A DNA stretch of 64,000 nt from an uncultured Candidatus Saccharibacteria bacterium (GTDB lineage Bacteria; Patescibacteriota; Minisyncoccia; UBA6257; 2-01-FULL-56-20), in the NCBI GenBank assembly GCA_965231155.1, contig OZ246418.1, positions 368,751-432,750 on the forward strand, in the 5' to 3' direction. Position numbers and translations under genes: made by a program. Position 1 is the first letter of the stretch. Each line of letters starts with the position of its first letter. Positions 1 through 64,000 of this stretch are shown here, one piece after another. The notes under the pieces are model-generated. The model was not told the origin of the DNA, ran no database searches, and was given only the letters and a program-made list of their open reading frames with translations.

Positions 1-1
1 T

Positions 2-1165
2 CTTGATTATGCAGCTTCAACTCCAGTGGCGCCGGAGGTTTTGAAGGCGATGAAACCCTACTGGTCTGAACGATTTGGGAATCCCGGATCGTTACATTCT
101 TTTGGCCAGGAGGCGATGACGGCCGTCGATCAGAGTCGAGAGCAGATTGCCAATCTTATTGGCGCGCAGTTTCGGGAGATTATTTTTACTGGCTCAGCGA
201 CTGAGGCAAATAATCTTGTGCTTCGTGGCACGGTGATGGCTTGGAAAAAGAAAAATCCTCAGCTCACGCCACGGATTATTGTTTCAGCAATTGAACACGA
301 GGCCATTTTGGAGACAGCGCGTGATTTAGAAAAGGAGGGAGTGGAGGTGGTATATCTTCCTGTTGATGCAGAAGGGATGGTGCGAAGAAACGAGCTTATT
401 GCTTCTTTGAACGATCAAACAGTGTTGGTTTCTATTATGTATGGGAATAATGAAGTGGGGACGATTCAGTCGATAGAGGAGATTGTGAAAGTTATTAGTG
501 AGTTTCGTGCGGAGAGAGGATCTTTATATCCATTGTTGCATACTGATGCGGCGCAGGCTTTTCCTTACAGAAGTCTACGAGTGGATGAGCTGGCCGTTGA
601 TTATGCAACTTTTTCTGGTCACAAAATGTATAGTCCAAAGGGAGTGGGGGTGCTGTATGCTCGACAACTTACCGAACATCAACTTCTTTCGCCAGTAATG
701 ACTGGGGGTGGTCAGGAGTTTGGTTTTCGTTCAGGTACCGAGAACGTGCCTCTGATTGTTGGCCTGGCTCGAGGAATGATTCTGGCAGACGAGCACCGAA
801 CGAAAGAAGCGAAGCGCCTTTATGCTTTTAAAGATTTATTTTTTAAGGAATTAAGGAAGGCAGACCGAAAGATTTTACTCAATGGTTCGGCTACAGAAAG
901 AGGCCTGCCACACATTCTCAGCGTTTCTTTTTCTAAAATAGTGGCTTCCGATCTTTTGGTGTACCTGGATCTTCATGGCATAGCAGTTTCTACTGGTTCG
1001 GCTTGTCAGGCGAGATCACCGAAACCTTCCCATGTACTGAAGGCTTTGAGTTTCGAGGCGGGGCGTATTAATAGAAGTGTGCGGTTTGGTTTTGGACGGG
1101 AGACGACGAAAGGGGAGTTGAACGCCACGGTGCGGTTGATAAAAGGAAGGTTGGAGAGAAAATAA
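2..1165 (+). CDS. iscS: Cysteine desulfurase (class V aminotransferase, IscS/NifS family), 5' partial (gene starts upstream of window)
   Basis: Reading frame is open from base 2 (LDYAASTPVAPEV...). PLP-lysine motif SGHKMYSPKGVGVLY. C-terminal active-site region STGSACQA. Stop at 1165. Confidence 0.8.
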   Translation, partial: LDYAASTPVAPEVLKAMKPYWSERFGNPGSLHSFGQEAMTAVDQSREQIANLIGAQFREIIFTGSATEANNLVLRGTVMAWKKKNPQLTPRIIVSAIEHEAILETARDLEKEGVEVVYLPVDAEGMVRRNELIASLNDQTVLVSIMYGNNEVGTIQSIEEIVKVISEFRAERGSLYPLLHTDAAQAFPYRSLRVDELAVDYATFSGHKMYSPKGVGVLYARQLTEHQLLSPVMTGGGQEFGFRSGTENVPLIVGLARGMILADEHRTKEAKRLYAFKDLFFKELRKADRKILLNGSATERGLPHILSVSFSKIVASDLLVYLDLHGIAVSTGSACQARSPKPSHVLKALSFEAGRINRSVRFGFGRETTKGELNATVRLIKGRLERK

Positions 1166-1195
1166 AGAACTTTGTGTGTGCCCCAACGAGAGTTC

Positions 1196-1239
1196 CTGTT
1201 ATTTTTCCATTATGCCTTTTGGATATGGAAAAATAGTAG
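1196..1239 (+). promoter_or_regulatory. Long hairpin (about 15 bp stem) with the 14-nt loop TATGCCTTTTGGAT; the same loop recurs at 5385..5426
   Basis: cctgttatttttccat / atggaaaaatagta pair around the loop TATGCCTTTTGGAT. It is followed by GAGTC and TTGACT. Confidence 0.5.
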
Positions 1240-1251
1240 AAACACGAGTCT

Positions 1252-1280
1252 TTGACTGATTACCAATTTTTGTGTACAAT
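1252..1280 (+). promoter_or_regulatory. Sigma70-like promoter for clpB (TTGACT-N17-TACAAT)
   Basis: TTGACT at 1252-1257, 17-nt spacer, TACAAT at 1275-1280. clpB ATG is at 1304. Confidence 0.5.
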
Positions 1281-1303
1281 AGATTTTAAATCAATAACTT
1301 ATT

Positions 1304-3937
1304 ATGGCTAATTTCAATCGTTTTACTATTAAAGCCCAAGAAGCCCTACAGAACGCCCAGGAGTTGGCTGCGGTGAAGAATCATGGCGAACTGAAGGCTT
1401 TGCATTTACTTTCGGCGCTTATTGCGGATGGCCAGTCCTTGGTCCAGCCGGTCTTGATGCGCTCGGGTGTGAACCTTGATGAGTTGCAACGAGAGATTGA
1501 ACAGGCTTTAGAGCATTTACCGAAGATCGCTGGTGGCACCAGCGTTGGTCAACTCTATCTTTCTCAGGAGTTAATGAAGGTACTTGATCAAGCAGGGAAG
1601 GTGGCGGCCCAACAAAAAGATGAGTTTGTTTCTTGCGAGCATCTTTTACTCGGTGTTTTAGAAGTTACTTCTCAGGCTCAGGCACTTTTGCAACAGTTTG
1701 GCCTGAAACGAGATGCGGCCTTAAGAACACTGGCGCAACTTCGTGGTTCAACGCGCGTGACTGACGAGACGCCGGAATCAAAATTTCAGGTGTTTGATAA
1801 GTACGCAATTAATATGACCGACAAGGCTAAGGAGGGGAAGCTCGATCCGGTGATTGGTCGGGAGGAGGAGTTGCGTCGTCTGATTCAGGTTCTTTCTCGT
1901 CGTACCAAGAATAATCCAGTCTTAATTGGTGAGCCAGGCGTGGGAAAGACTGCCATTGTGGAAGGACTAGCTCAGCGGATTATTTCTGGTGATGTGCCAG
2001 AGTCGTTGAAGGGCAAACAGGTCTTGATGCTCGATCTGGGAGCGCTCATCGCCGGCACGAAGTTTCGTGGTGAGTTTGAGGATCGACTAAAAGCTTTTGT
2101 AAAAGAAGTAAAAAATAGTGCTGGCCAGATTATTTTGTTTATTGATGAGATTCATACCATTGTTGGGGCAGGCGCTGCGGAGGGGGCGGTAGACGCTTCG
2201 AATTTGCTGAAGCCGGCCTTAGCACGTGGTGAACTTCATGCCATTGGCGCCACGACAACTCGTGAGTATCAGCGATATATCGAAAAGGATCCTGCGTTAG
2301 AGCGACGTTTCCAGCCAATTGTGGTCGAGGAACCAAGCATTGAAGACAGTGTGACTATCTTGCGCGGTCTAAAAGAAAAATACGAAATTCATCACGGGAT
2401 TCGTATTAGTGATGAGGCGATTGTGGCCGCAGTAAATCTGTCGGCGCGCTATATTGCCGATCGTTTTTTGCCGGACAAGGCGGTTGATGTGGTTGATGAA
2501 GCAGCAGCAGCTCGTCGATTAGAAAGTGAGAGTTTGCCCAGCGAACTTGATCGTATTCGACGTGAACTTACTCGTCTTGAAGTGGAGCGACAGGCGATCG
2601 CCAAAGAACGCCACAAGGATACGGCTCGGGTGAAGGAGGTAGATAAAAAAATTGAGGAACTTAAAAAAGAAAACGACGAACTGTCTGGTCAGTGGCACGC
2701 TGAGAAGATTAAGTTTGAAACACTCCATAGTCTTCGTCAGAAAGTGGATAATTTAAAGCGAGAGGCCGAGGTGGCTGAGCGAGAGGGAAGTCTGGAACGC
2801 ATGGCTGAGATTATTTATGGCGAACTTCCTCAGTCGCAGAAAGATTTTGAGAGCTATGAGAAGAAACATTTTGGCGGTAAGAAGCAGAAAGGTGGCGATC
2901 AGCAGTTTATAAAGGAAGCGGTAGATAAGGATGATGTGGCCGCGGTGGTTGCTCGTTGGACAGGGATTCCAGTGCAACGCATGTTGGAGACTGAAGGCGA
3001 AAAACTTGTCCGTATCGAGGACGTCCTCCATGAGCGGGTGGTTGGACAGGATGAGGCAATCCAGGCGGTGGCTTCGGCCTTACGTCGCGTACGCGCTGGT
3101 TTGTCAGATGAGAATCGTCCTCTTGGCTCTTTTATGTTCCTTGGGCCAACGGGTGTTGGTAAGACTGAGTTAGCTCGCGCGCTGGCTGAGTTTATGTTCA
3201 ACGACGAGAAGGCAATCGTTCGTATTGATATGTCGGAGTATATGGAGCGATACGCCACGAGTCGTTTGATTGGTTCACCGCCGGGCTATGTTGGCCATGA
3301 GGAAGGTGGACAGCTGACCGAGATTATTCGTCATCGCCCATACAGCCTGATTCTTTTTGATGAAATAGAAAAAGCTCATCCCGAAGTCTTCAATATATTA
3401 CTTCAGGTTTTAGACAACGGCCGGTTGACTGACAGTAAAGGAAAGACGGTGAACTTCAAGAACACGATTATCATTATGACCTCGAACGTGGGAAGTCACT
3501 ACTTGAAGTCGATTGCCGATCTTGGGTTCAAGAGCGACAAGGGCAAGGGAGAGAAGTCGGAGAATAATGACTACCGAAGCAAGGTTTTGGGCGCCCTAAA
3601 GGAGTCGTTCCGACCAGAGTTCCTGAATCGTATTGATGAACTGATTGTGTTTGATCCATTGCGCGAAGCGGCTATGCAGAAAATTGTGGATATTCAGCTA
3701 AAGGCTATCGAAAAGCGTTTGGCCGATCGACGCATTGTGTTACAGATCGATGATAAGGCCAGAGAGTATCTCGCCAAAGAGGGTTTTGATCCTGAGTTTG
3801 GGGCGCGACCGATCAAACGTCTTATTCAGAAAGTTATCTTAGATCATCTCGCAAATCGTATAATTAAAGGTGAGTTAAAAGATGGAGGAAAAATTAAAAT
3901 TAGTTCGCGCGCTAATTCCCTGGTCTTTAGTAGTTAG
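1304..3937 (+). CDS. clpB: ATP-dependent chaperone ClpB (two AAA+ modules with coiled-coil middle domain)
   Basis: 877 aa. Clp_N repeats at the N-terminus. Walker [19 protein letters not shown] and second Walker [16 protein letters not shown]. Long coiled-coil M-domain ([13 protein letters not shown]...). Sensor/arginine-finger regions present. Confidence 0.95.
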
Positions 3938-3950
3938 GGGAGCGGTTTTT

Positions 3951-4589
3951 GGGGTGGCCTGGTTTTTCCTACCATTCCTCTTTTTCGTGGCCGTCGCTAC
4001 TTTCCTTTTCTTACAGCCACCATTTCAGGCCTGGCGTTTTTTCCCGGTTTTTTTTCTGATTATTTTCCTTGCATATATGATCCCCGCCAGTTTCTGGGCG
4101 GGCTTATTACTCTCGATCCTCTTCCTGACTACCCTAGGCATAAAGAATCTCCTGCTTGTTGACCGTGAGCTTTCGGCGGAAGTTTTTTTGTTTATTATTT
4201 CATTTCTTCTGTGGTTCCTTCTTTTTACCACTCAGGCACGGGGAGACTTTGCTTTCTTTCTTCTTGCGCTTAGCGTAATTGGCGCACACCTTCTCCTTCT
4301 CCGATTTCTATTTAAGGTGAGTCAAACAACAGTCCTGGCTACTGGTTTCTCATTTCTGTTGATGCTTTTCGGCCTATTATCTTTGCAGTTGGTATGGGTG
4401 ACCAGCCTCCTGCCTCTTTCCGCCATCTTTGCGGCGTTATTCCTAGGGCTTTTCTCTGGTGTTTTCTGGGAGTTTTTGTTGGTTTACTACCTACATCTTT
4501 GGAATCCTCAGAAAACCAAGATAATTATCTCTGGTATTGTTTTCTTAGTGGGTATCTTTATTTCTCCGGCCCTTTCCTTTTTAATGTAG
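3951..4589 (+). CDS. Polytopic membrane protein, function unknown. Start uncertain: GTG at 3951 just after the clpB stop, versus ATG at 3882 which overlaps clpB by 55 nt.
   Basis: Highly hydrophobic ORF with multiple predicted TM helices. AGGGGAG Shine-Dalgarno-like sequence upstream of GTG 3951. Confidence 0.4.
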   Translation, partial: GVAWFFLPFLFFVAVATFLFLQPPFQAWRFFPVFFLIIFLAYMIPASFWAGLLLSILFLTTLGIKNLLLVDRELSAEVFLFIISFLLWFLLFTTQARGDFAFFLLALSVIGAHLLLLRFLFKVSQTTVLATGFSFLLMLFGLLSLQLVWVTSLLPLSAIFAALFLGLFSGVFWEFLLVYYLHLWNPQKTKIIISGIVFLVGIFISPALSFLM

Positions 4590-4591
4590 TG

Positions 4592-5368
4592 ATGGAAAAG
4601 ATCACCACCCTGGTTTTGCCCATGGCTGGTCGGGGAATGCGCCTGAGGCCACTGACTAATGATCGGCCCAAGGCACTTGTGCCTCTTTTCGGGAAACCGC
4701 TTCTGGAATATTTTCTTGAGGAAGCCGTTCTCTCTGGTATCAAAGATGTGGTGCTCATTATTAGTCCGGAGTATCGAGAGCAACTGAGTGAATATACGAA
4801 AAATGTAGCTGATCGTTTTTCCGGGCTGAACTTCCATATTTATGATCAAGTTGAGCCATGGGGACATGGTCGAGCTGTTCTTGTTGCATACGATTTCTTA
4901 AAGGGGAAGCCTTTTATTATTCGTTTTTCTGACGATGTGATATTTGGAGACGAACCGGCGACGGCTTCGCTTTCCCGTCTTTTCGACGAACACAAACAGC
5001 CACTTATCCTCCTCGAGCCTGTACCTCACGAAAAAGCTTCCTCGTACGGAGTGGTTGGTGTGGTCGAGTCTTTGAACGATGACCTCCATCGCATCTCTCA
5101 TCTTGTCGAAAAACCAAAAGATCCGCCATCAAACCTGACGGTAGTGGGAGGCTATGTTATCACTCCAGACCTCCTTGAGCATCTGAAGCAGGCGGATGTG
5201 ATTGCACCACAGGTTGCTGACGGTCTTCTTATTAATGAAGCGTTTTATCGTGAGCTGGGGAGAGGGGGGAGTATTTTAGGCTGGCAGTTTACTGGTCGTC
5301 GTTTTGACTGTGGGAATCTTGAGGGATTTTACGAAGCCGAAGCGTTTCTGAAAGAAAAGAATTCCTAG
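4592..5368 (+). CDS. Sugar-1-phosphate nucleotidyltransferase (UTP-glucose-1-phosphate uridylyltransferase GalU-like)
   Basis: N-terminal LVLPMAGRGMRLRPLTNDRPKALVPLFGKPLLEY matches the G-x-G-T-R nucleotidyltransferase signature. VEKPK motif present. ATG at 4592 is in frame with ORF 4394, whose upstream part overlaps the preceding membrane gene. Confidence 0.7.
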   Translation: MEKITTLVLPMAGRGMRLRPLTNDRPKALVPLFGKPLLEYFLEEAVLSGIKDVVLIISPEYREQLSEYTKNVADRFSGLNFHIYDQVEPWGHGRAVLVAYDFLKGKPFIIRFSDDVIFGDEPATASLSRLFDEHKQPLILLEPVPHEKASSYGVVGVVESLNDDLHRISHLVEKPKDPPSNLTVVGGYVITPDLLEHLKQADVIAPQVADGLLINEAFYRELGRGGSILGWQFTGRRFDCGNLEGFYEAEAFLKEKNS

Positions 5369-5384
5369 CTGAATACTTTCACTT

Positions 5385-5426
5385 TCTTTAGTTCTCATTA
5401 TGCCTTTTGGATATGAGAACTAAAGA
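5385..5426 (+). promoter_or_regulatory. Second copy of the hairpin with invariant loop TATGCCTTTTGGAT (different 13-14 bp stem)
   Basis: tctttagttctcat / atgagaactaaaga pair around the identical 14-nt loop. Followed by GAGTCCGTTGACA (-35-like TTGACA at 5441-5446; possible -10 TAAACT at 5465-5470). Confidence 0.5.
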
Positions 5427-5551
5427 GAACCCTGAGTCCGTTGACAGGGTTTCTTCAACTCTGTTAAACTGGGCCATCTACTAGATAGTTCGTACTCCCG
5501 CTCGCTACTATCTCCGACTTCTTCTAGGGATCGCTTTAGTTCCTCATTTTT

Positions 5552-6346
5552 ATGAAAGAAGATTTCGACCGCAGTCCATATACCAAGAAAGCTTTTGAAC
5601 TTGCCTATGCCATGTTGCGAATAGGGGAGTCTTTAGAAGCAGGTAGTGTGCGTTCACGACTGGATCTGTTGGCTCATCAGATTCTTGAGGTTTTCACAGA
5701 AAGTCAGTACAAGAAGGCGCCGAATCTTATTGAGGGGGCGGGGTGGTTTGTACGGTTATGGACCGACTCAGAAATTATTCACAGGCATCTCGGCGAGGCC
5801 TTATTGGTGGAACTCTCTAAACTAAAAAACTTGGCTGAGGTGGCAGAGAAAGAGAAGTCTCGAGTTGATGATTTTTATACGCTTACACCACCTTCTTCCG
5901 GCAATTCTGTTTCGTCTCCTGCCGAACAGAAGTCTCAAACTAAAAAAGACCGTCCAGTTGCTAGGATAATTGATCGTACTTTGCCGGATAGATTGCCGAA
6001 TGAGAATAATGCCCATCACTACAACTCCTCCTCGAGGCAGTCGGCTATACTTGCCTTTTTTAAGGGAAGGCCGTCATCCGGCAACATACTGCCCGTTTGC
6101 CGAATGAAAGATATACAGGAAAGTTTTCCGAATGTCAGCGAAAGAACGCTTCGGTATGATTTGCAGAAACTGGTTGAAGAAGGAGCTATTGATCGAGTCG
6201 GGGCTGGACCAATGAGTGCGTATCGCTTGGCGAGAACCGCCTCTCCGGTCGTAACTTTACCTCCAGACAATCGTTATAATAGTCAGCTTCTCCAGAAAGG
6301 GCCCCTTGGAGAGGGGACTGGAAAAGTTCTCGAGAATTCGTTATAG
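5552..6346 (+). CDS. Hypothetical protein with C-terminal DeoR-type winged helix-turn-helix (possible transcription regulator)
   Basis: C-terminal SERTLRYDLQKLVEEGAIDRVGAGPMSAYRL resembles the DeoR-family HTH (vSerTiRrDL..Le..G.l.Rv.GGA). Low-complexity Ser/Asn linker. N-terminal helical region. Confidence 0.55.
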   Translation: MKEDFDRSPYTKKAFELAYAMLRIGESLEAGSVRSRLDLLAHQILEVFTESQYKKAPNLIEGAGWFVRLWTDSEIIHRHLGEALLVELSKLKNLAEVAEKEKSRVDDFYTLTPPSSGNSVSSPAEQKSQTKKDRPVARIIDRTLPDRLPNENNAHHYNSSSRQSAILAFFKGRPSSGNILPVCRMKDIQESFPNVSERTLRYDLQKLVEEGAIDRVGAGPMSAYRLARTASPVVTLPPDNRYNSQLLQKGPLGEGTGKVLENSL

Positions 6347-6449
6347 TGGTTCCCAAGTTGTTCAGTGTGAGGCTGAGCAAAGATCGTGTTCTTAGGGGAT
6401 ATTCTCCTAAGACTCTATAGGCACTTTTGTGCCATCTTTGTTTATAAGC

Positions 6450-6478
6450 CTCGCCTCACAGCGAGTTCTTTTTTTTGT
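6450..6478 (+). terminator. Candidate rho-independent terminator (short stem plus U-tract)
   Basis: cctcgc-ctcaca-gcgag followed by ttcttttttttg. Confidence 0.4.
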
Positions 6479-6654
6479 TATGGCGTTGGCTGTCTCCTTG
6501 GTTCCTTCCCCCTCATCCTCACTGGTGGGCGATGGGTCGAAAACGCGGAGAGTAGTCATTCTGAAATAGTATTTTTCCTCAAAGGTCGAGGATCAATGAA
6601 TAGGAATCTATTCTTTGGTCGATACAACAAACAAATAAGTCAATTAATTAATAA

Positions 6655-9600
6655 ATGAGTAAATCAACAAAGAAAGTTCTTTCCGCAGCGCTTTCCGCGA
6701 CCACCGCTGTGTGGATGTCGGGAGCGATGCTTCTTGTTCCTGTTGCTCATGCTCAGTCAACTGCTGACTTAACTGCTCAGATCTCTGGTCTTTTGGCCAT
6801 GATCCAGCAGCTCCAGGCTCAGTTGAATGCGAAGGGTGGCACAACAATGCCAGCTTCTATTCCTTCCAGCGACCTCACCGTTGGTTCGAAAGGTGCTGAC
6901 GTTTCTGCCCTCCAGCAGATTCTGATCAATGGTGGCTATCTCAAGATTGCCGCTCCGACCGGAACCTTTGGCCCTCTTACAAAGGCGGCCTTAGCAGCAT
7001 GGCAGGCAGCGAATAATGTTTCTCCAGCCGCTGGTTATTATGGTGCGAAGACTCGTGCAGCTTTGGCTGCTTCGATGCCAACGAATCCTACTAACCCAAC
7101 GAATCCTACTAGTCCAACGAATCCAACAGCTCCAGCTTCTGGATTGGTCGTAAGCTTGGCTTCCGACAACCCAACTGCTGGTTCTCTGATTGCAGGTGCT
7201 GGTCGCACCCCAGTTTTGGCGGTCAATTTGACTGCTGGAAACTCGAGTGGCGTAACCGTATCTGAAATCAAGTTCACCAAACAGGGTGTTCTCTCTGACA
7301 CCGCGATCTCTGGAGCGTACCTCGTCGAAAACGGCAAGGTGCTCTCTCAGTACAGCTCGTTGAACCAGGGAGTTATCTCTTTCTCTGGTGTTAACTTGAG
7401 TGTAGCTGCTGGTCAGACTCGCAAGGTCTGGTTGGCAATTGATCCAGCTTCAACTCTCGCAGCCGGTAACACGGTTTCGTTTGCAGTTACTGCTGGTAGC
7501 GTGATGGCAGTTGATGCTGCCAATACGGTTGTTACCCCAGCTGGTAACTTCCCATTGAATGGCAACGTCTTCACCGTAACCACCGTTTCTAGTCCATCGA
7601 TTGCTACCTTCGGCTTGACCGCGGTATCAGTTGGTGCATCAGTCACGGCCGGTGAGATGGCTCGCCCAGTGGCTCAGTACACTTTGGTTCCAGTTAACAG
7701 CCCAGTTATCCTGAAGTCTATCAACTTCCGAGTGACTGGTTCAGCCAACAAGAGTGACATCAGAAATGTCAAACTTATGCTGAACGGTCAGCAGGTTGGT
7801 GATACCTTGCCACAGGTGGCAGCTGATGGAAGTGCCTATTTCAATCTTGAAAATGGTTCAACCTCAGTGAAGATCAACACTGGTTCTTCTAACTTGCAGG
7901 TTCATGCAGACATCATGGGTTCTCCGAGCTTTACCTTTAAGTTCCAGCTCTTGAACGGTTTTGATGTCCTCGCCTTGGACTCGCAGTATGGTGTTCCAGT
8001 GGCCGCTTCTGTAACGACCACCAATGAGACTCAGATCACGATTGCTCAGGGTAAGATCACCTTATCCTTGGCTTCGGATACACCAACTGGTCAGATTGCA
8101 AAGGGTGGTTCGGCCACAAACTTGGCCAAGTTCACCTTGTACGCAGCTGGTGAGCCAATCCGGGTTAAGTTCTTGAGCTTCACGTTGACCTTCACCGGTA
8201 CAACGACGACCTTGTCGTCAATGATTAAGAATATTGCCTTGGTTGACGATGCCGGTGCTCAGGTTGGTTCAACGATTAGCACTCCAACAAGTGGAAACAC
8301 TTGTAGCGTTGGTGGTTCGACCGTAACGGCCGGCTACAATGCTGCAGGAACAATCTACACAGATTGTTTCGGAACTGCTTCTTCGCCAATCAACTACACC
8401 GTGCCAGCAAACACGACTCGGGTACTCACCCTCCGGGGCGACATCCAGTCGGGAGCTGGTTTCACGACGATTTTGGGAGGTTTGTCTAGCCACGCTGGAG
8501 ATTCAAACATCCAGGGTATGACTTCAAGCCAGACCAATTCGACCGCTCAGGTTGCAGGAAGCGCGCTTACTTTGGTAAGCAGCACCTTGACCTCAGCAGC
8601 CAACTCAGCAATCGGTACCCAGACAGTTTCTACCAACCAGGCTAATGTGTTGATCGGTTCCTACTCTTTGAAAGCTTCAACAGCTGAAGGAGTGAACTTG
8701 AACACCATTCAGATCACCACGAGTGCTTCGGGAACCTTGTTCTCGAACCTTCGCTTGATGGTCGGTAATGTCCAGTTTGGTACGACTCAGTCGAGTGTTG
8801 ATGCCAGCACTCCTTACAGTTTCTCTGGCACCTTAAACATTCCTTCTGGTCAGACCAAGATTGTTGATGTGTATGCCAATGCACTTTCTTCGATTGGTAG
8901 CGGTACGACCTATCCAGCCATTACCTCCCTTACCGGATGTACTGGTCAGGGTGCAGTCACCTATACTTCGGTGACTGGTTGTACAGCGACTGGTCAGAGC
9001 GTTCTTGGTGCAAGTGGTGCAACCATCACGGCTACCGTTGATGCTTCCTCGCCTCAGGCACGTCAGATCGTGGCAGGATCAACTCAGGTACCGTTGGCTA
9101 CCTTCCGCTTCAACGAGACTTCTAACGTTGAAAACGTGAAGATCAGCAACTTGGTTGTCTTCCAGCAGGTGTCCGCTACTTCTTCCGTGAAATCGACGTT
9201 TAGCGACCTCGGTATCTACGTCGGAAGTGAGACTTCACCTCGCGGTACTTCCCAGAACGGAACTGCGGCTGCTTCTAGCTCGAACCCTGGTGCTGGTTAC
9301 TACCACCAGTTCTCCTTCGCTGACCCATTGGTTGTTCCTAAGAATGGAGCCCTCTTGGTCACTTTGAAGGGTAATGTTGGTACCTTCAGTAACAGCGGTG
9401 TGACTGACAATGCTACCTTCGTCTTCAAGATCGCCACGTCCACCGATTCGGTGAACGACACGACTGCGGAGACAGTTGATGCACGAGGTCTCACTTCGAG
9501 CATTGCAGCGACAACTACCCTTAACTCGGCAACTGCAAACACAGTTACTGTCTTGAGGAACAAGTTGTCTGTCAGTGCGGCTTCCTTGAATCCTTCGACC

Positions 9601-10122
9601 AGCAACGCGGTACACACCAAGGGATCAAACGATGATCTTGGTATCATTACCTTTGCTGCTGACTCGACTGGTTCAGGCGGTGCAGTTCTGAACACAGTAA
9701 CTGTGACCTTCAGTGGTACAGCCCCATCTATCTCGACCTTCCTTGATGGAGTAACCCTCCGTTATGGTGGTACAGATGTGACCACGGCTGGTACCTTGGC
9801 TGGTATCACAGTAACTTCCGCTACTTCTTCGGCTTGTAATGGTAGCAATAACCTTACTTGTACCAAGTCGTGGAACTTCGGAACTGGACCTACCTCTGGC
9901 TTAGCGATCTCTCCTGGAACAAGCGTTGCCTTTACGCTCCAGGTTGACTCGACCAAGACTTTGGCGGGAACTTCCGGTGTGTCTCAGTCGCTCTCTGCCG
10001 CGATCGCCTCAGCGTCTGGTGTCCAGTTCTACACTGCACCTGATTCTACCGGCGCCGGACCAGTTAGCCTCCAGGCTAATGCGGTTCCGCTCACTATCAA
10101 CTCGGTATCTTACAACCCGTAA
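6655..10122 (+). CDS. Giant secreted cell-surface protein: signal peptide, PG_binding_1 peptidoglycan-binding domain, PT-repeat linker, and about 1000 aa of Ser/Thr/Gly/Ala/Val-rich beta-rich repeats
   Basis: 1155 aa. N-terminal hydrophobic signal (AVWMSGAMLLVPVAHAQ). LTVGSKGADVSALQQILINGGYL...FGPLTKAALAAWQ matches the peptidoglycan-binding domain pattern. PTNPTNPTNPTSPTNPTAP linker. Strongly compositionally biased remainder. Antisense ORFs inside are artefacts of the bias. Confidence 0.75.
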   Translation: MSKSTKKVLSAALSATTAVWMSGAMLLVPVAHAQSTADLTAQISGLLAMIQQLQAQLNAKGGTTMPASIPSSDLTVGSKGADVSALQQILINGGYLKIAAPTGTFGPLTKAALAAWQAANNVSPAAGYYGAKTRAALAASMPTNPTNPTNPTSPTNPTAPASGLVVSLASDNPTAGSLIAGAGRTPVLAVNLTAGNSSGVTVSEIKFTKQGVLSDTAISGAYLVENGKVLSQYSSLNQGVISFSGVNLSVAAGQTRKVWLAIDPASTLAAGNTVSFAVTAGSVMAVDAANTVVTPAGNFPLNGNVFTVTTVSSPSIATFGLTAVSVGASVTAGEMARPVAQYTLVPVNSPVILKSINFRVTGSANKSDIRNVKLMLNGQQVGDTLPQVAADGSAYFNLENGSTSVKINTGSSNLQVHADIMGSPSFTFKFQLLNGFDVLALDSQYGVPVAASVTTTNETQITIAQGKITLSLASDTPTGQIAKGGSATNLAKFTLYAAGEPIRVKFLSFTLTFTGTTTTLSSMIKNIALVDDAGAQVGSTISTPTSGNTCSVGGSTVTAGYNAAGTIYTDCFGTASSPINYTVPANTTRVLTLRGDIQSGAGFTTILGGLSSHAGDSNIQGMTSSQTNSTAQVAGSALTLVSSTLTSAANSAIGTQTVSTNQANVLIGSYSLKASTAEGVNLNTIQITTSASGTLFSNLRLMVGNVQFGTTQSSVDASTPYSFSGTLNIPSGQTKIVDVYANALSSIGSGTTYPAITSLTGCTGQGAVTYTSVTGCTATGQSVLGASGATITATVDASSPQARQIVAGSTQVPLATFRFNETSNVENVKISNLVVFQQVSATSSVKSTFSDLGIYVGSETSPRGTSQNGTAAASSSNPGAGYYHQFSFADPLVVPKNGALLVTLKGNVGTFSNSGVTDNATFVFKIATSTDSVNDTTAETVDARGLTSSIAATTTLNSATANTVTVLRNKLSVSAASLNPSTSNAVHTKGSNDDLGIITFAADSTGSGGAVLNTVTVTFSGTAPSISTFLDGVTLRYGGTDVTTAGTLAGITVTSATSSACNGSNNLTCTKSWNFGTGPTSGLAISPGTSVAFTLQVDSTKTLAGTSGVSQSLSAAIASASGVQFYTAPDSTGAGPVSLQANAVPLTINSVSYNP

Positions 10123-10174
10123 GACCGCTTAGTAGTGATATCGTGTGACAGATGTGATTGCTGTCACAACCCCA

Positions 10175-10205
10175 AACCCCCTCTTTTCAAGAGGGGGTTT
10201 GCATT
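10175..10205 (+). terminator. Rho-independent terminator after the giant surface protein gene
   Basis: Perfect 11-bp stem aaccccctctt / aagagggggtt with a 3-nt loop, followed by a T-rich tract. A second hairpin (gtgtgacag...ctgtcacaa) lies at 10143-10168. Confidence 0.7.
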
Positions 10206-10230
10206 TGGGGGTGGGTTTCTTACAATTCAT

Positions 10231-12471
10231 ATGGTTATGCAACCGACAAAAGTTATAAAAATATTGCAGTGGTTGATTTTCGGCATTGTTTTTTTAGTGC
10301 CGCTTTTCTATGTGCGTCAGAGTGTCTATCCATACACTTTCGCGAAAACTCTTTTTTTCCAAGCCTTAGTAGAGATTGCTTTCTTTCTTTGGCTAGCTCT
10401 TGCGGTTAAAGATCAACGATTGAGACCTCGTTTTACCCCGATTACCCTTGCGGTGGGGGGTTTTCTATTGGTGGCTGCCACGACCGCCTTCTTTGGAGTT
10501 GATTTTTGGAGAAGTCTTTGGTCAACCCAGGAGAGAATGGTAGGAATTATTACTTTTCTCCACTTGGCGGTGTTTATGCTGGTAGTCAGTTCTCTTCGAG
10601 AGCACATTTCTCGACAGTGGCTCCTTTTTACTTCAGTTCTCACAGCCGACATAGTTAGTTTTTTGGCCTTCCTCCAACTCAACGTGCCAAATCTGCTTCT
10701 TACTGAGTCGGTGGGAAGTCGTCCCGGGGCGACCTTTGGAAACCCGACGTTTTTCGCTGGGTATCTTCTTTTTCATATCTTTATTGCGCTCTATTATTTT
10801 CTTTTCGAGAAAAATGCTCCGTCTTCAGCAAGTTGGTATAAATGGTTCTTTGGAGGGTCGTTTGTGTGTTTATCTATTGCACTTTTCATTACTCAAACAA
10901 GAGGAGATATTTTAGGGTTTGGGTTGGGAATCCTTACTCTTTTCTTTTTGTTCGCTTTGCAGCCACCGCTCTCTTCGGGGATCGGTGCTCGGCGATCTTT
11001 TTATTTTGGCTGTCTAGGTATTTTTGTTTTAATAGTTTCGGGATTTTGGCTTACTCGTTCGGCATCAGTATGGAAGGGAGTTCCTGGTCTTGAAAGATTT
11101 CAGAACCTGACTTTTTCGAGCAGTGAAATTGAACCGCGCCTCTTTGCCTATCGGGCTGCCTGGCAGGGTTTTTTAGAACGGCCTACTGGCTGGGGTTGGG
11201 AAAACTTTAATGTGGTTTCTAATAAGTATTATCAGCCAAGCTTATTGCAGTATAACTATGTGGAAACAAGATTTGATAAGCCACACAATGTCTTTCTTGA
11301 GTACTTAGTGACCGGCGGCGCCTTATTGCTATTGGCTTATTGCGCCATGTTAATCGTTCTCATCAAGCAGGCTTGGCGGAAAGACGATCTATTATTTGGA
11401 CAGATCGTTGTCGCTATCGTTGTGAGCTACTCTGTAAGGAATCTGTTCGTATTTGAAACGCTTGGACCATTGCTTATACTTTTTCTCCTTCTCGGCCTGG
11501 TTGATGGTGCATACCGAAGAGGTTCTGAAAATACAACAGCAAGACCTAAGGGAAACTCACGAGGAGCACATTCTTTTAGTAGTCCATGGCCAGGCTTAGT
11601 AGTTGGCTTGATGGTGGCGTATGGTATGTTCGTCATTCCACTACAAGCAACATATCACCAGTTTTGGGGGTTCCATCTTTTCATTCGTAATCAATCTCAG
11701 AAAGCAGTCGAGAGCTTTGAGAAGGCGATAGCACTTCCTACGCCATATCGTTGGAATATACAGAGAGATTATGCTGCAGCTATTACCCAGGCCTACTTTT
11801 ATAATCCAACTTCGGTGTCTGTAGAGGCGGTTCGAAGAGCTATCAAGGGAATGGAAGAGGTGGCCGAGAAACATCCATTAGATGCGTATAATCATTATGC
11901 ATTAGTTGATATGTACAACGAGGCCTCTGATGCAGATCCTCAGTATCTTAGTAAGGCTGAGAAGCAAGCAGAGATTGCTTTGAGTCTCAGTCCAAATCGG
12001 CAACAGGTGCTTTTCTCATTAGCTAAAACAAAAACTCTCAAGAAGGAGAATCTGGTTGCTCTAGATATTTTGAAGAAAGCTCTTGATCTTGAGCCCAAAG
12101 TCCCAGATGCGCATTTCTATTATGGTCTTTTGGCTCACGTGGTTGGTCAGAAAGATCTTGCATACAAAGAGCTGAAGGAGGCCATTGCTATGGGTCGACA
12201 GTGGAAGAATGTGAATGAACCGATACTAGTAGGGAATTTCTTTGCTGATCAGGGACACTTGAGTGATGCGATTATGGCTTACAAACAGGCAGGATTAATG
12301 GATCCAGAGAATCTTGAGGTGATGGCAAAGTTGGGTGTCGCTTACTACTTCGCTGGAGATCGAGATCTTGCTCGCATCGAGCTTCAGAAGCTCAAGAATA
12401 AAACTGATCTCCGTTCTTCTCCTGGATATGCAGATATGGCTCCGATTCTTCGGGCTCTTGGACTAGAGTAG
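10231..12471 (+). CDS. Wzy_C (O-antigen ligase / O-oligosaccharyltransferase-like) polytopic membrane protein with C-terminal TPR repeats
   Basis: About 10-12 TM helices followed by a large periplasmic-type loop (Wzy_C-like). C-terminal 300 aa has TPR-like helical repeats (AYKELKEAIAMG..., AIMAYKQAGLMDPEN). ATG at 10231 preferred over 10135, which reads CDRCDCC through the terminator hairpins. Confidence 0.7.
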   Translation: MVMQPTKVIKILQWLIFGIVFLVPLFYVRQSVYPYTFAKTLFFQALVEIAFFLWLALAVKDQRLRPRFTPITLAVGGFLLVAATTAFFGVDFWRSLWSTQERMVGIITFLHLAVFMLVVSSLREHISRQWLLFTSVLTADIVSFLAFLQLNVPNLLLTESVGSRPGATFGNPTFFAGYLLFHIFIALYYFLFEKNAPSSASWYKWFFGGSFVCLSIALFITQTRGDILGFGLGILTLFFLFALQPPLSSGIGARRSFYFGCLGIFVLIVSGFWLTRSASVWKGVPGLERFQNLTFSSSEIEPRLFAYRAAWQGFLERPTGWGWENFNVVSNKYYQPSLLQYNYVETRFDKPHNVFLEYLVTGGALLLLAYCAMLIVLIKQAWRKDDLLFGQIVVAIVVSYSVRNLFVFETLGPLLILFLLLGLVDGAYRRGSENTTARPKGNSRGAHSFSSPWPGLVVGLMVAYGMFVIPLQATYHQFWGFHLFIRNQSQKAVESFEKAIALPTPYRWNIQRDYAAAITQAYFYNPTSVSVEAVRRAIKGMEEVAEKHPLDAYNHYALVDMYNEASDADPQYLSKAEKQAEIALSLSPNRQQVLFSLAKTKTLKKENLVALDILKKALDLEPKVPDAHFYYGLLAHVVGQKDLAYKELKEAIAMGRQWKNVNEPILVGNFFADQGHLSDAIMAYKQAGLMDPENLEVMAKLGVAYYFAGDRDLARIELQKLKNKTDLRSSPGYADMAPILRALGLE

Positions 12472-12510
12472 GTGTGAAAGGGGGATTTGTGGCGTAAAAT
12501 CTCACTTATT

Positions 12511-12519
12511 TGCTATAAT
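12511..12519 (+). promoter_or_regulatory. Extended -10 promoter element (TGcTATAAT) upstream of hup
   Basis: tgctataat at 12511-12519, 50 nt upstream of the hup ATG. No good -35 box. Confidence 0.4.
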
Positions 12520-12569
12520 GGGGGTATAAGAAAGGTCGAGGCGTTCTTATTTCTTATTTATATATATTT

Positions 12570-12845
12570 ATGACTAAAGATGGATTGGCAGAAGCCATAA
12601 TGAAAGCGACTGGCATTGAGCACAAAAGCCATGCTAAGCAGGCCGTTGAGGCAGTCTTTGAGGTTATCACGAAGACTCTTGGTCGTGGTGAGGAGGTGGC
12701 CATCGCCGGTTTTGGTAGTTTCCGAGTGGCCAAGAGAGCAGCACGCATGGGAATCAATCCGAAGACTGGAGAGAAGATCCATATTGCCGCTTCGGTGAAG
12801 CCAAAGTTTCGAGCGGGGAAGGCTCTTAAAGAAGCCGTCGCTTAA
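12570..12845 (+). CDS. hup: DNA-binding protein HU (histone-like, HU/IHF family)
   Basis: 91 aa. MTKDGLAEAIMKATGIEHKSHAKQAVEAVFEVIT...GFGSFRVAKRAARMGINPKTGEKIHIAASVKPKFRAGKALKEAV is the canonical HU fold sequence, including the arm with RNPKTGE. Confidence 0.9.
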   Translation: MTKDGLAEAIMKATGIEHKSHAKQAVEAVFEVITKTLGRGEEVAIAGFGSFRVAKRAARMGINPKTGEKIHIAASVKPKFRAGKALKEAVA

Positions 12846-12871
12846 GATTTTAAATTTGAAGTTGAAGGTAA

Positions 12872-12906
12872 AAAAATACTTCCCTTAGAGGGGAAGTATT
12901 TTTTTA
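12872..12906. terminator. Bidirectional rho-independent terminator between convergent genes
   Basis: Perfect 10-bp stem aatacttccc / gggaagtatt with a 6-nt loop, flanked by A-run (5') and T-run (3'). Confidence 0.75.
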
Positions 12907-13658
12907 CTGGCGTCGCTGATCTTTAGAAGAACGGTGTACGACTGACTGAGTTTCTCTAGAGATTCTTTCGTGAATGCGTGACTTTTTTCTACTTCGTGAT
13001 TAGCGAGACTCTGCCACGCTTTTCTGTTTTGAAGTACTGCCTGATCAAAAATCGTGAGAGCCTCTTTTTCAAGAGCAACAATCTCGTGATCGCCAGGGAG
13101 GCTAAAGGCATCGAGTGTCTTTTTAATATCCTTAAATCGCTTTCCTCCAACTTCAAACAAGGCCTGGCTGTCCGTCCAATTAAGGAGAGTGCTGACAAGG
13201 GAGTCGAGAGGTTCGTCGATTTGCTTCCTTCTTTCGGAGATGTCTTTCGCGAAATCCTTAGCCCCTTTTAATCCAAGATTATCAATCTGGGTTTGTTTGT
13301 AGTTGTAAAAACTAATATTTTCTTCGATTTGTCGATGAATCCACTCAGCGAAAGCGCTTACTTCCGGAGAAGGATTTTTGATTTCAGACAGTTGGGCATC
13401 AAGATCATCAGCGTCTTTCTTGAGACACGAGAGAGTAATCTTGAGGATGTTCTTCCTGGCATTCAGTTCGCGTACGATACTTTTCTGATCGCCATCATTC
13501 GTGAGGGCCTGAATTTCTTTTAGCTTTGTAATGGTATCGCCAAAATCACAGGTGGTTGTTTGCGCCTGAGCTTGGTGGGGGAGTGTGGTTAATAGAGACA
13601 AAGAAAAGACCGCAAGGAGAGAAGCGGCGAGGGTCTTTGTATGGCGTGTAAATTCCAT
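12885..13658 (-). CDS. Secreted hypothetical protein (signal peptide, largely alpha-helical / coiled-coil)
   Basis: 257 aa. N-terminal signal TLAASLLAVFSLSLLTTLPHQAQAQ. Rich in Lys/Glu/Leu heptad-like segments. Confidence 0.55.
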   Translation of the reverse strand: MEFTRHTKTLAASLLAVFSLSLLTTLPHQAQAQTTTCDFGDTITKLKEIQALTNDGDQKSIVRELNARKNILKITLSCLKKDADDLDAQLSEIKNPSPEVSAFAEWIHRQIEENISFYNYKQTQIDNLGLKGAKDFAKDISERRKQIDEPLDSLVSTLLNWTDSQALFEVGGKRFKDIKKTLDAFSLPGDHEIVALEKEALTIFDQAVLQNRKAWQSLANHEVEKSHAFTKESLEKLSQSYTVLLKISDASKKILPL

Positions 13659-14134
13659 TATTCAGAGAGAAGTTCGAGAACATCCTCTATTGTGGGAGGA
13701 GTAGAGGTTTCTGCTTGAGGAGTTGAGGTGCTCTGCTTGGGAGCTATGATCGCTGTTCTGAGAGATTTCTTTTTGGCGATTCGGGAAGTGTTAGAAGTGG
13801 GTAGTGTGCTTGAGCTTTCAATATAATCGACGTCGAGGAGCTTGATCTGAATATCGATGGCTTCTGCCTCAGCTCGTAGACCACCCGAGTTCAAGCTTCC
13901 TGACTGAATTGGAGAGAAGAGAGAGTTTAAGGAAGAATTGCCAAGCATTACTAAAAAGAGAAGGCTCACAAGGGCAACCGCACTGCCATATTCAGCGATA
14001 TGTAAAAGAGTCAAAGACAGCCAACGCTTGGAGTTGCGAGGGCTCCCGATAATCGCGTTTAAAGAACGGTCAGTATAGCGCTGATCCGGTTCGATAGTTC
14101 TTAGCTTATGTAAAATGTGTTCAAGATTATTCAT
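13658..14134 (-). CDS. Putative anti-sigma factor (single-pass membrane protein), translationally coupled to the upstream ECF sigma gene
   Basis: Start ATG overlaps the sigma-factor stop in ATGAATAA (MNNLEHILHKL...). One TM segment (SAVALVSLLFLVMLG). The longer ORF to 14242 would overlap the sigma gene by 115 nt. Confidence 0.5.
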   Translation of the reverse strand: MNNLEHILHKLRTIEPDQRYTDRSLNAIIGSPRNSKRWLSLTLLHIAEYGSAVALVSLLFLVMLGNSSLNSLFSPIQSGSLNSGGLRAEAEAIDIQIKLLDVDYIESSSTLPTSNTSRIAKKKSLRTAIIAPKQSTSTPQAETSTPPTIEDVLELLSE

Positions 14135-14717
14135 TAACGAGAGAGCGTAATTTTTCCATAGCCCGATGCTGTAAAAGTTTGATTGATCCTTCGCTTTTTT
14201 TAAGGGCGAGGGCAACTTCCTTTGTTGAGTAGTCTTCGACAAAGCGCATGATGATCACGTCCTGATGCTCTGGCTTGAGCTTGAGGATCGCACTTCTCAC
14301 CGCTTGCACATCGAGATCGCGGTCGAGTTGATCGCTGATTTCGTTGCCTCCTGCGAACGCTTCTGGGTCGATATCGTCGATAGAGATATTGGCTTTCTTG
14401 GTTCGGTAGGAGTCGATGACTTGGTTTCTGGCCATACGGTAGAGCCAACTACCGAAGGGGAAACCTCGAGGCTTGAAATTTTCGATGTTCTGCCAGGCCT
14501 TCAGAAAGACCTGATGGGTGAGGTCCTCAGCCTCCTCACGACGGCCAACTTTAAAGTATATAAACCGATAAATTTTCGGCTGATAGTGCTTATAAAGTAG
14601 GCCGAAGGCTGAGGCCTCTCCCCGGATGGCGTTTTTTAGAATATCGTCCTCACCATCTATCATAGATAACGATTGGGGGTCACTTTGGTTACGGAATATG
14701 TAGGAAAAATCAGTCAT
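14127..14717 (-). CDS. ECF-type RNA polymerase sigma-70 family factor
   Basis: Region 2 (LTHQVFLKAWQNIENFKPRGFPFGSWLYRMARNQVIDSYR) and region 4 HTH (EDYSTKEVALALKKSEGSIKLLQHRAMEKLR). Confidence 0.85.
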   Translation of the reverse strand: MTDFSYIFRNQSDPQSLSMIDGEDDILKNAIRGEASAFGLLYKHYQPKIYRFIYFKVGRREEAEDLTHQVFLKAWQNIENFKPRGFPFGSWLYRMARNQVIDSYRTKKANISIDDIDPEAFAGGNEISDQLDRDLDVQAVRSAILKLKPEHQDVIIMRFVEDYSTKEVALALKKSEGSIKLLQHRAMEKLRSLVNE

Positions 14718-14756
14718 TTTGCCAATTCACCTTATTATACGACTTTTCCGTTTTTT

Positions 14757-14830
14757 TGGAGCGGGATACCAGAATCGGACTGGCGCCTCGTCCTTGGCAA
14801 GGACGTGTACTACCACTATACGAATCCCGC
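14757..14830 (-). tRNA. tRNA-Gly (anticodon GCC), CCA encoded
   Basis: Minus strand GCGGGAT...ATCCCGC acceptor. D-loop TAGTGGTAGTA. Anticodon stem CGTCC/GGACG with loop TTGCCAA. Discriminator U then CCA. Confidence 0.85.
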
Positions 14831-14914
14831 GAATAGTTCAGGTAATCGGCGAGAATTATTCTAGCTGGTACCAGGCAAGAAATCAAACATTGGGTTTGGG
14901 GAGGCTTCATTTTA

Positions 14915-15373
14915 GTGTATTCTAGAGGGATGAAGAAGTCTTGGCTGTCGAACGGTGAGTATTCACGGATATTTTCTAAGGTGCCACGAGTGGCTGTTGA
15001 CTTGGTCTTGGAGACTGAGGCTGGCCTTTTGTTGAGTTTACGGAAGATCGCTCCGTACAAGGGCTACTGGCATCTTCCTGGTGGACGAGTAAATTTTCGG
15101 GAGTCTCTTTTCTCTGCAGCACAGAGGATTGCTCAGGAGGAGTTGGGTTTGTCGGTTCGACCTCTAAAGATCTTGGGGACGATGGAATTTCTGAAAGAGG
15201 TGCAGCACGGTGAGTCCCGTCATACGGTCAGTACTGCGATTGCAGTCGAACCACTATCGAAGGATATTGTGCTTGATCACCAGGCTTCGGCCGTTCGTTT
15301 CTTTAAGAAACTCCCAAAGAAGACGGTTTTGGAGCAGCGTAAGTTTTTAAGAGAAATTGGATGGAAGATTTAA
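14915..15373 (+). CDS. NUDIX hydrolase
   Basis: Nudix box GGRVNFRESLFSAAQRIAQEELGL (GX5EX7REUXEEXGU). Confidence 0.8.
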   Translation: MYSRGMKKSWLSNGEYSRIFSKVPRVAVDLVLETEAGLLLSLRKIAPYKGYWHLPGGRVNFRESLFSAAQRIAQEELGLSVRPLKILGTMEFLKEVQHGESRHTVSTAIAVEPLSKDIVLDHQASAVRFFKKLPKKTVLEQRKFLREIGWKI

Positions 15374-15425
15374 GTGGTATTGTAGAATTCTCTAAAGGAG
15401 GCTATATTTTTAATCGTTTCCGAAA

Positions 15426-15497
15426 GCCCTCGTCGTTCAACGGATAGGACACGGGATTGCGAATCCCGTAATGCAGGTTCGATTCCTACCGAGGGCA
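15426..15497 (+). tRNA. tRNA-Arg (anticodon GCG), no encoded CCA
   Basis: Acceptor GCCCTCG/CGAGGGC. D-stem GTTC/GGAC. Anticodon stem CGGGA/TCCCG with loop TTGCGAA. T-loop TTCGATT. Discriminator A followed by CCG. Confidence 0.8.
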
Positions 15498-15504
15498 CCG
15501 AGAG

Positions 15505-15532
15505 TAAAAATAAGCCGTAAGGCTTATTTTTG
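15505..15532 (+). terminator. Rho-independent terminator after tRNA-Arg
   Basis: aaaaataagcc-gtaa-ggcttattttt. Confidence 0.65.
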
Positions 15533-15600
15533 ATTGAGGGGCTAAGGTAAGAATAGCGGAGCCTTCCTACCGAGGGCACTGCGATTTCCTTAGGATATTT

Positions 15601-16065
15601 TTAGAACCTTACCAGTCGTTCAATGACGTCGGAAAGTGTCGGCTCCATCTCTTTTTTTCGTCCGTGGAGTTTCAGTCTTTGTTCGATTGGTTTTTGTAAC
15701 TCTTTGGGCATCAGGATTCGCATCATGGGGCGGATCTTTTTAAAGGCTAGGCCAATCTCCATATATTTTTCTTCTTCACCGAGATCGATGAAACCGAAGT
15801 GATCGAGTTCTTTTAATGGATGGTTCTCTCTTTTCTCGATAATTAAACTTTTATCGTTCAGTTCGAATAAGATTTCTCGAGGCGGTCGATTACCCCAAAC
15901 GAGAACCAGGACTTCAGCAATGACAATGAAAATTCCGAACAGAAAGTTTTGAGAGAGGATGGCGGTGGTGAGGAGAATTATGGCAATAATGATAGAGGCC
16001 CAAGACCAGAGGACTTCTTTCTCGTGATGTTCAAACTCTGGGGCGGTCCAGGTAATGTCTTCCAT
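15601..16065 (-). CDS. Small membrane protein, function unknown (start taken at the internal Met; the upstream part of the ORF looks non-coding)
   Basis: Two TM helices (WASIIIAIILLTTAILSQNFLFGIFIVIAEVLVLVW) then a charged C-terminal domain. Confidence 0.4.
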   Translation of the reverse strand: MEDITWTAPEFEHHEKEVLWSWASIIIAIILLTTAILSQNFLFGIFIVIAEVLVLVWGNRPPREILFELNDKSLIIEKRENHPLKELDHFGFIDLGEEEKYMEIGLAFKKIRPMMRILMPKELQKPIEQRLKLHGRKKEMEPTLSDVIERLVRF

Positions 16066-16108
16066 GTATTTACTATAGCATACGAGGAGATTTGATATAA
16101 TCTGACTA

Positions 16109-16666
16109 ATGGAATCCGAAAACTCTTTTAGGCTTTCGAAACAAGAGGTGCTACCTCTGGTAGTTGAAAGTTTTGACTTACAAAATATGAGCCTAGGGCT
16201 TCGAGAGGAACTTCGGGCTTTTGTTAAAGAAGAAGGAGAAGCAGTTGCTCTCTTTACTGTTGGCAAAGAGCCAAAAGATCGAAAGGTGATGGAGGGACTT
16301 CAGGCTGTTGCTAATCATGCGATCTATATTTTGGGATCTCTCAAAGAAAAAAATCTTGAGGGCGCAATTACGATCGTGCGGGGAGGTGCCGATAGTAAAA
16401 TCATAGGGGTTGGAGTGATTCAGCTATACATGTCTCGAAGAGACCCAGACAGAGCTCGGTTGTATTTTGGGAGAGCGTGGAATGCAGTAGGAGCTGGTGT
16501 AGCGAACGCCATACTTAAAGAGCAGCTTGTTTATTTAAAATCGCGTGGCATCAAAACTTATAAAGCGCGTGTTTCGGATGCGTCCCGGACGGTGTATCAA
16601 AGAGTTGGAGTTTCCTATGAAGAAGATCCAGAGAACTCAAACGAGTTGCTTGTCTCTCTTGTCTGA
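16109..16666 (+). CDS. Hypothetical protein, possibly GNAT-fold acetyltransferase-like
   Basis: 185 aa. C-terminal RAWNAVGAGVANAILKEQLVYLKSRGIKTYKARV...YQRVGV loosely resembles GNAT motif A/B. Confidence 0.35.
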   Translation: MESENSFRLSKQEVLPLVVESFDLQNMSLGLREELRAFVKEEGEAVALFTVGKEPKDRKVMEGLQAVANHAIYILGSLKEKNLEGAITIVRGGADSKIIGVGVIQLYMSRRDPDRARLYFGRAWNAVGAGVANAILKEQLVYLKSRGIKTYKARVSDASRTVYQRVGVSYEEDPENSNELLVSLV

Positions 16667-16681
16667 GGTTCTACATTAGCT

Positions 16682-17422
16682 TCAACGGGCGATGGTGAGG
16701 GCCAGAATGGTTTTCACTCCAGCTGTTTTCAAATTTTTGGCGGCACTGCGGAGCGTGGCACCAGTAGTGGTGACGTCATCAATTAAAATTACTGGTCGGT
16801 TGATGAGGGATTTTTCGGAGACTACAGAAAAGATATCTTTGGCATTTTCTTCACGCTCTTTTTTATTTTTTGTCTGGCTTTGAGGGAGTCGGTGTTTCGT
16901 GCGAACGAGTATGTTTTGAAGGATTGGGATATTGAGTTCTTTGCTAAAAGAGTTTGCGATTTCGGTTGCTTGATTAAAACCACGCTCTCGAAGACGTTCT
17001 CGGCTGAGGGGGATGGGAATAATAACAATATTTTCGTGGGAAATTATTTCTGGGTGGGGATTGAGTTTTTTAATGTAGAGAGCGAGTTGTTTCCCCAGAA
17101 ATACACCAGTGCTTTTGAGGCCACGAAACTTAAGTCCGTGAATCAACTTTTTTGCGAGAGGATTTTCGTACTCGAAAAGACTCCCAAGAAGATAGGGGGT
17201 GTCTTGGTGGCAGATTTTCTTGGCGAGAGGTAGACGCGCACCACAGACACCACAGAAAAGAGTGTCTGGAATAATAATTTTTTTCTGGCAGGCGAGGCAG
17301 AGTGCTTCTTCTTGGTCTGCAATGCTTTTCTGACAGTCGAGACAGCGGGCTGGAAATAAAAGATTAAAGAGACTTGCAAAATAATTCATGAATGAAGTAT
17401 TTTTCTGTGATACAATGTACAT
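16682..17422 (-). CDS. comFC: ComF-family protein (ComFC-like phosphoribosyltransferase with N-terminal Zn-finger), DNA-uptake associated
   Basis: N-terminal CxxC...CxxC (CLDCQKSI...CLACQKK...CGVCG). PRTase signature VILIDDVTTTGATL. Lies divergent to pilM. Confidence 0.8.
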   Translation of the reverse strand: MYIVSQKNTSFMNYFASLFNLLFPARCLDCQKSIADQEEALCLACQKKIIIPDTLFCGVCGARLPLAKKICHQDTPYLLGSLFEYENPLAKKLIHGLKFRGLKSTGVFLGKQLALYIKKLNPHPEIISHENIVIIPIPLSRERLRERGFNQATEIANSFSKELNIPILQNILVRTKHRLPQSQTKNKKEREENAKDIFSVVSEKSLINRPVILIDDVTTTGATLRSAAKNLKTAGVKTILALTIAR

Positions 17423-17428
17423 ACTACG

Positions 17429-18535
17429 ATGCTTGAATGGCTTAATCCACTCACTGCCTATCAGTCTTTCCGAAGGAGTATGTTTCCTTCGTATTTAGGT
17501 GTGGATATTGGCACAACTTCGATTAAAGTGGTCGAGGTGAAGCCAGGCAAAAAAATGCCGGCTGTGGTGAACTATGGATTTTCTGAGGAGAGTAAGTTTC
17601 TGGGTCGACCAACTTCGGCGATTCAGACAAGTAATCTTAAGCTTTTTGATCAGGAGGCGGCGGAAATTCTCACTTCGATTATTCGCAATATGAAGCCTCA
17701 GACGACTCAGGTGATCGCTTCTTTTCCAATCTTTTCTGCATTCGTGACGGTGCTCGATTTGCCTGATATGACTTCGAGCGAGTTGCAGTCCTCGATTGCT
17801 TTTCAGGCGAAGCAGTATATTCCTTTGCCGATTTCAGAAGTAAGTTTGGAGTGGATTAAAGTAGGTGAGTACAATGATGATAAAGGGTATCGTCATCAGC
17901 AGATTCTCTTACTTTCAGTTCCGTTGGAACATATCAATAAGTTCAAAAAGATTTTTGAAGATGCGGGATTGGAGTTGCGGTGGCTTGAGTTGGAGAGTTT
18001 GAGCTTGGGGAGGATTTTGATTGGCAGTGATCCGACACCAACCGTTGTGGTTGATATAGGGAGTCGATCAACAAACATTGCTTTCTTTGAAGGTGGACAG
18101 TTGCGTTTCAACGGACAGAGCGATTTTGGAGGTGCGGCACTAACACAGGCCTTGGCTTCAAGCTTGAACGTGAATCCGAGGCGAGCTGAAGAGTTAAAAA
18201 AAGAACGAGGGTTGGTTGGTACGGGCGCCGAGTACGAGTTGTCCACAATAATGCTACCGTTTTTAGATGCTATAATAGGAGATGTCAAGAAGAGCGAGTT
18301 TAATTACAAGGGGCAGTTTGTGAATGCCAAGCCTGTTGAGCGGGTGATTCTTTCCGGTGGGGGGGCGAATCTTTTGGGAGTTGAGAAGTACTTCGAAAGA
18401 GAGCTTAGTCATCCCACAGTGAAAGCCTCTCCATTCCTTCGGTTTGAGTATCCGCCAATCATGGAACCCTTGGTGCCACAACTAAACTCTTTTTTCACCG
18501 TGGCGTTAGGTTTGGGAGCGAAGGAACTTATCTAA
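17429..18535 (+). CDS. pilM: Type IV pilus assembly protein PilM (actin-like ATPase fold)
   Basis: LGVDIGTTSIKVVEV N-terminal actin/FtsA-like motif. 368 aa. First gene of the pilMNO-BTC operon. Confidence 0.85.
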   Translation: MLEWLNPLTAYQSFRRSMFPSYLGVDIGTTSIKVVEVKPGKKMPAVVNYGFSEESKFLGRPTSAIQTSNLKLFDQEAAEILTSIIRNMKPQTTQVIASFPIFSAFVTVLDLPDMTSSELQSSIAFQAKQYIPLPISEVSLEWIKVGEYNDDKGYRHQQILLLSVPLEHINKFKKIFEDAGLELRWLELESLSLGRILIGSDPTPTVVVDIGSRSTNIAFFEGGQLRFNGQSDFGGAALTQALASSLNVNPRRAEELKKERGLVGTGAEYELSTIMLPFLDAIIGDVKKSEFNYKGQFVNAKPVERVILSGGGANLLGVEKYFERELSHPTVKASPFLRFEYPPIMEPLVPQLNSFFTVALGLGAKELI

Positions 18536-18544
18536 AACTATTGC

Positions 18545-19234
18545 ATGGCTCTTCCCACTAAAGTTGTTGAACAGTTAAGCCGAGCTCCTGCACGAACTCC
18601 AGGCTGGTCCAGTCGCGTGCTTCTTTTTAGCGCGACTTTTTTTATTTTAAGTCTGGGAATATTTTTGGGGATTCAGTTTGGATATCGACCGTTCCTAGAA
18701 GGGCAGGTCCTTCAGTTAGATAAAGATATTAAAAATTTTTCTGATCAAGTTTCGCCGGCCCAACAAGAAGAGCTCGTTACTTTTTATTCGCAGTTAGACA
18801 ACCTGAGTAACTTGTTGGCTCACCAGGTGCAAACGTCAAAAGTTTTCCAGTGGATTGAGACGAACACAAACACTCAGGTTCAGTTAACCAGTCTTTCTTT
18901 TAATGCGACAACGAAGACACTCACTCTCTCTGGACAGGCGAAAACTATTCTAAATCTTGGAGAACAGTTAAATCGGTTTCAGGCTCAGTCGGAAATTATC
19001 AGCTTGCAACTTTCTCAGCTGAGTCTAAACCAAGGGAGTGGGGGATGGAATTTCTCAGCAACCTTAGTGTTCAACAGGAAATATTTTGATCCGAACCCAG
19101 TCGTTCTTGAGCCAGTAAATAACGAGGATGTTTCACAGGAAGGCGTTCCAGGAGAGACTTCTAATACACCTACTGAGCAATCCTCGACGACGGCGACTTC
19201 ATCTTTGGCGACCACGACAATACCTACTCAGTAA
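18545..19234 (+). CDS. pilN: PilN-like pilus assembly protein (N-terminal TM, periplasmic coiled-coil)
   Basis: Single TM LLFSATFFILSLGIFLGIQFGY after a short cytoplasmic N-terminus. Position right after pilM. Confidence 0.6.
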   Translation: MALPTKVVEQLSRAPARTPGWSSRVLLFSATFFILSLGIFLGIQFGYRPFLEGQVLQLDKDIKNFSDQVSPAQQEELVTFYSQLDNLSNLLAHQVQTSKVFQWIETNTNTQVQLTSLSFNATTKTLTLSGQAKTILNLGEQLNRFQAQSEIISLQLSQLSLNQGSGGWNFSATLVFNRKYFDPNPVVLEPVNNEDVSQEGVPGETSNTPTEQSSTTATSSLATTTIPTQ

Positions 19235-19243
19235 TTTATTTAT

Positions 19244-19819
19244 ATGAAACAAGGAACTAAAAGATTGCTCAGTATGGCAGGTGCGCTTGCAATGATTGTT
19301 GGCGCATTTGTCGTCTATTTTGAACTTACTCAGCCTGCGTATAGGGATTTAGAGATGGCTCAGGGAAAGCGTCAGGGACGAGAGAAGTTCTTGGCTGAGC
19401 AAAAACCAGCCGTTGATAAGGTGCAGGCTTTGATTGCTGAGTATACCGGGGAAGGCGCTGGAGATTTGAAACAGGCTCTTTCGGAGAGTTTGCCTCTAGG
19501 ACCGAATCCGAGTGCTCCGCTTGTACAGCTTGAGGGATTAGTTCGGGCCAGTGGGCTTAGCATTCAGACACTCACACCTCAGCCAAATCGTGCTTCAGCA
19601 GTGCCTTCGGTGGGAGGGCTGGTAAAACCAGTCGGTACGCTGACTTTTAAAGTTTCTTTTGTTGGTTCGTATGAGCAAATGAAAGACTTTTTCTCTAAGA
19701 TGGAAAGCAACGTCCTCCTCTTCGAGGTTCGATCTTTAAACATACAGCCATCAGGAAAAGCTGGATTTAACTCTTTTAATGGCAACGTAGAAATCGTATC
19801 CTATTATCAACAATCATAA
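19244..19819 (+). CDS. pilO: PilO-like pilus assembly protein
   Basis: N-terminal TM (AGALAMIVGAFVVYFEL) and coiled-coil. Synteny after pilN. Confidence 0.55.
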   Translation: MKQGTKRLLSMAGALAMIVGAFVVYFELTQPAYRDLEMAQGKRQGREKFLAEQKPAVDKVQALIAEYTGEGAGDLKQALSESLPLGPNPSAPLVQLEGLVRASGLSIQTLTPQPNRASAVPSVGGLVKPVGTLTFKVSFVGSYEQMKDFFSKMESNVLLFEVRSLNIQPSGKAGFNSFNGNVEIVSYYQQS

Positions 19820-19822
19820 ACC

Positions 19823-20116
19823 ATGGCTATTGTCGTTGAAGAAGAAAAAGATCGTGGTGGAGTCATCGTCCTTATCGGCTGGCTTGTGGTCATTGTCACT
19901 ATAATCTTGGCTATCTATCTAATTTTCTTTAAGAATCCAGAGATTGTGGAGAATGTGGCACCTTCGAGTTTTCGCCAGACCGCGCAGGTAGCGAAAATTG
20001 ATCTTAAGGTAGGCGTATTTAAAGATCCAGCATTTACTATTCGACAGACTTCTGGTCGACACGTAGAAGGACCAGGAGAGGGGACTTCAGGGAAGGCTAA
20101 TCCGTTCCTGCCCTAA
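19823..20116 (+). CDS. Small membrane protein in the pilus operon (possible PilP-like component)
   Basis: 97 aa with one TM (VIVLIGWLVVIVTIILAIYLIFF). Tight coupling to flanking genes. Confidence 0.35.
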   Translation: MAIVVEEEKDRGGVIVLIGWLVVIVTIILAIYLIFFKNPEIVENVAPSSFRQTAQVAKIDLKVGVFKDPAFTIRQTSGRHVEGPGEGTSGKANPFLP

Positions 20117-20138
20117 TAATTTTTTTAGAGAGTAATTT

Positions 20139-21860
20139 ATGGACGCACAACGATTTTTGAAAGAAGTTGAGACTGCTGGCCTCCTTAATCAAGGGGACTT
20201 TGAGTCACTGAAAAAAGAAGTAGAACTTTCCGGACGTCCGGTTGAGGCGGTGGCAGTGGAACGTCGCTTGGTTGATGATGGTAAGTTGGCACAGTTGAAG
20301 GCGAAGGTTTTAGGAGTTCCATATAAGAAAGTAAAAACAACAGATGTTCCTACAGAACTTTTTGAACTTTTTCCAGAAGAGACAGTCAGAACTTATACTG
20401 TTGTGCCGATTGAGAAACAGAATGATTTATTAGTTGTTGGCATGGTTGATCCGGATGATCTGAAGGCTCAGGAGGCGATTAAATTTATTGCGCGACGGGC
20501 TCACCTCAATCTTGGTGTGTATGCTATTTCTTGGAGTGATTGGCAGTCGGTGTTACAGCGCTACTCTCCATATAAGAGTGAGATTGAAGCAGCTATTCGG
20601 TCTTTGAATTTGAAATCATCGGCTGGTCGTGATTTGGTGAGCTTGGAAAAAGGTGCCTCGGCCGCGCAGGATGGACCAGTTATCCGAATCGTGGCGGAAA
20701 CATTCCGCGAAGCGATTACGCGAGGCGCTTCGGATATTCATATTGAACCTCAGCAAAACTATCTTCGTATTCGGTTGCGCGTTGATGGAGAGTTGCGCGA
20801 GGAAGCTTCTTTGCCCGTCGAACTTTCTCAGCCGGTAGTTTCTCGTATTAAAGTCATTTCTGATTTAAAAATCGACGAGACGCGCATTCCTCAGGATGGT
20901 CGTTTTCGAACAACAGTTTTTGGCAGGAATATTGATTTTCGAGTTTCCACATTTCCGACTCCGTTAGGGGAGAAGGTGGCCATTCGTGTCCTTGATCCGA
21001 CCACCGGCCTCAAGAGTTTTGAGCAACTTGGTCTGATGGGCAAAAATTTGGAGTTTGTGAAAGAAGGACTGAATAAGCCCTTTGGTATGGTTTTGGTGAC
21101 TGGTCCAACTGGCTCTGGTAAAAGTACGACGCTCTATGCCTTGCTTCAGGCCTTGAATCGCGAGGGAGTGAATATTGTCAGTCTTGAAGATCCTGTTGAG
21201 TACTTTGTGTCGGGGGTGAATCAGTCCCAGGTACATCCCGAGATTGGCTATGACTTTGCTTCTGGTTTGCGTCAGATTCTTCGTCAGGATCCAGACGTGA
21301 TTATGGTTGGTGAGATTCGAGATACCGAGACAGCCAGTCTTGGAGTGCACGCGGCGCTCACTGGTCATGTGGTTCTTTCAACACTCCATACCAACAATGC
21401 GATTGGTGTGATTCCTCGATTGATCGATATGAAGGTTGATTCATTCCTCATTCCGGCGGCTTTGAATCTGATGCTCGGACAGAGACTCGTTCTTCGTCTC
21501 TGTGAGAAGTGTAAAGAACCCCAGCAAGCTTCTCCGGAACTTCAGACAGCTATTAAAAAGGCGTTAGCCGGCATGCCCGCAGAACTGACCGCTGAATTCA
21601 AAGATCCCTATACTATATATAAGGCGCCAGGGTGTAATGCCTGTCGAGGTAAGGGGACTGTTGGTCGGATGGCAGTTTTTGAAGTGTTTCGAATGACTCC
21701 AGAACTGGAAAGTCTTTTAAATAGCGGTTTCAGTATGCAACAGATTATGGCTGAGACGAAGCGACAGGGGATGATCACGATGCGTCAGGATGGAGTTCTG
21801 AAGGCCTTAGCGGGAATTGTTTCTTTGGAGGATGTCTTACGTGAGACTACTGAGGATTAA
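20139..21860 (+). CDS. pilB: Type IV pilus assembly ATPase PilB (GspE family)
   Basis: Walker A GPTGSGKSTT, Asp box, His box. N-terminal GspII_E N domain. C-terminal tetracysteine (CEKCKEP...CNACRGKG). Confidence 0.95.
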   Translation: MDAQRFLKEVETAGLLNQGDFESLKKEVELSGRPVEAVAVERRLVDDGKLAQLKAKVLGVPYKKVKTTDVPTELFELFPEETVRTYTVVPIEKQNDLLVVGMVDPDDLKAQEAIKFIARRAHLNLGVYAISWSDWQSVLQRYSPYKSEIEAAIRSLNLKSSAGRDLVSLEKGASAAQDGPVIRIVAETFREAITRGASDIHIEPQQNYLRIRLRVDGELREEASLPVELSQPVVSRIKVISDLKIDETRIPQDGRFRTTVFGRNIDFRVSTFPTPLGEKVAIRVLDPTTGLKSFEQLGLMGKNLEFVKEGLNKPFGMVLVTGPTGSGKSTTLYALLQALNREGVNIVSLEDPVEYFVSGVNQSQVHPEIGYDFASGLRQILRQDPDVIMVGEIRDTETASLGVHAALTGHVVLSTLHTNNAIGVIPRLIDMKVDSFLIPAALNLMLGQRLVLRLCEKCKEPQQASPELQTAIKKALAGMPAELTAEFKDPYTIYKAPGCNACRGKGTVGRMAVFEVFRMTPELESLLNSGFSMQQIMAETKRQGMITMRQDGVLKALAGIVSLEDVLRETTED

Positions 21861-21977
21861 TCGCTTTCATTTTCAGAACACGTATAAATTCTGCTGAATT
21901 TATACTATACTGCGCACCGACGTGCTCCATAATGTTCTCAAAATGAAAGCTCATGAGGAGTGTGAGGAGGTATATGG

Positions 21978-21983
21978 TATAAT
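21978..21983 (+). promoter_or_regulatory. Extended -10 (TGgTATAAT) positioned 6 nt before the pilT ATG, which suggests a leaderless transcript
   Basis: tggtataat at 21975-21983; ATG at 21990. No Shine-Dalgarno sequence at suitable spacing. Confidence 0.35.
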
Positions 21984-21989
21984 TTTTTT

Positions 21990-23066
21990 ATGGCTGAAGA
22001 TTATAAACAGAAACTTGATGAGTTGTTATTAACGACTGCGAAACAGAATGCTTCTGACCTTCATTTAAGTGTGGGTCGTCGTCCGACGTTGCGTCTGGAC
22101 GGTGTGCTGGTGGCATTACAGAAAGAAGAAATTATGACTCCAGAGATTGCCGAGGGTTTGATTTCTGCCCTCCTTACTCCTGAGCAGAAAAAAAGATTTC
22201 TTGATGAACGCCAGCTCGACTTTGCCTATAGCTATGAAGACAAGGCGCGTTTTCGTGTGAATGTGTATTTTCAGCGTGGGTATATGTCGGCGGCACTTCG
22301 TTTAATTCCACCTCATGTAAAAACACTCGAAGAGTTATCTTTACCGCCAATTCTTCATGATTTTGGAAAGCTCACCCAGGGATTTATTTTGGTGGTGGGT
22401 CCGGCTGGTCATGGGAAGTCGACAACATTGGCCGCTATTCTTGATGAGATCAATCACACGCGCACTGATCACATCATTACTATTGAGGATCCAATTGAGT
22501 ATGTCTTCGCTCAGGATCGAGCCATTATTTCTCAGAAAGAAGTAGAGAGTGATATTCCCAGTTTTAGCGCTGGTCTTCGCACGATTCTTCGTCAGGATCC
22601 AGACGTGGTGATGATTGGTGAAATGCGAGATGCTACTTCTATCGCCACCGCCATGACTGCTTCGGAAACTGGTCACTTGGTTTTTTCCACACTACACACC
22701 AACTCAGCGGCGCAAACTATTGATCGTATTATTGATTCTTTCCCTCCCGAGCAGCAGTCACAGGCGATGTCACAGCTGGCTGCGACATTAGTAGCAATTG
22801 TATCTCAGCGTTTAGTTCCGAGATTGTCTGGTGGGCGTGTTCCGACAAATGAAATCATGATTGTGAATCCTGCAATTCGCAATCTTATTCGTGAGCGAAA
22901 GATTTACCAAATTGATTTGGTTATTGAAACAAGCGTCCAGGAGGGGATGATGACCCTCAATCGCTCCTTGGCTACTTTGGTGAAGAATAAAGAGATTTCT
23001 TTGGAAAATGCTGAGTTGTATTCACTGAATCCTGCCGAGCTTAGAATCTTATTGGAGAGGATGTAG
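21990..23066 (+). CDS. pilT: Twitching-motility / pilus retraction ATPase PilT
   Basis: Walker A GPAGHGKSTT. 358 aa. PilT-type Asp/His boxes (TIEDPIEY, HLVFSTLHTNSAAQTIDRIID). Confidence 0.95.
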   Translation: MAEDYKQKLDELLLTTAKQNASDLHLSVGRRPTLRLDGVLVALQKEEIMTPEIAEGLISALLTPEQKKRFLDERQLDFAYSYEDKARFRVNVYFQRGYMSAALRLIPPHVKTLEELSLPPILHDFGKLTQGFILVVGPAGHGKSTTLAAILDEINHTRTDHIITIEDPIEYVFAQDRAIISQKEVESDIPSFSAGLRTILRQDPDVVMIGEMRDATSIATAMTASETGHLVFSTLHTNSAAQTIDRIIDSFPPEQQSQAMSQLAATLVAIVSQRLVPRLSGGRVPTNEIMIVNPAIRNLIRERKIYQIDLVIETSVQEGMMTLNRSLATLVKNKEISLENAELYSLNPAELRILLERM

Positions 23067-23089
23067 GAGTTGTTCATTCGTATTCTTAT

Positions 23090-24301
23090 ATGAAATTTAA
23101 GTACCAAGCAAAAACGCGAGAAGGAGAGCTCCAGGTGGGCTATGTTGAAGCGGGTACTAAAGATAGTGCGGCCAGTATTCTTTCTAGTCATGAACTTTTC
23201 CTTCTGACGCTCGAAGAAGCTGAACACGTTCGTTGGTATGATCGATTATCAAGCTACTTCAGTTCTGTTCGCAAAAAAGACTTTGTTATCTTTAGCCGAC
23301 AGCTGGCTCTTCTTTTGAATGCGCGATTACCGTTGGGTGATGCGTTGAGAAATCTGGCAGAGCAGACACAGAACCCAACGCTTAAGGAGTCGGTGATCTT
23401 AGTCTCAGAAGATATCAATTCCGGTCTATCTTTTTCGCAGGCCTTGGAACGACAGGGTGGGGTGTTCTCTGAGTTTTTTGTAAGCTTGGTACGTGCTTCT
23501 GAAGTGACGGGAAACTTGGCTGAGGCCGCTTCGTTTTTGGCTGATTACTACGAAAAAGAATCGATTATTAGTAGCAAGGTAAAAGCTGCCTTGATGTATC
23601 CGATAATCGTCATTCTTCTATTTGTTGGCGTATCGGTTCTTTTGATCACTGTTGTCTTCCCACAGATCGGTCCAATCTTTGCGCAAGCGAAAGTGGAACT
23701 CCCTCTCTTCACGAAAATTCTTTTGAACAGTGGTGATTTCTTGAGTCGGTGGTGGTTGGTCCTGGTTATCTGTCTCACGGTGATCGTTGCCACGATTCTT
23801 GACTATGCACGAACGACCGAGGGGAGGGGAGTATTTGATGAGCTGAAGATTCGATTACCAATTGTCGGAAAGGTGTATATGCCCCTAATGATTACTCGTA
23901 TTTCCAATAATGCAGCCATTCTTTTGCATGGTGGTGTGCCGATGGCGCAAACGTTAGAAATTGTCAGTCAGACAGTTGATAACGCGGTCTACGAAGAACT
24001 TCTTCGTGACATTAGTAATGGTGTTCGTCAGGGGGAACCACTTTCGAAGGCGATTAGTCAGCATCCTGATTATTTCCCGACACTTATTTCCCAAATGTTA
24101 GCGGTTGGTGAAGTGACTGGACAGGTTGATGAGATATTCACACGTGTAGCTACCTTGTACGGTCGAGAGCTGGATGATACAATCAACAACATGACCGAGC
24201 TAATTCAGCCGGTCCTGATGGTGGGCTTGGGACTTCTGACTGGATTATTATTCGGTTCGATTCTCATCCCGCTCTATAAGTTAGTTTCTACATTCCAGTA
24301 G
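23090..24301 (+). CDS. pilC: Type IV pilus inner-membrane platform protein PilC (GspF family)
   Basis: Two T2SSF repeats, three TM helices. 403 aa. Confidence 0.9.
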   Translation: MKFKYQAKTREGELQVGYVEAGTKDSAASILSSHELFLLTLEEAEHVRWYDRLSSYFSSVRKKDFVIFSRQLALLLNARLPLGDALRNLAEQTQNPTLKESVILVSEDINSGLSFSQALERQGGVFSEFFVSLVRASEVTGNLAEAASFLADYYEKESIISSKVKAALMYPIIVILLFVGVSVLLITVVFPQIGPIFAQAKVELPLFTKILLNSGDFLSRWWLVLVICLTVIVATILDYARTTEGRGVFDELKIRLPIVGKVYMPLMITRISNNAAILLHGGVPMAQTLEIVSQTVDNAVYEELLRDISNGVRQGEPLSKAISQHPDYFPTLISQMLAVGEVTGQVDEIFTRVATLYGRELDDTINNMTELIQPVLMVGLGLLTGLLFGSILIPLYKLVSTFQ

Positions 24302-24346
24302 AATAGAGAAAAGGTCGAGATTCGCTAGACATATACACGAAAAAAA

Positions 24347-24760
24347 ATGAACAAAAAAGGTTTTACACTTATCGAACTCTTGATCGTTGTGGCGATTATC
24401 TCCATCTTGGCGGGTATTGTGTTAGTTGGTCTCCGACCAAGCTTAAACACCGCTCGAGATGCGCGGCGAATTGCTGAAATCAAACAGATTCAGACTGGTT
24501 TGCAGTTGTACTATAATCGAAACGGTGTGTACCCAGATTCTCTTCAGGACGTCCTTGATTCTGGAGTAGTGACTGCAATGCCATTGTTGGATCCTGGACA
24601 GGCTCCATATGGATATGCCAAAGATGCCGCTACCGGAGGATATATTTTGGGTACAATTTTTGAGGAACCTAACTCAAAATCCACTCAGAATCAGGTTACC
24701 ACTGGCAGTGCTGGTACCGTCAACTGTGGTGATGAGAAAGCTTACTGCGTAAGTTTCTAG
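24347..24760 (+). CDS. Type IV (major) pilin
   Basis: Prepilin leader and methylation motif MNKKGFTLIELLIVVAIISILAGIV (G|FTLIE). C-terminal Cys pair (CGDEKAYC). Confidence 0.85.
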   Translation: MNKKGFTLIELLIVVAIISILAGIVLVGLRPSLNTARDARRIAEIKQIQTGLQLYYNRNGVYPDSLQDVLDSGVVTAMPLLDPGQAPYGYAKDAATGGYILGTIFEEPNSKSTQNQVTTGSAGTVNCGDEKAYCVSF

Positions 24761-24764
24761 TTTT

Positions 24765-25616
24765 TTGACAAGTATGGCGTTTTACCCAATCCTTTTCTTT
24801 CTTGGACTAGCGATTGGCAGTTTTCTAAATGTCATAGCCGTTCGCTATCAGCCGGAGAAGAATCTTCTTTGTGCCGGTACGCTCGGAGGCCGCTCTCACT
24901 GTTCCCATTGCGGGAAACAGCTACGATGGAAAGAACTCATTCCACTCGTTAGCTTTTTAGTGCAGGGCGGCCTTTGTCGTTTTTGTCATCATCAGCTGAG
25001 TTTACAGTATCCTCTGGCCGAGCTTTTCTCGGGAATTATTTTTATTATGGTGCCGTGGCGATTAGGTATTTTTTCTTCGATGCCAGTTCTTGTGCTCTGG
25101 ATATTTATCTTTTCAGCCTTACTTCTAATAGCCCTTATCGATATTCGGATAAGAATTATTCCTAATGAGTTGATTGTTTTTCTTTTTTTGGTGGCCTTGC
25201 CACTAGTGGTGCTTAGCGCCCAATCATTTGATCTGACTAGTGGATCTTTTGTCGGGCATTATGCCTTACTTTTCGGCGGACGAGAGAGTATCTGGCTGAA
25301 TCATCTTTTTGGGGTCTTAGCCGGAGCAGGTTTTTTCTTGGTACTTCTCTTCATCACCAAGGGAAGAGGAGTGGGTGGGGGAGATATTAAACTATCCGCC
25401 GTTCTCGGACTCATCTTTGGTTGGCCAGATGTCTTGATACTTATTCCTCTTTCTTTTATTCTGGGAAGTTTATTTGTTTTACCACTACTCATCACTGGCC
25501 AAGCTGGGAGGAAGGATATGGTTCCCTTCGGACCGTTTTTGGTTTTTTCCTCAGTTCTTGTTTTCCTTTTTGGTTTCCAGATGGTTGATTTTTACTTTCA
25601 CCTCTTTCGCATATAA
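24765..25616 (+). CDS. pilD: Prepilin peptidase PilD (A24 family) with N-terminal zinc-finger
   Basis: CSHCGKQL...CRFCHHQL tetracysteine. Polytopic membrane domain with catalytic Asp-containing loops (GGGDIKL). Confidence 0.9.
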   Translation: MTSMAFYPILFFLGLAIGSFLNVIAVRYQPEKNLLCAGTLGGRSHCSHCGKQLRWKELIPLVSFLVQGGLCRFCHHQLSLQYPLAELFSGIIFIMVPWRLGIFSSMPVLVLWIFIFSALLLIALIDIRIRIIPNELIVFLFLVALPLVVLSAQSFDLTSGSFVGHYALLFGGRESIWLNHLFGVLAGAGFFLVLLFITKGRGVGGGDIKLSAVLGLIFGWPDVLILIPLSFILGSLFVLPLLITGQAGRKDMVPFGPFLVFSSVLVFLFGFQMVDFYFHLFRI

Positions 25617-25623
25617 TGAATAG

Positions 25624-26235
25624 GTGAAGTCATTTTTTCATGCGCGTAGGGGATATACATTGATCGAACTACTGGTGGTAGTAGCTATTATGGCGATTAC
25701 CGCTGGCACGTTAGTTTCTTTTAGTAAGATTGGTCAGGATCAAACTACACTTTACATCGAAGCGTCGAAGATTATCGACGTGGTCCTTCGGGCTAAGGCT
25801 TTAGCTATTTCTGCCTACAAAGATCCTAATGATACCCGTATTTCTTGCGCTCATGGCATCACCCTTGATCTCAGGCCAGGAGAAAACAGTTTTAGTCTCA
25901 CTCGTTATCTGAGAAAGAGTCCAACTGACGAAGCGTGTGTCACGATGGGCAATAGCAATCCGCTTAGCCTTGGAGATCGTTTTGAAAGAGCGGTAGCGGA
26001 ATCATCGGTGTATACTCTATCGAAGGGGATTGTTTTTGATCTGGCAAGTACCACAATTTCTGATATTGCTTTTCGTCCACCAGATCCTCAGATTTTCTTT
26101 TTCGATAAAAGTGGCATGTTGCCGACTCCTCCACTGAGGAGTGGAACAATTGTGATTATGGATGAAGGTGGTCAGTCTCGGATCCGGATTGTTATTGGTC
26201 AGGGTGGGCAGATTACTTATAGTTTTATTAACTGA
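25624..26235 (+). CDS. Pseudopilin / minor pilin
   Basis: RRGYTLIELLVVVAIMAI class-III signal peptide. Confidence 0.7.
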   Translation: MKSFFHARRGYTLIELLVVVAIMAITAGTLVSFSKIGQDQTTLYIEASKIIDVVLRAKALAISAYKDPNDTRISCAHGITLDLRPGENSFSLTRYLRKSPTDEACVTMGNSNPLSLGDRFERAVAESSVYTLSKGIVFDLASTTISDIAFRPPDPQIFFFDKSGMLPTPPLRSGTIVIMDEGGQSRIRIVIGQGGQITYSFIN

Positions 26236-26236
26236 C

Positions 26237-26830
26237 ATGAATCCTGTTTCTTTGCATGCTTCTCGGGGGGGACAGACCATCATGGAGATGGTGGTGGCTT
26301 TAGGTATACTGACGGTTGGTTTTTTGGGAATCGTGAACTTGCTCAATAGCTCACTAGGATTGCACCGAGTGATTGCTGATGATTACAAGGCGACCTATCT
26401 TGCTGCTGAAGGAGTTGAGTTGATAAAGAATATGGTTGTTACCAACGCTGGGAATCAGGCCGGTTCTTTGCCTCTTACTCCGGTTGCCTGGTGTTCTGGT
26501 CTACCTGCTGGTAGTTATGAGATTGATCACACATTGGAAGTTCCTAGTAGTAGGCCGGATGATTGTAACACCTCATATCCGGGACTTTTTGCCGTGACTG
26601 GTCGTCCTCTCTTTTTTCATCCTGCAACTCACTTGTATGACTACGACACTACTGACTCGCAGGAAACTCCTTTCCGTCGTACAGTAACTATCTCATATGG
26701 CAAGGAGGCTATTCCGTTCGCCACGGCAGATGACCAGATGACTGTTCAGTCGGTAGTTCGTTGGCGAGATAAAACTGGAGATAATGAAGTTAACCTTATT
26801 GATTATATTTTTAACTCTTCTTCTACATAG
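26237..26830 (+). CDS. Pseudopilin / minor pilin
   Basis: MNPVSLHASRGGQTIMEMVVALGILTV (G|QTIME, Glu at +5). ATG at 26237 immediately follows the upstream stop. Confidence 0.65.
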   Translation: MNPVSLHASRGGQTIMEMVVALGILTVGFLGIVNLLNSSLGLHRVIADDYKATYLAAEGVELIKNMVVTNAGNQAGSLPLTPVAWCSGLPAGSYEIDHTLEVPSSRPDDCNTSYPGLFAVTGRPLFFHPATHLYDYDTTDSQETPFRRTVTISYGKEAIPFATADDQMTVQSVVRWRDKTGDNEVNLIDYIFNSSST

Positions 26831-26834
26831 GTTT

Positions 26835-27416
26835 ATGAAAATACATCTGACAGAGACGAGGGGAGGATTTACTCTAGTAGAGTCGCTGGTGGCGATTTCT
26901 ATATTCGTTATTGTTTTTTCAGTGGCTATTGGTGGTTTTGTGGCTGCCTTGCGTACTCAACGTCAGATTCAGGCTTTGATTTCAGCAAACAGTAATGCCA
27001 GTTTGATTATCGAGCAGATGGCCAGAGAGATGAGGACGGGATTGGGATTTCGAGCCCTTGCTTCGGCTGACTGTGTTTCTCCAGCGTTACCGTGTGAGCT
27101 TGATTTTACAACTGGTCGGAACGAGAGTGTGGCCTATCTATGGGATAAAACTAACGGCAGTATTGTGCGTCGGGGTGATGCGGGAGACCTCGTGCCGATT
27201 ACTGCAGAGAATGTGGCGGTGCGGTATTTGGGTTTTAAAGTACTAGGAGAGTGTGCCAGTGCGGGAGATTTTCCATCACACGGTCCACGAGTAACAATTG
27301 TGTTGGGTATTAGTCCGAAGGGAGAGCGTGGAGTCAATGACACGGTGACTGAGATTCAGACAACCGTGGCCTCTCGCCAGGGTTTTATCTGCGGGTATCC
27401 AGTTCCGGTTATCTGA
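26835..27416 (+). CDS. Pseudopilin / minor pilin
   Basis: MKIHLTETRGGFTLVESLVAISIFVIV (G|FTLVE). Confidence 0.7.
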   Translation: MKIHLTETRGGFTLVESLVAISIFVIVFSVAIGGFVAALRTQRQIQALISANSNASLIIEQMAREMRTGLGFRALASADCVSPALPCELDFTTGRNESVAYLWDKTNGSIVRRGDAGDLVPITAENVAVRYLGFKVLGECASAGDFPSHGPRVTIVLGISPKGERGVNDTVTEIQTTVASRQGFICGYPVPVI

Positions 27417-27453
27417 TCGTCCTGTAGAAGTTGCGTATGATATAATTAGGAAA

Positions 27454-28488
27454 ATGACTAGCCGTTTTTTATCTGGACTTTTCTTTTCCTTCCTGACTGT
27501 TCTTGTAATAGGTGGAGTGTTTTACTCCATAGATTTAGTGTTTGCGAGTTTTGGTCCAGCCGATCTTCCGTTGAAGGGTTACGTCTGGGGAGCCGATAAT
27601 GGCCAGGGTGTTGGTTTTATTAGTTTTTGTGGTGGGCAGGGAACGCCGGAATGTCCAGGGAGTAGCGTTGAGTATCAAGTGGTAATTGATAACAATACCG
27701 GAATTTTCAGAGGGTATGCCTGGTCCCCAAATTTTGGTTGGTTGAGTTTTAATAAGAGTGAAACTCAGTCTCCGCCCTATCCACCATTTAATAGTGGAGA
27801 GTCTTATATCGCGAAAATTGATCCCACAAATCCAGGCGAGAAGCAGATGGAGGGTTGGGGTCGGTTTTTGTCTGCCTGTGATTTTATAGATGGACCTGAT
27901 GCTGATTCTTTTCCAGATCAGTGTGCATCCTCTGGCCCGGGAGCAAATAGTGGCGGTTGGGATGGTTGGGTAAACTTTTCTTCAGGAACCGCGACGGACG
28001 GAAATTACTACAGAGGATTTGTAGCTACGAGTAGTGCGGGAGCAGGTTATCTTTCTGGATATGCCTGGGGAAGTGATAACGTGGGAGTTATCGAGGCCAG
28101 TACCAGCCCCGCTTTCTTGCAACCTCCACGGGTACCACTTCCGCAAATTAGTGTTAATCTGACGGCCAGTCCGGTGACTGGAAAAGTTCCACTGGGAGTC
28201 ACTTTGACGGCTACGGTAACTACTAATACGAGCTCTAGTATTACTTATAAATTTTTCTGTGATGAGGGAGGTAAGAATCGAGGGTCATCGACAATTGATA
28301 CTTTTGCCACGACAGCATCATTCCAGTGTATCTATAGCGTAGCGGATAGTTATAAGCCCGCTGTTGAGGTTTATCAGGATGGAGTTTTTGCCAAAGCTGC
28401 TAATTCTTCTTATCTGACGAACGCCGGACCAGGACAGACTATTCAAGCTAAGCCAGGAATTATTATTGAGATTGCCCCTGATGAGTAG
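27454..28488 (+). CDS. Pilus-operon-associated large protein (N-terminal TM, repeated GY[AV]WG motifs); candidate pilus tip/adhesin component
   Basis: 344 aa. N-terminal TM LFFSFLTVLVIGGVFY. Repeats GYVWGADNGQGVGFISF / GYAWSPNFGWLSFN / GYAWGSDNVGVI. Confidence 0.5.
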   Translation: MTSRFLSGLFFSFLTVLVIGGVFYSIDLVFASFGPADLPLKGYVWGADNGQGVGFISFCGGQGTPECPGSSVEYQVVIDNNTGIFRGYAWSPNFGWLSFNKSETQSPPYPPFNSGESYIAKIDPTNPGEKQMEGWGRFLSACDFIDGPDADSFPDQCASSGPGANSGGWDGWVNFSSGTATDGNYYRGFVATSSAGAGYLSGYAWGSDNVGVIEASTSPAFLQPPRVPLPQISVNLTASPVTGKVPLGVTLTATVTTNTSSSITYKFFCDEGGKNRGSSTIDTFATTASFQCIYSVADSYKPAVEVYQDGVFAKAANSSYLTNAGPGQTIQAKPGIIIEIAPDE

Positions 28489-28912
28489 TTTCTCTCGCCA
28501 TATCGAAAAATTTGATCCTCGTTCCGGACAGGCGATGCTTCTTACGGTGATCGCTCTAGGGGGTACACTGCTTGGTGCGACCACGATTGCGGGACTTCTC
28601 ATGCTTTATCAAATTCGCCAAGCGACGGACTTGAAAGATTCTAATAAGGCGATTTTTGCGGCTGATGCTGGCATAGAGATGGTTGGTTATTATTTGGCTA
28701 ATGCTACTGGAGGAGAGGAGCCTCTGGTTCCTCAAGATATGGTTGATCACAATGGGGTAACTAATAAAGCGAAGATCTCTCGGGTTGTCTGTTATAGTGC
28801 AACGAGTACTGATCCGACAACAATCATTCCTTGTTCGCAGGGTTCTTCAAGCGCTGTAGTGCTTCGATCATATGGAGAGTCGGGGAGAGCCAATCGGGCG
28901 TTTCAACAATAA
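28481..28912 (+). CDS. Pilus-operon-associated membrane protein (pilin-like N-terminal helix without Glu5)
   Basis: RSGQAMLLTVIALGGTLLGATTIAGLLML hydrophobic N-terminus. Last gene before the strong terminator. Confidence 0.4.
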   Translation: MSSFSRHIEKFDPRSGQAMLLTVIALGGTLLGATTIAGLLMLYQIRQATDLKDSNKAIFAADAGIEMVGYYLANATGGEEPLVPQDMVDHNGVTNKAKISRVVCYSATSTDPTTIIPCSQGSSSAVVLRSYGESGRANRAFQQ

Positions 28913-28922
28913 AGTTGCGTTC

Positions 28923-28970
28923 TTAGAACGAGAAAATAGGGGACTTCCTTTACCTATTTTCTCGTTCTGA
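28923..28970 (+). terminator. Strong rho-independent terminator ending the pilus operon
   Basis: Perfect 16-bp stem agaacgagaaaatagg / cctattttctcgttct with a 12-nt loop, followed by a T-rich tract. Confidence 0.8.
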
Positions 28971-29032
28971 CTTATTTATGGTGCAAACTAGAGGGGGGTG
29001 AGGGATTTCTGAATTCGAGGTAAAATGGGGGA

Positions 29033-31075
29033 ATGCTGACGAAGATCGAGGCTAAGGAGCGTATCGAAAAACTGAAAAAAGAGATTACGCGATATCGTCA
29101 TAGTTATCACGTTCTTGACGTCTCGCTGATTTCTGACGAGGCCCTGGACTCCTTGAAGAAGGAGCTTTTCGACTTAGAGTTGGCTTTTCCTGAGTTTGTT
29201 ACCGCTGACTCGCCGACTCAGCGGGTGGCGGGGGAGCCTTTAAAAAAGTTTAAGAAGGTGACTCATAAAATTCGTATGAGTTCGCTGAATGATGCGTTTT
29301 CGAAAGAAGATGTCGAAGCCTGGTGGGAGCGTCTTCATAATTATCTTGGCCAGGAAGTCATCCCCACTTTTTACTGCGATCTGAAGATGGATGGCTTGGC
29401 GGTAGAGTTGGTGTATCAAGATGGTATTTTTGTGGAGGGGAGTACTCGCGGAGATGGTTTAGTGGGTGAGGATATCACCCAGAATCTAAAAACTGTAGAA
29501 GCGATTCCCCTGAGCCTCGAGGGCAAACATGTTGGTGAAGTACGTATACGGGGTGAGGTTTTTTTAATGACCAAGGATTTTGTGCGGATTAATAAAGAGC
29601 TCGAGAAAAAAGGAGAGAAGACATATGCGAATCCCCGGAATCTCGCCGCTGGCTCTCTTCGTCAACTTGATTCTCAGATTACCGCCAGTCGTAAACTTTT
29701 CTTTTATGCCTATGGAATTTCTGGTGAAGGGGAAGGGTACTTGAGGCAGTATCCCACTCATCAGAAGGAGTATGAGGTTTTGCGCAGTTGGGGTATCGCT
29801 CCGAATCCTCAGGGAGCAGTTATGCATTCTTTGGAAGAGGTTTTTGATTTTCATCAGAAGATTCTGAAAGAGCGGGAAAAACTACCCTATGAAATTGATG
29901 GCGTTGTGGTTACGGTAAACGATAATCGGATTTATGAGATGGCGGGGATTATCGGGAAGGCGCCTCGCGCCGCGATTGCTTATAAGTTTTCTCCACGAGA
30001 AGCGACGACGGTTGTTGAGGACATTAAGGTGCAGGTGGGTCGCACTGGAGTGTTAACTCCGGTTGCGATTATGCGTCCGGTGGAGGTGAGTGGGGTGACG
30101 ATTACTCATGCCACCTTACACAATGCCGATGAGATTGAGCGGTTGGGATTGAAAGTTGGCGATACGGTAATTATTAGTCGAGCAGGGGATGTGATTCCTC
30201 AGGTCTTGAGAGTGCTTAAGGAATTGAGGACTGGGAAAGAGAAAGTTTTTAAGATGCCGTCTCGTTGTCCAGTTGACGATTCGCCAGTGGTGCGCGATGG
30301 TGTGGCCTATCGTTGTTCGAGTAAGAGTTGTAGCGCCCAACATCGTGAAGCACTTTATCACTTTGTATCTCGTGGCGGGTTCAATATTGAGGGTCTTGGA
30401 CCGAAAATTATCGATCGGTTTTTGGACGAAGGTTTAGTTTCAGATGCTTCGGATATCTTTACTTTAAAGAAGGGAGACATTGCAGTGCTTGAGAGATTTG
30501 GAGAGAAGTCAGCGGAGAATATTATAAAAGAGATTGAAGATCGAAAAGAAGTTGAGTTGTCGCGATTTATTTATAGTCTAGGGATTTTTCATGTGGGCGA
30601 GGAGACTGCTCGGTTGCTAGCCAGTCGGATGCCTTTTCCTCGTTCGGGAGTTTTGATGGTGGGGGAGGTGGCAGATTTCTATCGAGCACTCTCACTTGAA
30701 GATCTTCAGAAGTTTCCGGATATTGGCCCAAAAGTGGCGGAGAGTATTTATGATTGGTTCCATGAGAAAAGAAATTCCCATCTCCTTGGCGCTTTAGGGA
30801 AAGCAGGTGTTAGCGTCCGTCATGAAAGGCCGAAAGGGGAGACAAATAAATTTATTGGTTTATCTTTTGTGTTAACGGGTAGTTTGATGAGCTTGTCGAG
30901 AGATCAAGCCAAGGAAAAGATAAGAGCTTTAGGCGGAGAGGTTTCTGAGTCGGTTAGTAAAAAAACTTCGTATGTGGTCGTTGGGGCAGAGCCGGGATCG
31001 AAGTATGAAAAAGCCCAGAAGCTTGGTGTAAAGATTCTTTCCGAGGCTGAGTTTCTAAAACTTACTACCAATTGA
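29033..31075 (+). CDS. ligA: NAD-dependent DNA ligase LigA
   Basis: Adenylation motif KMDGLAVELVY (KxDG). OB fold. Zn-finger CPVDDSPVVRDGVAYRCSSKSC. HhH and C-terminal BRCT (FVLTGSL...KAQKLGVKIL). Confidence 0.95.
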   Translation: MLTKIEAKERIEKLKKEITRYRHSYHVLDVSLISDEALDSLKKELFDLELAFPEFVTADSPTQRVAGEPLKKFKKVTHKIRMSSLNDAFSKEDVEAWWERLHNYLGQEVIPTFYCDLKMDGLAVELVYQDGIFVEGSTRGDGLVGEDITQNLKTVEAIPLSLEGKHVGEVRIRGEVFLMTKDFVRINKELEKKGEKTYANPRNLAAGSLRQLDSQITASRKLFFYAYGISGEGEGYLRQYPTHQKEYEVLRSWGIAPNPQGAVMHSLEEVFDFHQKILKEREKLPYEIDGVVVTVNDNRIYEMAGIIGKAPRAAIAYKFSPREATTVVEDIKVQVGRTGVLTPVAIMRPVEVSGVTITHATLHNADEIERLGLKVGDTVIISRAGDVIPQVLRVLKELRTGKEKVFKMPSRCPVDDSPVVRDGVAYRCSSKSCSAQHREALYHFVSRGGFNIEGLGPKIIDRFLDEGLVSDASDIFTLKKGDIAVLERFGEKSAENIIKEIEDRKEVELSRFIYSLGIFHVGEETARLLASRMPFPRSGVLMVGEVADFYRALSLEDLQKFPDIGPKVAESIYDWFHEKRNSHLLGALGKAGVSVRHERPKGETNKFIGLSFVLTGSLMSLSRDQAKEKIRALGGEVSESVSKKTSYVVVGAEPGSKYEKAQKLGVKILSEAEFLKLTTN

Positions 31076-31111
31076 TTTTTCTTTGGTTTCCCGTACAATA
31101 GCCTAGGTATT

Positions 31112-31186
31112 GCGGTCGTAGCTCAATTTGGTTAGAGCACCGCCCTGTCACGGCGGGGGTTACCGGTTCGAGTCCGGCCGACCGCG
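31112..31186 (+). tRNA. tRNA-Asp (anticodon GTC), no encoded CCA
   Basis: Acceptor GCGGTCG/CGACCGC. D-arm TAGCTCAATTTGGTTAGAGCA. Anticodon stem CCGCC/GGCGG with loop CTGTCAC. T-loop TTCGAGT. Discriminator G followed by CA. Confidence 0.9.
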
Positions 31187-31440
31187 CAGAAAAAAGAAAA
31201 TAATAGAGACAGTATAAAAAAGACAATCCCCAGAGCACGGAGTGTCTAGGGTTTGGGTTTGGGTTGCTGACTGATTAGGTCAGCCAGGTCTGCACGAAGT
31301 GCGGGAAGGGGGTGCCCGTAGAACGGGCGGGAGGGGCGGTGGTATTGGTCGTCTGTAGGACTGACTTAATCTTAGCGCTCTCACAGGAACCGACAAGGGG
31401 CGAGCTGTGGACAAGTTTTCGTAGGATTTTTTTAAATACC

Positions 31441-31469
31441 GAGCATCTTTTTTTACTAAAAAAGTGCTC
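31441..31469. terminator. Bidirectional terminator hairpin between tRNA-Asp region and convergent gatA
   Basis: gagcatcttttttt-act-aaaaaagtgctc (A/T-rich 12-bp stem with one bulge). Confidence 0.55.
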
Positions 31470-31537
31470 TACGCTCTCACATCGACATGTTCCGAGAGTT
31501 ATTTTAAAAAGATCCTACTCCAGCAGAGGGGGAGGAG

Positions 31538-33010
31538 TTAGGAGTTGAGCTTTTCGTAGTACTGACCGAGGCCGAGGATATCTGCTTCGTGAAATGGTTT
31601 ACCAATTAACTGGAAGCCAATAGGGAGGTGCGTTGAATCGTAGATGGTGCCTGGTGGTTCGGTGGGCATGGAGAGCGCGGGAAGGCCAGCGAGGTTCACC
31701 GGGATAGTAAAGATATCAGCCAGATACATAGCTAGAGGATCGGACATTTTCTCCCCCATCTTGAAAGGAAGCGAAGGGTAGACTGGCGTGAAGATGACAT
31801 CAACTTCTTTGAAGGCGTTATCGAAATCCTGTCGAATGAGAGTGCGAACTTTTTGAGCTTTGGCATAGTAAGCGTCGTAGTAGCCAGAGGAGAGAACGAA
31901 TGTGCCAAGAATGATGCGACGTTTTACTTCTGGACCAAATCCGAGACCGCGTTGTTTGCGATAGAGATCGGCTAGTGATTCTGATTCTTTGAGGCCTTGT
32001 TTTAGTCGAGAGTAACGGATGCCATCAAAACGGGCGGTGTTTGAACTGACTTCGGCGGGTACGATGATGTAGTAACAGGCTGGCGCATACTCGCTGTGTG
32101 GCAGAGAGATTTCTTTGAACTCCACCTTCATTGATTTGAACGCAAAGATAGTTTTTTCTAATGCATTCATCACTGCTTCGTCGACGCCACCATCTTTGAA
32201 GTACTCTTTTGGCAGACCGATCTTTAAGGAGGTTACGGTTTCGTATCGAGGATGGAGAAGTTCTTTTGTTTTGTACGCAGTAGGTGCGCTGGTGGAATCA
32301 TAGCCATCCTGGCCATAGATTCCAGAAAAAAGAATTGTGGCGTCTTCTACTGTTTTTGTAATTGGTCCGATCTGATCCAAACTCGAGGCCATAGCAGTGA
32401 GACCGTAGCGGGAGACAGCGCCATAGGTTGGTTTCAGTCCGACCACTCCACAAAACGCGGCCGGTTCGCGGATCGAGCCACCAGTGTCTGAGCCCAAAGC
32501 ACCGAGCGCCATATCGGCAGCGACGGCGGCGGCTGAACCACCAGATGATCCACCAGGTACTCGCTCAGGGTCGTGAGGATTGCGCGTCATTAATAGCGCC
32601 GAGTTTTCTGTCGAAGCGCCCATAGCGAACTCATCCATATTTGTTTTTCCTAAAAATATGGCGTCCTGCTCTTTTAGTTTTTTAATGACCGTGGCGTCGT
32701 AACTGGCGGTGTAGTGTTCGAGTATCTTTGAGGCCGAAGTGCAGGGGAGGCCTTCGATTAAAATATTATCCTTGATAGCCAGTGGGGCGCCAGCTAGAGG
32801 AGAGATAGGTTCATTTTTAGCGATCTTTAGATCGACTTGTTCAGCCTGACGAATGGCGGTTTCTTCGTTGAGACTGAGATAGGCGCCGATTTTTTTGTCA
32901 GCGTCTTTGATTTTTTCGAAGAGACCCTGGACCACCTCAAGCGCCGAGAATTCTTTTTTAGTAAGACCGGTATGGAATTTTTCTAAGGTGAGTTCTTTAG
33001 GATTTGTCAT
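31538..33010 (-). CDS. gatA: Glutamyl-tRNA(Gln)/Aspartyl-tRNA(Asn) amidotransferase subunit A
   Basis: Amidase signature GGSSGGSAAAVAA with catalytic Ser-cisSer-Lys context. 490 aa. Confidence 0.95.
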   Translation of the reverse strand: MTNPKELTLEKFHTGLTKKEFSALEVVQGLFEKIKDADKKIGAYLSLNEETAIRQAEQVDLKIAKNEPISPLAGAPLAIKDNILIEGLPCTSASKILEHYTASYDATVIKKLKEQDAIFLGKTNMDEFAMGASTENSALLMTRNPHDPERVPGGSSGGSAAAVAADMALGALGSDTGGSIREPAAFCGVVGLKPTYGAVSRYGLTAMASSLDQIGPITKTVEDATILFSGIYGQDGYDSTSAPTAYKTKELLHPRYETVTSLKIGLPKEYFKDGGVDEAVMNALEKTIFAFKSMKVEFKEISLPHSEYAPACYYIIVPAEVSSNTARFDGIRYSRLKQGLKESESLADLYRKQRGLGFGPEVKRRIILGTFVLSSGYYDAYYAKAQKVRTLIRQDFDNAFKEVDVIFTPVYPSLPFKMGEKMSDPLAMYLADIFTIPVNLAGLPALSMPTEPPGTIYDSTHLPIGFQLIGKPFHEADILGLGQYYEKLNS

Positions 33011-33302
33011 GATGAAAAACTGAAGGGACTTTAAGGTAACCGGCGGATTCTTCGGGGAAGCTTTCTACTCCATGTTGTTTCTGAGTGTCGAGGCGTGCCG
33101 TATCTTCACGAAAGATGTTTTCGAGAGAGGTACCGCCATTCATTGCCGGGACATTTTCGGTGTCGAGCTCCTGGAGCTTTTCAAAGTAAGAGAGAATTGA
33201 ACGGAGGTCGTCGATGAGTTTTTTCTCTTCTCGGTCAGAAAGTTCGATACGAGCCAGATTGGCCAGGTGTTTTAATACTTTTTGGTTAATAGGAGAGGCC
33301 AT
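32997..33302 (-). CDS. gatC: Glu/Asp-tRNA amidotransferase subunit C
   Basis: About 100 aa. LANLARIELSDREEKKLIDDLRSILSYFEKLQELDTENV typical of GatC. Overlaps the gatA start by 14 nt. Confidence 0.8.
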   Translation of the reverse strand: MASPINQKVLKHLANLARIELSDREEKKLIDDLRSILSYFEKLQELDTENVPAMNGGTSLENIFREDTARLDTQKQHGVESFPEESAGYLKVPSVFHHDKS

Positions 33303-33333
33303 AGGGAGGATTGTAGCACTCTTTCGAGCGATT

Positions 33334-34692
33334 TCAATTATTCAATGATCTTCTTAGAATTATTTGAAATTCTTTAGGAACAAAGTTCTGTTTATTCCAG
33401 GATACGAGGAAGGACTTATTGGGCTTCTTTTTTGCATAGAATTCCTTACGATAGCGCTCGAGGAGAAGGGGGAGTGGCATGTGTATTTTCTCATATTTTT
33501 CAATAGTGAGTTCTAGTGCAATTCTTGTTTCTTCTATTGTAGAGATGCAGTCAAAGGGGCGGTGTGCGGATTTTCCCAAGAAAGCAGGAATATATGACCA
33601 GAGGTGAGGGTTATTAAGGAGATTTCCCTTAAATATTTTTTGGAGTTCTTTTTCTTCTAAAAATGGAGAGAGAAGGAGGTAGATAGTGAAACACTTAGGG
33701 CATTTTTTGCACCAGGAATTTTCTTTTAAGTTTACGTTGCAACTTTTGAAAACTGAGAAGTGTTTTTGGTATTGAGAAAATATGTAAGCAATTTGCAGTT
33801 CGTGGACAGGACGGAGAAGGCTGAAGTAGTTTATTTCTTTCGAAAGATATTTGGATAAATACACGCGGAATTTCTTTTCAAACAAAAAACTCTTGGAATA
33901 CTGATGATTGATTGTTCGGTTTCCTTTTTTTAGGTTGCCTTCATCCGAACTTCGTTCTTGGGAAATGGCAATGTGTCGATAATCGAAGACTACTCCACAG
34001 AGTACGGTGAGAAAAGCTAAATAGCTTGAGAAAGGAGTGTGGCCATTGAGGTATCCTTTTTTATTGAGCGAGATAAGACTTGGATCGATTTTTCTTTGGA
34101 TGGTAATTGGTGGAAGATTTGAAACGGCTCGACTGGCATTGAGGGCAGCAGGAACGTTTCCTAAGACTAGAGTGCAAAACTGTGCTTTTGATTCTTTTAG
34201 TATTTCAGCAGAAACGAATGAGTCCTTTCCTCCTCCCATAGGAACAAGGTATCGATTTTTCAGTGAGAGATGATTTGAGGCGATAGTCGGTTTTTGAGCA
34301 GACGAAGTTATGTTCACGAACTTTTTGGAAAAAGGGATTTTATTTACATAGAAGAATTCAGCTAAACCATTTTCAAGTAGGTCCTGCCACCAGGTAATCT
34401 GTGATTTGGAGAGATATCCTGCCTTAATGATAATCTGAGGACTCGTGGTTGCTTTCCAGTAGCTAGGGATTTCGGCTAGGCCAAGATGGAAGATGAGGTT
34501 TTCGAGTAGTTCAGGGTTTATATTCTTTATCCTTTTTTCATCTATATTTTCTATAACTACTTCTGGTTCGAAGCGAATATTTGGAGAAACGGAAAAAGAA
34601 AAGCGAATGACCAAATCCTTCTTTTTAATATAGTAGGAATAAGATTCATACGTGAAGGTTGGGTGTTTTTCGCGGAGAGCTTTATAGGTCAT
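33334..34692 (-). CDS. PP-loop (adenine-nucleotide alpha-hydrolase superfamily)-like protein with C-terminal CxxC-x-C cluster, function unknown
   Basis: 452 aa. YLVPMGGGKDSFVSAEIL resembles the SGGxDS PP-loop. C-terminal CNVNLKENSWCKKCPKC. Sits between murD and gatC in one transcription unit. Confidence 0.5.
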   Translation of the reverse strand: MTYKALREKHPTFTYESYSYYIKKKDLVIRFSFSVSPNIRFEPEVVIENIDEKRIKNINPELLENLIFHLGLAEIPSYWKATTSPQIIIKAGYLSKSQITWWQDLLENGLAEFFYVNKIPFSKKFVNITSSAQKPTIASNHLSLKNRYLVPMGGGKDSFVSAEILKESKAQFCTLVLGNVPAALNASRAVSNLPPITIQRKIDPSLISLNKKGYLNGHTPFSSYLAFLTVLCGVVFDYRHIAISQERSSDEGNLKKGNRTINHQYSKSFLFEKKFRVYLSKYLSKEINYFSLLRPVHELQIAYIFSQYQKHFSVFKSCNVNLKENSWCKKCPKCFTIYLLLSPFLEEKELQKIFKGNLLNNPHLWSYIPAFLGKSAHRPFDCISTIEETRIALELTIEKYEKIHMPLPLLLERYRKEFYAKKKPNKSFLVSWNKQNFVPKEFQIILRRSLNN

Positions 34693-35966
34693 GATCTTAA
34701 AGATTTTACGGTTGCTTTGAATTGCTGGCCTCTGTCTTCGTAGTTTTTGAACATATCAAAACTTGCAGATCCAGGGGATAGGAGAACGACATTATTTTTT
34801 TCTGATTTTTTGGCGGCAATTTCCACTGCCTTTTTTAAAGAGGATGCAGTAAGAGTCGGGGTTTTTTTTATATGTTCTTGAATTTTTTTCTTATTCTCTC
34901 CGATTAGAATAATTAATTTAACAGGAGGTCTGTCCATGGCTTTGGCCATAGGTCGGTAGTCGAGATTTCTGTCTTTTCCTCCGGCGATAATGATGATTGG
35001 TTCTTTGAACGCTTTTATTGCGGCAATGGTAGCGAGGGGATTGGCTGAGGCTGAGTCGTTATAAAAAGAGACACTGTTGATTTTATCGACTAGTTCCAAG
35101 CGATGTTCATAGCCTCGGAATTTCCGAACGGCCTTCTTGATTGTTGTTTCGGAACAGCCAAGCTTTTGTGCAACGGCAACGGCAAGACTGGCGTTGTGGA
35201 TGAGATGTGGCGCGGGGAGGTAGAGATCGGAAGGAGAGAGGAGTGGGTTAATTTCTGAACCAATGGAAACTTTATGCCCAGAGCTTTTGTTGGCGATCAG
35301 CTGCGCATACTTATTGCGACTATCATAAAAGACCCAGTCGGTTTTTTTCTGGAAACTGGCGATATGAGACTTTGCCTGAACATACTCTTTGAAGTTTTTA
35401 TGGGCATCGAGGTGGTCAGGAGCGATTCCTAACACAATGGCGATATGCGGGCTGGTTTCTAAATCCTGGAGCTGGAAACTAGAAAGTTCGAAAACAACGA
35501 GAGAACTCTTTTTTATTTTCGGCAAGAGATCGAGCGCTGGAGTGCCAATATTCCCGACTAGATATACGTCTTTTTTTGACGCTTTCAGAATTTGATAGAG
35601 AATCGTGGCGGTGGTGCCTTTTCCTTTAGTGCCGGTTATACCAATAATTTTTGCTGGGCAGTATTCAAAAAATATTTTGGTCAGACTCGTCATTTGTACA
35701 CCTGCTTTTCGGGCCGTCTTCAGTTCTTGGCGGTTATAGGGAATGCCAGGGGAGCGGATGATAATATCGAATTCTTTGAGTGAGTCGAGGTATCCTTTGC
35801 CAGTTTTTGAGTGGATGCCTGTAGGAATTTTGAGATCGGTTTTGTAGTCGAGTACCCAGTATTCGATATCTTTTTGTGGAAGCCCAAACACTACTTTCTG
35901 TTTTCTAAGAAAGCGAAGCGTGGAGATTCCCTCGCGACTGAACCCAAGAATGGCAACTCGTATCAT
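34689..35966 (-). CDS. murD: UDP-N-acetylmuramoylalanine--D-glutamate ligase MurD
   Basis: Rossmann-like N-domain. P-loop GITGTKGKGTT. ELSSFQL. FYNDSASANP (MurD DSKATN region). C-terminal LSPGSASFDMFKNYEDRGQQF (SPAcASfDqFknFeeRG). Confidence 0.85.
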   Translation of the reverse strand: MIRVAILGFSREGISTLRFLRKQKVVFGLPQKDIEYWVLDYKTDLKIPTGIHSKTGKGYLDSLKEFDIIIRSPGIPYNRQELKTARKAGVQMTSLTKIFFEYCPAKIIGITGTKGKGTTATILYQILKASKKDVYLVGNIGTPALDLLPKIKKSSLVVFELSSFQLQDLETSPHIAIVLGIAPDHLDAHKNFKEYVQAKSHIASFQKKTDWVFYDSRNKYAQLIANKSSGHKVSIGSEINPLLSPSDLYLPAPHLIHNASLAVAVAQKLGCSETTIKKAVRKFRGYEHRLELVDKINSVSFYNDSASANPLATIAAIKAFKEPIIIIAGGKDRNLDYRPMAKAMDRPPVKLIILIGENKKKIQEHIKKTPTLTASSLKKAVEIAAKKSEKNNVVLLSPGSASFDMFKNYEDRGQQFKATVKSLRS

Positions 35967-36032
35967 GAGATAAAAATACCCCGCTTCGCTGTTTACGCCA
36001 AGAGGGGTATTTGAAATCAGTAACCGAGGCGA

Positions 36033-36839
36033 CTATTCTCCCTGATTGGTGAATCGAGCGTCAGCGTACTCCCAGAATTTATTTGAACCACCAATTGAGC
36101 TGGCACACTCGCTTTCCTCAGCATAACTCATGGCAAAACGATGAATACTGGTGAGTGGAAGATGGCGATAGATCCAGGCGACTTGTCCTTTTTCTCCGTA
36201 CTCGGCCATGACTTGCTTCATGGTTTCGTGGAAAGCCTGGCAGTAAGGACACTCAAAGTCAGAGAATTCAACAATTTTCACTGGAGCATTTTGGTTTCCA
36301 CGAATGTGGTCAGTACTGCTCACTGGAAGCATGTTGTAGATAGGATCATTTTTCTCTTTGGCGGTTGGTGGCGTGCTGGTACTGGCTAAAGCTTCTTCTA
36401 TAATCTTCTTCACCTCCTCATATGGATAAGCGCCGGCGATGAGGAACCTCTTTCCACTAGGGGCGATTACAATATTGTATGGCGTGCCTTGTCCACCGGC
36501 TTTTTCTGCATCAGCCATATGGCCTTGGATTTTTTCCGCGAATGATTTTTTTGCTAAGCAGGCTTCAACGGCGTCTTTTTTGAGTCCGATGCTCGCCATG
36601 ACATCAACTGGCTTGGCGGAGCCATTTTTCCCGGTGAATGAAGTAGGATCTCTATAGAGAATAGCAATGGCGACAAGGAGTCCAGCGCCAATGATAGAAA
36701 TAGGGATGAGGTAGGGGTTTTCTTTTTTATTTTCGAACTCGATATCTATCTTTTCGGGGATTGTGGTAATCGGATCCATTTCTTTCTTCATAGCTTTTAC
36801 CGCAACCGTTTTCTCTTTCGTGATTTTTTTTGTGGGCAT
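36033..36839 (-). CDS. DsbA-like thiol:disulfide oxidoreductase (thioredoxin fold) with N-terminal membrane anchor
   Basis: CPYC active site (FECPYCQAF). N-terminal TM IPISIIGAGLLVAIAIL. Confidence 0.75.
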   Translation of the reverse strand: MPTKKITKEKTVAVKAMKKEMDPITTIPEKIDIEFENKKENPYLIPISIIGAGLLVAIAILYRDPTSFTGKNGSAKPVDVMASIGLKKDAVEACLAKKSFAEKIQGHMADAEKAGGQGTPYNIVIAPSGKRFLIAGAYPYEEVKKIIEEALASTSTPPTAKEKNDPIYNMLPVSSTDHIRGNQNAPVKIVEFSDFECPYCQAFHETMKQVMAEYGEKGQVAWIYRHLPLTSIHRFAMSYAEESECASSIGGSNKFWEYADARFTNQGE

Positions 36840-37019
36840 AAAAATAGTATAGCATAACTTATTTTATTTTTTTATGAATATTTTTGAACACTAAGAACAA
36901 ACTTCTCCTTGAAGTGTATGATTTTTGAGAAGCTATCGGAGAAACTAAGGTTTTGAGATCCAGGGAAACTTTCAGTAGGAAGTTATCCCGGTTCACAAAA
37001 ATTGCATACTGAAGATTGT

Positions 37020-37089
37020 TGCGGGGGCCGGACTCGAACCGGCTCCACGAGCTTATGGGGCTCGCATGGTAACCCTTCCACCACCCCGC
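37020..37089 (-). tRNA. tRNA with anticodon CAT (Met, or Ile2-lysidine type), compact (about 70 nt), no encoded CCA
   Basis: Minus strand GCGGGG(T)...CCCCGC acceptor. Anticodon stem CGAGC/GCTCG with loop CCCATAA (C at position 33 is unusual). T-arm GCCGG-TTCGAGT-CCGGC. Confidence 0.75.
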
Positions 37090-37220
37090 GATATGACGGC
37101 TTATTATAGAAGGGAATGAGAGCAATTGTCAAAACATCAAATAGATGATACAAATTTCTAGTATTCGTAGCCCCGACGTTGCAGTCGGGATGGTGGAGCG
37201 AGTTTGTTTGTCTTATGAAT

Positions 37221-37292
37221 GCTGGCGTAGCTCAGTGGTAGAGCGAGGGACTCATAAACCCTAGGTCGGAAGTTCGATCCTTCCCGCCAGCA
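37221..37292 (+). tRNA. tRNA-Met (anticodon CAT; elongator vs initiator not resolved), no encoded CCA
   Basis: Acceptor GCTGGCG/CGCCAGC (G1-C72 paired). D-arm TAGCTCAGTGGTAGAGC. Anticodon loop CTCATAA. T-arm GGAAG-TTCGATC-CTTCC. Discriminator A. Confidence 0.85.
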
Positions 37293-37298
37293 CATCTT

Positions 37299-38024
37299 TC
37301 ATTTCTTGGTCTGCGTCGCAAACCTCATTTTTAGTACATTCACGAGGCCTTCTTTGATGATGGAGGACTTAAATTTTGAAGCACCGATTATTCTGTCTCG
37401 AAAGGTGATGGGGACTTCGATCATCGAATAGTTATTTTTTAGTGCTTGCCATTTGAGCCAGATCTGAAAAAAGTAACCGTCGAAAGTAATTTCTTCTTGG
37501 AGAATTTTTTGTAGAGTCTCTTTGCGCCACCCATTGAATCCACCAGTCAAATCTCGAATGGATATCTGAAGGATGCTTCGCGCATAAAGGTTGCCCAGTC
37601 GACTAATCATTTTTCTTTGGAAGTTCCAGCCTTCAATTTCCCCTTTTTTTGTGTAGCGAGAACCAACAACTACGTCGTACTCTCTGAGGGCGTTATAGAT
37701 CTTTGCAATATCTCGATAGTCGTGGCTCCCATCGGCATCCATCTGAACAATAGCCTCGGCCCCAAGATTGAGAGCGTAGTCGAATCCTTCTTTATATGAT
37801 TGTGCAAAACTCTTGGTTTGCTTTCGTTCTATAAGGTGGAGACGGGGTGTTTGTTTTTGGATTTCTCTTACCTCTCGTACTGTACTATCAGTTGAGTGAT
37901 CGTCGACAACAATAACTGAAGTAATATGTGGATCTTCAAGGAGGTGGGGGATGATCTTACTCACATTACCCGCTTCGTTCAGCGTGGGAATAACTATGAC
38001 CAGTTTTTTTATTGAATGGGGCAT
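37299..38024 (-). CDS. Family 2 glycosyltransferase, polyprenyl-phosphate sugar synthase type (DPM1 / GtrB-like)
   Basis: VIPTLNEAGNV, VVDDHSTDST, DADGSH (DxD-containing GT-A fold). 241 aa. Confidence 0.85.
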   Translation of the reverse strand: MPHSIKKLVIVIPTLNEAGNVSKIIPHLLEDPHITSVIVVDDHSTDSTVREVREIQKQTPRLHLIERKQTKSFAQSYKEGFDYALNLGAEAIVQMDADGSHDYRDIAKIYNALREYDVVVGSRYTKKGEIEGWNFQRKMISRLGNLYARSILQISIRDLTGGFNGWRKETLQKILQEEITFDGYFFQIWLKWQALKNNYSMIEVPITFRDRIIGASKFKSSIIKEGLVNVLKMRFATQTKK

Positions 38025-38473
38025 TATTCTCTGAAAACGACATACTTATATTGAAGGAAGTTTGAAAGGGAGCCACAGGCGATACCAAGTAAGGAAGCAA
38101 TGTTGGCCCATAGTTGGGGAGAAAGTTCTGCGGGGTGAATAGTGTGTACCAATAACGCAGCGATGCCGATGTTGATGATGCCACTGAGAAGGCTGGCGAG
38201 ATAAAATTTTTCAAATCGTTTTTCGTTCTGAGAGGAAAATACCCAGTGTCTATTCCAGAAAAAGTTGTGATAGACAGCTACAGAGAAGGAGAGGGTTTTA
38301 AAAACAAGGAAGGATGCTCCGGCGGAGAGGCCGGTAAGGAACATGGCCGTATTGAGGACGGTGAGGTCAATAATCACGCCAACGATACCAACGAGGGAAA
38401 AGGCAGCGATCTGATACCAACTCTTTGTGGCGTTGCGATGCCACCAGAAGGCCACTTCTTTTTTCTTAAGCAT
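38024..38473 (-). CDS. GtrA-family membrane protein (flippase-like partner of the GT2)
   Basis: Four TM helices. Motif FFWNRHWVFSSQ typical of GtrA. Start taken at MLKKKEVAFWW; the longer ORF to 38659 would run into the divergent promoter region. Confidence 0.7.
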   Translation of the reverse strand: MLKKKEVAFWWHRNATKSWYQIAAFSLVGIVGVIIDLTVLNTAMFLTGLSAGASFLVFKTLSFSVAVYHNFFWNRHWVFSSQNEKRFEKFYLASLLSGIINIGIAALLVHTIHPAELSPQLWANIASLLGIACGSLSNFLQYKYVVFRE

Positions 38474-38539
38474 TGTAGTGAGTGTTGTTTTAATAAAAAA
38501 CTGACGAGTGTCTATGGGATAGTATATAATTGATACATT

Positions 38540-41500
38540 GTGAAGAAAATAACGTCGCTTTTTATACTTGCTGGAGGAGTTTTTTTGTTTTCCGTTTATG
38601 TTCTCTTCGGCGCTCCTGGCTTGCTGACGAGAGTTCTGGTTCAGGCCCAAGTGGCACATACCGATATCATTACAAGTATCGTTGGCGGAGGCAATGGTGA
38701 CGGTTGTCCAGTGAAAAGTGCTGCAGAGATTATGGCTCAGGGCATGACAATCGATCGCAGTGGGAATCTTATGATAAGAGAGGGCTCTCTAAACCCCCGC
38801 TTACGAATTGTCTCTCCGATTGTTGGCAATGCCTTGAGTCCTGAGTCTATAATTTCGACTCCCTCTGGTCAGGAAGAGATTTTCAGGAATCCTTTCTATA
38901 TAAGTAATGCAGGAGGTGTTGCTTTTGATGCTGAGGGGAGGTGGTATGTCAGTGATGGTTACGCCAGGATCTGGAGGAGGTCTCCTGCTGGTCAGTGGGA
39001 AGTTTTTGCTGGAATGACCAGTCCTGGATACAGCGGTGATGGAGGGATACCGACAAATGCCGAGCTTTCTTCTCCTGCCAGTCTTACTTTTGATACTTCG
39101 GGTACTTTGTATATTGTGGAGGTAGGAAGTAATCGAATTCGAAGGATAAAGAATGGGATTATTGATACACTTCTCCAGTTCGATGTTGCCGATGCACGTC
39201 GTTTGGCGATGGACTCGGATGGTAATTTATTGGTAGTCAATCAGATTGCTCATGCTATCAGAAAGATTGATGTGCAAACTGGAGAAGTAACTCTCGTTGC
39301 AGGTACTGGTGTACAGGGATTTTCTGGTGATGGTGGTCCAGCAACAGCGGCACAGCTTTATTTGCCATCTGATTTAGCAGTTTCTTCGAATGGTGATATC
39401 TATATTGCTGATGCCGTGAATCATCGCGTGAGAAAGATTGCAAAGACTACCGGAATTATTACCACGGTAGTTGGCACAGGAGATTCTCGTGGAGCAGTGC
39501 GTGAAAACATTCCTGCCACCACTGCCTCTCTCGATAGTCCAATTTCTCTAGCAATCGATTCTCGTGACAGACTTTATATTGGTGAGGGTGGGGGAACTCA
39601 TAAGGGGATTAGAGTTGTGGAGAATGGGATTATTTCTTCTTTTTCTGGTTTGACGAATGGAGAAGGGTGTTTCGCTCAGAACGCTTTTCTTCGACCCTAC
39701 TCGATGCTTGTGGATGAGAGCAATAATTTAACCTTCATCGATTTTGATACTGCGAAAGTAATGAGGGTTCCTGCTCGTAATGGCGTGCAAGACGGGACTG
39801 GTGTGATGACGAGAATTACCGATTTTGATAGCTTGCAGGGCTCGACGACTTTTGCTTTAGCCAAAGATTCTGCGGGTATTCTATATGCTATTAATGGAAA
39901 TAGGATTTTGAAATTGCTCAGTCCTAATAATTGGGTTGTAGTTGCTGGAACAGGGGTGGCTGGATTTTCTGGTGATGGTGGTCCGGCAACAGCGGCAACG
40001 CTGAGAGATCCATATGACCTTCTGGTGGCTTCTGATGGTACAATTTTTTTCTCTGATCAAAATAATAATCGAATCAGAACAGTCTCTCCCACTGGGACGA
40101 TTGACACATACGTAAGTTTTCCGGTGCAACCTCGCGGAATCGATCAGGATCGGTTTGGTAATCTTTTCGTAGCAATCAGATACGGAAGTGTTTATAAAAT
40201 AGCCGCGGGAACCAGGGAAATTTCTGTTGTGGCAGGTGGCGGTTTGTCGAGAGGCTATCCAGATAGCGGAGAGGTTTCTGCGACCAGCACCTTTATTAAT
40301 TCAAATGACGTGGTCGTTGCTTCTGACGGAACTCTTTATATATCATCAGATCCTCAAACCCATCGAGTATTTCGCGTAACGCCTCAGGGCATGATGAGAA
40401 CTTTAGTCGGCTCTAATCTCTTTTATTCCACGCCGACAGGTGACGGTGGGCCGGCTGTCGGAGCATCACTTTCTGAACCACATCGTTTAGCTCTCGATCG
40501 ACAGGGAAATCTTTTTATTGCTGATTACGCCCATCGTCGGATCCGTAAGATTACGATGAGCGCAACTACCCCTCAGCCGAATCCTGTGCCAGTTCTCTCC
40601 GGACTCAGTCATTCTCAGTTCAATGTTGGTCAGTCAAGTTACTACTTTTATGCTAATGGGAGTGGTTTTGTACCGGATTCTGTCATTCGTTGGAATGGTC
40701 AGGATAGGCCTACGGTATACGTTTCTTCTCAGCAGATACGTATCGTGACTCAGGCTTCTGATATGGCGAATCCTGGAACGGTGGCGATTACGGTGTATAC
40801 GCCACCACCTGGAGGAGGGGTGTCTGGTAGTCAGACGCTTACAATTATAGATCCCAATGCTCCAAGCTCTAGTCAGCCGAGTATTACTAGCATTTCGCCA
40901 AACACAAAGGTAGCAGGTGGCGCTGGTTTTAATATGATTCTTACTGGTTCAAACTTTTCGAATAATTCTGTGGTGAAATGGAACAATCAAGTTCGGGTTA
41001 CTATCTTTGATTCGATCGCTCGTCAACTGACTGCCCAGATTCTTGACGGTGATATACGAGCCACGGGAACTTTCCCAGTAACCGTCGAGAACCCATCGCC
41101 TAGTGGAGGAGTGTCGGCTCCACTTATGTTTACAGTAACTGATCCTGCCTCACCACCTAACGAGACAACCTCTTGGCTTTCGAGTGGCGACCAACTTTAC
41201 ACAGCTTCTCAAGTGAGAAAGGTGGGCATTGGAACTACTGCTCCAGATTTTCCATTAACACTGCAGGCATTCGTAGGCGCCGACCCATTATTTTCTCGGG
41301 TGTTTTCTTTCCAGGATCAAAACGGTGTACGCAAGTGGCATCTTAATTTTCTGAATGGGGGATTGAACTTTGTGCAGTCTGGAGTGGCTGACTACAGACT
41401 GTTCTTAGCACAAAATGGAAATGTGGGAGTTGGTCTTGCAACTCCACAAGCAAAGCTGGATGTAAATGGCACAGTTAAGGTTGGTTCTCTTACTGCTGAT

Positions 41501-41605
41501 CCAACTGGAGAGAATGGAATGATTTATTACAATACCACTATGAACAAGTTCCGTTGTTACAAATCTAGTCAGTGGAGAAATTGTATTGCCGTGGTCATGC
41601 CTTAA
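38540..41605 (+). CDS. Large secreted NHL-repeat beta-propeller protein with IPT/TIG-like domains and a C-terminal about 125-aa Cys-containing module shared with the next two genes
   Basis: 1021 aa. Signal peptide. Repeated NHL motifs (YIADAVNHRVRKI, FIADYAHRRIRKI, FSDQNNNRIRTV, LYIVEVGSNRIRRI). Two Ig-like segments. C-terminal module TTSWLSS...GENGMIYYN...FRCY...W..C. Confidence 0.8.
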   Translation: MKKITSLFILAGGVFLFSVYVLFGAPGLLTRVLVQAQVAHTDIITSIVGGGNGDGCPVKSAAEIMAQGMTIDRSGNLMIREGSLNPRLRIVSPIVGNALSPESIISTPSGQEEIFRNPFYISNAGGVAFDAEGRWYVSDGYARIWRRSPAGQWEVFAGMTSPGYSGDGGIPTNAELSSPASLTFDTSGTLYIVEVGSNRIRRIKNGIIDTLLQFDVADARRLAMDSDGNLLVVNQIAHAIRKIDVQTGEVTLVAGTGVQGFSGDGGPATAAQLYLPSDLAVSSNGDIYIADAVNHRVRKIAKTTGIITTVVGTGDSRGAVRENIPATTASLDSPISLAIDSRDRLYIGEGGGTHKGIRVVENGIISSFSGLTNGEGCFAQNAFLRPYSMLVDESNNLTFIDFDTAKVMRVPARNGVQDGTGVMTRITDFDSLQGSTTFALAKDSAGILYAINGNRILKLLSPNNWVVVAGTGVAGFSGDGGPATAATLRDPYDLLVASDGTIFFSDQNNNRIRTVSPTGTIDTYVSFPVQPRGIDQDRFGNLFVAIRYGSVYKIAAGTREISVVAGGGLSRGYPDSGEVSATSTFINSNDVVVASDGTLYISSDPQTHRVFRVTPQGMMRTLVGSNLFYSTPTGDGGPAVGASLSEPHRLALDRQGNLFIADYAHRRIRKITMSATTPQPNPVPVLSGLSHSQFNVGQSSYYFYANGSGFVPDSVIRWNGQDRPTVYVSSQQIRIVTQASDMANPGTVAITVYTPPPGGGVSGSQTLTIIDPNAPSSSQPSITSISPNTKVAGGAGFNMILTGSNFSNNSVVKWNNQVRVTIFDSIARQLTAQILDGDIRATGTFPVTVENPSPSGGVSAPLMFTVTDPASPPNETTSWLSSGDQLYTASQVRKVGIGTTAPDFPLTLQAFVGADPLFSRVFSFQDQNGVRKWHLNFLNGGLNFVQSGVADYRLFLAQNGNVGVGLATPQAKLDVNGTVKVGSLTADPTGENGMIYYNTTMNKFRCYKSSQWRNCIAVVMP
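41163..41534 (+). repeat. 372-bp direct repeat, copy 1 (100% identical to 41730..42101)
   Basis: Base-for-base identity with copy 2 on manual comparison of all six 60-nt lines. Confidence 0.9.
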
Positions 41606-41641
41606 TTTGTGTATATGATAGAATACAGATAACTACGTTCC

Positions 41642-42157
41642 ATGGATATCCATAAAAAAATAGTACATTCATCGTTTCTGATTAGTGCTGTTATTCTAAG
41701 CCTCTTTTCTTTTACGATGGTTTTGGCTCAGACAACCTCTTGGCTTTCGAGTGGCGACCAACTTTACACAGCTTCTCAAGTGAGAAAGGTGGGCATTGGA
41801 ACTACTGCTCCAGATTTTCCATTAACACTGCAGGCATTCGTAGGCGCCGACCCATTATTTTCTCGGGTGTTTTCTTTCCAGGATCAAAACGGTGTACGCA
41901 AGTGGCATCTTAATTTTCTGAATGGGGGATTGAACTTTGTGCAGTCTGGAGTGGCTGACTACAGACTGTTCTTAGCACAAAATGGAAATGTGGGAGTTGG
42001 TCTTGCAACTCCACAAGCAAAGCTGGATGTAAATGGCACAGTTAAGGTTGGTTCTCTTACTGCTGATCCAACTGGAGAGAATGGAATGATTTATTACAAT
42101 AATTCCTTGCAAACTTTTCGTTGTTATGAGGCTGGAATGTGGAAGGATTGTTTTTAA
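41642..42157 (+). CDS. Small secreted protein consisting of signal peptide plus the shared C-terminal module (paralog of the NHL protein C-terminus)
   Basis: 171 aa. Signal peptide ends ...MVLAQ. The mature protein is identical over 124 aa to the NHL protein C-terminal module, then diverges in the last about 18 aa (NNSLQTFRCYEAGMWKDCF vs TTMNKFRCYKSSQWRNC). Confidence 0.6.
   Translation: MDIHKKIVHSSFLISAVILSLFSFTMVLAQTTSWLSSGDQLYTASQVRKVGIGTTAPDFPLTLQAFVGADPLFSRVFSFQDQNGVRKWHLNFLNGGLNFVQSGVADYRLFLAQNGNVGVGLATPQAKLDVNGTVKVGSLTADPTGENGMIYYNNSLQTFRCYEAGMWKDCF
41730..42101 (+). repeat. 372-bp direct repeat, copy 2
   Basis: Identical to 41163..41534. Confidence 0.9.
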
Positions 42158-42248
42158 TATTATTGCTAGGTGTGGATATCTAGACATATTATATTAAAAA
42201 AGGTGTTATAATTTTATCAATAAGTCGGGTGTGAAAATTTAAATAATA

Positions 42249-43583
42249 ATGAAAAAGACATCGTCGATTATTTGGTTCGCTGCGTTTTCTGTAGTGACCA
42301 TTCTCCTATCTCAACTTCCTGCAGTTGATGCTCAAACAGGAGACACATGGGCAGTTGATGCTAATAACAATGTTGTTACCGCGGTTGGTACTGAAAATGT
42401 TGGTATTCGAACAACTAATCCCGACCTTCCCCTAACAGTTCAGGCTAAGGCTGGAAGCACGGCCTGGCTTCGTTTTCGTGATAGCAGTGCAATTAACAAG
42501 TTTCATATCAGTGGTCTAAATGGTGGATTTAATATTGCAGAGTCTGGTGTGATAGATGGTCGTTTGTATCTTAAGCCTGGAGGAGCGGCTGGTATCAATA
42601 CAACCAGTCCGTTCGGTGGAACATTTTCTGGAAACGGCTTAGATATTAATGGCATCTTGAAAGTAGGGGGTCAGGGATTCAACGAGGCTACGACAGGCGC
42701 TGGTGGTATGATGTACTACAATGGAACAAAGTTTCGTTGTAACGAAGGAGGAAGTTGGAAGGACTGTGTGGTAGGTGGGGGTAGTGGAGGAGGTATCGGT
42801 AATGATGCGCCAAGTCCAAATGCGCTGCCAAGGTGGACGAGCACTGGTAATGCTTTTTTGACCAATAGTAATATTTCCGATAATGGCACTCAGGTCACTA
42901 TTAGCAAGCCCACTTCTATTACTGGTAGCCTTTCCGCGAGCTCTATCACGGTGACTGGTGGATCTCCAACAGTTTGTCAGGCTGGCCAAGTTCTGGCTGG
43001 AGCGACTGTTCGAGGAGGATTAGTGACGGGTGGTACTTGTTCCTCGTTCATTTCGAGCACTCCTGGATTTTCTTTGTGGGAGCAGATTCCTGGTACGGCA
43101 AAACTGAAGACTTCAGCAACGATTGATGCTATTGGTGTGGGAACAAGTGACGTCGATCTTCCTCTTACTATTAAAGGCGGTGGTCAGTCTGGATCAGCCT
43201 GGATTCGTTTGAAGGATAGTACTGGAGCTAACAAATGGCATTTCACTGGTTTTGGTGGTGGATTTAGTTTCGTGGAGACCGGTGTTGCTGGTGGTGATGG
43301 GAGGTTCTTCATTAAAGCGGGTAGTGGCAATGTCGGTATGGGAACAATTACTCCAGGGGCAAAATTAGAAATTTCAACTCCAACAAGCAATGCGCTACGT
43401 TTGCGTCGTGGAACTCCGGGTAGTGTTGATGTATTTTCTGCAGTAGGCAGTGGAACTGGAAATTCTTTGTGTGGTGTTCCAACGGCAGGTGCATGTCTTG
43501 CTGCTTTTGATAGTAGCCGTTCTTCCATTAGTTGTTCTGAGGGAGGAGCGATCCGTGCTCTTTGTGCCGCGGTAGGGGATTAA
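42249..43583 (+). CDS. Secreted protein with two divergent tandem copies of the same module followed by a Cys-rich tail
   Basis: 444 aa. Signal peptide. Copy A VGIRTTNPDLPLTVQ...GGFNIAESGVIDGRLYL...MMYYNGTKFRCNEGGSWKDC. Copy B IGVGTSDVDLPLTIK...GGFSFVETGVAGGDGRFFI...GNVGMGTITPGAKLEI. Confidence 0.6.
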   Translation: MKKTSSIIWFAAFSVVTILLSQLPAVDAQTGDTWAVDANNNVVTAVGTENVGIRTTNPDLPLTVQAKAGSTAWLRFRDSSAINKFHISGLNGGFNIAESGVIDGRLYLKPGGAAGINTTSPFGGTFSGNGLDINGILKVGGQGFNEATTGAGGMMYYNGTKFRCNEGGSWKDCVVGGGSGGGIGNDAPSPNALPRWTSTGNAFLTNSNISDNGTQVTISKPTSITGSLSASSITVTGGSPTVCQAGQVLAGATVRGGLVTGGTCSSFISSTPGFSLWEQIPGTAKLKTSATIDAIGVGTSDVDLPLTIKGGGQSGSAWIRLKDSTGANKWHFTGFGGGFSFVETGVAGGDGRFFIKAGSGNVGMGTITPGAKLEISTPTSNALRLRRGTPGSVDVFSAVGSGTGNSLCGVPTAGACLAAFDSSRSSISCSEGGAIRALCAAVGD

Positions 43584-43607
43584 AGGTTTTTTCAGCTTTC
43601 AACTCAT

Positions 43608-43640
43608 AAAACCCGTCCAAGAATTCTGACGGGTTTTATG
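43608..43640 (+). terminator. Rho-independent terminator
   Basis: aaaacccgtc-caagaattct-gacgggtttt followed by at. Confidence 0.7.
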
Positions 43641-43653
43641 ATAGTCTAGTACT

Positions 43654-44409
43654 ATGATTCTTTCGTTGAACCTTGTCCGAGAGATTGTTTTGTCCGACTA
43701 CAAGTTGAGATATCAGGGCTCTATTCTTGGTTTTTTCTGGTCATTTTTGAAGCCTCTTCTTATGTTTGGAGTGCTTTTGGTGGTGTTTTCAGAGTTTATG
43801 CGTTTTGATATTCCTCACTATCCCTTCTATTTGCTGCTAGGAATTATTATCTGGAATTTTTTTGCTGAGGCAACAACTTCTTCAAGCGCTAGTCTCTTAG
43901 CAAAAGGGGGGTTAATCAAGAAGATCTATTTTCCAAAAAGCACCATTGTTGTTTCTGCAGTTTTGACTGCCGCCTTAAACTTTTTCTTCAACTTTTTTGT
44001 TTTTTTCATAATTCTTCTTTTCAGGACGCAAGTTTTTTTGGGGGGACTATTGTTGTTTTGCGTTCTTTTTCTTGAACTGTTTTTCTTGTCCCTTGGCATT
44101 TCTTTTCTTGTTTCTTCTTTGAACGCTCGTTTAAAGGATATCGCTCATATTTGGGAGTTACTTCTTCAGGCTGGATTTTGGCTTACTCCAGTTGTCTATG
44201 CCAAGGAGATGATTCCGCCGAGTTATCAGTGGCTTATTAATCTGAATCCTCTGGCACAGATTATCGAGTATGCCCGGGGGGTACTCCTTTTCCAGACCAT
44301 ACCGTCATTTTTTAGCGTCGTGTCTCTCACGGTATTCGTCGGCGTTGTTTTTGCTATAGGATATTCTGTATTCCGCAGTCGAGAGAATTTTTTTGCTGAG
44401 GAACTATAG
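43654..44409 (+). CDS. ABC-2 type polysaccharide export permease (Wzm/TagG-like)
   Basis: Six TM helices. N-terminal REIVLSDYKLRYQGSILGFFWSFLKP is typical of ABC-2 exporters. Confidence 0.8.
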   Translation: MILSLNLVREIVLSDYKLRYQGSILGFFWSFLKPLLMFGVLLVVFSEFMRFDIPHYPFYLLLGIIIWNFFAEATTSSSASLLAKGGLIKKIYFPKSTIVVSAVLTAALNFFFNFFVFFIILLFRTQVFLGGLLLFCVLFLELFFLSLGISFLVSSLNARLKDIAHIWELLLQAGFWLTPVVYAKEMIPPSYQWLINLNPLAQIIEYARGVLLFQTIPSFFSVVSLTVFVGVVFAIGYSVFRSRENFFAEEL

Positions 44410-44410
44410 C

Positions 44411-45592
44411 ATGCACTTACCGGTAATAGAACTGAAAAAGGTCTCCAAGAGTTTCCTCATTCCTCATGAAAAGATGAGCACTTTGCGCGAGCGCTTTATT
44501 CATCTTTTTCGGCCAAGAACATACGAGTCGTTCAGAGCATTGTCCGACATATCCCTGGCCGTTCAGCCCGGTGAATTCCTTGGAGTTATCGGTGACAACG
44601 GGAGTGGTAAATCCACTTTCTTGAAAGTTCTATCGGGTGTACTGAGGCCTGATTCTGGTAAGGTCAAAGTGCGTGGCGTGATCTCTCCTTTCCTTGAGTT
44701 AGGGTTGGGCTTTCAGCCAGATTTGTCTGGTCGGGAGAATATGTTTCTTTATGGCGCTCTCCTTGGTCTTTCTAGGAAAGATATTCATAAGAAGTACCAA
44801 GAGATCGTGGCCTTTGCTGAGCTTGAGAGATTTATTGATCAGAAGATAAAAAATTACTCTTCAGGTATGCAGGTTCGTTTGGCTTTTGCGATTACCATCC
44901 AAGCTCAAGCTGATATTTTCTTAGTAGACGAAGTATTGGCTGTTGGTGATTATAAGTTTCAAGAAAAATGTTTTGAGGTATTTCGTCGGTTTAAGCAGGA
45001 AAAGAAGACGGTGATTTTTGTGAGTCATGATTTGGAAAAAGTTGAACAGTTTTGCGAACGTTCGATTTTGATCAAGGACGGTCAGTTAGTGAAGTCTGGC
45101 AGAACGGACGAGGTCGTTACTTACTACAAAGCCCAAAGAAGGGGTGGCGCTCCTTTCACTGAGAAGAGAGAGGGGGTGCTTGTCTCGGATGTGACCCTTC
45201 TCGATGGGAGTGGAAAGGTCTGTGCTGTGTTTCATCCCAATGAGCCAATGACGGCAACTTTTCGATACCATTCTTCTCAGGACTTCGATCAAGTCATTTT
45301 TCAGATTCAGATGTATACGGAGGGCGGTTGGCTTTGCGCTGGAGACAATACCGATCGGCATGGCTTGGTCAAAGAAGGGACGAGTGGAAGAGGAGTTGGT
45401 CGTATCCAGTACGATGCTATTAATCTTTTGAGCGGTCGTTATACTGTTTTCATAAAAATTTGGCCATCCGGTTTCTCTGGGCCGTGTTTTGAGTCTCAAC
45501 CCGTTTATTTTTCCGTAGAGAGTCGTCCGGAAGAGGGAGGGGCGATTTGTTATATGCCGGCTCGGTGGGAGATTGAGTCAAAGAACGAGTAA
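44411..45592 (+). CDS. Polysaccharide ABC-transporter ATP-binding protein (Wzt/TagH-like) with extra C-terminal domain
   Basis: Walker A GDNGSGKST. Signature SGMQVRLAFA. Walker B IFLVDEVLAVGD. About 150-aa C-terminal extension (possible substrate-binding domain). Alternative start 44393 overlaps wzm. Confidence 0.9.
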   Translation: MHLPVIELKKVSKSFLIPHEKMSTLRERFIHLFRPRTYESFRALSDISLAVQPGEFLGVIGDNGSGKSTFLKVLSGVLRPDSGKVKVRGVISPFLELGLGFQPDLSGRENMFLYGALLGLSRKDIHKKYQEIVAFAELERFIDQKIKNYSSGMQVRLAFAITIQAQADIFLVDEVLAVGDYKFQEKCFEVFRRFKQEKKTVIFVSHDLEKVEQFCERSILIKDGQLVKSGRTDEVVTYYKAQRRGGAPFTEKREGVLVSDVTLLDGSGKVCAVFHPNEPMTATFRYHSSQDFDQVIFQIQMYTEGGWLCAGDNTDRHGLVKEGTSGRGVGRIQYDAINLLSGRYTVFIKIWPSGFSGPCFESQPVYFSVESRPEEGGAICYMPARWEIESKNE

Positions 45593-46641
45593 TGAAATAC
45601 GGTGCTTTAACATATACCGATATCGCTCCTTTTTCTTCGGGGAATATTGGTGATTACATTCAGAGCCTGGCAGCTATTCAGTTCTTGCCTCGTATCGATA
45701 TTTTTTTAGAAAGGGAAAATCTTAAAACTACTCCAGAAGGAGAGGAGATTTTTGTCATCATGAATGGATGGTTTATGCATCGTCCAGAAAATTTTCCGCC
45801 ACCGAAGAATATTCGTCCATTTTATATTTCATTTTGCGTGGCTGACGAGAAGATGCTTTCTCCAGATGCTGTCGAACATTTAAAGAAACATGGGCCAATT
45901 GGTTGTCGCGATTATGATACGGTTGAGCTTCTTCGAGCCAAAGGAGTACCGGCTTATTTTTCGGGTTGTCTGACTCTGACTTTTGAAAATTTTTACAAGA
46001 AAAGAAACGGCGGTGTTTATCTTGTTGATGTGAAGGAAGGTTTTTTAGATTCTGTTCCTGCTGGCATAAGAGAGAGAGCTGTGGGACTTTCTCACGAGGC
46101 TATTCTTCCGCAAAGTTCGTTGGAGCTATTGAGGATGGGTAGGGTCAAGTATTTTGCTCACACAAAAAGAGCTAAAATACTAGATCTTTTTGTTCTTTTT
46201 CGCCGAATTTTTTCTTGGCGGTTTAGAAAGCTGTTGCCAAAAAATGATTATCGATTTAGCACTTTTAGTACATTTTTGAATCTAGTTCGCGCACAAAGTT
46301 TTCTGGATTTTTATGCCCAGGCAGATTTGGTCATTACGAGTCGTCTCCACGTTGCCCTTCCTTGTCTCGCTTTTAGTACGCCAGTTATTTTGTTCAAGCC
46401 TCACTACGAGGAGAATCATGATAGGTTCACGGCAGTCAAGGAATATCTCCAGTCTTTTTCCGAGAATGAGCTAGGTGCTATCAACTGGTATCCTCAGCCT
46501 CCCCAGGTAGAAGCTCACCAGAAATTCCTTCGTCTTATTGTGAGAGAGGCTGTCTTGATTGGTGATAATCCCTTGAAGAATCGAGATCTAGAGTACTTCT
46601 ACAAGGAGAGCGGTTGGTATCCTTCTTCTGGTGTTTTATGA
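45592..46641 (+). CDS. Polysaccharide pyruvyl transferase family protein (CsaB/WcaK-like)
   Basis: N-terminal GNIGDYIQ and C-terminal LVITSRLHVALPCLAFSTPVI match the PS_pyruv_trans pattern. Confidence 0.55.
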   Translation: MKYGALTYTDIAPFSSGNIGDYIQSLAAIQFLPRIDIFLERENLKTTPEGEEIFVIMNGWFMHRPENFPPPKNIRPFYISFCVADEKMLSPDAVEHLKKHGPIGCRDYDTVELLRAKGVPAYFSGCLTLTFENFYKKRNGGVYLVDVKEGFLDSVPAGIRERAVGLSHEAILPQSSLELLRMGRVKYFAHTKRAKILDLFVLFRRIFSWRFRKLLPKNDYRFSTFSTFLNLVRAQSFLDFYAQADLVITSRLHVALPCLAFSTPVILFKPHYEENHDRFTAVKEYLQSFSENELGAINWYPQPPQVEAHQKFLRLIVREAVLIGDNPLKNRDLEYFYKESGWYPSSGVL

Positions 46642-46673
46642 TAGGGCATAGGTAGATTCATAAGAAACTCATT

Positions 46674-47675
46674 ATGGATAAAAAGGAAACTATTCAAACC
46701 AGCTTCATCATCCCTTGTTTTAACTATGGGCAGTATTTACCCGAGGCAATTCAGAGTGTCCTAGATCAAACCTATCAAGATTTCGAAATTATTGTGGTCG
46801 ATGATGGGTCGACCGACGAGCTCACGAAAAAAGTTCTTGCTGAAATTAATTATCCGAAGGTGAGGGTTATTCATCAAGAAAATAAGGGTTTACCAGTAGC
46901 CAGAAATGTCGGTATTCGAGAAGCGAAAGGGGAGTTCATAGTGCCCCTTGATGCCGATGACAAATTGGATCCTACTTATCTTGAGAAGTGCTTGTGGATG
47001 TTTGAGCATAATCCAGGGATAGGGTTCGTATATACGGTCACCCAAACATTTGGTGATTATGAATATTTCTTTGGTTTTAAAGAATATAATTTTCGAGAGC
47101 TTCTTTCTGAGAATTTTATTCCTGCCACGGCATGTTTTCGGAAATCTGATTGGAGCCGTATAGGAGGATACGAAGAACGTTTATCTTCTTATGAGGATTG
47201 GGAGTTCTGGATTCATCTAGGTAAGGAGGGGATTTTTGGAGTTCTTTTGCCAGAACCACTTTTTTTCTACAGAAAACATGGAGATTCTATGCTTGAGACA
47301 AAAGGTAAGCCAAACCATGCAATGATTTATAGTCAGATAAAAGGACTGCATCCAGAACTTTTTCCTTCGGGGGAGATTGATGGAGATTATGAACATTTGG
47401 GAAGAGTCTCTTCCCAAATCATTTATCCGTCCCATGCACTTGATACTATCGCCAGTATCTTTAGAAAATTCCAAGATCGTCACATAGAAGATAGAGAAAC
47501 GGTCAAGAAGACATATCAAAAACTTCTCTTGCTGGAAGGAGGGTTGCGTGAAGAACGTGGTCACAGGATGGAGTTGCAGGGTGCTTTTGATAAAATTTTG
47601 CATTCTCGGGGTTGGCGAATAATTAGCTTTCTTCATAATGTAAGAATGAGAATTCCTTTACTTAGAGATCTCTGA
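46674..47675 (+). CDS. Family 2 glycosyltransferase
   Basis: SFIIPCFNYGQYLPEAIQSVLDQTYQDFEIIVVDDGSTD...DADD. Confidence 0.85.
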   Translation: MDKKETIQTSFIIPCFNYGQYLPEAIQSVLDQTYQDFEIIVVDDGSTDELTKKVLAEINYPKVRVIHQENKGLPVARNVGIREAKGEFIVPLDADDKLDPTYLEKCLWMFEHNPGIGFVYTVTQTFGDYEYFFGFKEYNFRELLSENFIPATACFRKSDWSRIGGYEERLSSYEDWEFWIHLGKEGIFGVLLPEPLFFYRKHGDSMLETKGKPNHAMIYSQIKGLHPELFPSGEIDGDYEHLGRVSSQIIYPSHALDTIASIFRKFQDRHIEDRETVKKTYQKLLLLEGGLREERGHRMELQGAFDKILHSRGWRIISFLHNVRMRIPLLRDL

Positions 47676-47694
47676 GAGGCTATGATCCATTAAT

Positions 47695-49800
47695 ATGAAA
47701 GAATCTGTGTCACACACTGCTGTGTCTGAACTGAAATCATTATTGTCTAAAGACTCGGGTCAGATTAAGGTAGTTTCTTTCGACGTGTTTGATACCTTGT
47801 TGGTCAGGCCATTTTTGAAGCCGACGGATCTTTTTGCGTTTATTTCTCCTCAGGTAGAAGAGATTATTGGTCGATCGATAGATTTTAGGAAGGAGCGCAT
47901 GACTGCTGAATATGAAACGCGTTTGGCCTTGTCTCATCACGAAGACATCACCATTGATGAGATATATGATCATTTTTTAGCTCTGCCACCTCAGCATCGA
48001 GAAACAATAAAAAAATTAGAGGTAGAAACCGAACGACGATTAATCTATGCCAAGAAAAGTGGGCGAGAGCTTTTTGAGATAGCGAAGGCTTCTGGGAAAA
48101 CTCTTGTTGCAGTTTCTGACATGTATCTTTCAAGAGTATTCATAGAAGAGCTTTTGCTTCGTGAGGGATACAGTTTCGATCGAGTATATGTTTCCTCTGA
48201 GCACCGGAAGGTGAAGGTCAGTGGCAGTATGTTTAACTGGGTAATGGAAGATCTCGGGGTAGCTCCTCATGAGATAGTTCACATTGGCGACAATCCCGTA
48301 TATGACGGTTCGGCAGTTGCGCGCCTGGGGATTAATACAATTTTAGTTGGTTTGAACCGAGAGACGATGATGTCGGGTTGGCCTCATAATCTTTTGTGGA
48401 GAAGGGGTTCTTCGGATTCTTCGGTGAGTGCAGTTTTGGGAGTTATCGCGAATCAACTTTTTGATAAAGATGCATCTGATTTTTCTTACGACAAGGATTC
48501 TATTTTTAATGGAAGTTCCTACAACGTTGGTTACTACTGGCTTGGACCAGTTCTTGCTGCTTTTTCTTTGGAGTTGATTCGCAATGCTAAAGATAGGAAT
48601 TGTCTGTACTTTTTGTCTCGCGATGGTTGGATCATGAAGCAGGTCTACGATATCATTGCTCCCTATTTTAATTCCTCGCCACAGTCCAAATATCTATATC
48701 TTTCTCGGAAGTCGACGGCCTTGGCACCAATTCGTTCTTTGGATGGTATGCGAGAAAAATTTGGCATTGTTTGGTTTGAGACAACTGTAGGAGAGTGGAT
48801 TAAAGATCGTGTTGGAATTGAGATCGAGCCGGGGGATGATGAGCTCGTTCGTAGATTTGGATTTGGAGATGGCTTGAAGAGTAAAATCAATCTTAAGAAT
48901 TGTTATAAATTCCAGGGAGTGCTTCTTGCGATCTCTCCGCGAGTGCTCGCTAAGGCGAAGAAACAGAGGAGTCTCCTTTTTGAATATCTCAGTCAGGAGG
49001 GAGTTGCTCGTCCGCATGGAGAAGAAGGAGACACCAACGAGAAGCTTGGTTTCGTAGACATTGGCTATCACGGGCAGACACCAAGAAATATTTTTCAGCT
49101 CACGGGGAATTATAATATTAATCTTTACTTCCTTGTCGCGGGTAAGGATATCTTTAGTCTGGTGGATGAGTTTGGAACGAGAGTGTACGGTTCTTATGGA
49201 GAGATGCGTCGAGGGACAAAGATATTGGATAGGAAATGGAAGAGCTTCTTCAGACATCACAAAATTTTCGAAACTTTTTTTATTACCACAGAAGGCAGTG
49301 TGACCGGATATTCTAGGGATAAGGATAATAAGGTAGTCCCTCAGTTCTATGAGATGAAATTTGGGAGGGAGCAGGAGATTGCAAAAAATGCTCATCAGGG
49401 GGCAGTAGATTTCGTTCGTGATTTTGCTAGTACCTTTGGTGGTCAGCTACAACATCTTAATCCTTCGGTCGACGTTCTCATGGAACCAATTTTGCTTTTT
49501 GCGAATTACACCTCGTCTCGTGATCTAGATATTCTTAGGGGTGCTTTTTTTGAGGATTATTTTTCTGGATTAGCACTTCAGGATGTGGAGTGGCCAGCTG
49601 GTAAATTAGCAAGGCGTTATCCTCGTCTTGCATCCCTGAGGAACTCTGTGTATTTTGAGATGAGGCGATTGTATGATATCCCTTCCATCGGTCGTTTCTA
49701 TGATAAGGGGTACGGCATAGCTTTGAAGATTTATCGTCGAGTTCGGAGAATATTTCGCTCATTTTTTATATTTAGAGAATTTTTTCCTAGGATATTTTAA
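47695..49800 (+). CDS. Large HAD-superfamily-like protein (N-terminal DxFDTL phosphatase motif), function unknown
   Basis: 701 aa. VVSFDVFDTLLVRPF (HAD motif I). No recognisable features in the remainder. Confidence 0.5.
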   Translation: MKESVSHTAVSELKSLLSKDSGQIKVVSFDVFDTLLVRPFLKPTDLFAFISPQVEEIIGRSIDFRKERMTAEYETRLALSHHEDITIDEIYDHFLALPPQHRETIKKLEVETERRLIYAKKSGRELFEIAKASGKTLVAVSDMYLSRVFIEELLLREGYSFDRVYVSSEHRKVKVSGSMFNWVMEDLGVAPHEIVHIGDNPVYDGSAVARLGINTILVGLNRETMMSGWPHNLLWRRGSSDSSVSAVLGVIANQLFDKDASDFSYDKDSIFNGSSYNVGYYWLGPVLAAFSLELIRNAKDRNCLYFLSRDGWIMKQVYDIIAPYFNSSPQSKYLYLSRKSTALAPIRSLDGMREKFGIVWFETTVGEWIKDRVGIEIEPGDDELVRRFGFGDGLKSKINLKNCYKFQGVLLAISPRVLAKAKKQRSLLFEYLSQEGVARPHGEEGDTNEKLGFVDIGYHGQTPRNIFQLTGNYNINLYFLVAGKDIFSLVDEFGTRVYGSYGEMRRGTKILDRKWKSFFRHHKIFETFFITTEGSVTGYSRDKDNKVVPQFYEMKFGREQEIAKNAHQGAVDFVRDFASTFGGQLQHLNPSVDVLMEPILLFANYTSSRDLDILRGAFFEDYFSGLALQDVEWPAGKLARRYPRLASLRNSVYFEMRRLYDIPSIGRFYDKGYGIALKIYRRVRRIFRSFFIFREFFPRIF

Positions 49801-49809
49801 CTTCTATAT

Positions 49810-50592
49810 ATGCATTCTTCCATAATCAATCTTTCGGCTATTATTGTCTGTACAAATGAAAAGAAGTTTTTGGAAGCTGCGCTTTCTTCTTTGTCGAAAT
49901 CGTTAGGTGGTTTCGACTCTGAAATCATTGTCGTGGACAATAATTCCTCTGATGGGAGTCGAGAGTTTATTAAAGAGAAATTTCCTGATGTTGTATTAAT
50001 CCACAATCGGGAAAATAGAGGAGCAGCGTATGCGCGAAATCGAGGGATCGAAAAAGCCCGGGGGCGGTATTTTCTTTTTCTCGATTGTGATACGGAAAGC
50101 GTGAAAGTTGTTCCGACCCTTCTTCTTTCTTATTTGGAAGAGCATCCTGAAATTGGCGTTCTAGCCCCTCGGTTGGTTTATCCAGATCGGAGTTTACAGT
50201 ATTCCTGTCGGCCATTTCCTAACTTAGCTACATTTTTTTTGCGAGTTTTAGACGGTGATTTGAAACTACTGTGGCGTAGAGAAAATTTTGTAACAGATTG
50301 GGATCATAGTTCTTTAAGAGAAGTTGATTGGACGATGTCGGCAGCGTGGTTGATGCCACGAACGACGATTGAGAAAGTTGGGCTGTTCGATGAGGGTTAT
50401 TTTTATAATTACGAAGATGTAGATTTTTGTTGGCGAGTAAAGAAAGCGGGACTTAAAGTCGTCTATTATCCAGAAGCTGAAGTTGTCCATCATTACCAGC
50501 GGTTGAGTGCTAAGGGTGGTTTCAGAAATCCGTTGAAGTGGTCGCATCTGAAGAGTGCCTTGCGATTCTTCTACAAAAAAGCATGGTCATAA
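49810..50592 (+). CDS. Family 2 glycosyltransferase
   Basis: IIVCTNEKKFLEAALSSL...IIVVDNNSSDGS...LDCD. Confidence 0.85.
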   Translation: MHSSIINLSAIIVCTNEKKFLEAALSSLSKSLGGFDSEIIVVDNNSSDGSREFIKEKFPDVVLIHNRENRGAAYARNRGIEKARGRYFLFLDCDTESVKVVPTLLLSYLEEHPEIGVLAPRLVYPDRSLQYSCRPFPNLATFFLRVLDGDLKLLWRRENFVTDWDHSSLREVDWTMSAAWLMPRTTIEKVGLFDEGYFYNYEDVDFCWRVKKAGLKVVYYPEAEVVHHYQRLSAKGGFRNPLKWSHLKSALRFFYKKAWS

Positions 50593-51677
50593 CCAAAGAT
50601 AGATTGCGTCAGATTTTTTTTCTTTTCGGGGATATTTTCAGTTTAGTCTTTGGATTTTTATTGGTTTTTGCGCTTAGAAGAAGAACGCCTTTTTTTCCAC
50701 CGCTCCAGGAGTTTTCTTTTTATAGCTCTTTCTTGTGGGTATATGTTTTTTCTTTTGTAGGACTTTTTTTTGCCTTCCGTTTTTACGAGAAAGAACGTCC
50801 ACAGTTTTCTTTGTCTTACCTCGCAGACTATGTTCGTGCCTTGCTATGTTGGGGATTTATTATGATCGGTTTTGCATTCCTCGCTCAGGCGAACTACTCT
50901 CGAGTGCTTTTGTTGTATGCGCTTATTCCAGGTTTCATTTTTCCTTTTCTGATTCGTTTAATAGTTGTTCGCGTGTTTCCTCAGACGAAGGTTTTTTCAG
51001 AAGAAGAGGAGATTGCAAAGAGAGCTCGTGAACTCATTGAGTTTCATCAGATCTCAACTCGAGAACTGGATGTTCTGGAGGGACTCAAAGAAGAACGGAC
51101 CGATTCTTATTTTTATCTCTTTGCCAAACGTTCTCTTGATATCGCCCTCTCCGTTTTTGGACTTTTATTTTGCATTCCCTTTATTCCCTTTGTGGCTCTT
51201 TGGATAAAGCGTGATAGTCGTGGGCCGATACTCATTACCCAGGAGCGTGTTGGTCGAGGGGGGGAGATTTTCTTATTGTATAAATTAAGAACTATGATTT
51301 TCGACACGCCCTTATATGCAGCAGCGCCTCGCGAAAGAAGTGATGAACGAATAACTTCAGCTGGTCGTTTTCTGAGGAGCTATAGTCTTGATGAGTTACC
51401 GCAACTGTGGAATGTCTTGAAGGGAGAAATGAGCCTAGTCGGTCCTCGACCAGAAATGCCATTTTTAGTGGCTCGACATAATGATTGGCAAAAACGACGC
51501 TTGCTGGTGAAGCCGGGAATTACCGGGCTTTGGCAAGTTCTTGGTCGGAAAGATTTACCGCTTTCTGAGAATCTGGAGTATGATTTTTATTATATTAATC
51601 ATCGCTCTTTCCTTTTGGATGTCGTTATTCTGCTAAGAACAGTGCCTGCGATCGTTTTGAAAAGGGGAGCATATTAG
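50583..51677 (+). CDS. Polyprenyl-phosphate sugar-phosphate transferase (bacterial sugar transferase, WbaP/ExoY-like initiating enzyme)
   Basis: N-terminal TM block. C-terminal conserved KLRTM, DELPQLWNVLKGEMSLVGPRPE. Alternative start 50538. Confidence 0.85.
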   Translation: MVITKDRLRQIFFLFGDIFSLVFGFLLVFALRRRTPFFPPLQEFSFYSSFLWVYVFSFVGLFFAFRFYEKERPQFSLSYLADYVRALLCWGFIMIGFAFLAQANYSRVLLLYALIPGFIFPFLIRLIVVRVFPQTKVFSEEEEIAKRARELIEFHQISTRELDVLEGLKEERTDSYFYLFAKRSLDIALSVFGLLFCIPFIPFVALWIKRDSRGPILITQERVGRGGEIFLLYKLRTMIFDTPLYAAAPRERSDERITSAGRFLRSYSLDELPQLWNVLKGEMSLVGPRPEMPFLVARHNDWQKRRLLVKPGITGLWQVLGRKDLPLSENLEYDFYYINHRSFLLDVVILLRTVPAIVLKRGAY

Positions 51678-51680
51678 AAA

Positions 51681-53711
51681 ATGCAGACTTACAATTCTTC
51701 TCTCTCGTGGTCGCGTGTTCGTCTGGCCTTTTTTGCATTGGTGATGGTAGTACTTCTCCCAGCAGTTTTTAGTGGCGGTCTTGATGATTTTGGTCGAGGG
51801 CTCTTTTTTGTACTTGCGGCGCTTTTTATTGTGCTCCAGCACTCATATTGTCCGAGAGACAAACAGATTCGTATCTTTTCCTACTTATCTATACTTTTTC
51901 TAGGATTAATTTTTTGCTCAGCATTTGTTTCCTTCGACTATCACAAAACGGTCAACGATTTTTTTGTGCTTATGGCGGCAGTGCTTGTCGGCTTCAAGAG
52001 CTTCTTTCTTTTCAAGGATGTCGGATTAGAAGATAAATTTTTCAGATGGCTTCTCGGGGGAACCGTTCTCTTCTCTCTCTATGGACTCTATATTTTTATA
52101 GGTGCCGATCCCTTATTTCGTCTTGGTTCAGTTTTCTACCAGCAAAATGCTTTTGCGGGGTTTATGTTGCCTTCTCTATTCTTCGTTTTCGGATCCCTTT
52201 TTATCACTCGGTCGAAATGGAGGTTTATTTTGTTTGGATCGATTGGTGTTTTATTAATCACAGTTTTCATCCTGACTTTTGCCCGAGGGGCTGCACTGGC
52301 GTTTTTGGGAAGTTTTGTGGTGACGGCGATGCTCTTACGGTGGTCTTTGCGTGAGTGGGTAAAAAATATTGGAATTACATCTCTCATACTTTTTCTCGGT
52401 GGCATCTTGGCGTTTACTGTTTTTAGCGCAAAGAATCAGAGGTTCGCTCAGACAGTTCACATTGCACCAAATTCTCCGGTCCAGTTCTTTGAGTACGAAA
52501 CGCCTCAGGAGAATGGCTTGATGGCTCGTTTTGCATTCCTGAAGGAAACTCAAAGAATCTTTTTCTTATATCCTTTGACTGGTGTCGGGTGGGGTGCTTT
52601 TGGAGATGCGTTTTTTATGCACCGAGAAGGACTTCGCAACTATACTGCCGATCCGCATAATCTCATTGCTCGAAGTTTTGTTGAGCTTGGTGTGATTGGT
52701 GGACTGATATTTCTTGTTCTTGTTGGCAATCTTTTCTACTTCGTGTGGCTGGTGGCGAGAAGGGATTATAAGGATAGGACGGAAAGGACTTTTTCGTTTG
52801 TTGTTATCGGAAGCTTTCTGGCTTTTTTCTTTCAGAATATGGTAAACGCCGACTGGCTTTTTCCGTCCGATGTTGTTCTTTTTTGGGTGATTGTGGCCCT
52901 ACTTGTAAGACGAGTTTACGAGAGAGAGACATCGGTTATTCACTCAGTTCGTTGGTTGAATAATTTGATTATTCTATTTGGTATTGGTTTGGCAGTAGTT
53001 GGTGGTACGCAAGTTCTTGCCAGAAGTTATTTCAATCAAGCTCACGAGCTCGTGTCTTTAGGGCGAAGCAGTGAGGCTTTTGACAGTTATCGATGGGCCG
53101 TGCGTCTTGATCCATGGGAACCTCTTTATAAACGCGACCTTGCGATGGTGCATATTGAGTCAATGAAGCGAACAAGAGATAAGAGCTTGGCGATCTTTCA
53201 TCAAGAACAGGCATTAGACGAGATCAATCAAGGATTAGCTATTCGTCCTTTTGATCCATATTTCTTCTTCCTGCGTGGGCAAGTGTATTTTTATCAAGGC
53301 GATACAGAGAGAGCGAAGACTGCCTTCCAAACAGCTCTACGATATGATCGTTTTACTTTGTTTGGTGCGTATCGCGAACTGGTTAATCTTTATTTTCAGC
53401 AAGAAGATTATCAGGCAGTTGTCGAACTTCTTCAGCCTATTGTGCGAGTGTATTCCGAAGAGGTTTTTGCTTCGGTCGCCTGGATCAATCCCCACAAAGA
53501 TCAATCAAGGAAAGAGGTCGCAGATCTGTGGTTGCGTCTAGGTTTGGCTCACCTCGGTCTTCGAGACTCTACCGCTGCCAGAACAGCTTTTGAGACGGCT
53601 CAACGGTTCGACCCAGAGAATGCGCAGGTGAAGAGGGCGGGGGATTGTTTTCAGCTCCAGCCTCGTTCCTTGGATGCTTTTAGGAGTTGTTTCTATTCTT
53701 CAGCTTACTAG
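51681..53711 (+). CDS. Second Wzy_C (O-antigen ligase-like) membrane protein with C-terminal TPR repeats
   Basis: About 11 TM helices with a Wzy_C-type loop (FILTFARGAALAFLG...). C-terminal TPR-like repeats (AFDSYRWAVRLDPWEP..., AKTAFQTALRYD...). Same architecture as 10231..12471. Confidence 0.7.
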   Translation: MQTYNSSLSWSRVRLAFFALVMVVLLPAVFSGGLDDFGRGLFFVLAALFIVLQHSYCPRDKQIRIFSYLSILFLGLIFCSAFVSFDYHKTVNDFFVLMAAVLVGFKSFFLFKDVGLEDKFFRWLLGGTVLFSLYGLYIFIGADPLFRLGSVFYQQNAFAGFMLPSLFFVFGSLFITRSKWRFILFGSIGVLLITVFILTFARGAALAFLGSFVVTAMLLRWSLREWVKNIGITSLILFLGGILAFTVFSAKNQRFAQTVHIAPNSPVQFFEYETPQENGLMARFAFLKETQRIFFLYPLTGVGWGAFGDAFFMHREGLRNYTADPHNLIARSFVELGVIGGLIFLVLVGNLFYFVWLVARRDYKDRTERTFSFVVIGSFLAFFFQNMVNADWLFPSDVVLFWVIVALLVRRVYERETSVIHSVRWLNNLIILFGIGLAVVGGTQVLARSYFNQAHELVSLGRSSEAFDSYRWAVRLDPWEPLYKRDLAMVHIESMKRTRDKSLAIFHQEQALDEINQGLAIRPFDPYFFFLRGQVYFYQGDTERAKTAFQTALRYDRFTLFGAYRELVNLYFQQEDYQAVVELLQPIVRVYSEEVFASVAWINPHKDQSRKEVADLWLRLGLAHLGLRDSTAARTAFETAQRFDPENAQVKRAGDCFQLQPRSLDAFRSCFYSSAY

Positions 53712-53775
53712 GCGGTCGAGTGAGGGGGTTGTTTTTATCTGGCTCTTCGGCCAGAATTTTGCTACCATCATTTTT

Positions 53776-54942
53776 ATGGATTCCATCTATAACTCCCCAG
53801 ATTTAGAGCCGAAGGAGTATCCTATTTCTCTTGAGAACGAGAAGGCGGTCTTACTTTCTTTGGCTGCTCGGAAGGATTTTGAGGCAGAGCGAATGAAGCG
53901 CTATCTTGGCATGCCTGATCTTTCTCGTACCGAAGGTAGTCCTCTTCATGAGATTGTAGCTCAGGCAAGGAGTGTGCCCGCGTTGAAAAATTTCGATAAT
54001 ATTATTATCCCGGAGATTGTGCCAGCTGATATCAGTTTTGATCTTTTTGATTTTGCCCCAGATCATCCAGCGCGAAGCACCTCTGATACCTACTACGCAG
54101 ATCCAAAGAATATTTTGCGTACTCATGACACGGTTATGTGGTACTACTATTTGAATCTTCCTGAGATAAAGAAAAAGATTGCAGAGAAAAAATCATTGGG
54201 AGTGACCTGCTATGGAAAGGTATTCCGGAAAGACGAGATTGATCGTCGGCACATGAATATTTTCCACCAGTTCGGTGGTCTGTATCTGACTCCAGATACG
54301 ACTGCGATGATTGAGATTGATGAGTTGAGGAATGTACTGACCCAAATTGTGAGGGGGCTTTTTGGTGAGAATATTCAGTATCGATTCCTCGATGACACGT
54401 TCCCATACACTGATCCTTCTCTTCAGGTAGAAATATTTGTAAACGATCAGTGGGTGGAAATCTTGGGTGGGGGAATGCCCAAGAAGAGCGTTTTAAAGAA
54501 GTTCGGAGTGGAGGGCTATAATGGGTGGGCGTTTGGCTTTGGTCTTGAGCGACTGGCAATTATTAGCATGGAACTGCCAGATATTCGATTGTTGTGGTCA
54601 GATGATCCACGAGTGACTAAGCAACTGAAGATGGGACAGAAGTTTCAGGAGGTGAGTAAATACCCACCAGCACCTCGTGATATTTCTTTTATCGTACCCA
54701 AGACATTTTCTCCAAATGATTATTTTGATTTAGTTCGTGATGTGGCCGGCGACCTTGTGGAGCAGGTAGAACTTTTGGACAGTTATGAGAATGATGCCAA
54801 GTTCGGTGCTGAGAGAAAGAGCTATACCTATCGGGTTATTTATCGGAGTAGCGAGCGGACATTGACCAGCGAAGAAGTTGATGCCATGCATAAAACACTT
54901 GAGCAAAAATCGAGAGAGCAGTTCGGCGCCGAGGTGCGGTGA
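53776..54942 (+). CDS. pheS: Phenylalanine--tRNA ligase, PheS-type catalytic domain fused to a C-terminal FDX-ACB anticodon-binding domain (monomeric mitochondrial-like architecture)
   Basis: Class II motif 2 (FRKDEIDRRHMNIFHQFGGLYL) and motif 3 (GWAFGFGLERLAII). PheS-type HPAR segment (FDFAPDHPARS). C-terminal YPPAPRDISFIV...LLDSYEN...KSYTYRVIYRSSERTLTSEEVDAMHKTLEQK...GAEVR matches the PheT C-terminal FDX-ACB domain. No long N-terminal coiled coil. Confidence 0.8.
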   Translation: MDSIYNSPDLEPKEYPISLENEKAVLLSLAARKDFEAERMKRYLGMPDLSRTEGSPLHEIVAQARSVPALKNFDNIIIPEIVPADISFDLFDFAPDHPARSTSDTYYADPKNILRTHDTVMWYYYLNLPEIKKKIAEKKSLGVTCYGKVFRKDEIDRRHMNIFHQFGGLYLTPDTTAMIEIDELRNVLTQIVRGLFGENIQYRFLDDTFPYTDPSLQVEIFVNDQWVEILGGGMPKKSVLKKFGVEGYNGWAFGFGLERLAIISMELPDIRLLWSDDPRVTKQLKMGQKFQEVSKYPPAPRDISFIVPKTFSPNDYFDLVRDVAGDLVEQVELLDSYENDAKFGAERKSYTYRVIYRSSERTLTSEEVDAMHKTLEQKSREQFGAEVR

Positions 54943-54949
54943 TGCTACT

Positions 54950-56467
54950 ATGGCAAAAAAATCATTATCGTTCTTATCTTTTAGCTCGATCCCAGAACAG
55001 GTTCAGCAAGTAGCTGGCGAGTTGGTGGCTCATGGTCATCAGGCCTATTTAGTTGGTGGATGCGTTCGTGACCTTATTCTTTCTCGAGAACCCAAGGACT
55101 GGGACATTGCCACCGAGGCGACGCCTGAGCAGATTCAGAAGATCTTTCCAGAGAGTGTCTATGAGAATCAGTTTGGAACCGTTGGCGTAAAGACTGAAGC
55201 AGTTGATTCTCGATTGAAAATTATCGAGGTGACGACATTTCGGAAGGAGGGAAAATATACCGATAAACGTCATCCAGACGAGGTGAGTTTCTCAAAGACC
55301 ATCGACGAAGATCTGGCCCGACGAGATTTTACCGTGAATGCGATGGCGTTACGGTACGACGAAGATCTGGCGAGTATAGATAGGGGATCTCTTGTTTCGC
55401 ATCTCGTCGACCCTTTTCATGGTCAGGAAGATTTGGAGGCGCGAGTGATTCGCACTGTGGGAAATCCCGAGGCGCGGTTCGATGAAGATGCGTTGCGATT
55501 AATGCGGGCGGTGCGGTTTGCCACGGAGTTGGATTTCCAGATTGATCTAGAAACTCGGCAGGCAATTGAAAAGAAGGCTGGTCTTTTGGAGATGATCGCT
55601 AAGGAGCGAGTTCGTGATGAGTTTGTAAAGATTATTATGAGCGAGCGAGCAGCGTCAGGCGTGTTGCTTTTGGAGGAGCTCGATTTGTTGCGATATATAC
55701 TTCCTGAACTTCGTGAAGGAATAGGGATGAGTCAGAACCTTCATCATATTTACACGGTGTTTGAACACAATCTTCGGGCCCTTGATTATGCGGTTAGACA
55801 GAATTATTCACTGGAAGTTCGAGTGGCATCCTTGTTGCACGACGTAGGTAAACCGAAGACGAAGAGGGGAGAGGGGAAGAATGCTACTTTCTATAATCAC
55901 GAAGTGGTGGGTGCGAAAATGGCTTTTGGTATTTTAGAGCGACTTCGTTTTGGTAAAGAGTCTATTGAACATATTGCGCATCTCATTCGGTATCATATGT
56001 TCTATTACAACGTCGGTGAGGTGACTGAGGCGGGAGTACGTCGATTTCTGGCGCGCGTTGGACCAGAGAATGTTGATGACTTAATGAAAGTGCGTGAGGC
56101 TGATCGAATTGGTTCAGGCGTGCCGAAGGCGGTGCCATACAAATTGCGCCACTTTCTTTTTATGATCGAGAAGGTAAAACACGATCCAATCTCGCCGAAG
56201 ATGTTAAAGGTGACGGGTAGTGATATCATGTTTCTTCTCAGCATCCCGCCAGGTCCGAAGGTTGGTTTTATTCTTTCTATTTTATTGGAAGAGGTTTTAG
56301 ATAACCCACACTGTAATTTGGTTGAGTATCTGGAAAAACGAGTGCATGAACTTGGGAAGCTTAATGAAAAAGAACTGAAGGCGATGGCCGACCAGGCCAA
56401 GAATCGTAAAGAAGAGTTTGAGACAGGAACCGAAGAAGAGATGAAGAAGAAGTTTTTTGTGAAGTAG
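54950..56467 (+). CDS. cca: CCA-adding tRNA nucleotidyltransferase (poly(A) polymerase head domain plus HD domain)
   Basis: YLVGGCVRDLIL (GGxVRD). NTP-transferase DxD region. HD motif LLHDVGKP. 505 aa from the ATG 8 nt after the pheS stop. Confidence 0.85.
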   Translation: MAKKSLSFLSFSSIPEQVQQVAGELVAHGHQAYLVGGCVRDLILSREPKDWDIATEATPEQIQKIFPESVYENQFGTVGVKTEAVDSRLKIIEVTTFRKEGKYTDKRHPDEVSFSKTIDEDLARRDFTVNAMALRYDEDLASIDRGSLVSHLVDPFHGQEDLEARVIRTVGNPEARFDEDALRLMRAVRFATELDFQIDLETRQAIEKKAGLLEMIAKERVRDEFVKIIMSERAASGVLLLEELDLLRYILPELREGIGMSQNLHHIYTVFEHNLRALDYAVRQNYSLEVRVASLLHDVGKPKTKRGEGKNATFYNHEVVGAKMAFGILERLRFGKESIEHIAHLIRYHMFYYNVGEVTEAGVRRFLARVGPENVDDLMKVREADRIGSGVPKAVPYKLRHFLFMIEKVKHDPISPKMLKVTGSDIMFLLSIPPGPKVGFILSILLEEVLDNPHCNLVEYLEKRVHELGKLNEKELKAMADQAKNRKEEFETGTEEEMKKKFFVK

Positions 56468-56521
56468 TATCGATTAGACTTTTTGTGCTGAAGAGAGTTA
56501 AATGAGTCAGAACGAATTCAA

Positions 56522-56592
56522 CGGGCTGTAGTATACCGGTAGTACGTGCGATTCGGGTTCGTAAAGACCGGGTTCGATTCCCGGCAGCCCGA
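56522..56592 (+). tRNA. tRNA-Pro (anticodon CGG), no encoded CCA
   Basis: C1-G72 acceptor CGGGCTG/CAGCCCG (typical bacterial tRNA-Pro). U8A9. D-stem GTAT/GTAC. Anticodon stem TGCGA/TCGTA with loop TTCGGGT (G37). T-arm CCGGG-TTCGATT-CCCGG. Discriminator A. Confidence 0.85.
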
Positions 56593-56878
56593 CAGACTTA
56601 TTCGTGAATTTCAAAGAGTCGAGATAAAATTGCTCCAGCGACAATTTTTCCCTGCCTCTCGACATAAAAATTTTGCTTCGCAAAAACCAATCTTTTTATG
56701 TCTCCGAGAGCCTCTTTGAAATTACGAATTGCGTTAGAGTTTCACTTAATGTAGCCGGGAATCGAATAGTGGAAGGGGTCGGGAAACCACGATTGGTTTC
56801 CCGTGTCGGAGATTATTCAGAACCGAGGGTTCTGAAAAGCGAACAAAGTGAGCGTGTGAGCTTACCGGCAGCCCGACA
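56593..56878 (+). other. About 270-bp hairpin-rich insert bounded by direct repeats of the tRNA-Pro 3' end (ccggcagcccgaca at 56581-56594 and 56865-56878); MITE-like or remnant of tRNA-targeted integration
   Basis: 14-nt direct repeat plus similar downstream ttcgtgaa. Imperfect terminal inverted repeats ttcgtgaatttcaaagag / ctctttgaaattacgaa and several internal hairpins. No credible ORF. Confidence 0.35.
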
Positions 56879-56899
56879 ATGTTTTATTTCGTGAAATGG

Positions 56900-56905
56900 T
56901 ATAAT
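56900..56905 (+). promoter_or_regulatory. Second TGgTATAAT extended -10 placed 6 nt before an ATG (leaderless arrangement)
   Basis: tggtataat at 56897-56905; ATG (MDNMPVPQ) at 56912. Confidence 0.35.
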
Positions 56906-56911
56906 AGAAAA

Positions 56912-57775
56912 ATGGATAATATGCCTGTTCCTCAGTCGGTGGTGAGCGGTTTGCCTGGAGCTCAGCAACTCCTAAGAGATACTTGGATGGTTCTTGTTGG
57001 TCACTGGAAAAACTTAGCTCGGTTTTCGGTGTTAAACGTCCTTCTTGGTTTTGGAGTGAGTGTAATAGTTGGATTTGGAGCTTTTGTAGTTGTCATGGGA
57101 GTTGAAGACAGCGCGACTAATTGGGGAAACATTGGAATCTTTGGCGTAGCCTTAGTTATTGGTTTTCTCATTGTGGTGACTCTATCTTTTTGGATCTCGG
57201 CCGCACTACTTGAAGCGATCCGGGCCATCCGTCAGGAAGGGAGAGATCTTAGTTTGGGAGAGGCTTTTCAGTTGGGACGAAGACGAATGTGGGCTTTGGC
57301 CGTTGTCGGGCTTTGGACGGGTTTGGCTATTACGGGCGGATTCATTCTCCTTATTATTCCGGGTATTATATGCGCCGTGTGGTTTGTGTTTAGTTCTTTT
57401 GTGTTTGTAAATGAGAATATTTCTGGGACGGATGCATTGCGACAGAGCAAGAAATACGTAGTTGGAAGATGGTGGGCGGTGTTTGGAAGGCTGATCACGC
57501 TGTGGGTTACTTTATGGATCGTTTCCATGGTGGCAGATTTTATCTTTAGAACGATTTTTCATTTTTCGTATACGCCCCAGCCATACACTGCTCCCTTTTC
57601 TTTTATTCCTACAGTAGCTCCTTGGTATGTGTTACTTTTTTCTATAAAATCATTCTTCCTAAGTATATTTTCCTCTTTAATGACTTTGGTGTATCTGCAA
57701 CTTCTTTACGAGGCATTGCGTGGCGGTGGCATTGCTGAGGTTCCATTGCCAGCTCCGGCAGTTACCGAGAGCTAG
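56912..57775 (+). CDS. Polytopic membrane protein, function unknown
   Basis: Multiple TM helices (VLNVLLGFGVSVIVGFGAFVVVMG, IFGVALVIGFLIVVTLSFWISAALL...). Start uncertain (56879 / 56912 / 56921). Confidence 0.5.
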   Translation: MDNMPVPQSVVSGLPGAQQLLRDTWMVLVGHWKNLARFSVLNVLLGFGVSVIVGFGAFVVVMGVEDSATNWGNIGIFGVALVIGFLIVVTLSFWISAALLEAIRAIRQEGRDLSLGEAFQLGRRRMWALAVVGLWTGLAITGGFILLIIPGIICAVWFVFSSFVFVNENISGTDALRQSKKYVVGRWWAVFGRLITLWVTLWIVSMVADFIFRTIFHFSYTPQPYTAPFSFIPTVAPWYVLLFSIKSFFLSIFSSLMTLVYLQLLYEALRGGGIAEVPLPAPAVTES

Positions 57776-57846
57776 TCACCTCATTTTTTGATCGTTGTCC
57801 GTTTTTTATGTCCTTCTGATGAAAAGGGTGTGGTATCCTTATCGAT

Positions 57847-58488
57847 ATGAAGAGCGTTAAGAAGAATAATCGAAGTTCGTCGAAGGATCTAAAAACCTTG
57901 GCGAACTTTATCTATGAGACGGGCATTCTCACAAAAACTCCTCGTTCCGGTTTGTGGTTTCTTGGGACTGGCAAACAGTCAGTAGCGGAGCATCTTTTCC
58001 GGACGACGATGATTGGCTATGTGTTGGCTCATCTTGTTCCGAAGGCCAACAAGGAGAGGTTGCTGTTCTTATGTTTAATGCACGATCTCGGAGAGGGACG
58101 GACGTCTGATCTGAATTATGTGCACCAGAAGTATGGACGGTTGGCTGAGTCTCAGGCAGTTTCCGATTTAGCCAAGACGTTGCCTTTTGGAAAAGAAATC
58201 GAGAATGCATATAAAGAAGAACAGGCACGATTAACTTTGGAGGCTAAATTGGCCAAAGACGCAGATAATTTAGAGTGGATGACAACGATGAGAGAGGAGG
58301 CGATTAAGGGGAATAGTAAGGCTGAGATTTGGGCTAAGTTGGCCTATCGACGACTGAAGACTAAGGAGGCTCAGAAGTTGGGAAAGGCTATTTTAGAGTC
58401 CCATCCTGACGACTGGTGGTTCGATGAGAAGGATACTTGGTATGTGAATCGTCCACAGTCGTCAAAGCGATGGCGGACACGTTCTTAG
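57847..58488 (+). CDS. HD-domain phosphohydrolase (YfbR-like 5'-deoxynucleotidase family)
   Basis: HD motif CLMHDLGEGRTSDL with upstream His (AEHLFRTTMIGYVLAHL). About 210 aa. Confidence 0.8.
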   Translation: MKSVKKNNRSSSKDLKTLANFIYETGILTKTPRSGLWFLGTGKQSVAEHLFRTTMIGYVLAHLVPKANKERLLFLCLMHDLGEGRTSDLNYVHQKYGRLAESQAVSDLAKTLPFGKEIENAYKEEQARLTLEAKLAKDADNLEWMTTMREEAIKGNSKAEIWAKLAYRRLKTKEAQKLGKAILESHPDDWWFDEKDTWYVNRPQSSKRWRTRS

Positions 58489-58497
58489 ATAAGATTA

Positions 58498-58959
58498 TTG
58501 CTAACTATTTCGTATTCATTTATTCTCAACTACGGAATTACAATTATGGAAATCATAGAAAAAATACTGCGATTTTTTGATAAGCTTGAAGATCGCGTGA
58601 GGAGCAAGCTGAGTCATATTCCTATTCTTTACGCCTTTATTGGTGGGATTGGCATCGTGCTTTTTTGGCGTGGGGTATGGCATACCGCTGACTATCTTTT
58701 AGTGCAGTCTGGCCCTTGGTGGGATGGTCCAGTTTCTCTACTCATTAGTACGGCGATCTTGCTGATGGTTGGTTTGTTCGTCTCGGCATTTATTGGTGAT
58801 AGTCTTATTCTGTCAGGATTAAAGAAAGATAAGAAGTTAGTTGAAAAAACTGAGATCGAAGTTGAGACGGAAGAGGATGTCCTGCATTCGATTCAGGATC
58901 AGGTCGAAGAAATTGAGAGTCATGTGCATCAACTGAAGCGGATGCATAAAGAAAAGTGA
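58498..58959 (+). CDS. Small membrane protein with acidic C-terminal coiled-coil tail, unknown function
   Basis: Two TM helices (IPILYAFIGGIGIVLFW; VSLLISTAILLMVGLFVSAFIG) then EIEVETEEDVLHSIQDQVEEIESHVHQL. Confidence 0.45.
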   Translation: MLTISYSFILNYGITIMEIIEKILRFFDKLEDRVRSKLSHIPILYAFIGGIGIVLFWRGVWHTADYLLVQSGPWWDGPVSLLISTAILLMVGLFVSAFIGDSLILSGLKKDKKLVEKTEIEVETEEDVLHSIQDQVEEIESHVHQLKRMHKEK

Positions 58960-59087
58960 TTATATGAAAAAAACTTTTGTGAGCGTCTTCGTGTTATTCA
59001 TCATTTTGAGCTTGTTGGCCCCTTTGTTTTACTATTAATTTCCTTTTGCCTTTTTAGTAACTATTCAGTACTCTAAGGAGGAATTTT

Positions 59088-59158
59088 GGGCCCGTAGTTA
59101 AGTGGTATAACGCGGCATTCGCATTGCTGAGGCGGGAGTTCGATTCTCCCCGGGTCCA
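59088..59158 (+). tRNA. tRNA-Ala (anticodon CGC), no encoded CCA
   Basis: Acceptor GGGCCCG/CGGGTCC with the G3:U70 wobble (alanine identity element). D-arm TAGTTAAGTGGTATAAC. Anticodon stem CGGCA/TGCTG with loop TTCGCAT. T-arm GGGAG-TTCGATT-CTCCC. Discriminator A. Confidence 0.9.
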
Positions 59159-59281
59159 CAAATGGAAAAAGAGTTTAGTGATAATTTCAGTCTGATTCTT
59201 TTTTAAGTCCACACCCTAGGACTTCCCTGTTTCGTATAAATAATTCATAATCTTGTCAGATCTTGAAGGAGGGTCTAAGTT

Positions 59282-59524
59282 ATGACGGAGGCAGTAGCTC
59301 TTATGGTGGTTTCGACTTTTGGTCTTCTGATTTTTCCCGGTCGTCTTGGTAGCGACTTGGTTGGAGGCGAGAGTCGGCAGAGGATAGTAGGGGATGCATT
59401 GCTATCGTTGCTCTGTTCCATTGGTTTTGCATATGGCCTCATCCTCTTCGGAGGCGGTTGGCCAGTTTCGGCTTCGTGTGCCGAGATTCCTGTTTGCCGG
59501 ATGGCTTTGTCTGGTGGTTTGTAG
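59282..59524 (+). CDS. Small hydrophobic protein (80 aa) with a strong Shine-Dalgarno sequence, followed by a terminator
   Basis: GAAGGAGGG 7 nt upstream of the ATG. Two hydrophobic segments. Terminator aatccc-aatgag-gggatt-ttttat at 59527-59552. Confidence 0.35.
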   Translation: MTEAVALMVVSTFGLLIFPGRLGSDLVGGESRQRIVGDALLSLLCSIGFAYGLILFGGGWPVSASCAEIPVCRMALSGGL

Positions 59525-59526
59525 AA

Positions 59527-59552
59527 TCCCAATGAGGGATTTTTTATTATTC
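59527..59552 (+). terminator. Rho-independent terminator
   Basis: gaatccc aatgag gggatt tttttatt. Confidence 0.6.
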
Positions 59553-59823
59553 GAGATACTTCTTACAATATGATGACATCCACCTTTTCTACTCACGAAT
59601 CGATAGCGAGCAAAATGTCGTTGAATTAGCTTTCGGAAGGTGGCGACCTGAGAACGCAAGGAGGCTTTTCAGTAGAAAAGAACTCCTGGTAATTCAACGA
59701 TTCTTTTTGCGAGTCAGTTATCCACACTCTTTTAGCCTTGGGTGTAGTAAAATTAAGGAAAGCCTTAGAGATTATCTAGGGAAAGGTCGAGCAGGTTCTT
59801 TTGATGTTTTTAATTTACTATTC

Positions 59824-60534
59824 ATGGATACTTCAACAGTAGCAAGCAACAACTTCAACTATTTTGCTGGACTTCTGGCGAACGCCTTCACGAACGTCTG
59901 GGGACTCTTCCTGAGTTTGACCTTTAGTCTCTTGGGAACGCTCGTCGTTCTTCTGATTGGTCTTTTTGTCGCCGCAGGGTTGGGCAAATTAGTAGAGAAA
60001 GTTTTTGAGACATTGCGAATTGACGAGGTGTTTGAGAATGCTGGACTGAAGCCATATTTTGAACGGGCTAATGTACGATTGCGTGTAGCCTATTTCTTGG
60101 GACGCACCGTCTATTGGTTTGTCATCATTGCTTTCCTTTTGGTTATCTCCGACTTCTTGCAACTCGCTGCATTTTCGATGTTCCTGGGTGATGTGCTGAA
60201 CTATATTCCAAACGTTATTGCCGCAGTCTTGATTATGTTAGCGGCAGTAGTCGTTGCAAGTTTCTTGCGTGGAGTGGTTCGCGCCTCAGTCATGGGTGCC
60301 AGAATGCATGCCGCCCAGTTTTTGGGAACAATCACTTGGTGGGCGATCGTGGTCTTTGGTTTCTTCACGGCTCTTTTACAGCTTCGTGTCGCAGAGACAG
60401 TGGTCAATGCGTTGATCACCGGATTTGTAGCGATGCTTGCGTTAGCTGGTGGTTTGGCTTTTGGTTTGGGTGGCAAAGATTACGCCGCTCATCTCTTGAA
60501 CAAACTACGCGAGGAGACAGAATCACGTCGATAG
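59824..60534 (+). CDS. Polytopic membrane protein (possible small mechanosensitive-channel-like or transporter protein), function unknown
   Basis: Five or six TM helices, Gly/Ala-rich. Start taken at MDTSTVASNNF; the longer ORF from 59707 has a non-protein-like N-terminus. Confidence 0.5.
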   Translation: MDTSTVASNNFNYFAGLLANAFTNVWGLFLSLTFSLLGTLVVLLIGLFVAAGLGKLVEKVFETLRIDEVFENAGLKPYFERANVRLRVAYFLGRTVYWFVIIAFLLVISDFLQLAAFSMFLGDVLNYIPNVIAAVLIMLAAVVVASFLRGVVRASVMGARMHAAQFLGTITWWAIVVFGFFTALLQLRVAETVVNALITGFVAMLALAGGLAFGLGGKDYAAHLLNKLREETESRR

Positions 60535-61095
60535 TTTTTTAAAAAACTGCTGTAGTTCGTCTCGTAATTTTTCGAGGAATACGGTGAGTGGTGATGCTGT
60601 GAGGGCGTTATCATATTACCTACACCTCCTCGAAAAATTACGGGATGAGCTCGGCGGTTTTTTTGTTTCTCTAAGAAATAAAAATAGAGAAGCGTTGTGC
60701 TTCTCTATGGAGAGATTCTGTCGAGACCAAACTGGCGGAGAACAACAGGATCTGTACATCGTTTCTGTGTTCGCCAGAGAATCTGATCTCTAACAGGGGA
60801 GTCTTCAGAGCTCATATCCTGGAGCATACCGTGCATCTCAAGATTTTCGAAGACTACTGCCCCGTGTTTTTCATAATGCACTTGAGGATAGCATTCGTGG
60901 ATGACGATTCCCCTGGAGAGATAGGCAAGGCGCTTACAGGAGAGTCGAAAGTGGGTAGTCAGCTTCTGGAACTTTCCCCAGACTTGCTTAGGTAAACTCA
61001 AGCTTCCATGTGCTTCCATGTTCGTGATTTCTCCTTTCGCTAGGCTGATTCTAGCATGTTTTTCTATCCCCAGGCTATGCACTTTGCGGGCTTTC

Positions 61096-61124
61096 TTGAC
61101 AAGGGGAGGGGGCTCGGGTACACT
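61096..61124 (+). promoter_or_regulatory. Near-consensus sigma70 promoter (TTGACA-N17-TACACT) about 200 nt upstream of the 23S rRNA 5' end
   Basis: ttgaca at 61096-61101, 17-nt G-rich spacer, tacact at 61119-61124. Several leader hairpins between 60561 and 60740 (for example the 15-bp stem cgtaatttttcgagg / cctcgaaaaattacg). Confidence 0.5.
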
Positions 61125-61321
61125 CTCTTCTACGTATGAGGACTCATAGAAACCTGTTGACCTAGAGTGGTTGCGCGAGGCTTTCTAAAGTCTTGGGTGC
61201 CGCTCAGAGAGCGGTTTTTTTGTTCCATGCGAGCTCGTTGAAATTTTAATGATTAAGTAATTAAGTAGGTTCGTCTTCTTGCTCCTCAAGGCAGGAAGCG
61301 AACATAAGTCAGCATTGGGAT

Positions 61322-64000
<2,679 letters not shown>

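What the first reader, a model, noticed from the sequence alone, without database searches (positions are those of the whole stretch)
53776..54942. Monomeric, mitochondrial-like PheRS architecture: PheS catalytic core fused to a PheT-type FDX-ACB anticodon-binding domain
The 388-aa product has class II motifs 2 and 3 and the PheS HPAR segment. It lacks the long N-terminal coiled-coil of bacterial PheS. It ends with about 95 aa matching the ferredoxin-fold anticodon-binding domain that normally sits at the C-terminus of the bacterial beta subunit PheT (YPPAPRDISFIV...LLDSYEN...YTYRVIYRSSERTLTSEEVDAMHKTLEQK...GAEVR). This domain order (catalytic domain then FDX-ACB in one chain) is the hallmark of monomeric mitochondrial PheRS. 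Canonical bacteria use an (alpha-beta)2 heterotetramer. No pheT is present in this window; pheS and pheT are usually adjacent.
Basis: partly seen in the sequence, partly recalled or inferred. Interest (0 to 1): 0.65.

Follow-up and report, generated by a model that had tools for sequence, protein, structure and literature searches.

The report
Mitochondria-style single-chain PheRS in bacteria
This ultra-small (CPR/Patescibacteria) bacterium encodes its phenylalanine-charging enzyme as one short chain, a form thought typical of mitochondria, with no proofreading domain; thousands of related bacteria and some giant phages carry it too, and NCBI labels the bacterial copies seen here "hypothetical protein".

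Summary
Window 53776-54942 (+) encodes a 388-aa protein with a PheS-type class II core (aa 54-283) joined directly to a PheT-type FDX-ACB domain (aa 294-388). It has no N-terminal coiled-coil. The AlphaFold model (pLDDT 94.9) superposes full-length on human mitochondrial PheRS (TM 0.78).

The gene belongs to a large Patescibacteria family: Parcubacteria lineages, Doudnabacteria and a code-25 lineage. The CPR forms group with 100% NJ bootstrap, apart from an unresolved eukaryotic and viral radiation. Catalytic residues are invariant in 83 species and dN/dS is 0.03. About 50 of 85 loci place the gene next to gyrB.

It is not SrmL. It scores 218 bits against a 300 cutoff, and true SrmL proteins have a different pocket.

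The window's subclade has a remodelled pocket: the motif-2 acidic residue is Gly, a new invariant Asp sits beside the conserved His, and FPF is FPY.

Most likely it is the housekeeping, editing-free PheRS. Not proven: absence of pheT elsewhere in this genome. No whole genome was accessible. One Parcubacteria bin with canonical pheST lacks the fused gene. Monomeric state and activity are also untested.

Verdict: a new bacterial member of a known enzyme kind; I found no paper describing it.

The parts
53776..54942 (+). Gene for the 388-aa single-chain PheRS (stop codon at 54940-54942)
   Evidence: ORF list; Pfam two-domain hit; homologues of the same length; dN/dS 0.03 against the 94% relative
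53776..53934 (+). Short N-terminal region (aa 1-53) made of a few short helices; it stands in place of the roughly 100-aa coiled-coil of bacterial PheS
   Evidence: No PF02912 hit; model helices at 20-31 and 35-45; the alignment with E. coli PheS shows the missing N-terminal segment
53935..54624 (+). Class II catalytic core, PheS type (aa 54-283)
   Evidence: PF01409 E 1.4e-48; Foldseek matches to bacterial PheS chains over about 234-280 columns
54064..54075 (+). HPAR segment (aa 97-100); His97 and Arg100 are invariant in 83 species
54121..54132 (+). THDT (aa 116-119), where canonical enzymes have TH/Q-T-S/T; Asp118 is invariant in clade A (83/83) and absent from clade B, P0121, the mitochondrial forms and E. 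coli
54214..54279 (+). Motif 2 region (aa 147-168, GKVFRKDEIDRRHMNIFHQFGG); Arg151 is invariant; Gly167 replaces the Glu/Asp of FHQxE/DG (Gly in 80 of 83 clade-A sequences)
54400..54420 (+). FPYTDPS (aa 209-215), the aromatic Phe-recognition pair; Tyr211 stands where bacterial and mitochondrial enzymes have Phe (T. thermophilus Phe260)
   Evidence: residue roles from PMC3275996
54523..54552 (+). Motif 3 (aa 250-259, GWAFGFGLER); Ala252 (E. coli Ala294, the specificity residue) and Arg259 are invariant
   Evidence: Ala294/Ala314 role from PMC3275996
54625..54654 (+). Junction (aa 284-293). The preceding LPDIRLLWSDDPRVTKQLK aligns with the extreme C-terminus of E. coli PheS (VTDLRSFFENDLRFLKQFK), and the FDX-ACB domain starts about 10 aa later
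   Evidence: Alignment A4
54655..54939 (+). FDX-ACB (PheT B8-type) anticodon-binding domain (aa 294-388), with beta-alpha-beta-beta-alpha topology
   Evidence: PF03147 E 2.3e-23; TIGR00472 pheT_bact positions 693-798; E. coli PheT 696-794; model secondary structure; superposition on 3CMQ; dN/dS 0.048
54950..56467 (+). CCA-adding enzyme gene starting 7 nt after the PheRS stop; probably co-transcribed. This neighbour is conserved only in the closest subclade
   Evidence: Pfam PolyA_pol + PolyA_pol_RNAbd + HD; sequence; adjacent in 16 of 77 loci with room downstream

Best explanation
The gene encodes the organism's housekeeping phenylalanyl-tRNA synthetase in a single-chain, mitochondrial-type format. 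The class II core binds Phe and ATP and forms Phe-AMP. The C-terminal FDX-ACB domain, the same module that sits at the C-terminus of bacterial PheT, reads the tRNA-Phe anticodon. By analogy with the human mitochondrial enzyme, it probably swings from a closed to an open position to admit the tRNA. There is no beta subunit module and therefore no B3/B4 editing site, so mischarged Tyr-tRNA-Phe would not be cleared in cis.

The format could arise from an ordinary pheS-pheT operon by one in-frame deletion running from the end of pheS to the start of PheT domain B8, because the junction falls exactly at the PheS C-terminus.

The fused form is old and vertically inherited in much of the CPR. In the window's subclade the amino-acid pocket has been retuned: the motif-2 carboxylate is lost and an Asp is gained on the neighbouring TH-x-T segment, and FPF has become FPY.

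Shown: architecture, fold, family membership, conservation, selection and distribution. Inferred: catalytic activity, monomeric state, absence of a beta subunit and of editing in this genome, the deletion origin, and the functional meaning of the pocket changes.
For: - **Architecture and fold:** (pLDDT 94.9; TM 0.78 to 3CMQ over both domains).
- **PheRS-type pocket kept and invariant in 83 species-level sequences:** His97, Arg100, Arg151, Phe163-His164-Gln165, Phe209, Trp251, Ala252, Phe253 and Arg259.
- **Strong purifying selection on both domains:** dN/dS is 0.016 in the core and 0.048 in the linker plus FDX-ACB region, at dS about 1.
- **Very wide, highly conserved distribution in small-genome bacteria:** thousands of homologues at 65-94% identity, found in Kaiser-, Nomura-, Adler-, Zambryski-, Taylor-, Giovannoni-, Lipton- and Doudnabacteria, including three complete single-chromosome MAGs of 0.83-0.88 Mb. 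A second, orthologous clade occurs in Wolfe-, Staskawicz-, Nealson- and Portnoybacteria. A code-25 CPR form also exists.
- **Phylogeny:** all CPR forms group with 100% NJ bootstrap.
- **Conserved housekeeping locus:** the gene lies next to gyrB (and nusG/rplK) in about 50 of 85 loci, across both clades.
- **tRNA-related neighbours:** cca in the window's subclade, and a standalone PheT-B2-type tRNA_bind gene immediately upstream in 4 of 4 Doudnabacteria-type contexts.
- **No canonical genes nearby:** there is no canonical pheS or pheT in the window or within +-10 kb in 80 species.
- **One side of mutual exclusivity:** a complete gene table of a Parcubacteria bin that does have canonical pheS and pheT contains no fused gene.
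- **Junction position:** it coincides with the PheS C-terminus.
Against: - Absence of pheT and pheS elsewhere in this genome, or in any fused-gene genome, was not shown. Only the window and 20-kb loci could be read.
- Canonical PheST does exist in some Parcubacteria and other CPR (PMC5370408). The label 'Nealsonbacteria' appears both on a canonical PheT and on a clade-B fused gene, so co-occurrence in some genomes is not excluded.
- The protein falls below the curated cutoffs of all NCBIfam PheRS models.
- In the window's clade, the motif-2 acidic residue that (from my memory of the T. thermophilus PheRS structures) contacts the substrate amino group is replaced by Gly.
- No biochemical data exist.
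Confidence: 0.77

Rival explanations
1. It is an accessory paralogue that coexists with a canonical (alpha-beta)2 PheRS encoded elsewhere in the genome. It would do something else: ligate a different substrate as proposed for SrmL, act as a stress- or antibiotic-resistant back-up PheRS, or feed Phe-tRNA to a non-ribosomal process.
For: - The second-best NCBIfam hit is the 'PheS-related mystery ligase SrmL' (218 bits).
- True SrmL proteins share the same two-domain layout and sit on plasmids of bacteria that have normal PheST.
- An Oligoflexia MAG, a bacterium with a normal-sized genome, carries a clade-B-like copy.
- Canonical PheST occurs in some Parcubacteria.
- The window's clade has an unusual pocket with Gly at the motif-2 acidic position.
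Against: - The protein scores 218 against the 300-bit SrmL cutoff, while true SrmL proteins score 515-524.
- SrmL has lost or changed the PheRS pocket residues (no HPAR His; PHQ for FHQ; HPYT for FPF/YT; GLA[M/L]G for GWAFG). The window protein keeps them all.
- The gene is highly conserved (65-94% identity, dN/dS 0.03) at a housekeeping locus across CPR classes with genomes of about 0.8 Mb.
- The one complete gene list with canonical pheST has no fused copy.
Confidence: 0.13
2. It is the housekeeping PheRS but not a true monomer. It would work as a homodimer, or together with a small trans-acting partner such as the standalone PheT-B2-type tRNA_bind protein, or a free editing factor. On this reading 'monomeric and editing-free' overstates the case.
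For: - A conserved tRNA_bind gene lies 1-19 bp upstream of the fused gene in L071, L049, L086 and a JGI 730-kb contig.
- About 650 standalone homologues of that gene exist, and JGI labels them 'PheRS beta chain'.
- Class II synthetases are normally dimeric (general knowledge).
Against: - The tRNA_bind partner is absent from the window and from 78 of 80 species-level loci.
- The model adopts the closed two-domain arrangement of the monomeric human enzyme.
- No B3/B4-like sequence occurs in the window.
Confidence: 0.08
3. It is a recent horizontal acquisition from a eukaryote (the nuclear gene for mitochondrial PheRS), or eukaryotic contamination of the assembly.
For: The best solved-structure match is human mitochondrial PheRS, and the best NCBIfam model is pheS_mito.
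Against: - The gene lies between bacterial genes, 7 nt upstream of cca, in a window with a bacterial 23S rRNA.
- The CPR forms are a separate clade with 100% bootstrap and are not nested among eukaryotic sequences.
- Identity to human FARS2 is only about 30%.
- The locus is conserved across CPR classes.
Confidence: 0.01

Closest known systems
Mitochondrial phenylalanyl-tRNA synthetase (human FARS2, yeast MSF1; 'PheRS-M'; NCBIfam TIGR00469)
   Same: - The domain order is the same: class II core, then FDX-ACB, in one chain of about 390-415 aa.
- Neither has a coiled-coil or an editing domain.
- The full-length fold matches, including the closed inter-domain arrangement (TM 0.78 to 3CMQ).
- Both share the PDIRLFWS...QF junction and the GWAFGxGLERLAM motif 3.
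- Thr follows the aromatic pair (FP-x-T), as in human Thr235.
   Different: - It is encoded in a bacterial chromosome.
- Identity is only about 30%, and the score is below the TIGR00469 cutoff (225 against 258).
- It lacks the insertion that splits the eukaryotic match into two stretches.
- It forms a separate CPR clade.
- In the window's subclade the pocket differs: THDT for THTS, FHQFGG for FHQLEA, FPY for FPF.
Canonical bacterial PheRS, (alpha-beta)2: PheS (TIGR00468) plus PheT (TIGR00472)
   Same: - The catalytic core is homologous to PheS (31% identity to E. coli PheS).
- The C-terminal domain is homologous to PheT domain B8 (30% identity to E. coli PheT 696-794).
- The fusion point is exactly at the PheS C-terminus.
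   Different: - One chain replaces two.
- It has none of the PheS N-terminal coiled-coil or PheT domains B1, B2, B3/B4 (editing), B5 and B6/B7.
- It scores below both curated cutoffs.
- No adjacent pheT was found.
SrmL, 'PheS-related mystery ligase' (NCBIfam NF051887)
   Same: It has the same two-domain layout and similar length (349-position model; the window protein matches positions 39-344). It is bacterial.
   Different: - The window protein scores 218 bits; true SrmL proteins score 515-524.
- The SrmL pocket is remodelled: no HPAR His, PHQ, HPYT, GLA[M/L]G, and an 8-aa insertion in the FDX-ACB domain.
- The two SrmL examples found are plasmid genes in Azotobacter and Glutamicibacter, which have ordinary genomes.
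Fused PheRS-like genes of huge phages and giant viruses (uncharacterised; IMG/VR contigs)
   Same: They are full-length matches that include the FDX-ACB domain, at 30-41% identity and 327-403 aa. Several 50%-cluster representatives of this size pass the pheS_mito cutoff.
   Different: They are viral and fall outside the CPR clade, in the unresolved radiation that also holds the eukaryotic sequences. Their function and host range are unknown.

Membership tests
Single-chain mitochondrial-type PheRS (PheRS-M) | Class II catalytic core of PheS type with motifs 2 and 3 and the Phe-pocket residues | tested here: met
   PF01409 E 1.4e-48; the key residues are present and invariant in 83 species
Single-chain mitochondrial-type PheRS (PheRS-M) | FDX-ACB (B8-type) anticodon-binding domain fused to the C-terminus of the same chain | tested here: met
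   PF03147 E 2.3e-23, aa 294-388; model topology; superposition on 3CMQ
Single-chain mitochondrial-type PheRS (PheRS-M) | No N-terminal coiled-coil and no beta-subunit domains in the chain | tested here: met
   Only two Pfam families hit; alignment with E. coli PheS
Single-chain mitochondrial-type PheRS (PheRS-M) | Full-length structural match to solved mitochondrial PheRS | tested here: met
   Foldseek against 3CMQ: E 1.8e-35, TM 0.78/0.75, rmsd 2.9 A, 386 columns
Single-chain mitochondrial-type PheRS (PheRS-M) | Score at or above the curated cutoff of NCBIfam TIGR00469 (pheS_mito) | tested here: not met
   225 bits against a cutoff of 258.35; the 60% relative P0121 passes with 264
Single-chain mitochondrial-type PheRS (PheRS-M) | Placement inside the eukaryotic (organellar) clade | tested here: not met
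   The CPR forms make a separate clade with 100% NJ bootstrap; human FARS2 groups with other, longer sequences
Single-chain mitochondrial-type PheRS (PheRS-M) | It is the only PheRS of its compartment or genome (no beta subunit) | tested here: inconclusive
   No pheT in the window or within +-10 kb in 80 species. A bin with canonical pheST lacks the fused gene. No genome with the fused gene could be scanned whole.
Single-chain mitochondrial-type PheRS (PheRS-M) | Monomeric quaternary structure | not testable with these tools
   Needs size-exclusion, light-scattering or structural data
Single-chain mitochondrial-type PheRS (PheRS-M) | Charges tRNA-Phe with phenylalanine | not testable with these tools
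   Needs an aminoacylation assay or genetic complementation
Canonical bacterial PheS (TIGR00468) | Score at or above the curated cutoff | tested here: not met
   144.7 bits against 237.45
Canonical bacterial PheS (TIGR00468) | N-terminal coiled-coil domain (PF02912) | tested here: not met
   No hit
Canonical bacterial PheS (TIGR00468) | Partner pheT gene, usually adjacent | tested here: not met
   None in the 64-kb window or in the flanks of 80 relatives; the rest of the genome is unknown
SrmL, PheS-related mystery ligase (NF051887) | Score at or above the curated cutoff of 300 bits | tested here: not met
   218.3 bits; true members score 514.7 and 524
SrmL, PheS-related mystery ligase (NF051887) | SrmL-type pocket (PHQ, HPYT, GLA[M/L]G, no HPAR His) | tested here: not met
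   The window protein has FHQ, FPYT, GWAFG and HPAR

The most novel reading that the evidence does not exclude
The single-chain PheRS is the sole, editing-free PheRS of a large part of the Candidate Phyla Radiation. It would be an old, vertically inherited bacterial invention that huge phages and giant viruses also carry. On this reading the 'mitochondria-only' monomeric PheRS was not assembled in the eukaryotic lineage but taken from such a prokaryotic or viral donor. In addition, the window's subclade would have moved the substrate-anchoring carboxylate from motif 2 to the TH-x-T segment.
Probability: 0.2. Interest if true: 0.85.

Novelty: new member of a known kind. Interest (0 to 1): 0.6.

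Why it matters
[quoted passage not shown] A large bacterial radiation using that format would change this view. It would also supply prokaryotic and viral outgroups for the unresolved origin of mitochondrial PheRS.
- **It bears on translation fidelity.** If there is no beta subunit, these bacteria translate without PheRS editing of Tyr-tRNA-Phe.
- **It exposes an annotation gap.** It falls below the pheS and pheT models, which (from my memory) are among standard bacterial marker sets. That could depress completeness estimates and marker recovery for these lineages.
- **It offers a small enzyme for engineering.** At 388 aa it is a very small natural PheRS from a bacterium.

Tried and rejected
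- **Exact-match look-up of the window protein** found no record. The closest relative is 94% identical on a 17-kb contig.
- **Literature searches** for a monomeric PheRS in bacteria or CPR, and for SrmL, found nothing relevant.
- **Supplement mining for whole-genome PheRS inventories.** It worked only for PMX_810_sub, a canonical pheST bin. The Minisyncoccus table is truncated and shows no PheRS row in the stored part. The other papers had nothing usable.
- **Obtaining a CPR PheT seed,** so that I could test co-occurrence by protein search. The tRNA_bind seed returned only standalone B2-type proteins, and no route to a full-length CPR PheT was found.
The viral structure library gave no close match.
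- **Cluster look-ups** for names of outgroup representatives returned almost no names.
- **A Biopython NJ bootstrap** timed out and was replaced by a vectorised implementation.
- **Measuring the Asp118-Gly167 distance** was not possible because model coordinates are not exposed.
- **cca adjacency as a family-wide functional link** is rejected. It holds only in the closest subclade (16 of 77 loci).
- **Eukaryotic contamination or recent transfer** is rejected.
Full report
**1. The observation**

- An ORF runs 53674-54942 on the + strand. The ATG at 53776 gives a 388-aa product whose length and N-terminus match its homologues (376-391 aa). The upstream Wzy_C/TPR gene ends at 53711.
- Pfam finds exactly two families. 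These are tRNA-synt_2d, the PheS-type class II core (aa 54-283, E 1.4e-48), and FDX-ACB (aa 294-388, E 2.3e-23), the latter covering its whole profile. There is no hit to the PheS N-terminal coiled-coil domain.
- The HPAR segment, motif 2 and motif 3 are present.
- tblastn with E. coli PheS and PheT against the whole window hits only this ORF. PheS matches the core and PheT residues 696-794 match the last 100 aa. So the window has no pheT and no second pheS.
- The window is bacterial, with a bacterial 23S rRNA at 61321-64000 and seven tRNAs.

**2. Structure**

- An AlphaFold2 model built from a 45-sequence alignment is very confident (mean pLDDT 94.9, pTM 0.91). The C-terminal domain has beta-alpha-beta-beta-alpha topology.
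- Foldseek against the PDB ranks human mitochondrial PheRS first (3CMQ and its mutants: E about 1e-35, TM 0.78, rmsd 2.9 A over 386 columns). Both domains match, and so does their closed mutual arrangement.
- The tRNA-bound open form (3TUP) and bacterial PheS chains match less completely. Bacterial PheS aligns over only about 234-296 columns, essentially the core.
- By sequence, human mitochondrial PheRS is also the best solved relative (E 1e-56, against 1e-29 for bacterial PheS).

**3. Which family**

- NCBIfam gives three sub-threshold matches: pheS_mito (225 bits, cutoff 258), SrmL "PheS-related mystery ligase" (218, cutoff 300) and pheS (145, cutoff 237). This probably explains why NCBI records call these proteins "hypothetical protein", while JGI calls them "PheRS alpha chain".
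- I found two true SrmL proteins on plasmids of Azotobacter chroococcum and Glutamicibacter nicotianae (515 and 524 bits).
- Their pocket differs from PheRS. The HPAR histidine is lost, FHQ is PHQ, FPF/YT is HPYT, and GWAFG is GLA[M/L]G. The window protein keeps all the PheRS-type residues. It is therefore not SrmL, by score or by pocket.

**4. Distribution**

- The protein has thousands of homologues with the same two domains.
- A scan of one genome per prokaryotic species returned 80 loci at 65-75% identity. They come from Kaiser-, Nomura-, Adler-, Zambryski-, Taylor-, Giovannoni-, Lipton- and Doudnabacteria and from unnamed Paceibacterota/Minisyncoccia MAGs. Three are complete single-chromosome assemblies of 827, 829 and 882 kb. 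I call this clade A.
- A second clade (B, about 46% identical to the window protein) occurs in Wolfe-, Staskawicz-, Nealson- and Portnoybacteria.
- A more divergent form (P0129) lies in a locus with 13 in-frame TGA codons at conserved Gly positions. That indicates genetic code 25, a Gracilibacteria/Absconditabacteria-type CPR organism.
- Outside the CPR, full-length relatives at 30-41% identity occur on 45 viral contigs, many of 200-536 kb, and on some giant-virus bins. One copy is in an Oligoflexia MAG.
- In an exhaustive search of 1.8 billion cluster representatives, only 213 clusters match at E <= 1e-30.

**5. Phylogeny**

- I built a neighbour-joining tree (151 taxa, 301 columns, 200 bootstraps, rooted on E. 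coli PheS).
- All CPR forms group together with 100% support. Clade A plus its 60% relative P0121 has 99.5% support and clade B 78.5%.
- Human FARS2 falls among the long, presumably eukaryotic representatives. The eukaryotic and viral radiation is unresolved.
- So the gene is neither eukaryotic contamination nor a recent transfer from eukaryotes. These data do not decide whether mitochondrial PheRS descends from such prokaryotic or viral forms.
- The tree has limits: it uses a distance method, a single outgroup, and representatives that carry no organism names.

**6. Evidence that it is a working, essential-type gene**

- Across 83 species-level clade-A sequences, all catalytic and Phe-pocket residues are invariant.
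- Against the 94%-identical relative, dN/dS is 0.03 overall: 0.016 in the core and 0.048 in the linker plus FDX-ACB region, at dS about 1.
- The gene sits beside gyrB in about 50 of 85 CPR loci, downstream or divergent, often with secE-nusG-rplK nearby. This holds in both clades A and B, which argues for one vertically inherited locus and against paralogy.
- In the window's own subclade the gene has moved, and the CCA-adding enzyme gene follows it 7 nt after the stop.
- In Doudnabacteria-type genomes, a 130-150-aa standalone tRNA_bind protein (37% identical to the B2 domain of E. coli PheT) is encoded 1-19 bp upstream of the fused gene in all four contexts examined. This partner is absent from the window.

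**7. Pocket remodelling**

| Group | TH-x-T segment | Motif 2 | Aromatic pair |
|---|---|---|---|
| Clade B | T-H/Q-T-T | FHQ-x-D-G | FPFT |
| P0121 | THTT | FHQMDG | FPYT |
| Clade A (window) | THDT | FHQ-F/M-G-G | FPYT |

- Asp118 is present in 83 of 83 clade-A sequences, Gly167 in 80 of 83 and Tyr211 in 82 of 83.
- According to PMC3275996, the two Phe residues of FPF form the aromatic recognition network. Tyr at the second position is the invariant state in eukaryotic cytosolic PheRS and is described as a conservative change.
- From my memory of the T. thermophilus structures (not checked here), the motif-2 Glu and the His and Ser of THTS all contact the substrate amino group. If so, Asp118 lies next to the lost carboxylate and may replace it. 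This is an inference, and I could not measure it.

**8. The open point: is there a pheT elsewhere?**

- This could not be tested directly, because no tool gives a whole genome.
- Some CPR do have PheT (PMC5370408).
- A Parcubacteria bin, PMX_810_sub, has adjacent canonical pheT (B3_4, CLM, B5, FDX-ACB) and pheS (core plus N-terminal domain). Its complete 866-gene table contains only those two rows with PF03147 or PF01409, so it has no fused gene. That is one side of a mutually exclusive pattern.
- The other side is supported only indirectly. There is no canonical gene in the window or in 80 flanks. These genomes are very small. The fused gene shows the conservation, selection and locus stability expected of a housekeeping gene.
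- The label "Nealsonbacteria" occurs on both a canonical PheT and a clade-B fused gene, so coexistence in some genomes cannot be excluded.
- I put the probability that the fused enzyme is this organism's only PheRS at about 0.75-0.8.

**9. Mechanism and origin (inferred)**

- By analogy with the human enzyme (PMC3275996), the core makes Phe-AMP. The FDX-ACB domain must move away from the core to bind the tRNA-Phe anticodon. There is no post-transfer editing, so Tyr could be stably attached.
- The alignment shows that the core runs to the very last residues of PheS (window LPDIRLLWSDDPRVTKQLK against E. coli VTDLRSFFENDLRFLKQFK). The B8-type domain starts about 10 aa later.
- A single in-frame deletion in a pheS-pheT operon, from the pheS stop codon to the start of B8, would produce exactly this protein. 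Whether that happened once or several times is unresolved.

**10. Verdict**

- The protein is a bacterial member of the single-chain, mitochondrial-type PheRS kind. It belongs to a large, old CPR clade and has a subclade-specific pocket variant.
- I found no paper describing it in about 8 million searchable papers. A field review states that the mitochondrial enzyme is the only known monomeric class II example.
- It is notable but not categorically new. Its main claim to importance, that it is the sole, editing-free PheRS of many bacteria, still needs a simple whole-genome check.

Noticed in passing
L071 9557-9967; L049 about 4631-5023; L086 6001-6399; JGI 730-kb contig (no DNA held): A standalone 130-150-aa tRNA_bind (PF01588) protein, 37% identical to the B2 domain of E. 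coli PheT, is encoded 1-19 bp upstream of the fused PheRS gene in Doudnabacteria-type genomes. About 650 homologues exist, and JGI labels them 'PheRS beta chain'. It may be a PheT remnant or a trans-acting tRNA-binding cofactor. It is absent from the window.
   Followed up: partly
L004 (160-kb contig); L089-L133 (IMG/VR contigs, many 200-536 kb, plus GVMAG bins): Huge phages and giant viruses encode full-length PheS-core plus FDX-ACB proteins (327-403 aa, 30-41% identical to the window protein). In the tree they fall in the unresolved radiation that also holds the eukaryotic mitochondrial enzymes.
   Followed up: partly
L087 9463-10833: A 456-aa fused PheRS gene with 13 in-frame TGA codons at conserved Gly positions (locus GC 32.5%). 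This indicates a code-25 (UGA = Gly) CPR organism. The database translation had used Trp (code 4).
   Followed up: partly
L135 6896-8008 (Azotobacter chroococcum plasmid NZ_CP066311.1); L136 6830-7948 (Glutamicibacter nicotianae plasmid NZ_CP142605.1): True SrmL 'mystery ligase' genes (NF051887, 515 and 524 bits) sit on plasmids among transposases, a toxin-antitoxin pair and resistance genes. These records annotate them as hypothetical proteins. Their pocket residues differ from PheRS.
   Followed up: partly
L006-L086, L134 (85 CPR loci): gyrB lies directly downstream of, or divergently upstream of, the fused PheRS gene in about 50 of 85 loci across both CPR clades, often with secE-nusG-rplK nearby. 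The window itself has no gyrB.
   Followed up: yes
window 61321-64000: The partial 23S rRNA spans 2680 nt for model positions 1-2168, so it carries roughly 500 nt of extra sequence. Two minus-strand ORFs inside it (62447-62731 and 62738-63370) have no Pfam hit. A relative (L001) has a LAGLIDADG gene in the corresponding area. No 16S rRNA was found upstream in the window.
   Followed up: partly
window 41163-41462 and 41730-42029: A perfect 300-nt direct repeat. It encodes the same roughly 100-aa C-terminal segment in the 1021-aa NHL/TIG beta-propeller protein (38540-41605) and in the next small ORF (41642-42157). A diverged copy pair lies in the third ORF (42462-42550 and 43197-43285, 71% identity).
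   Followed up: partly
window 10135-12471 and 51681-53711: Two large membrane proteins combine an O-antigen-ligase (Wzy_C) domain with C-terminal TPR repeats. The second ends a polysaccharide gene cluster at 43654-53711 (ABC transporter with Wzt_C, pyruvyl transferase, GT2 enzymes, Bac_transf) that lies immediately upstream of the PheRS gene.
   Followed up: partly
window about 17400-25600: Reading the translations by eye, this stretch looks like a type IV pilus cluster (PilM-like, GspE/PilB-like and PilT-like ATPases, PilC-like, pilin, prepilin peptidase). No tool was run on it.
   Followed up: no
(database names): Every NCBI-sourced name returned for this family is 'hypothetical protein', because the proteins fall below all curated PheRS model cutoffs. 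A probably essential aaRS therefore goes unnamed in these Patescibacteria records.
   Followed up: partly
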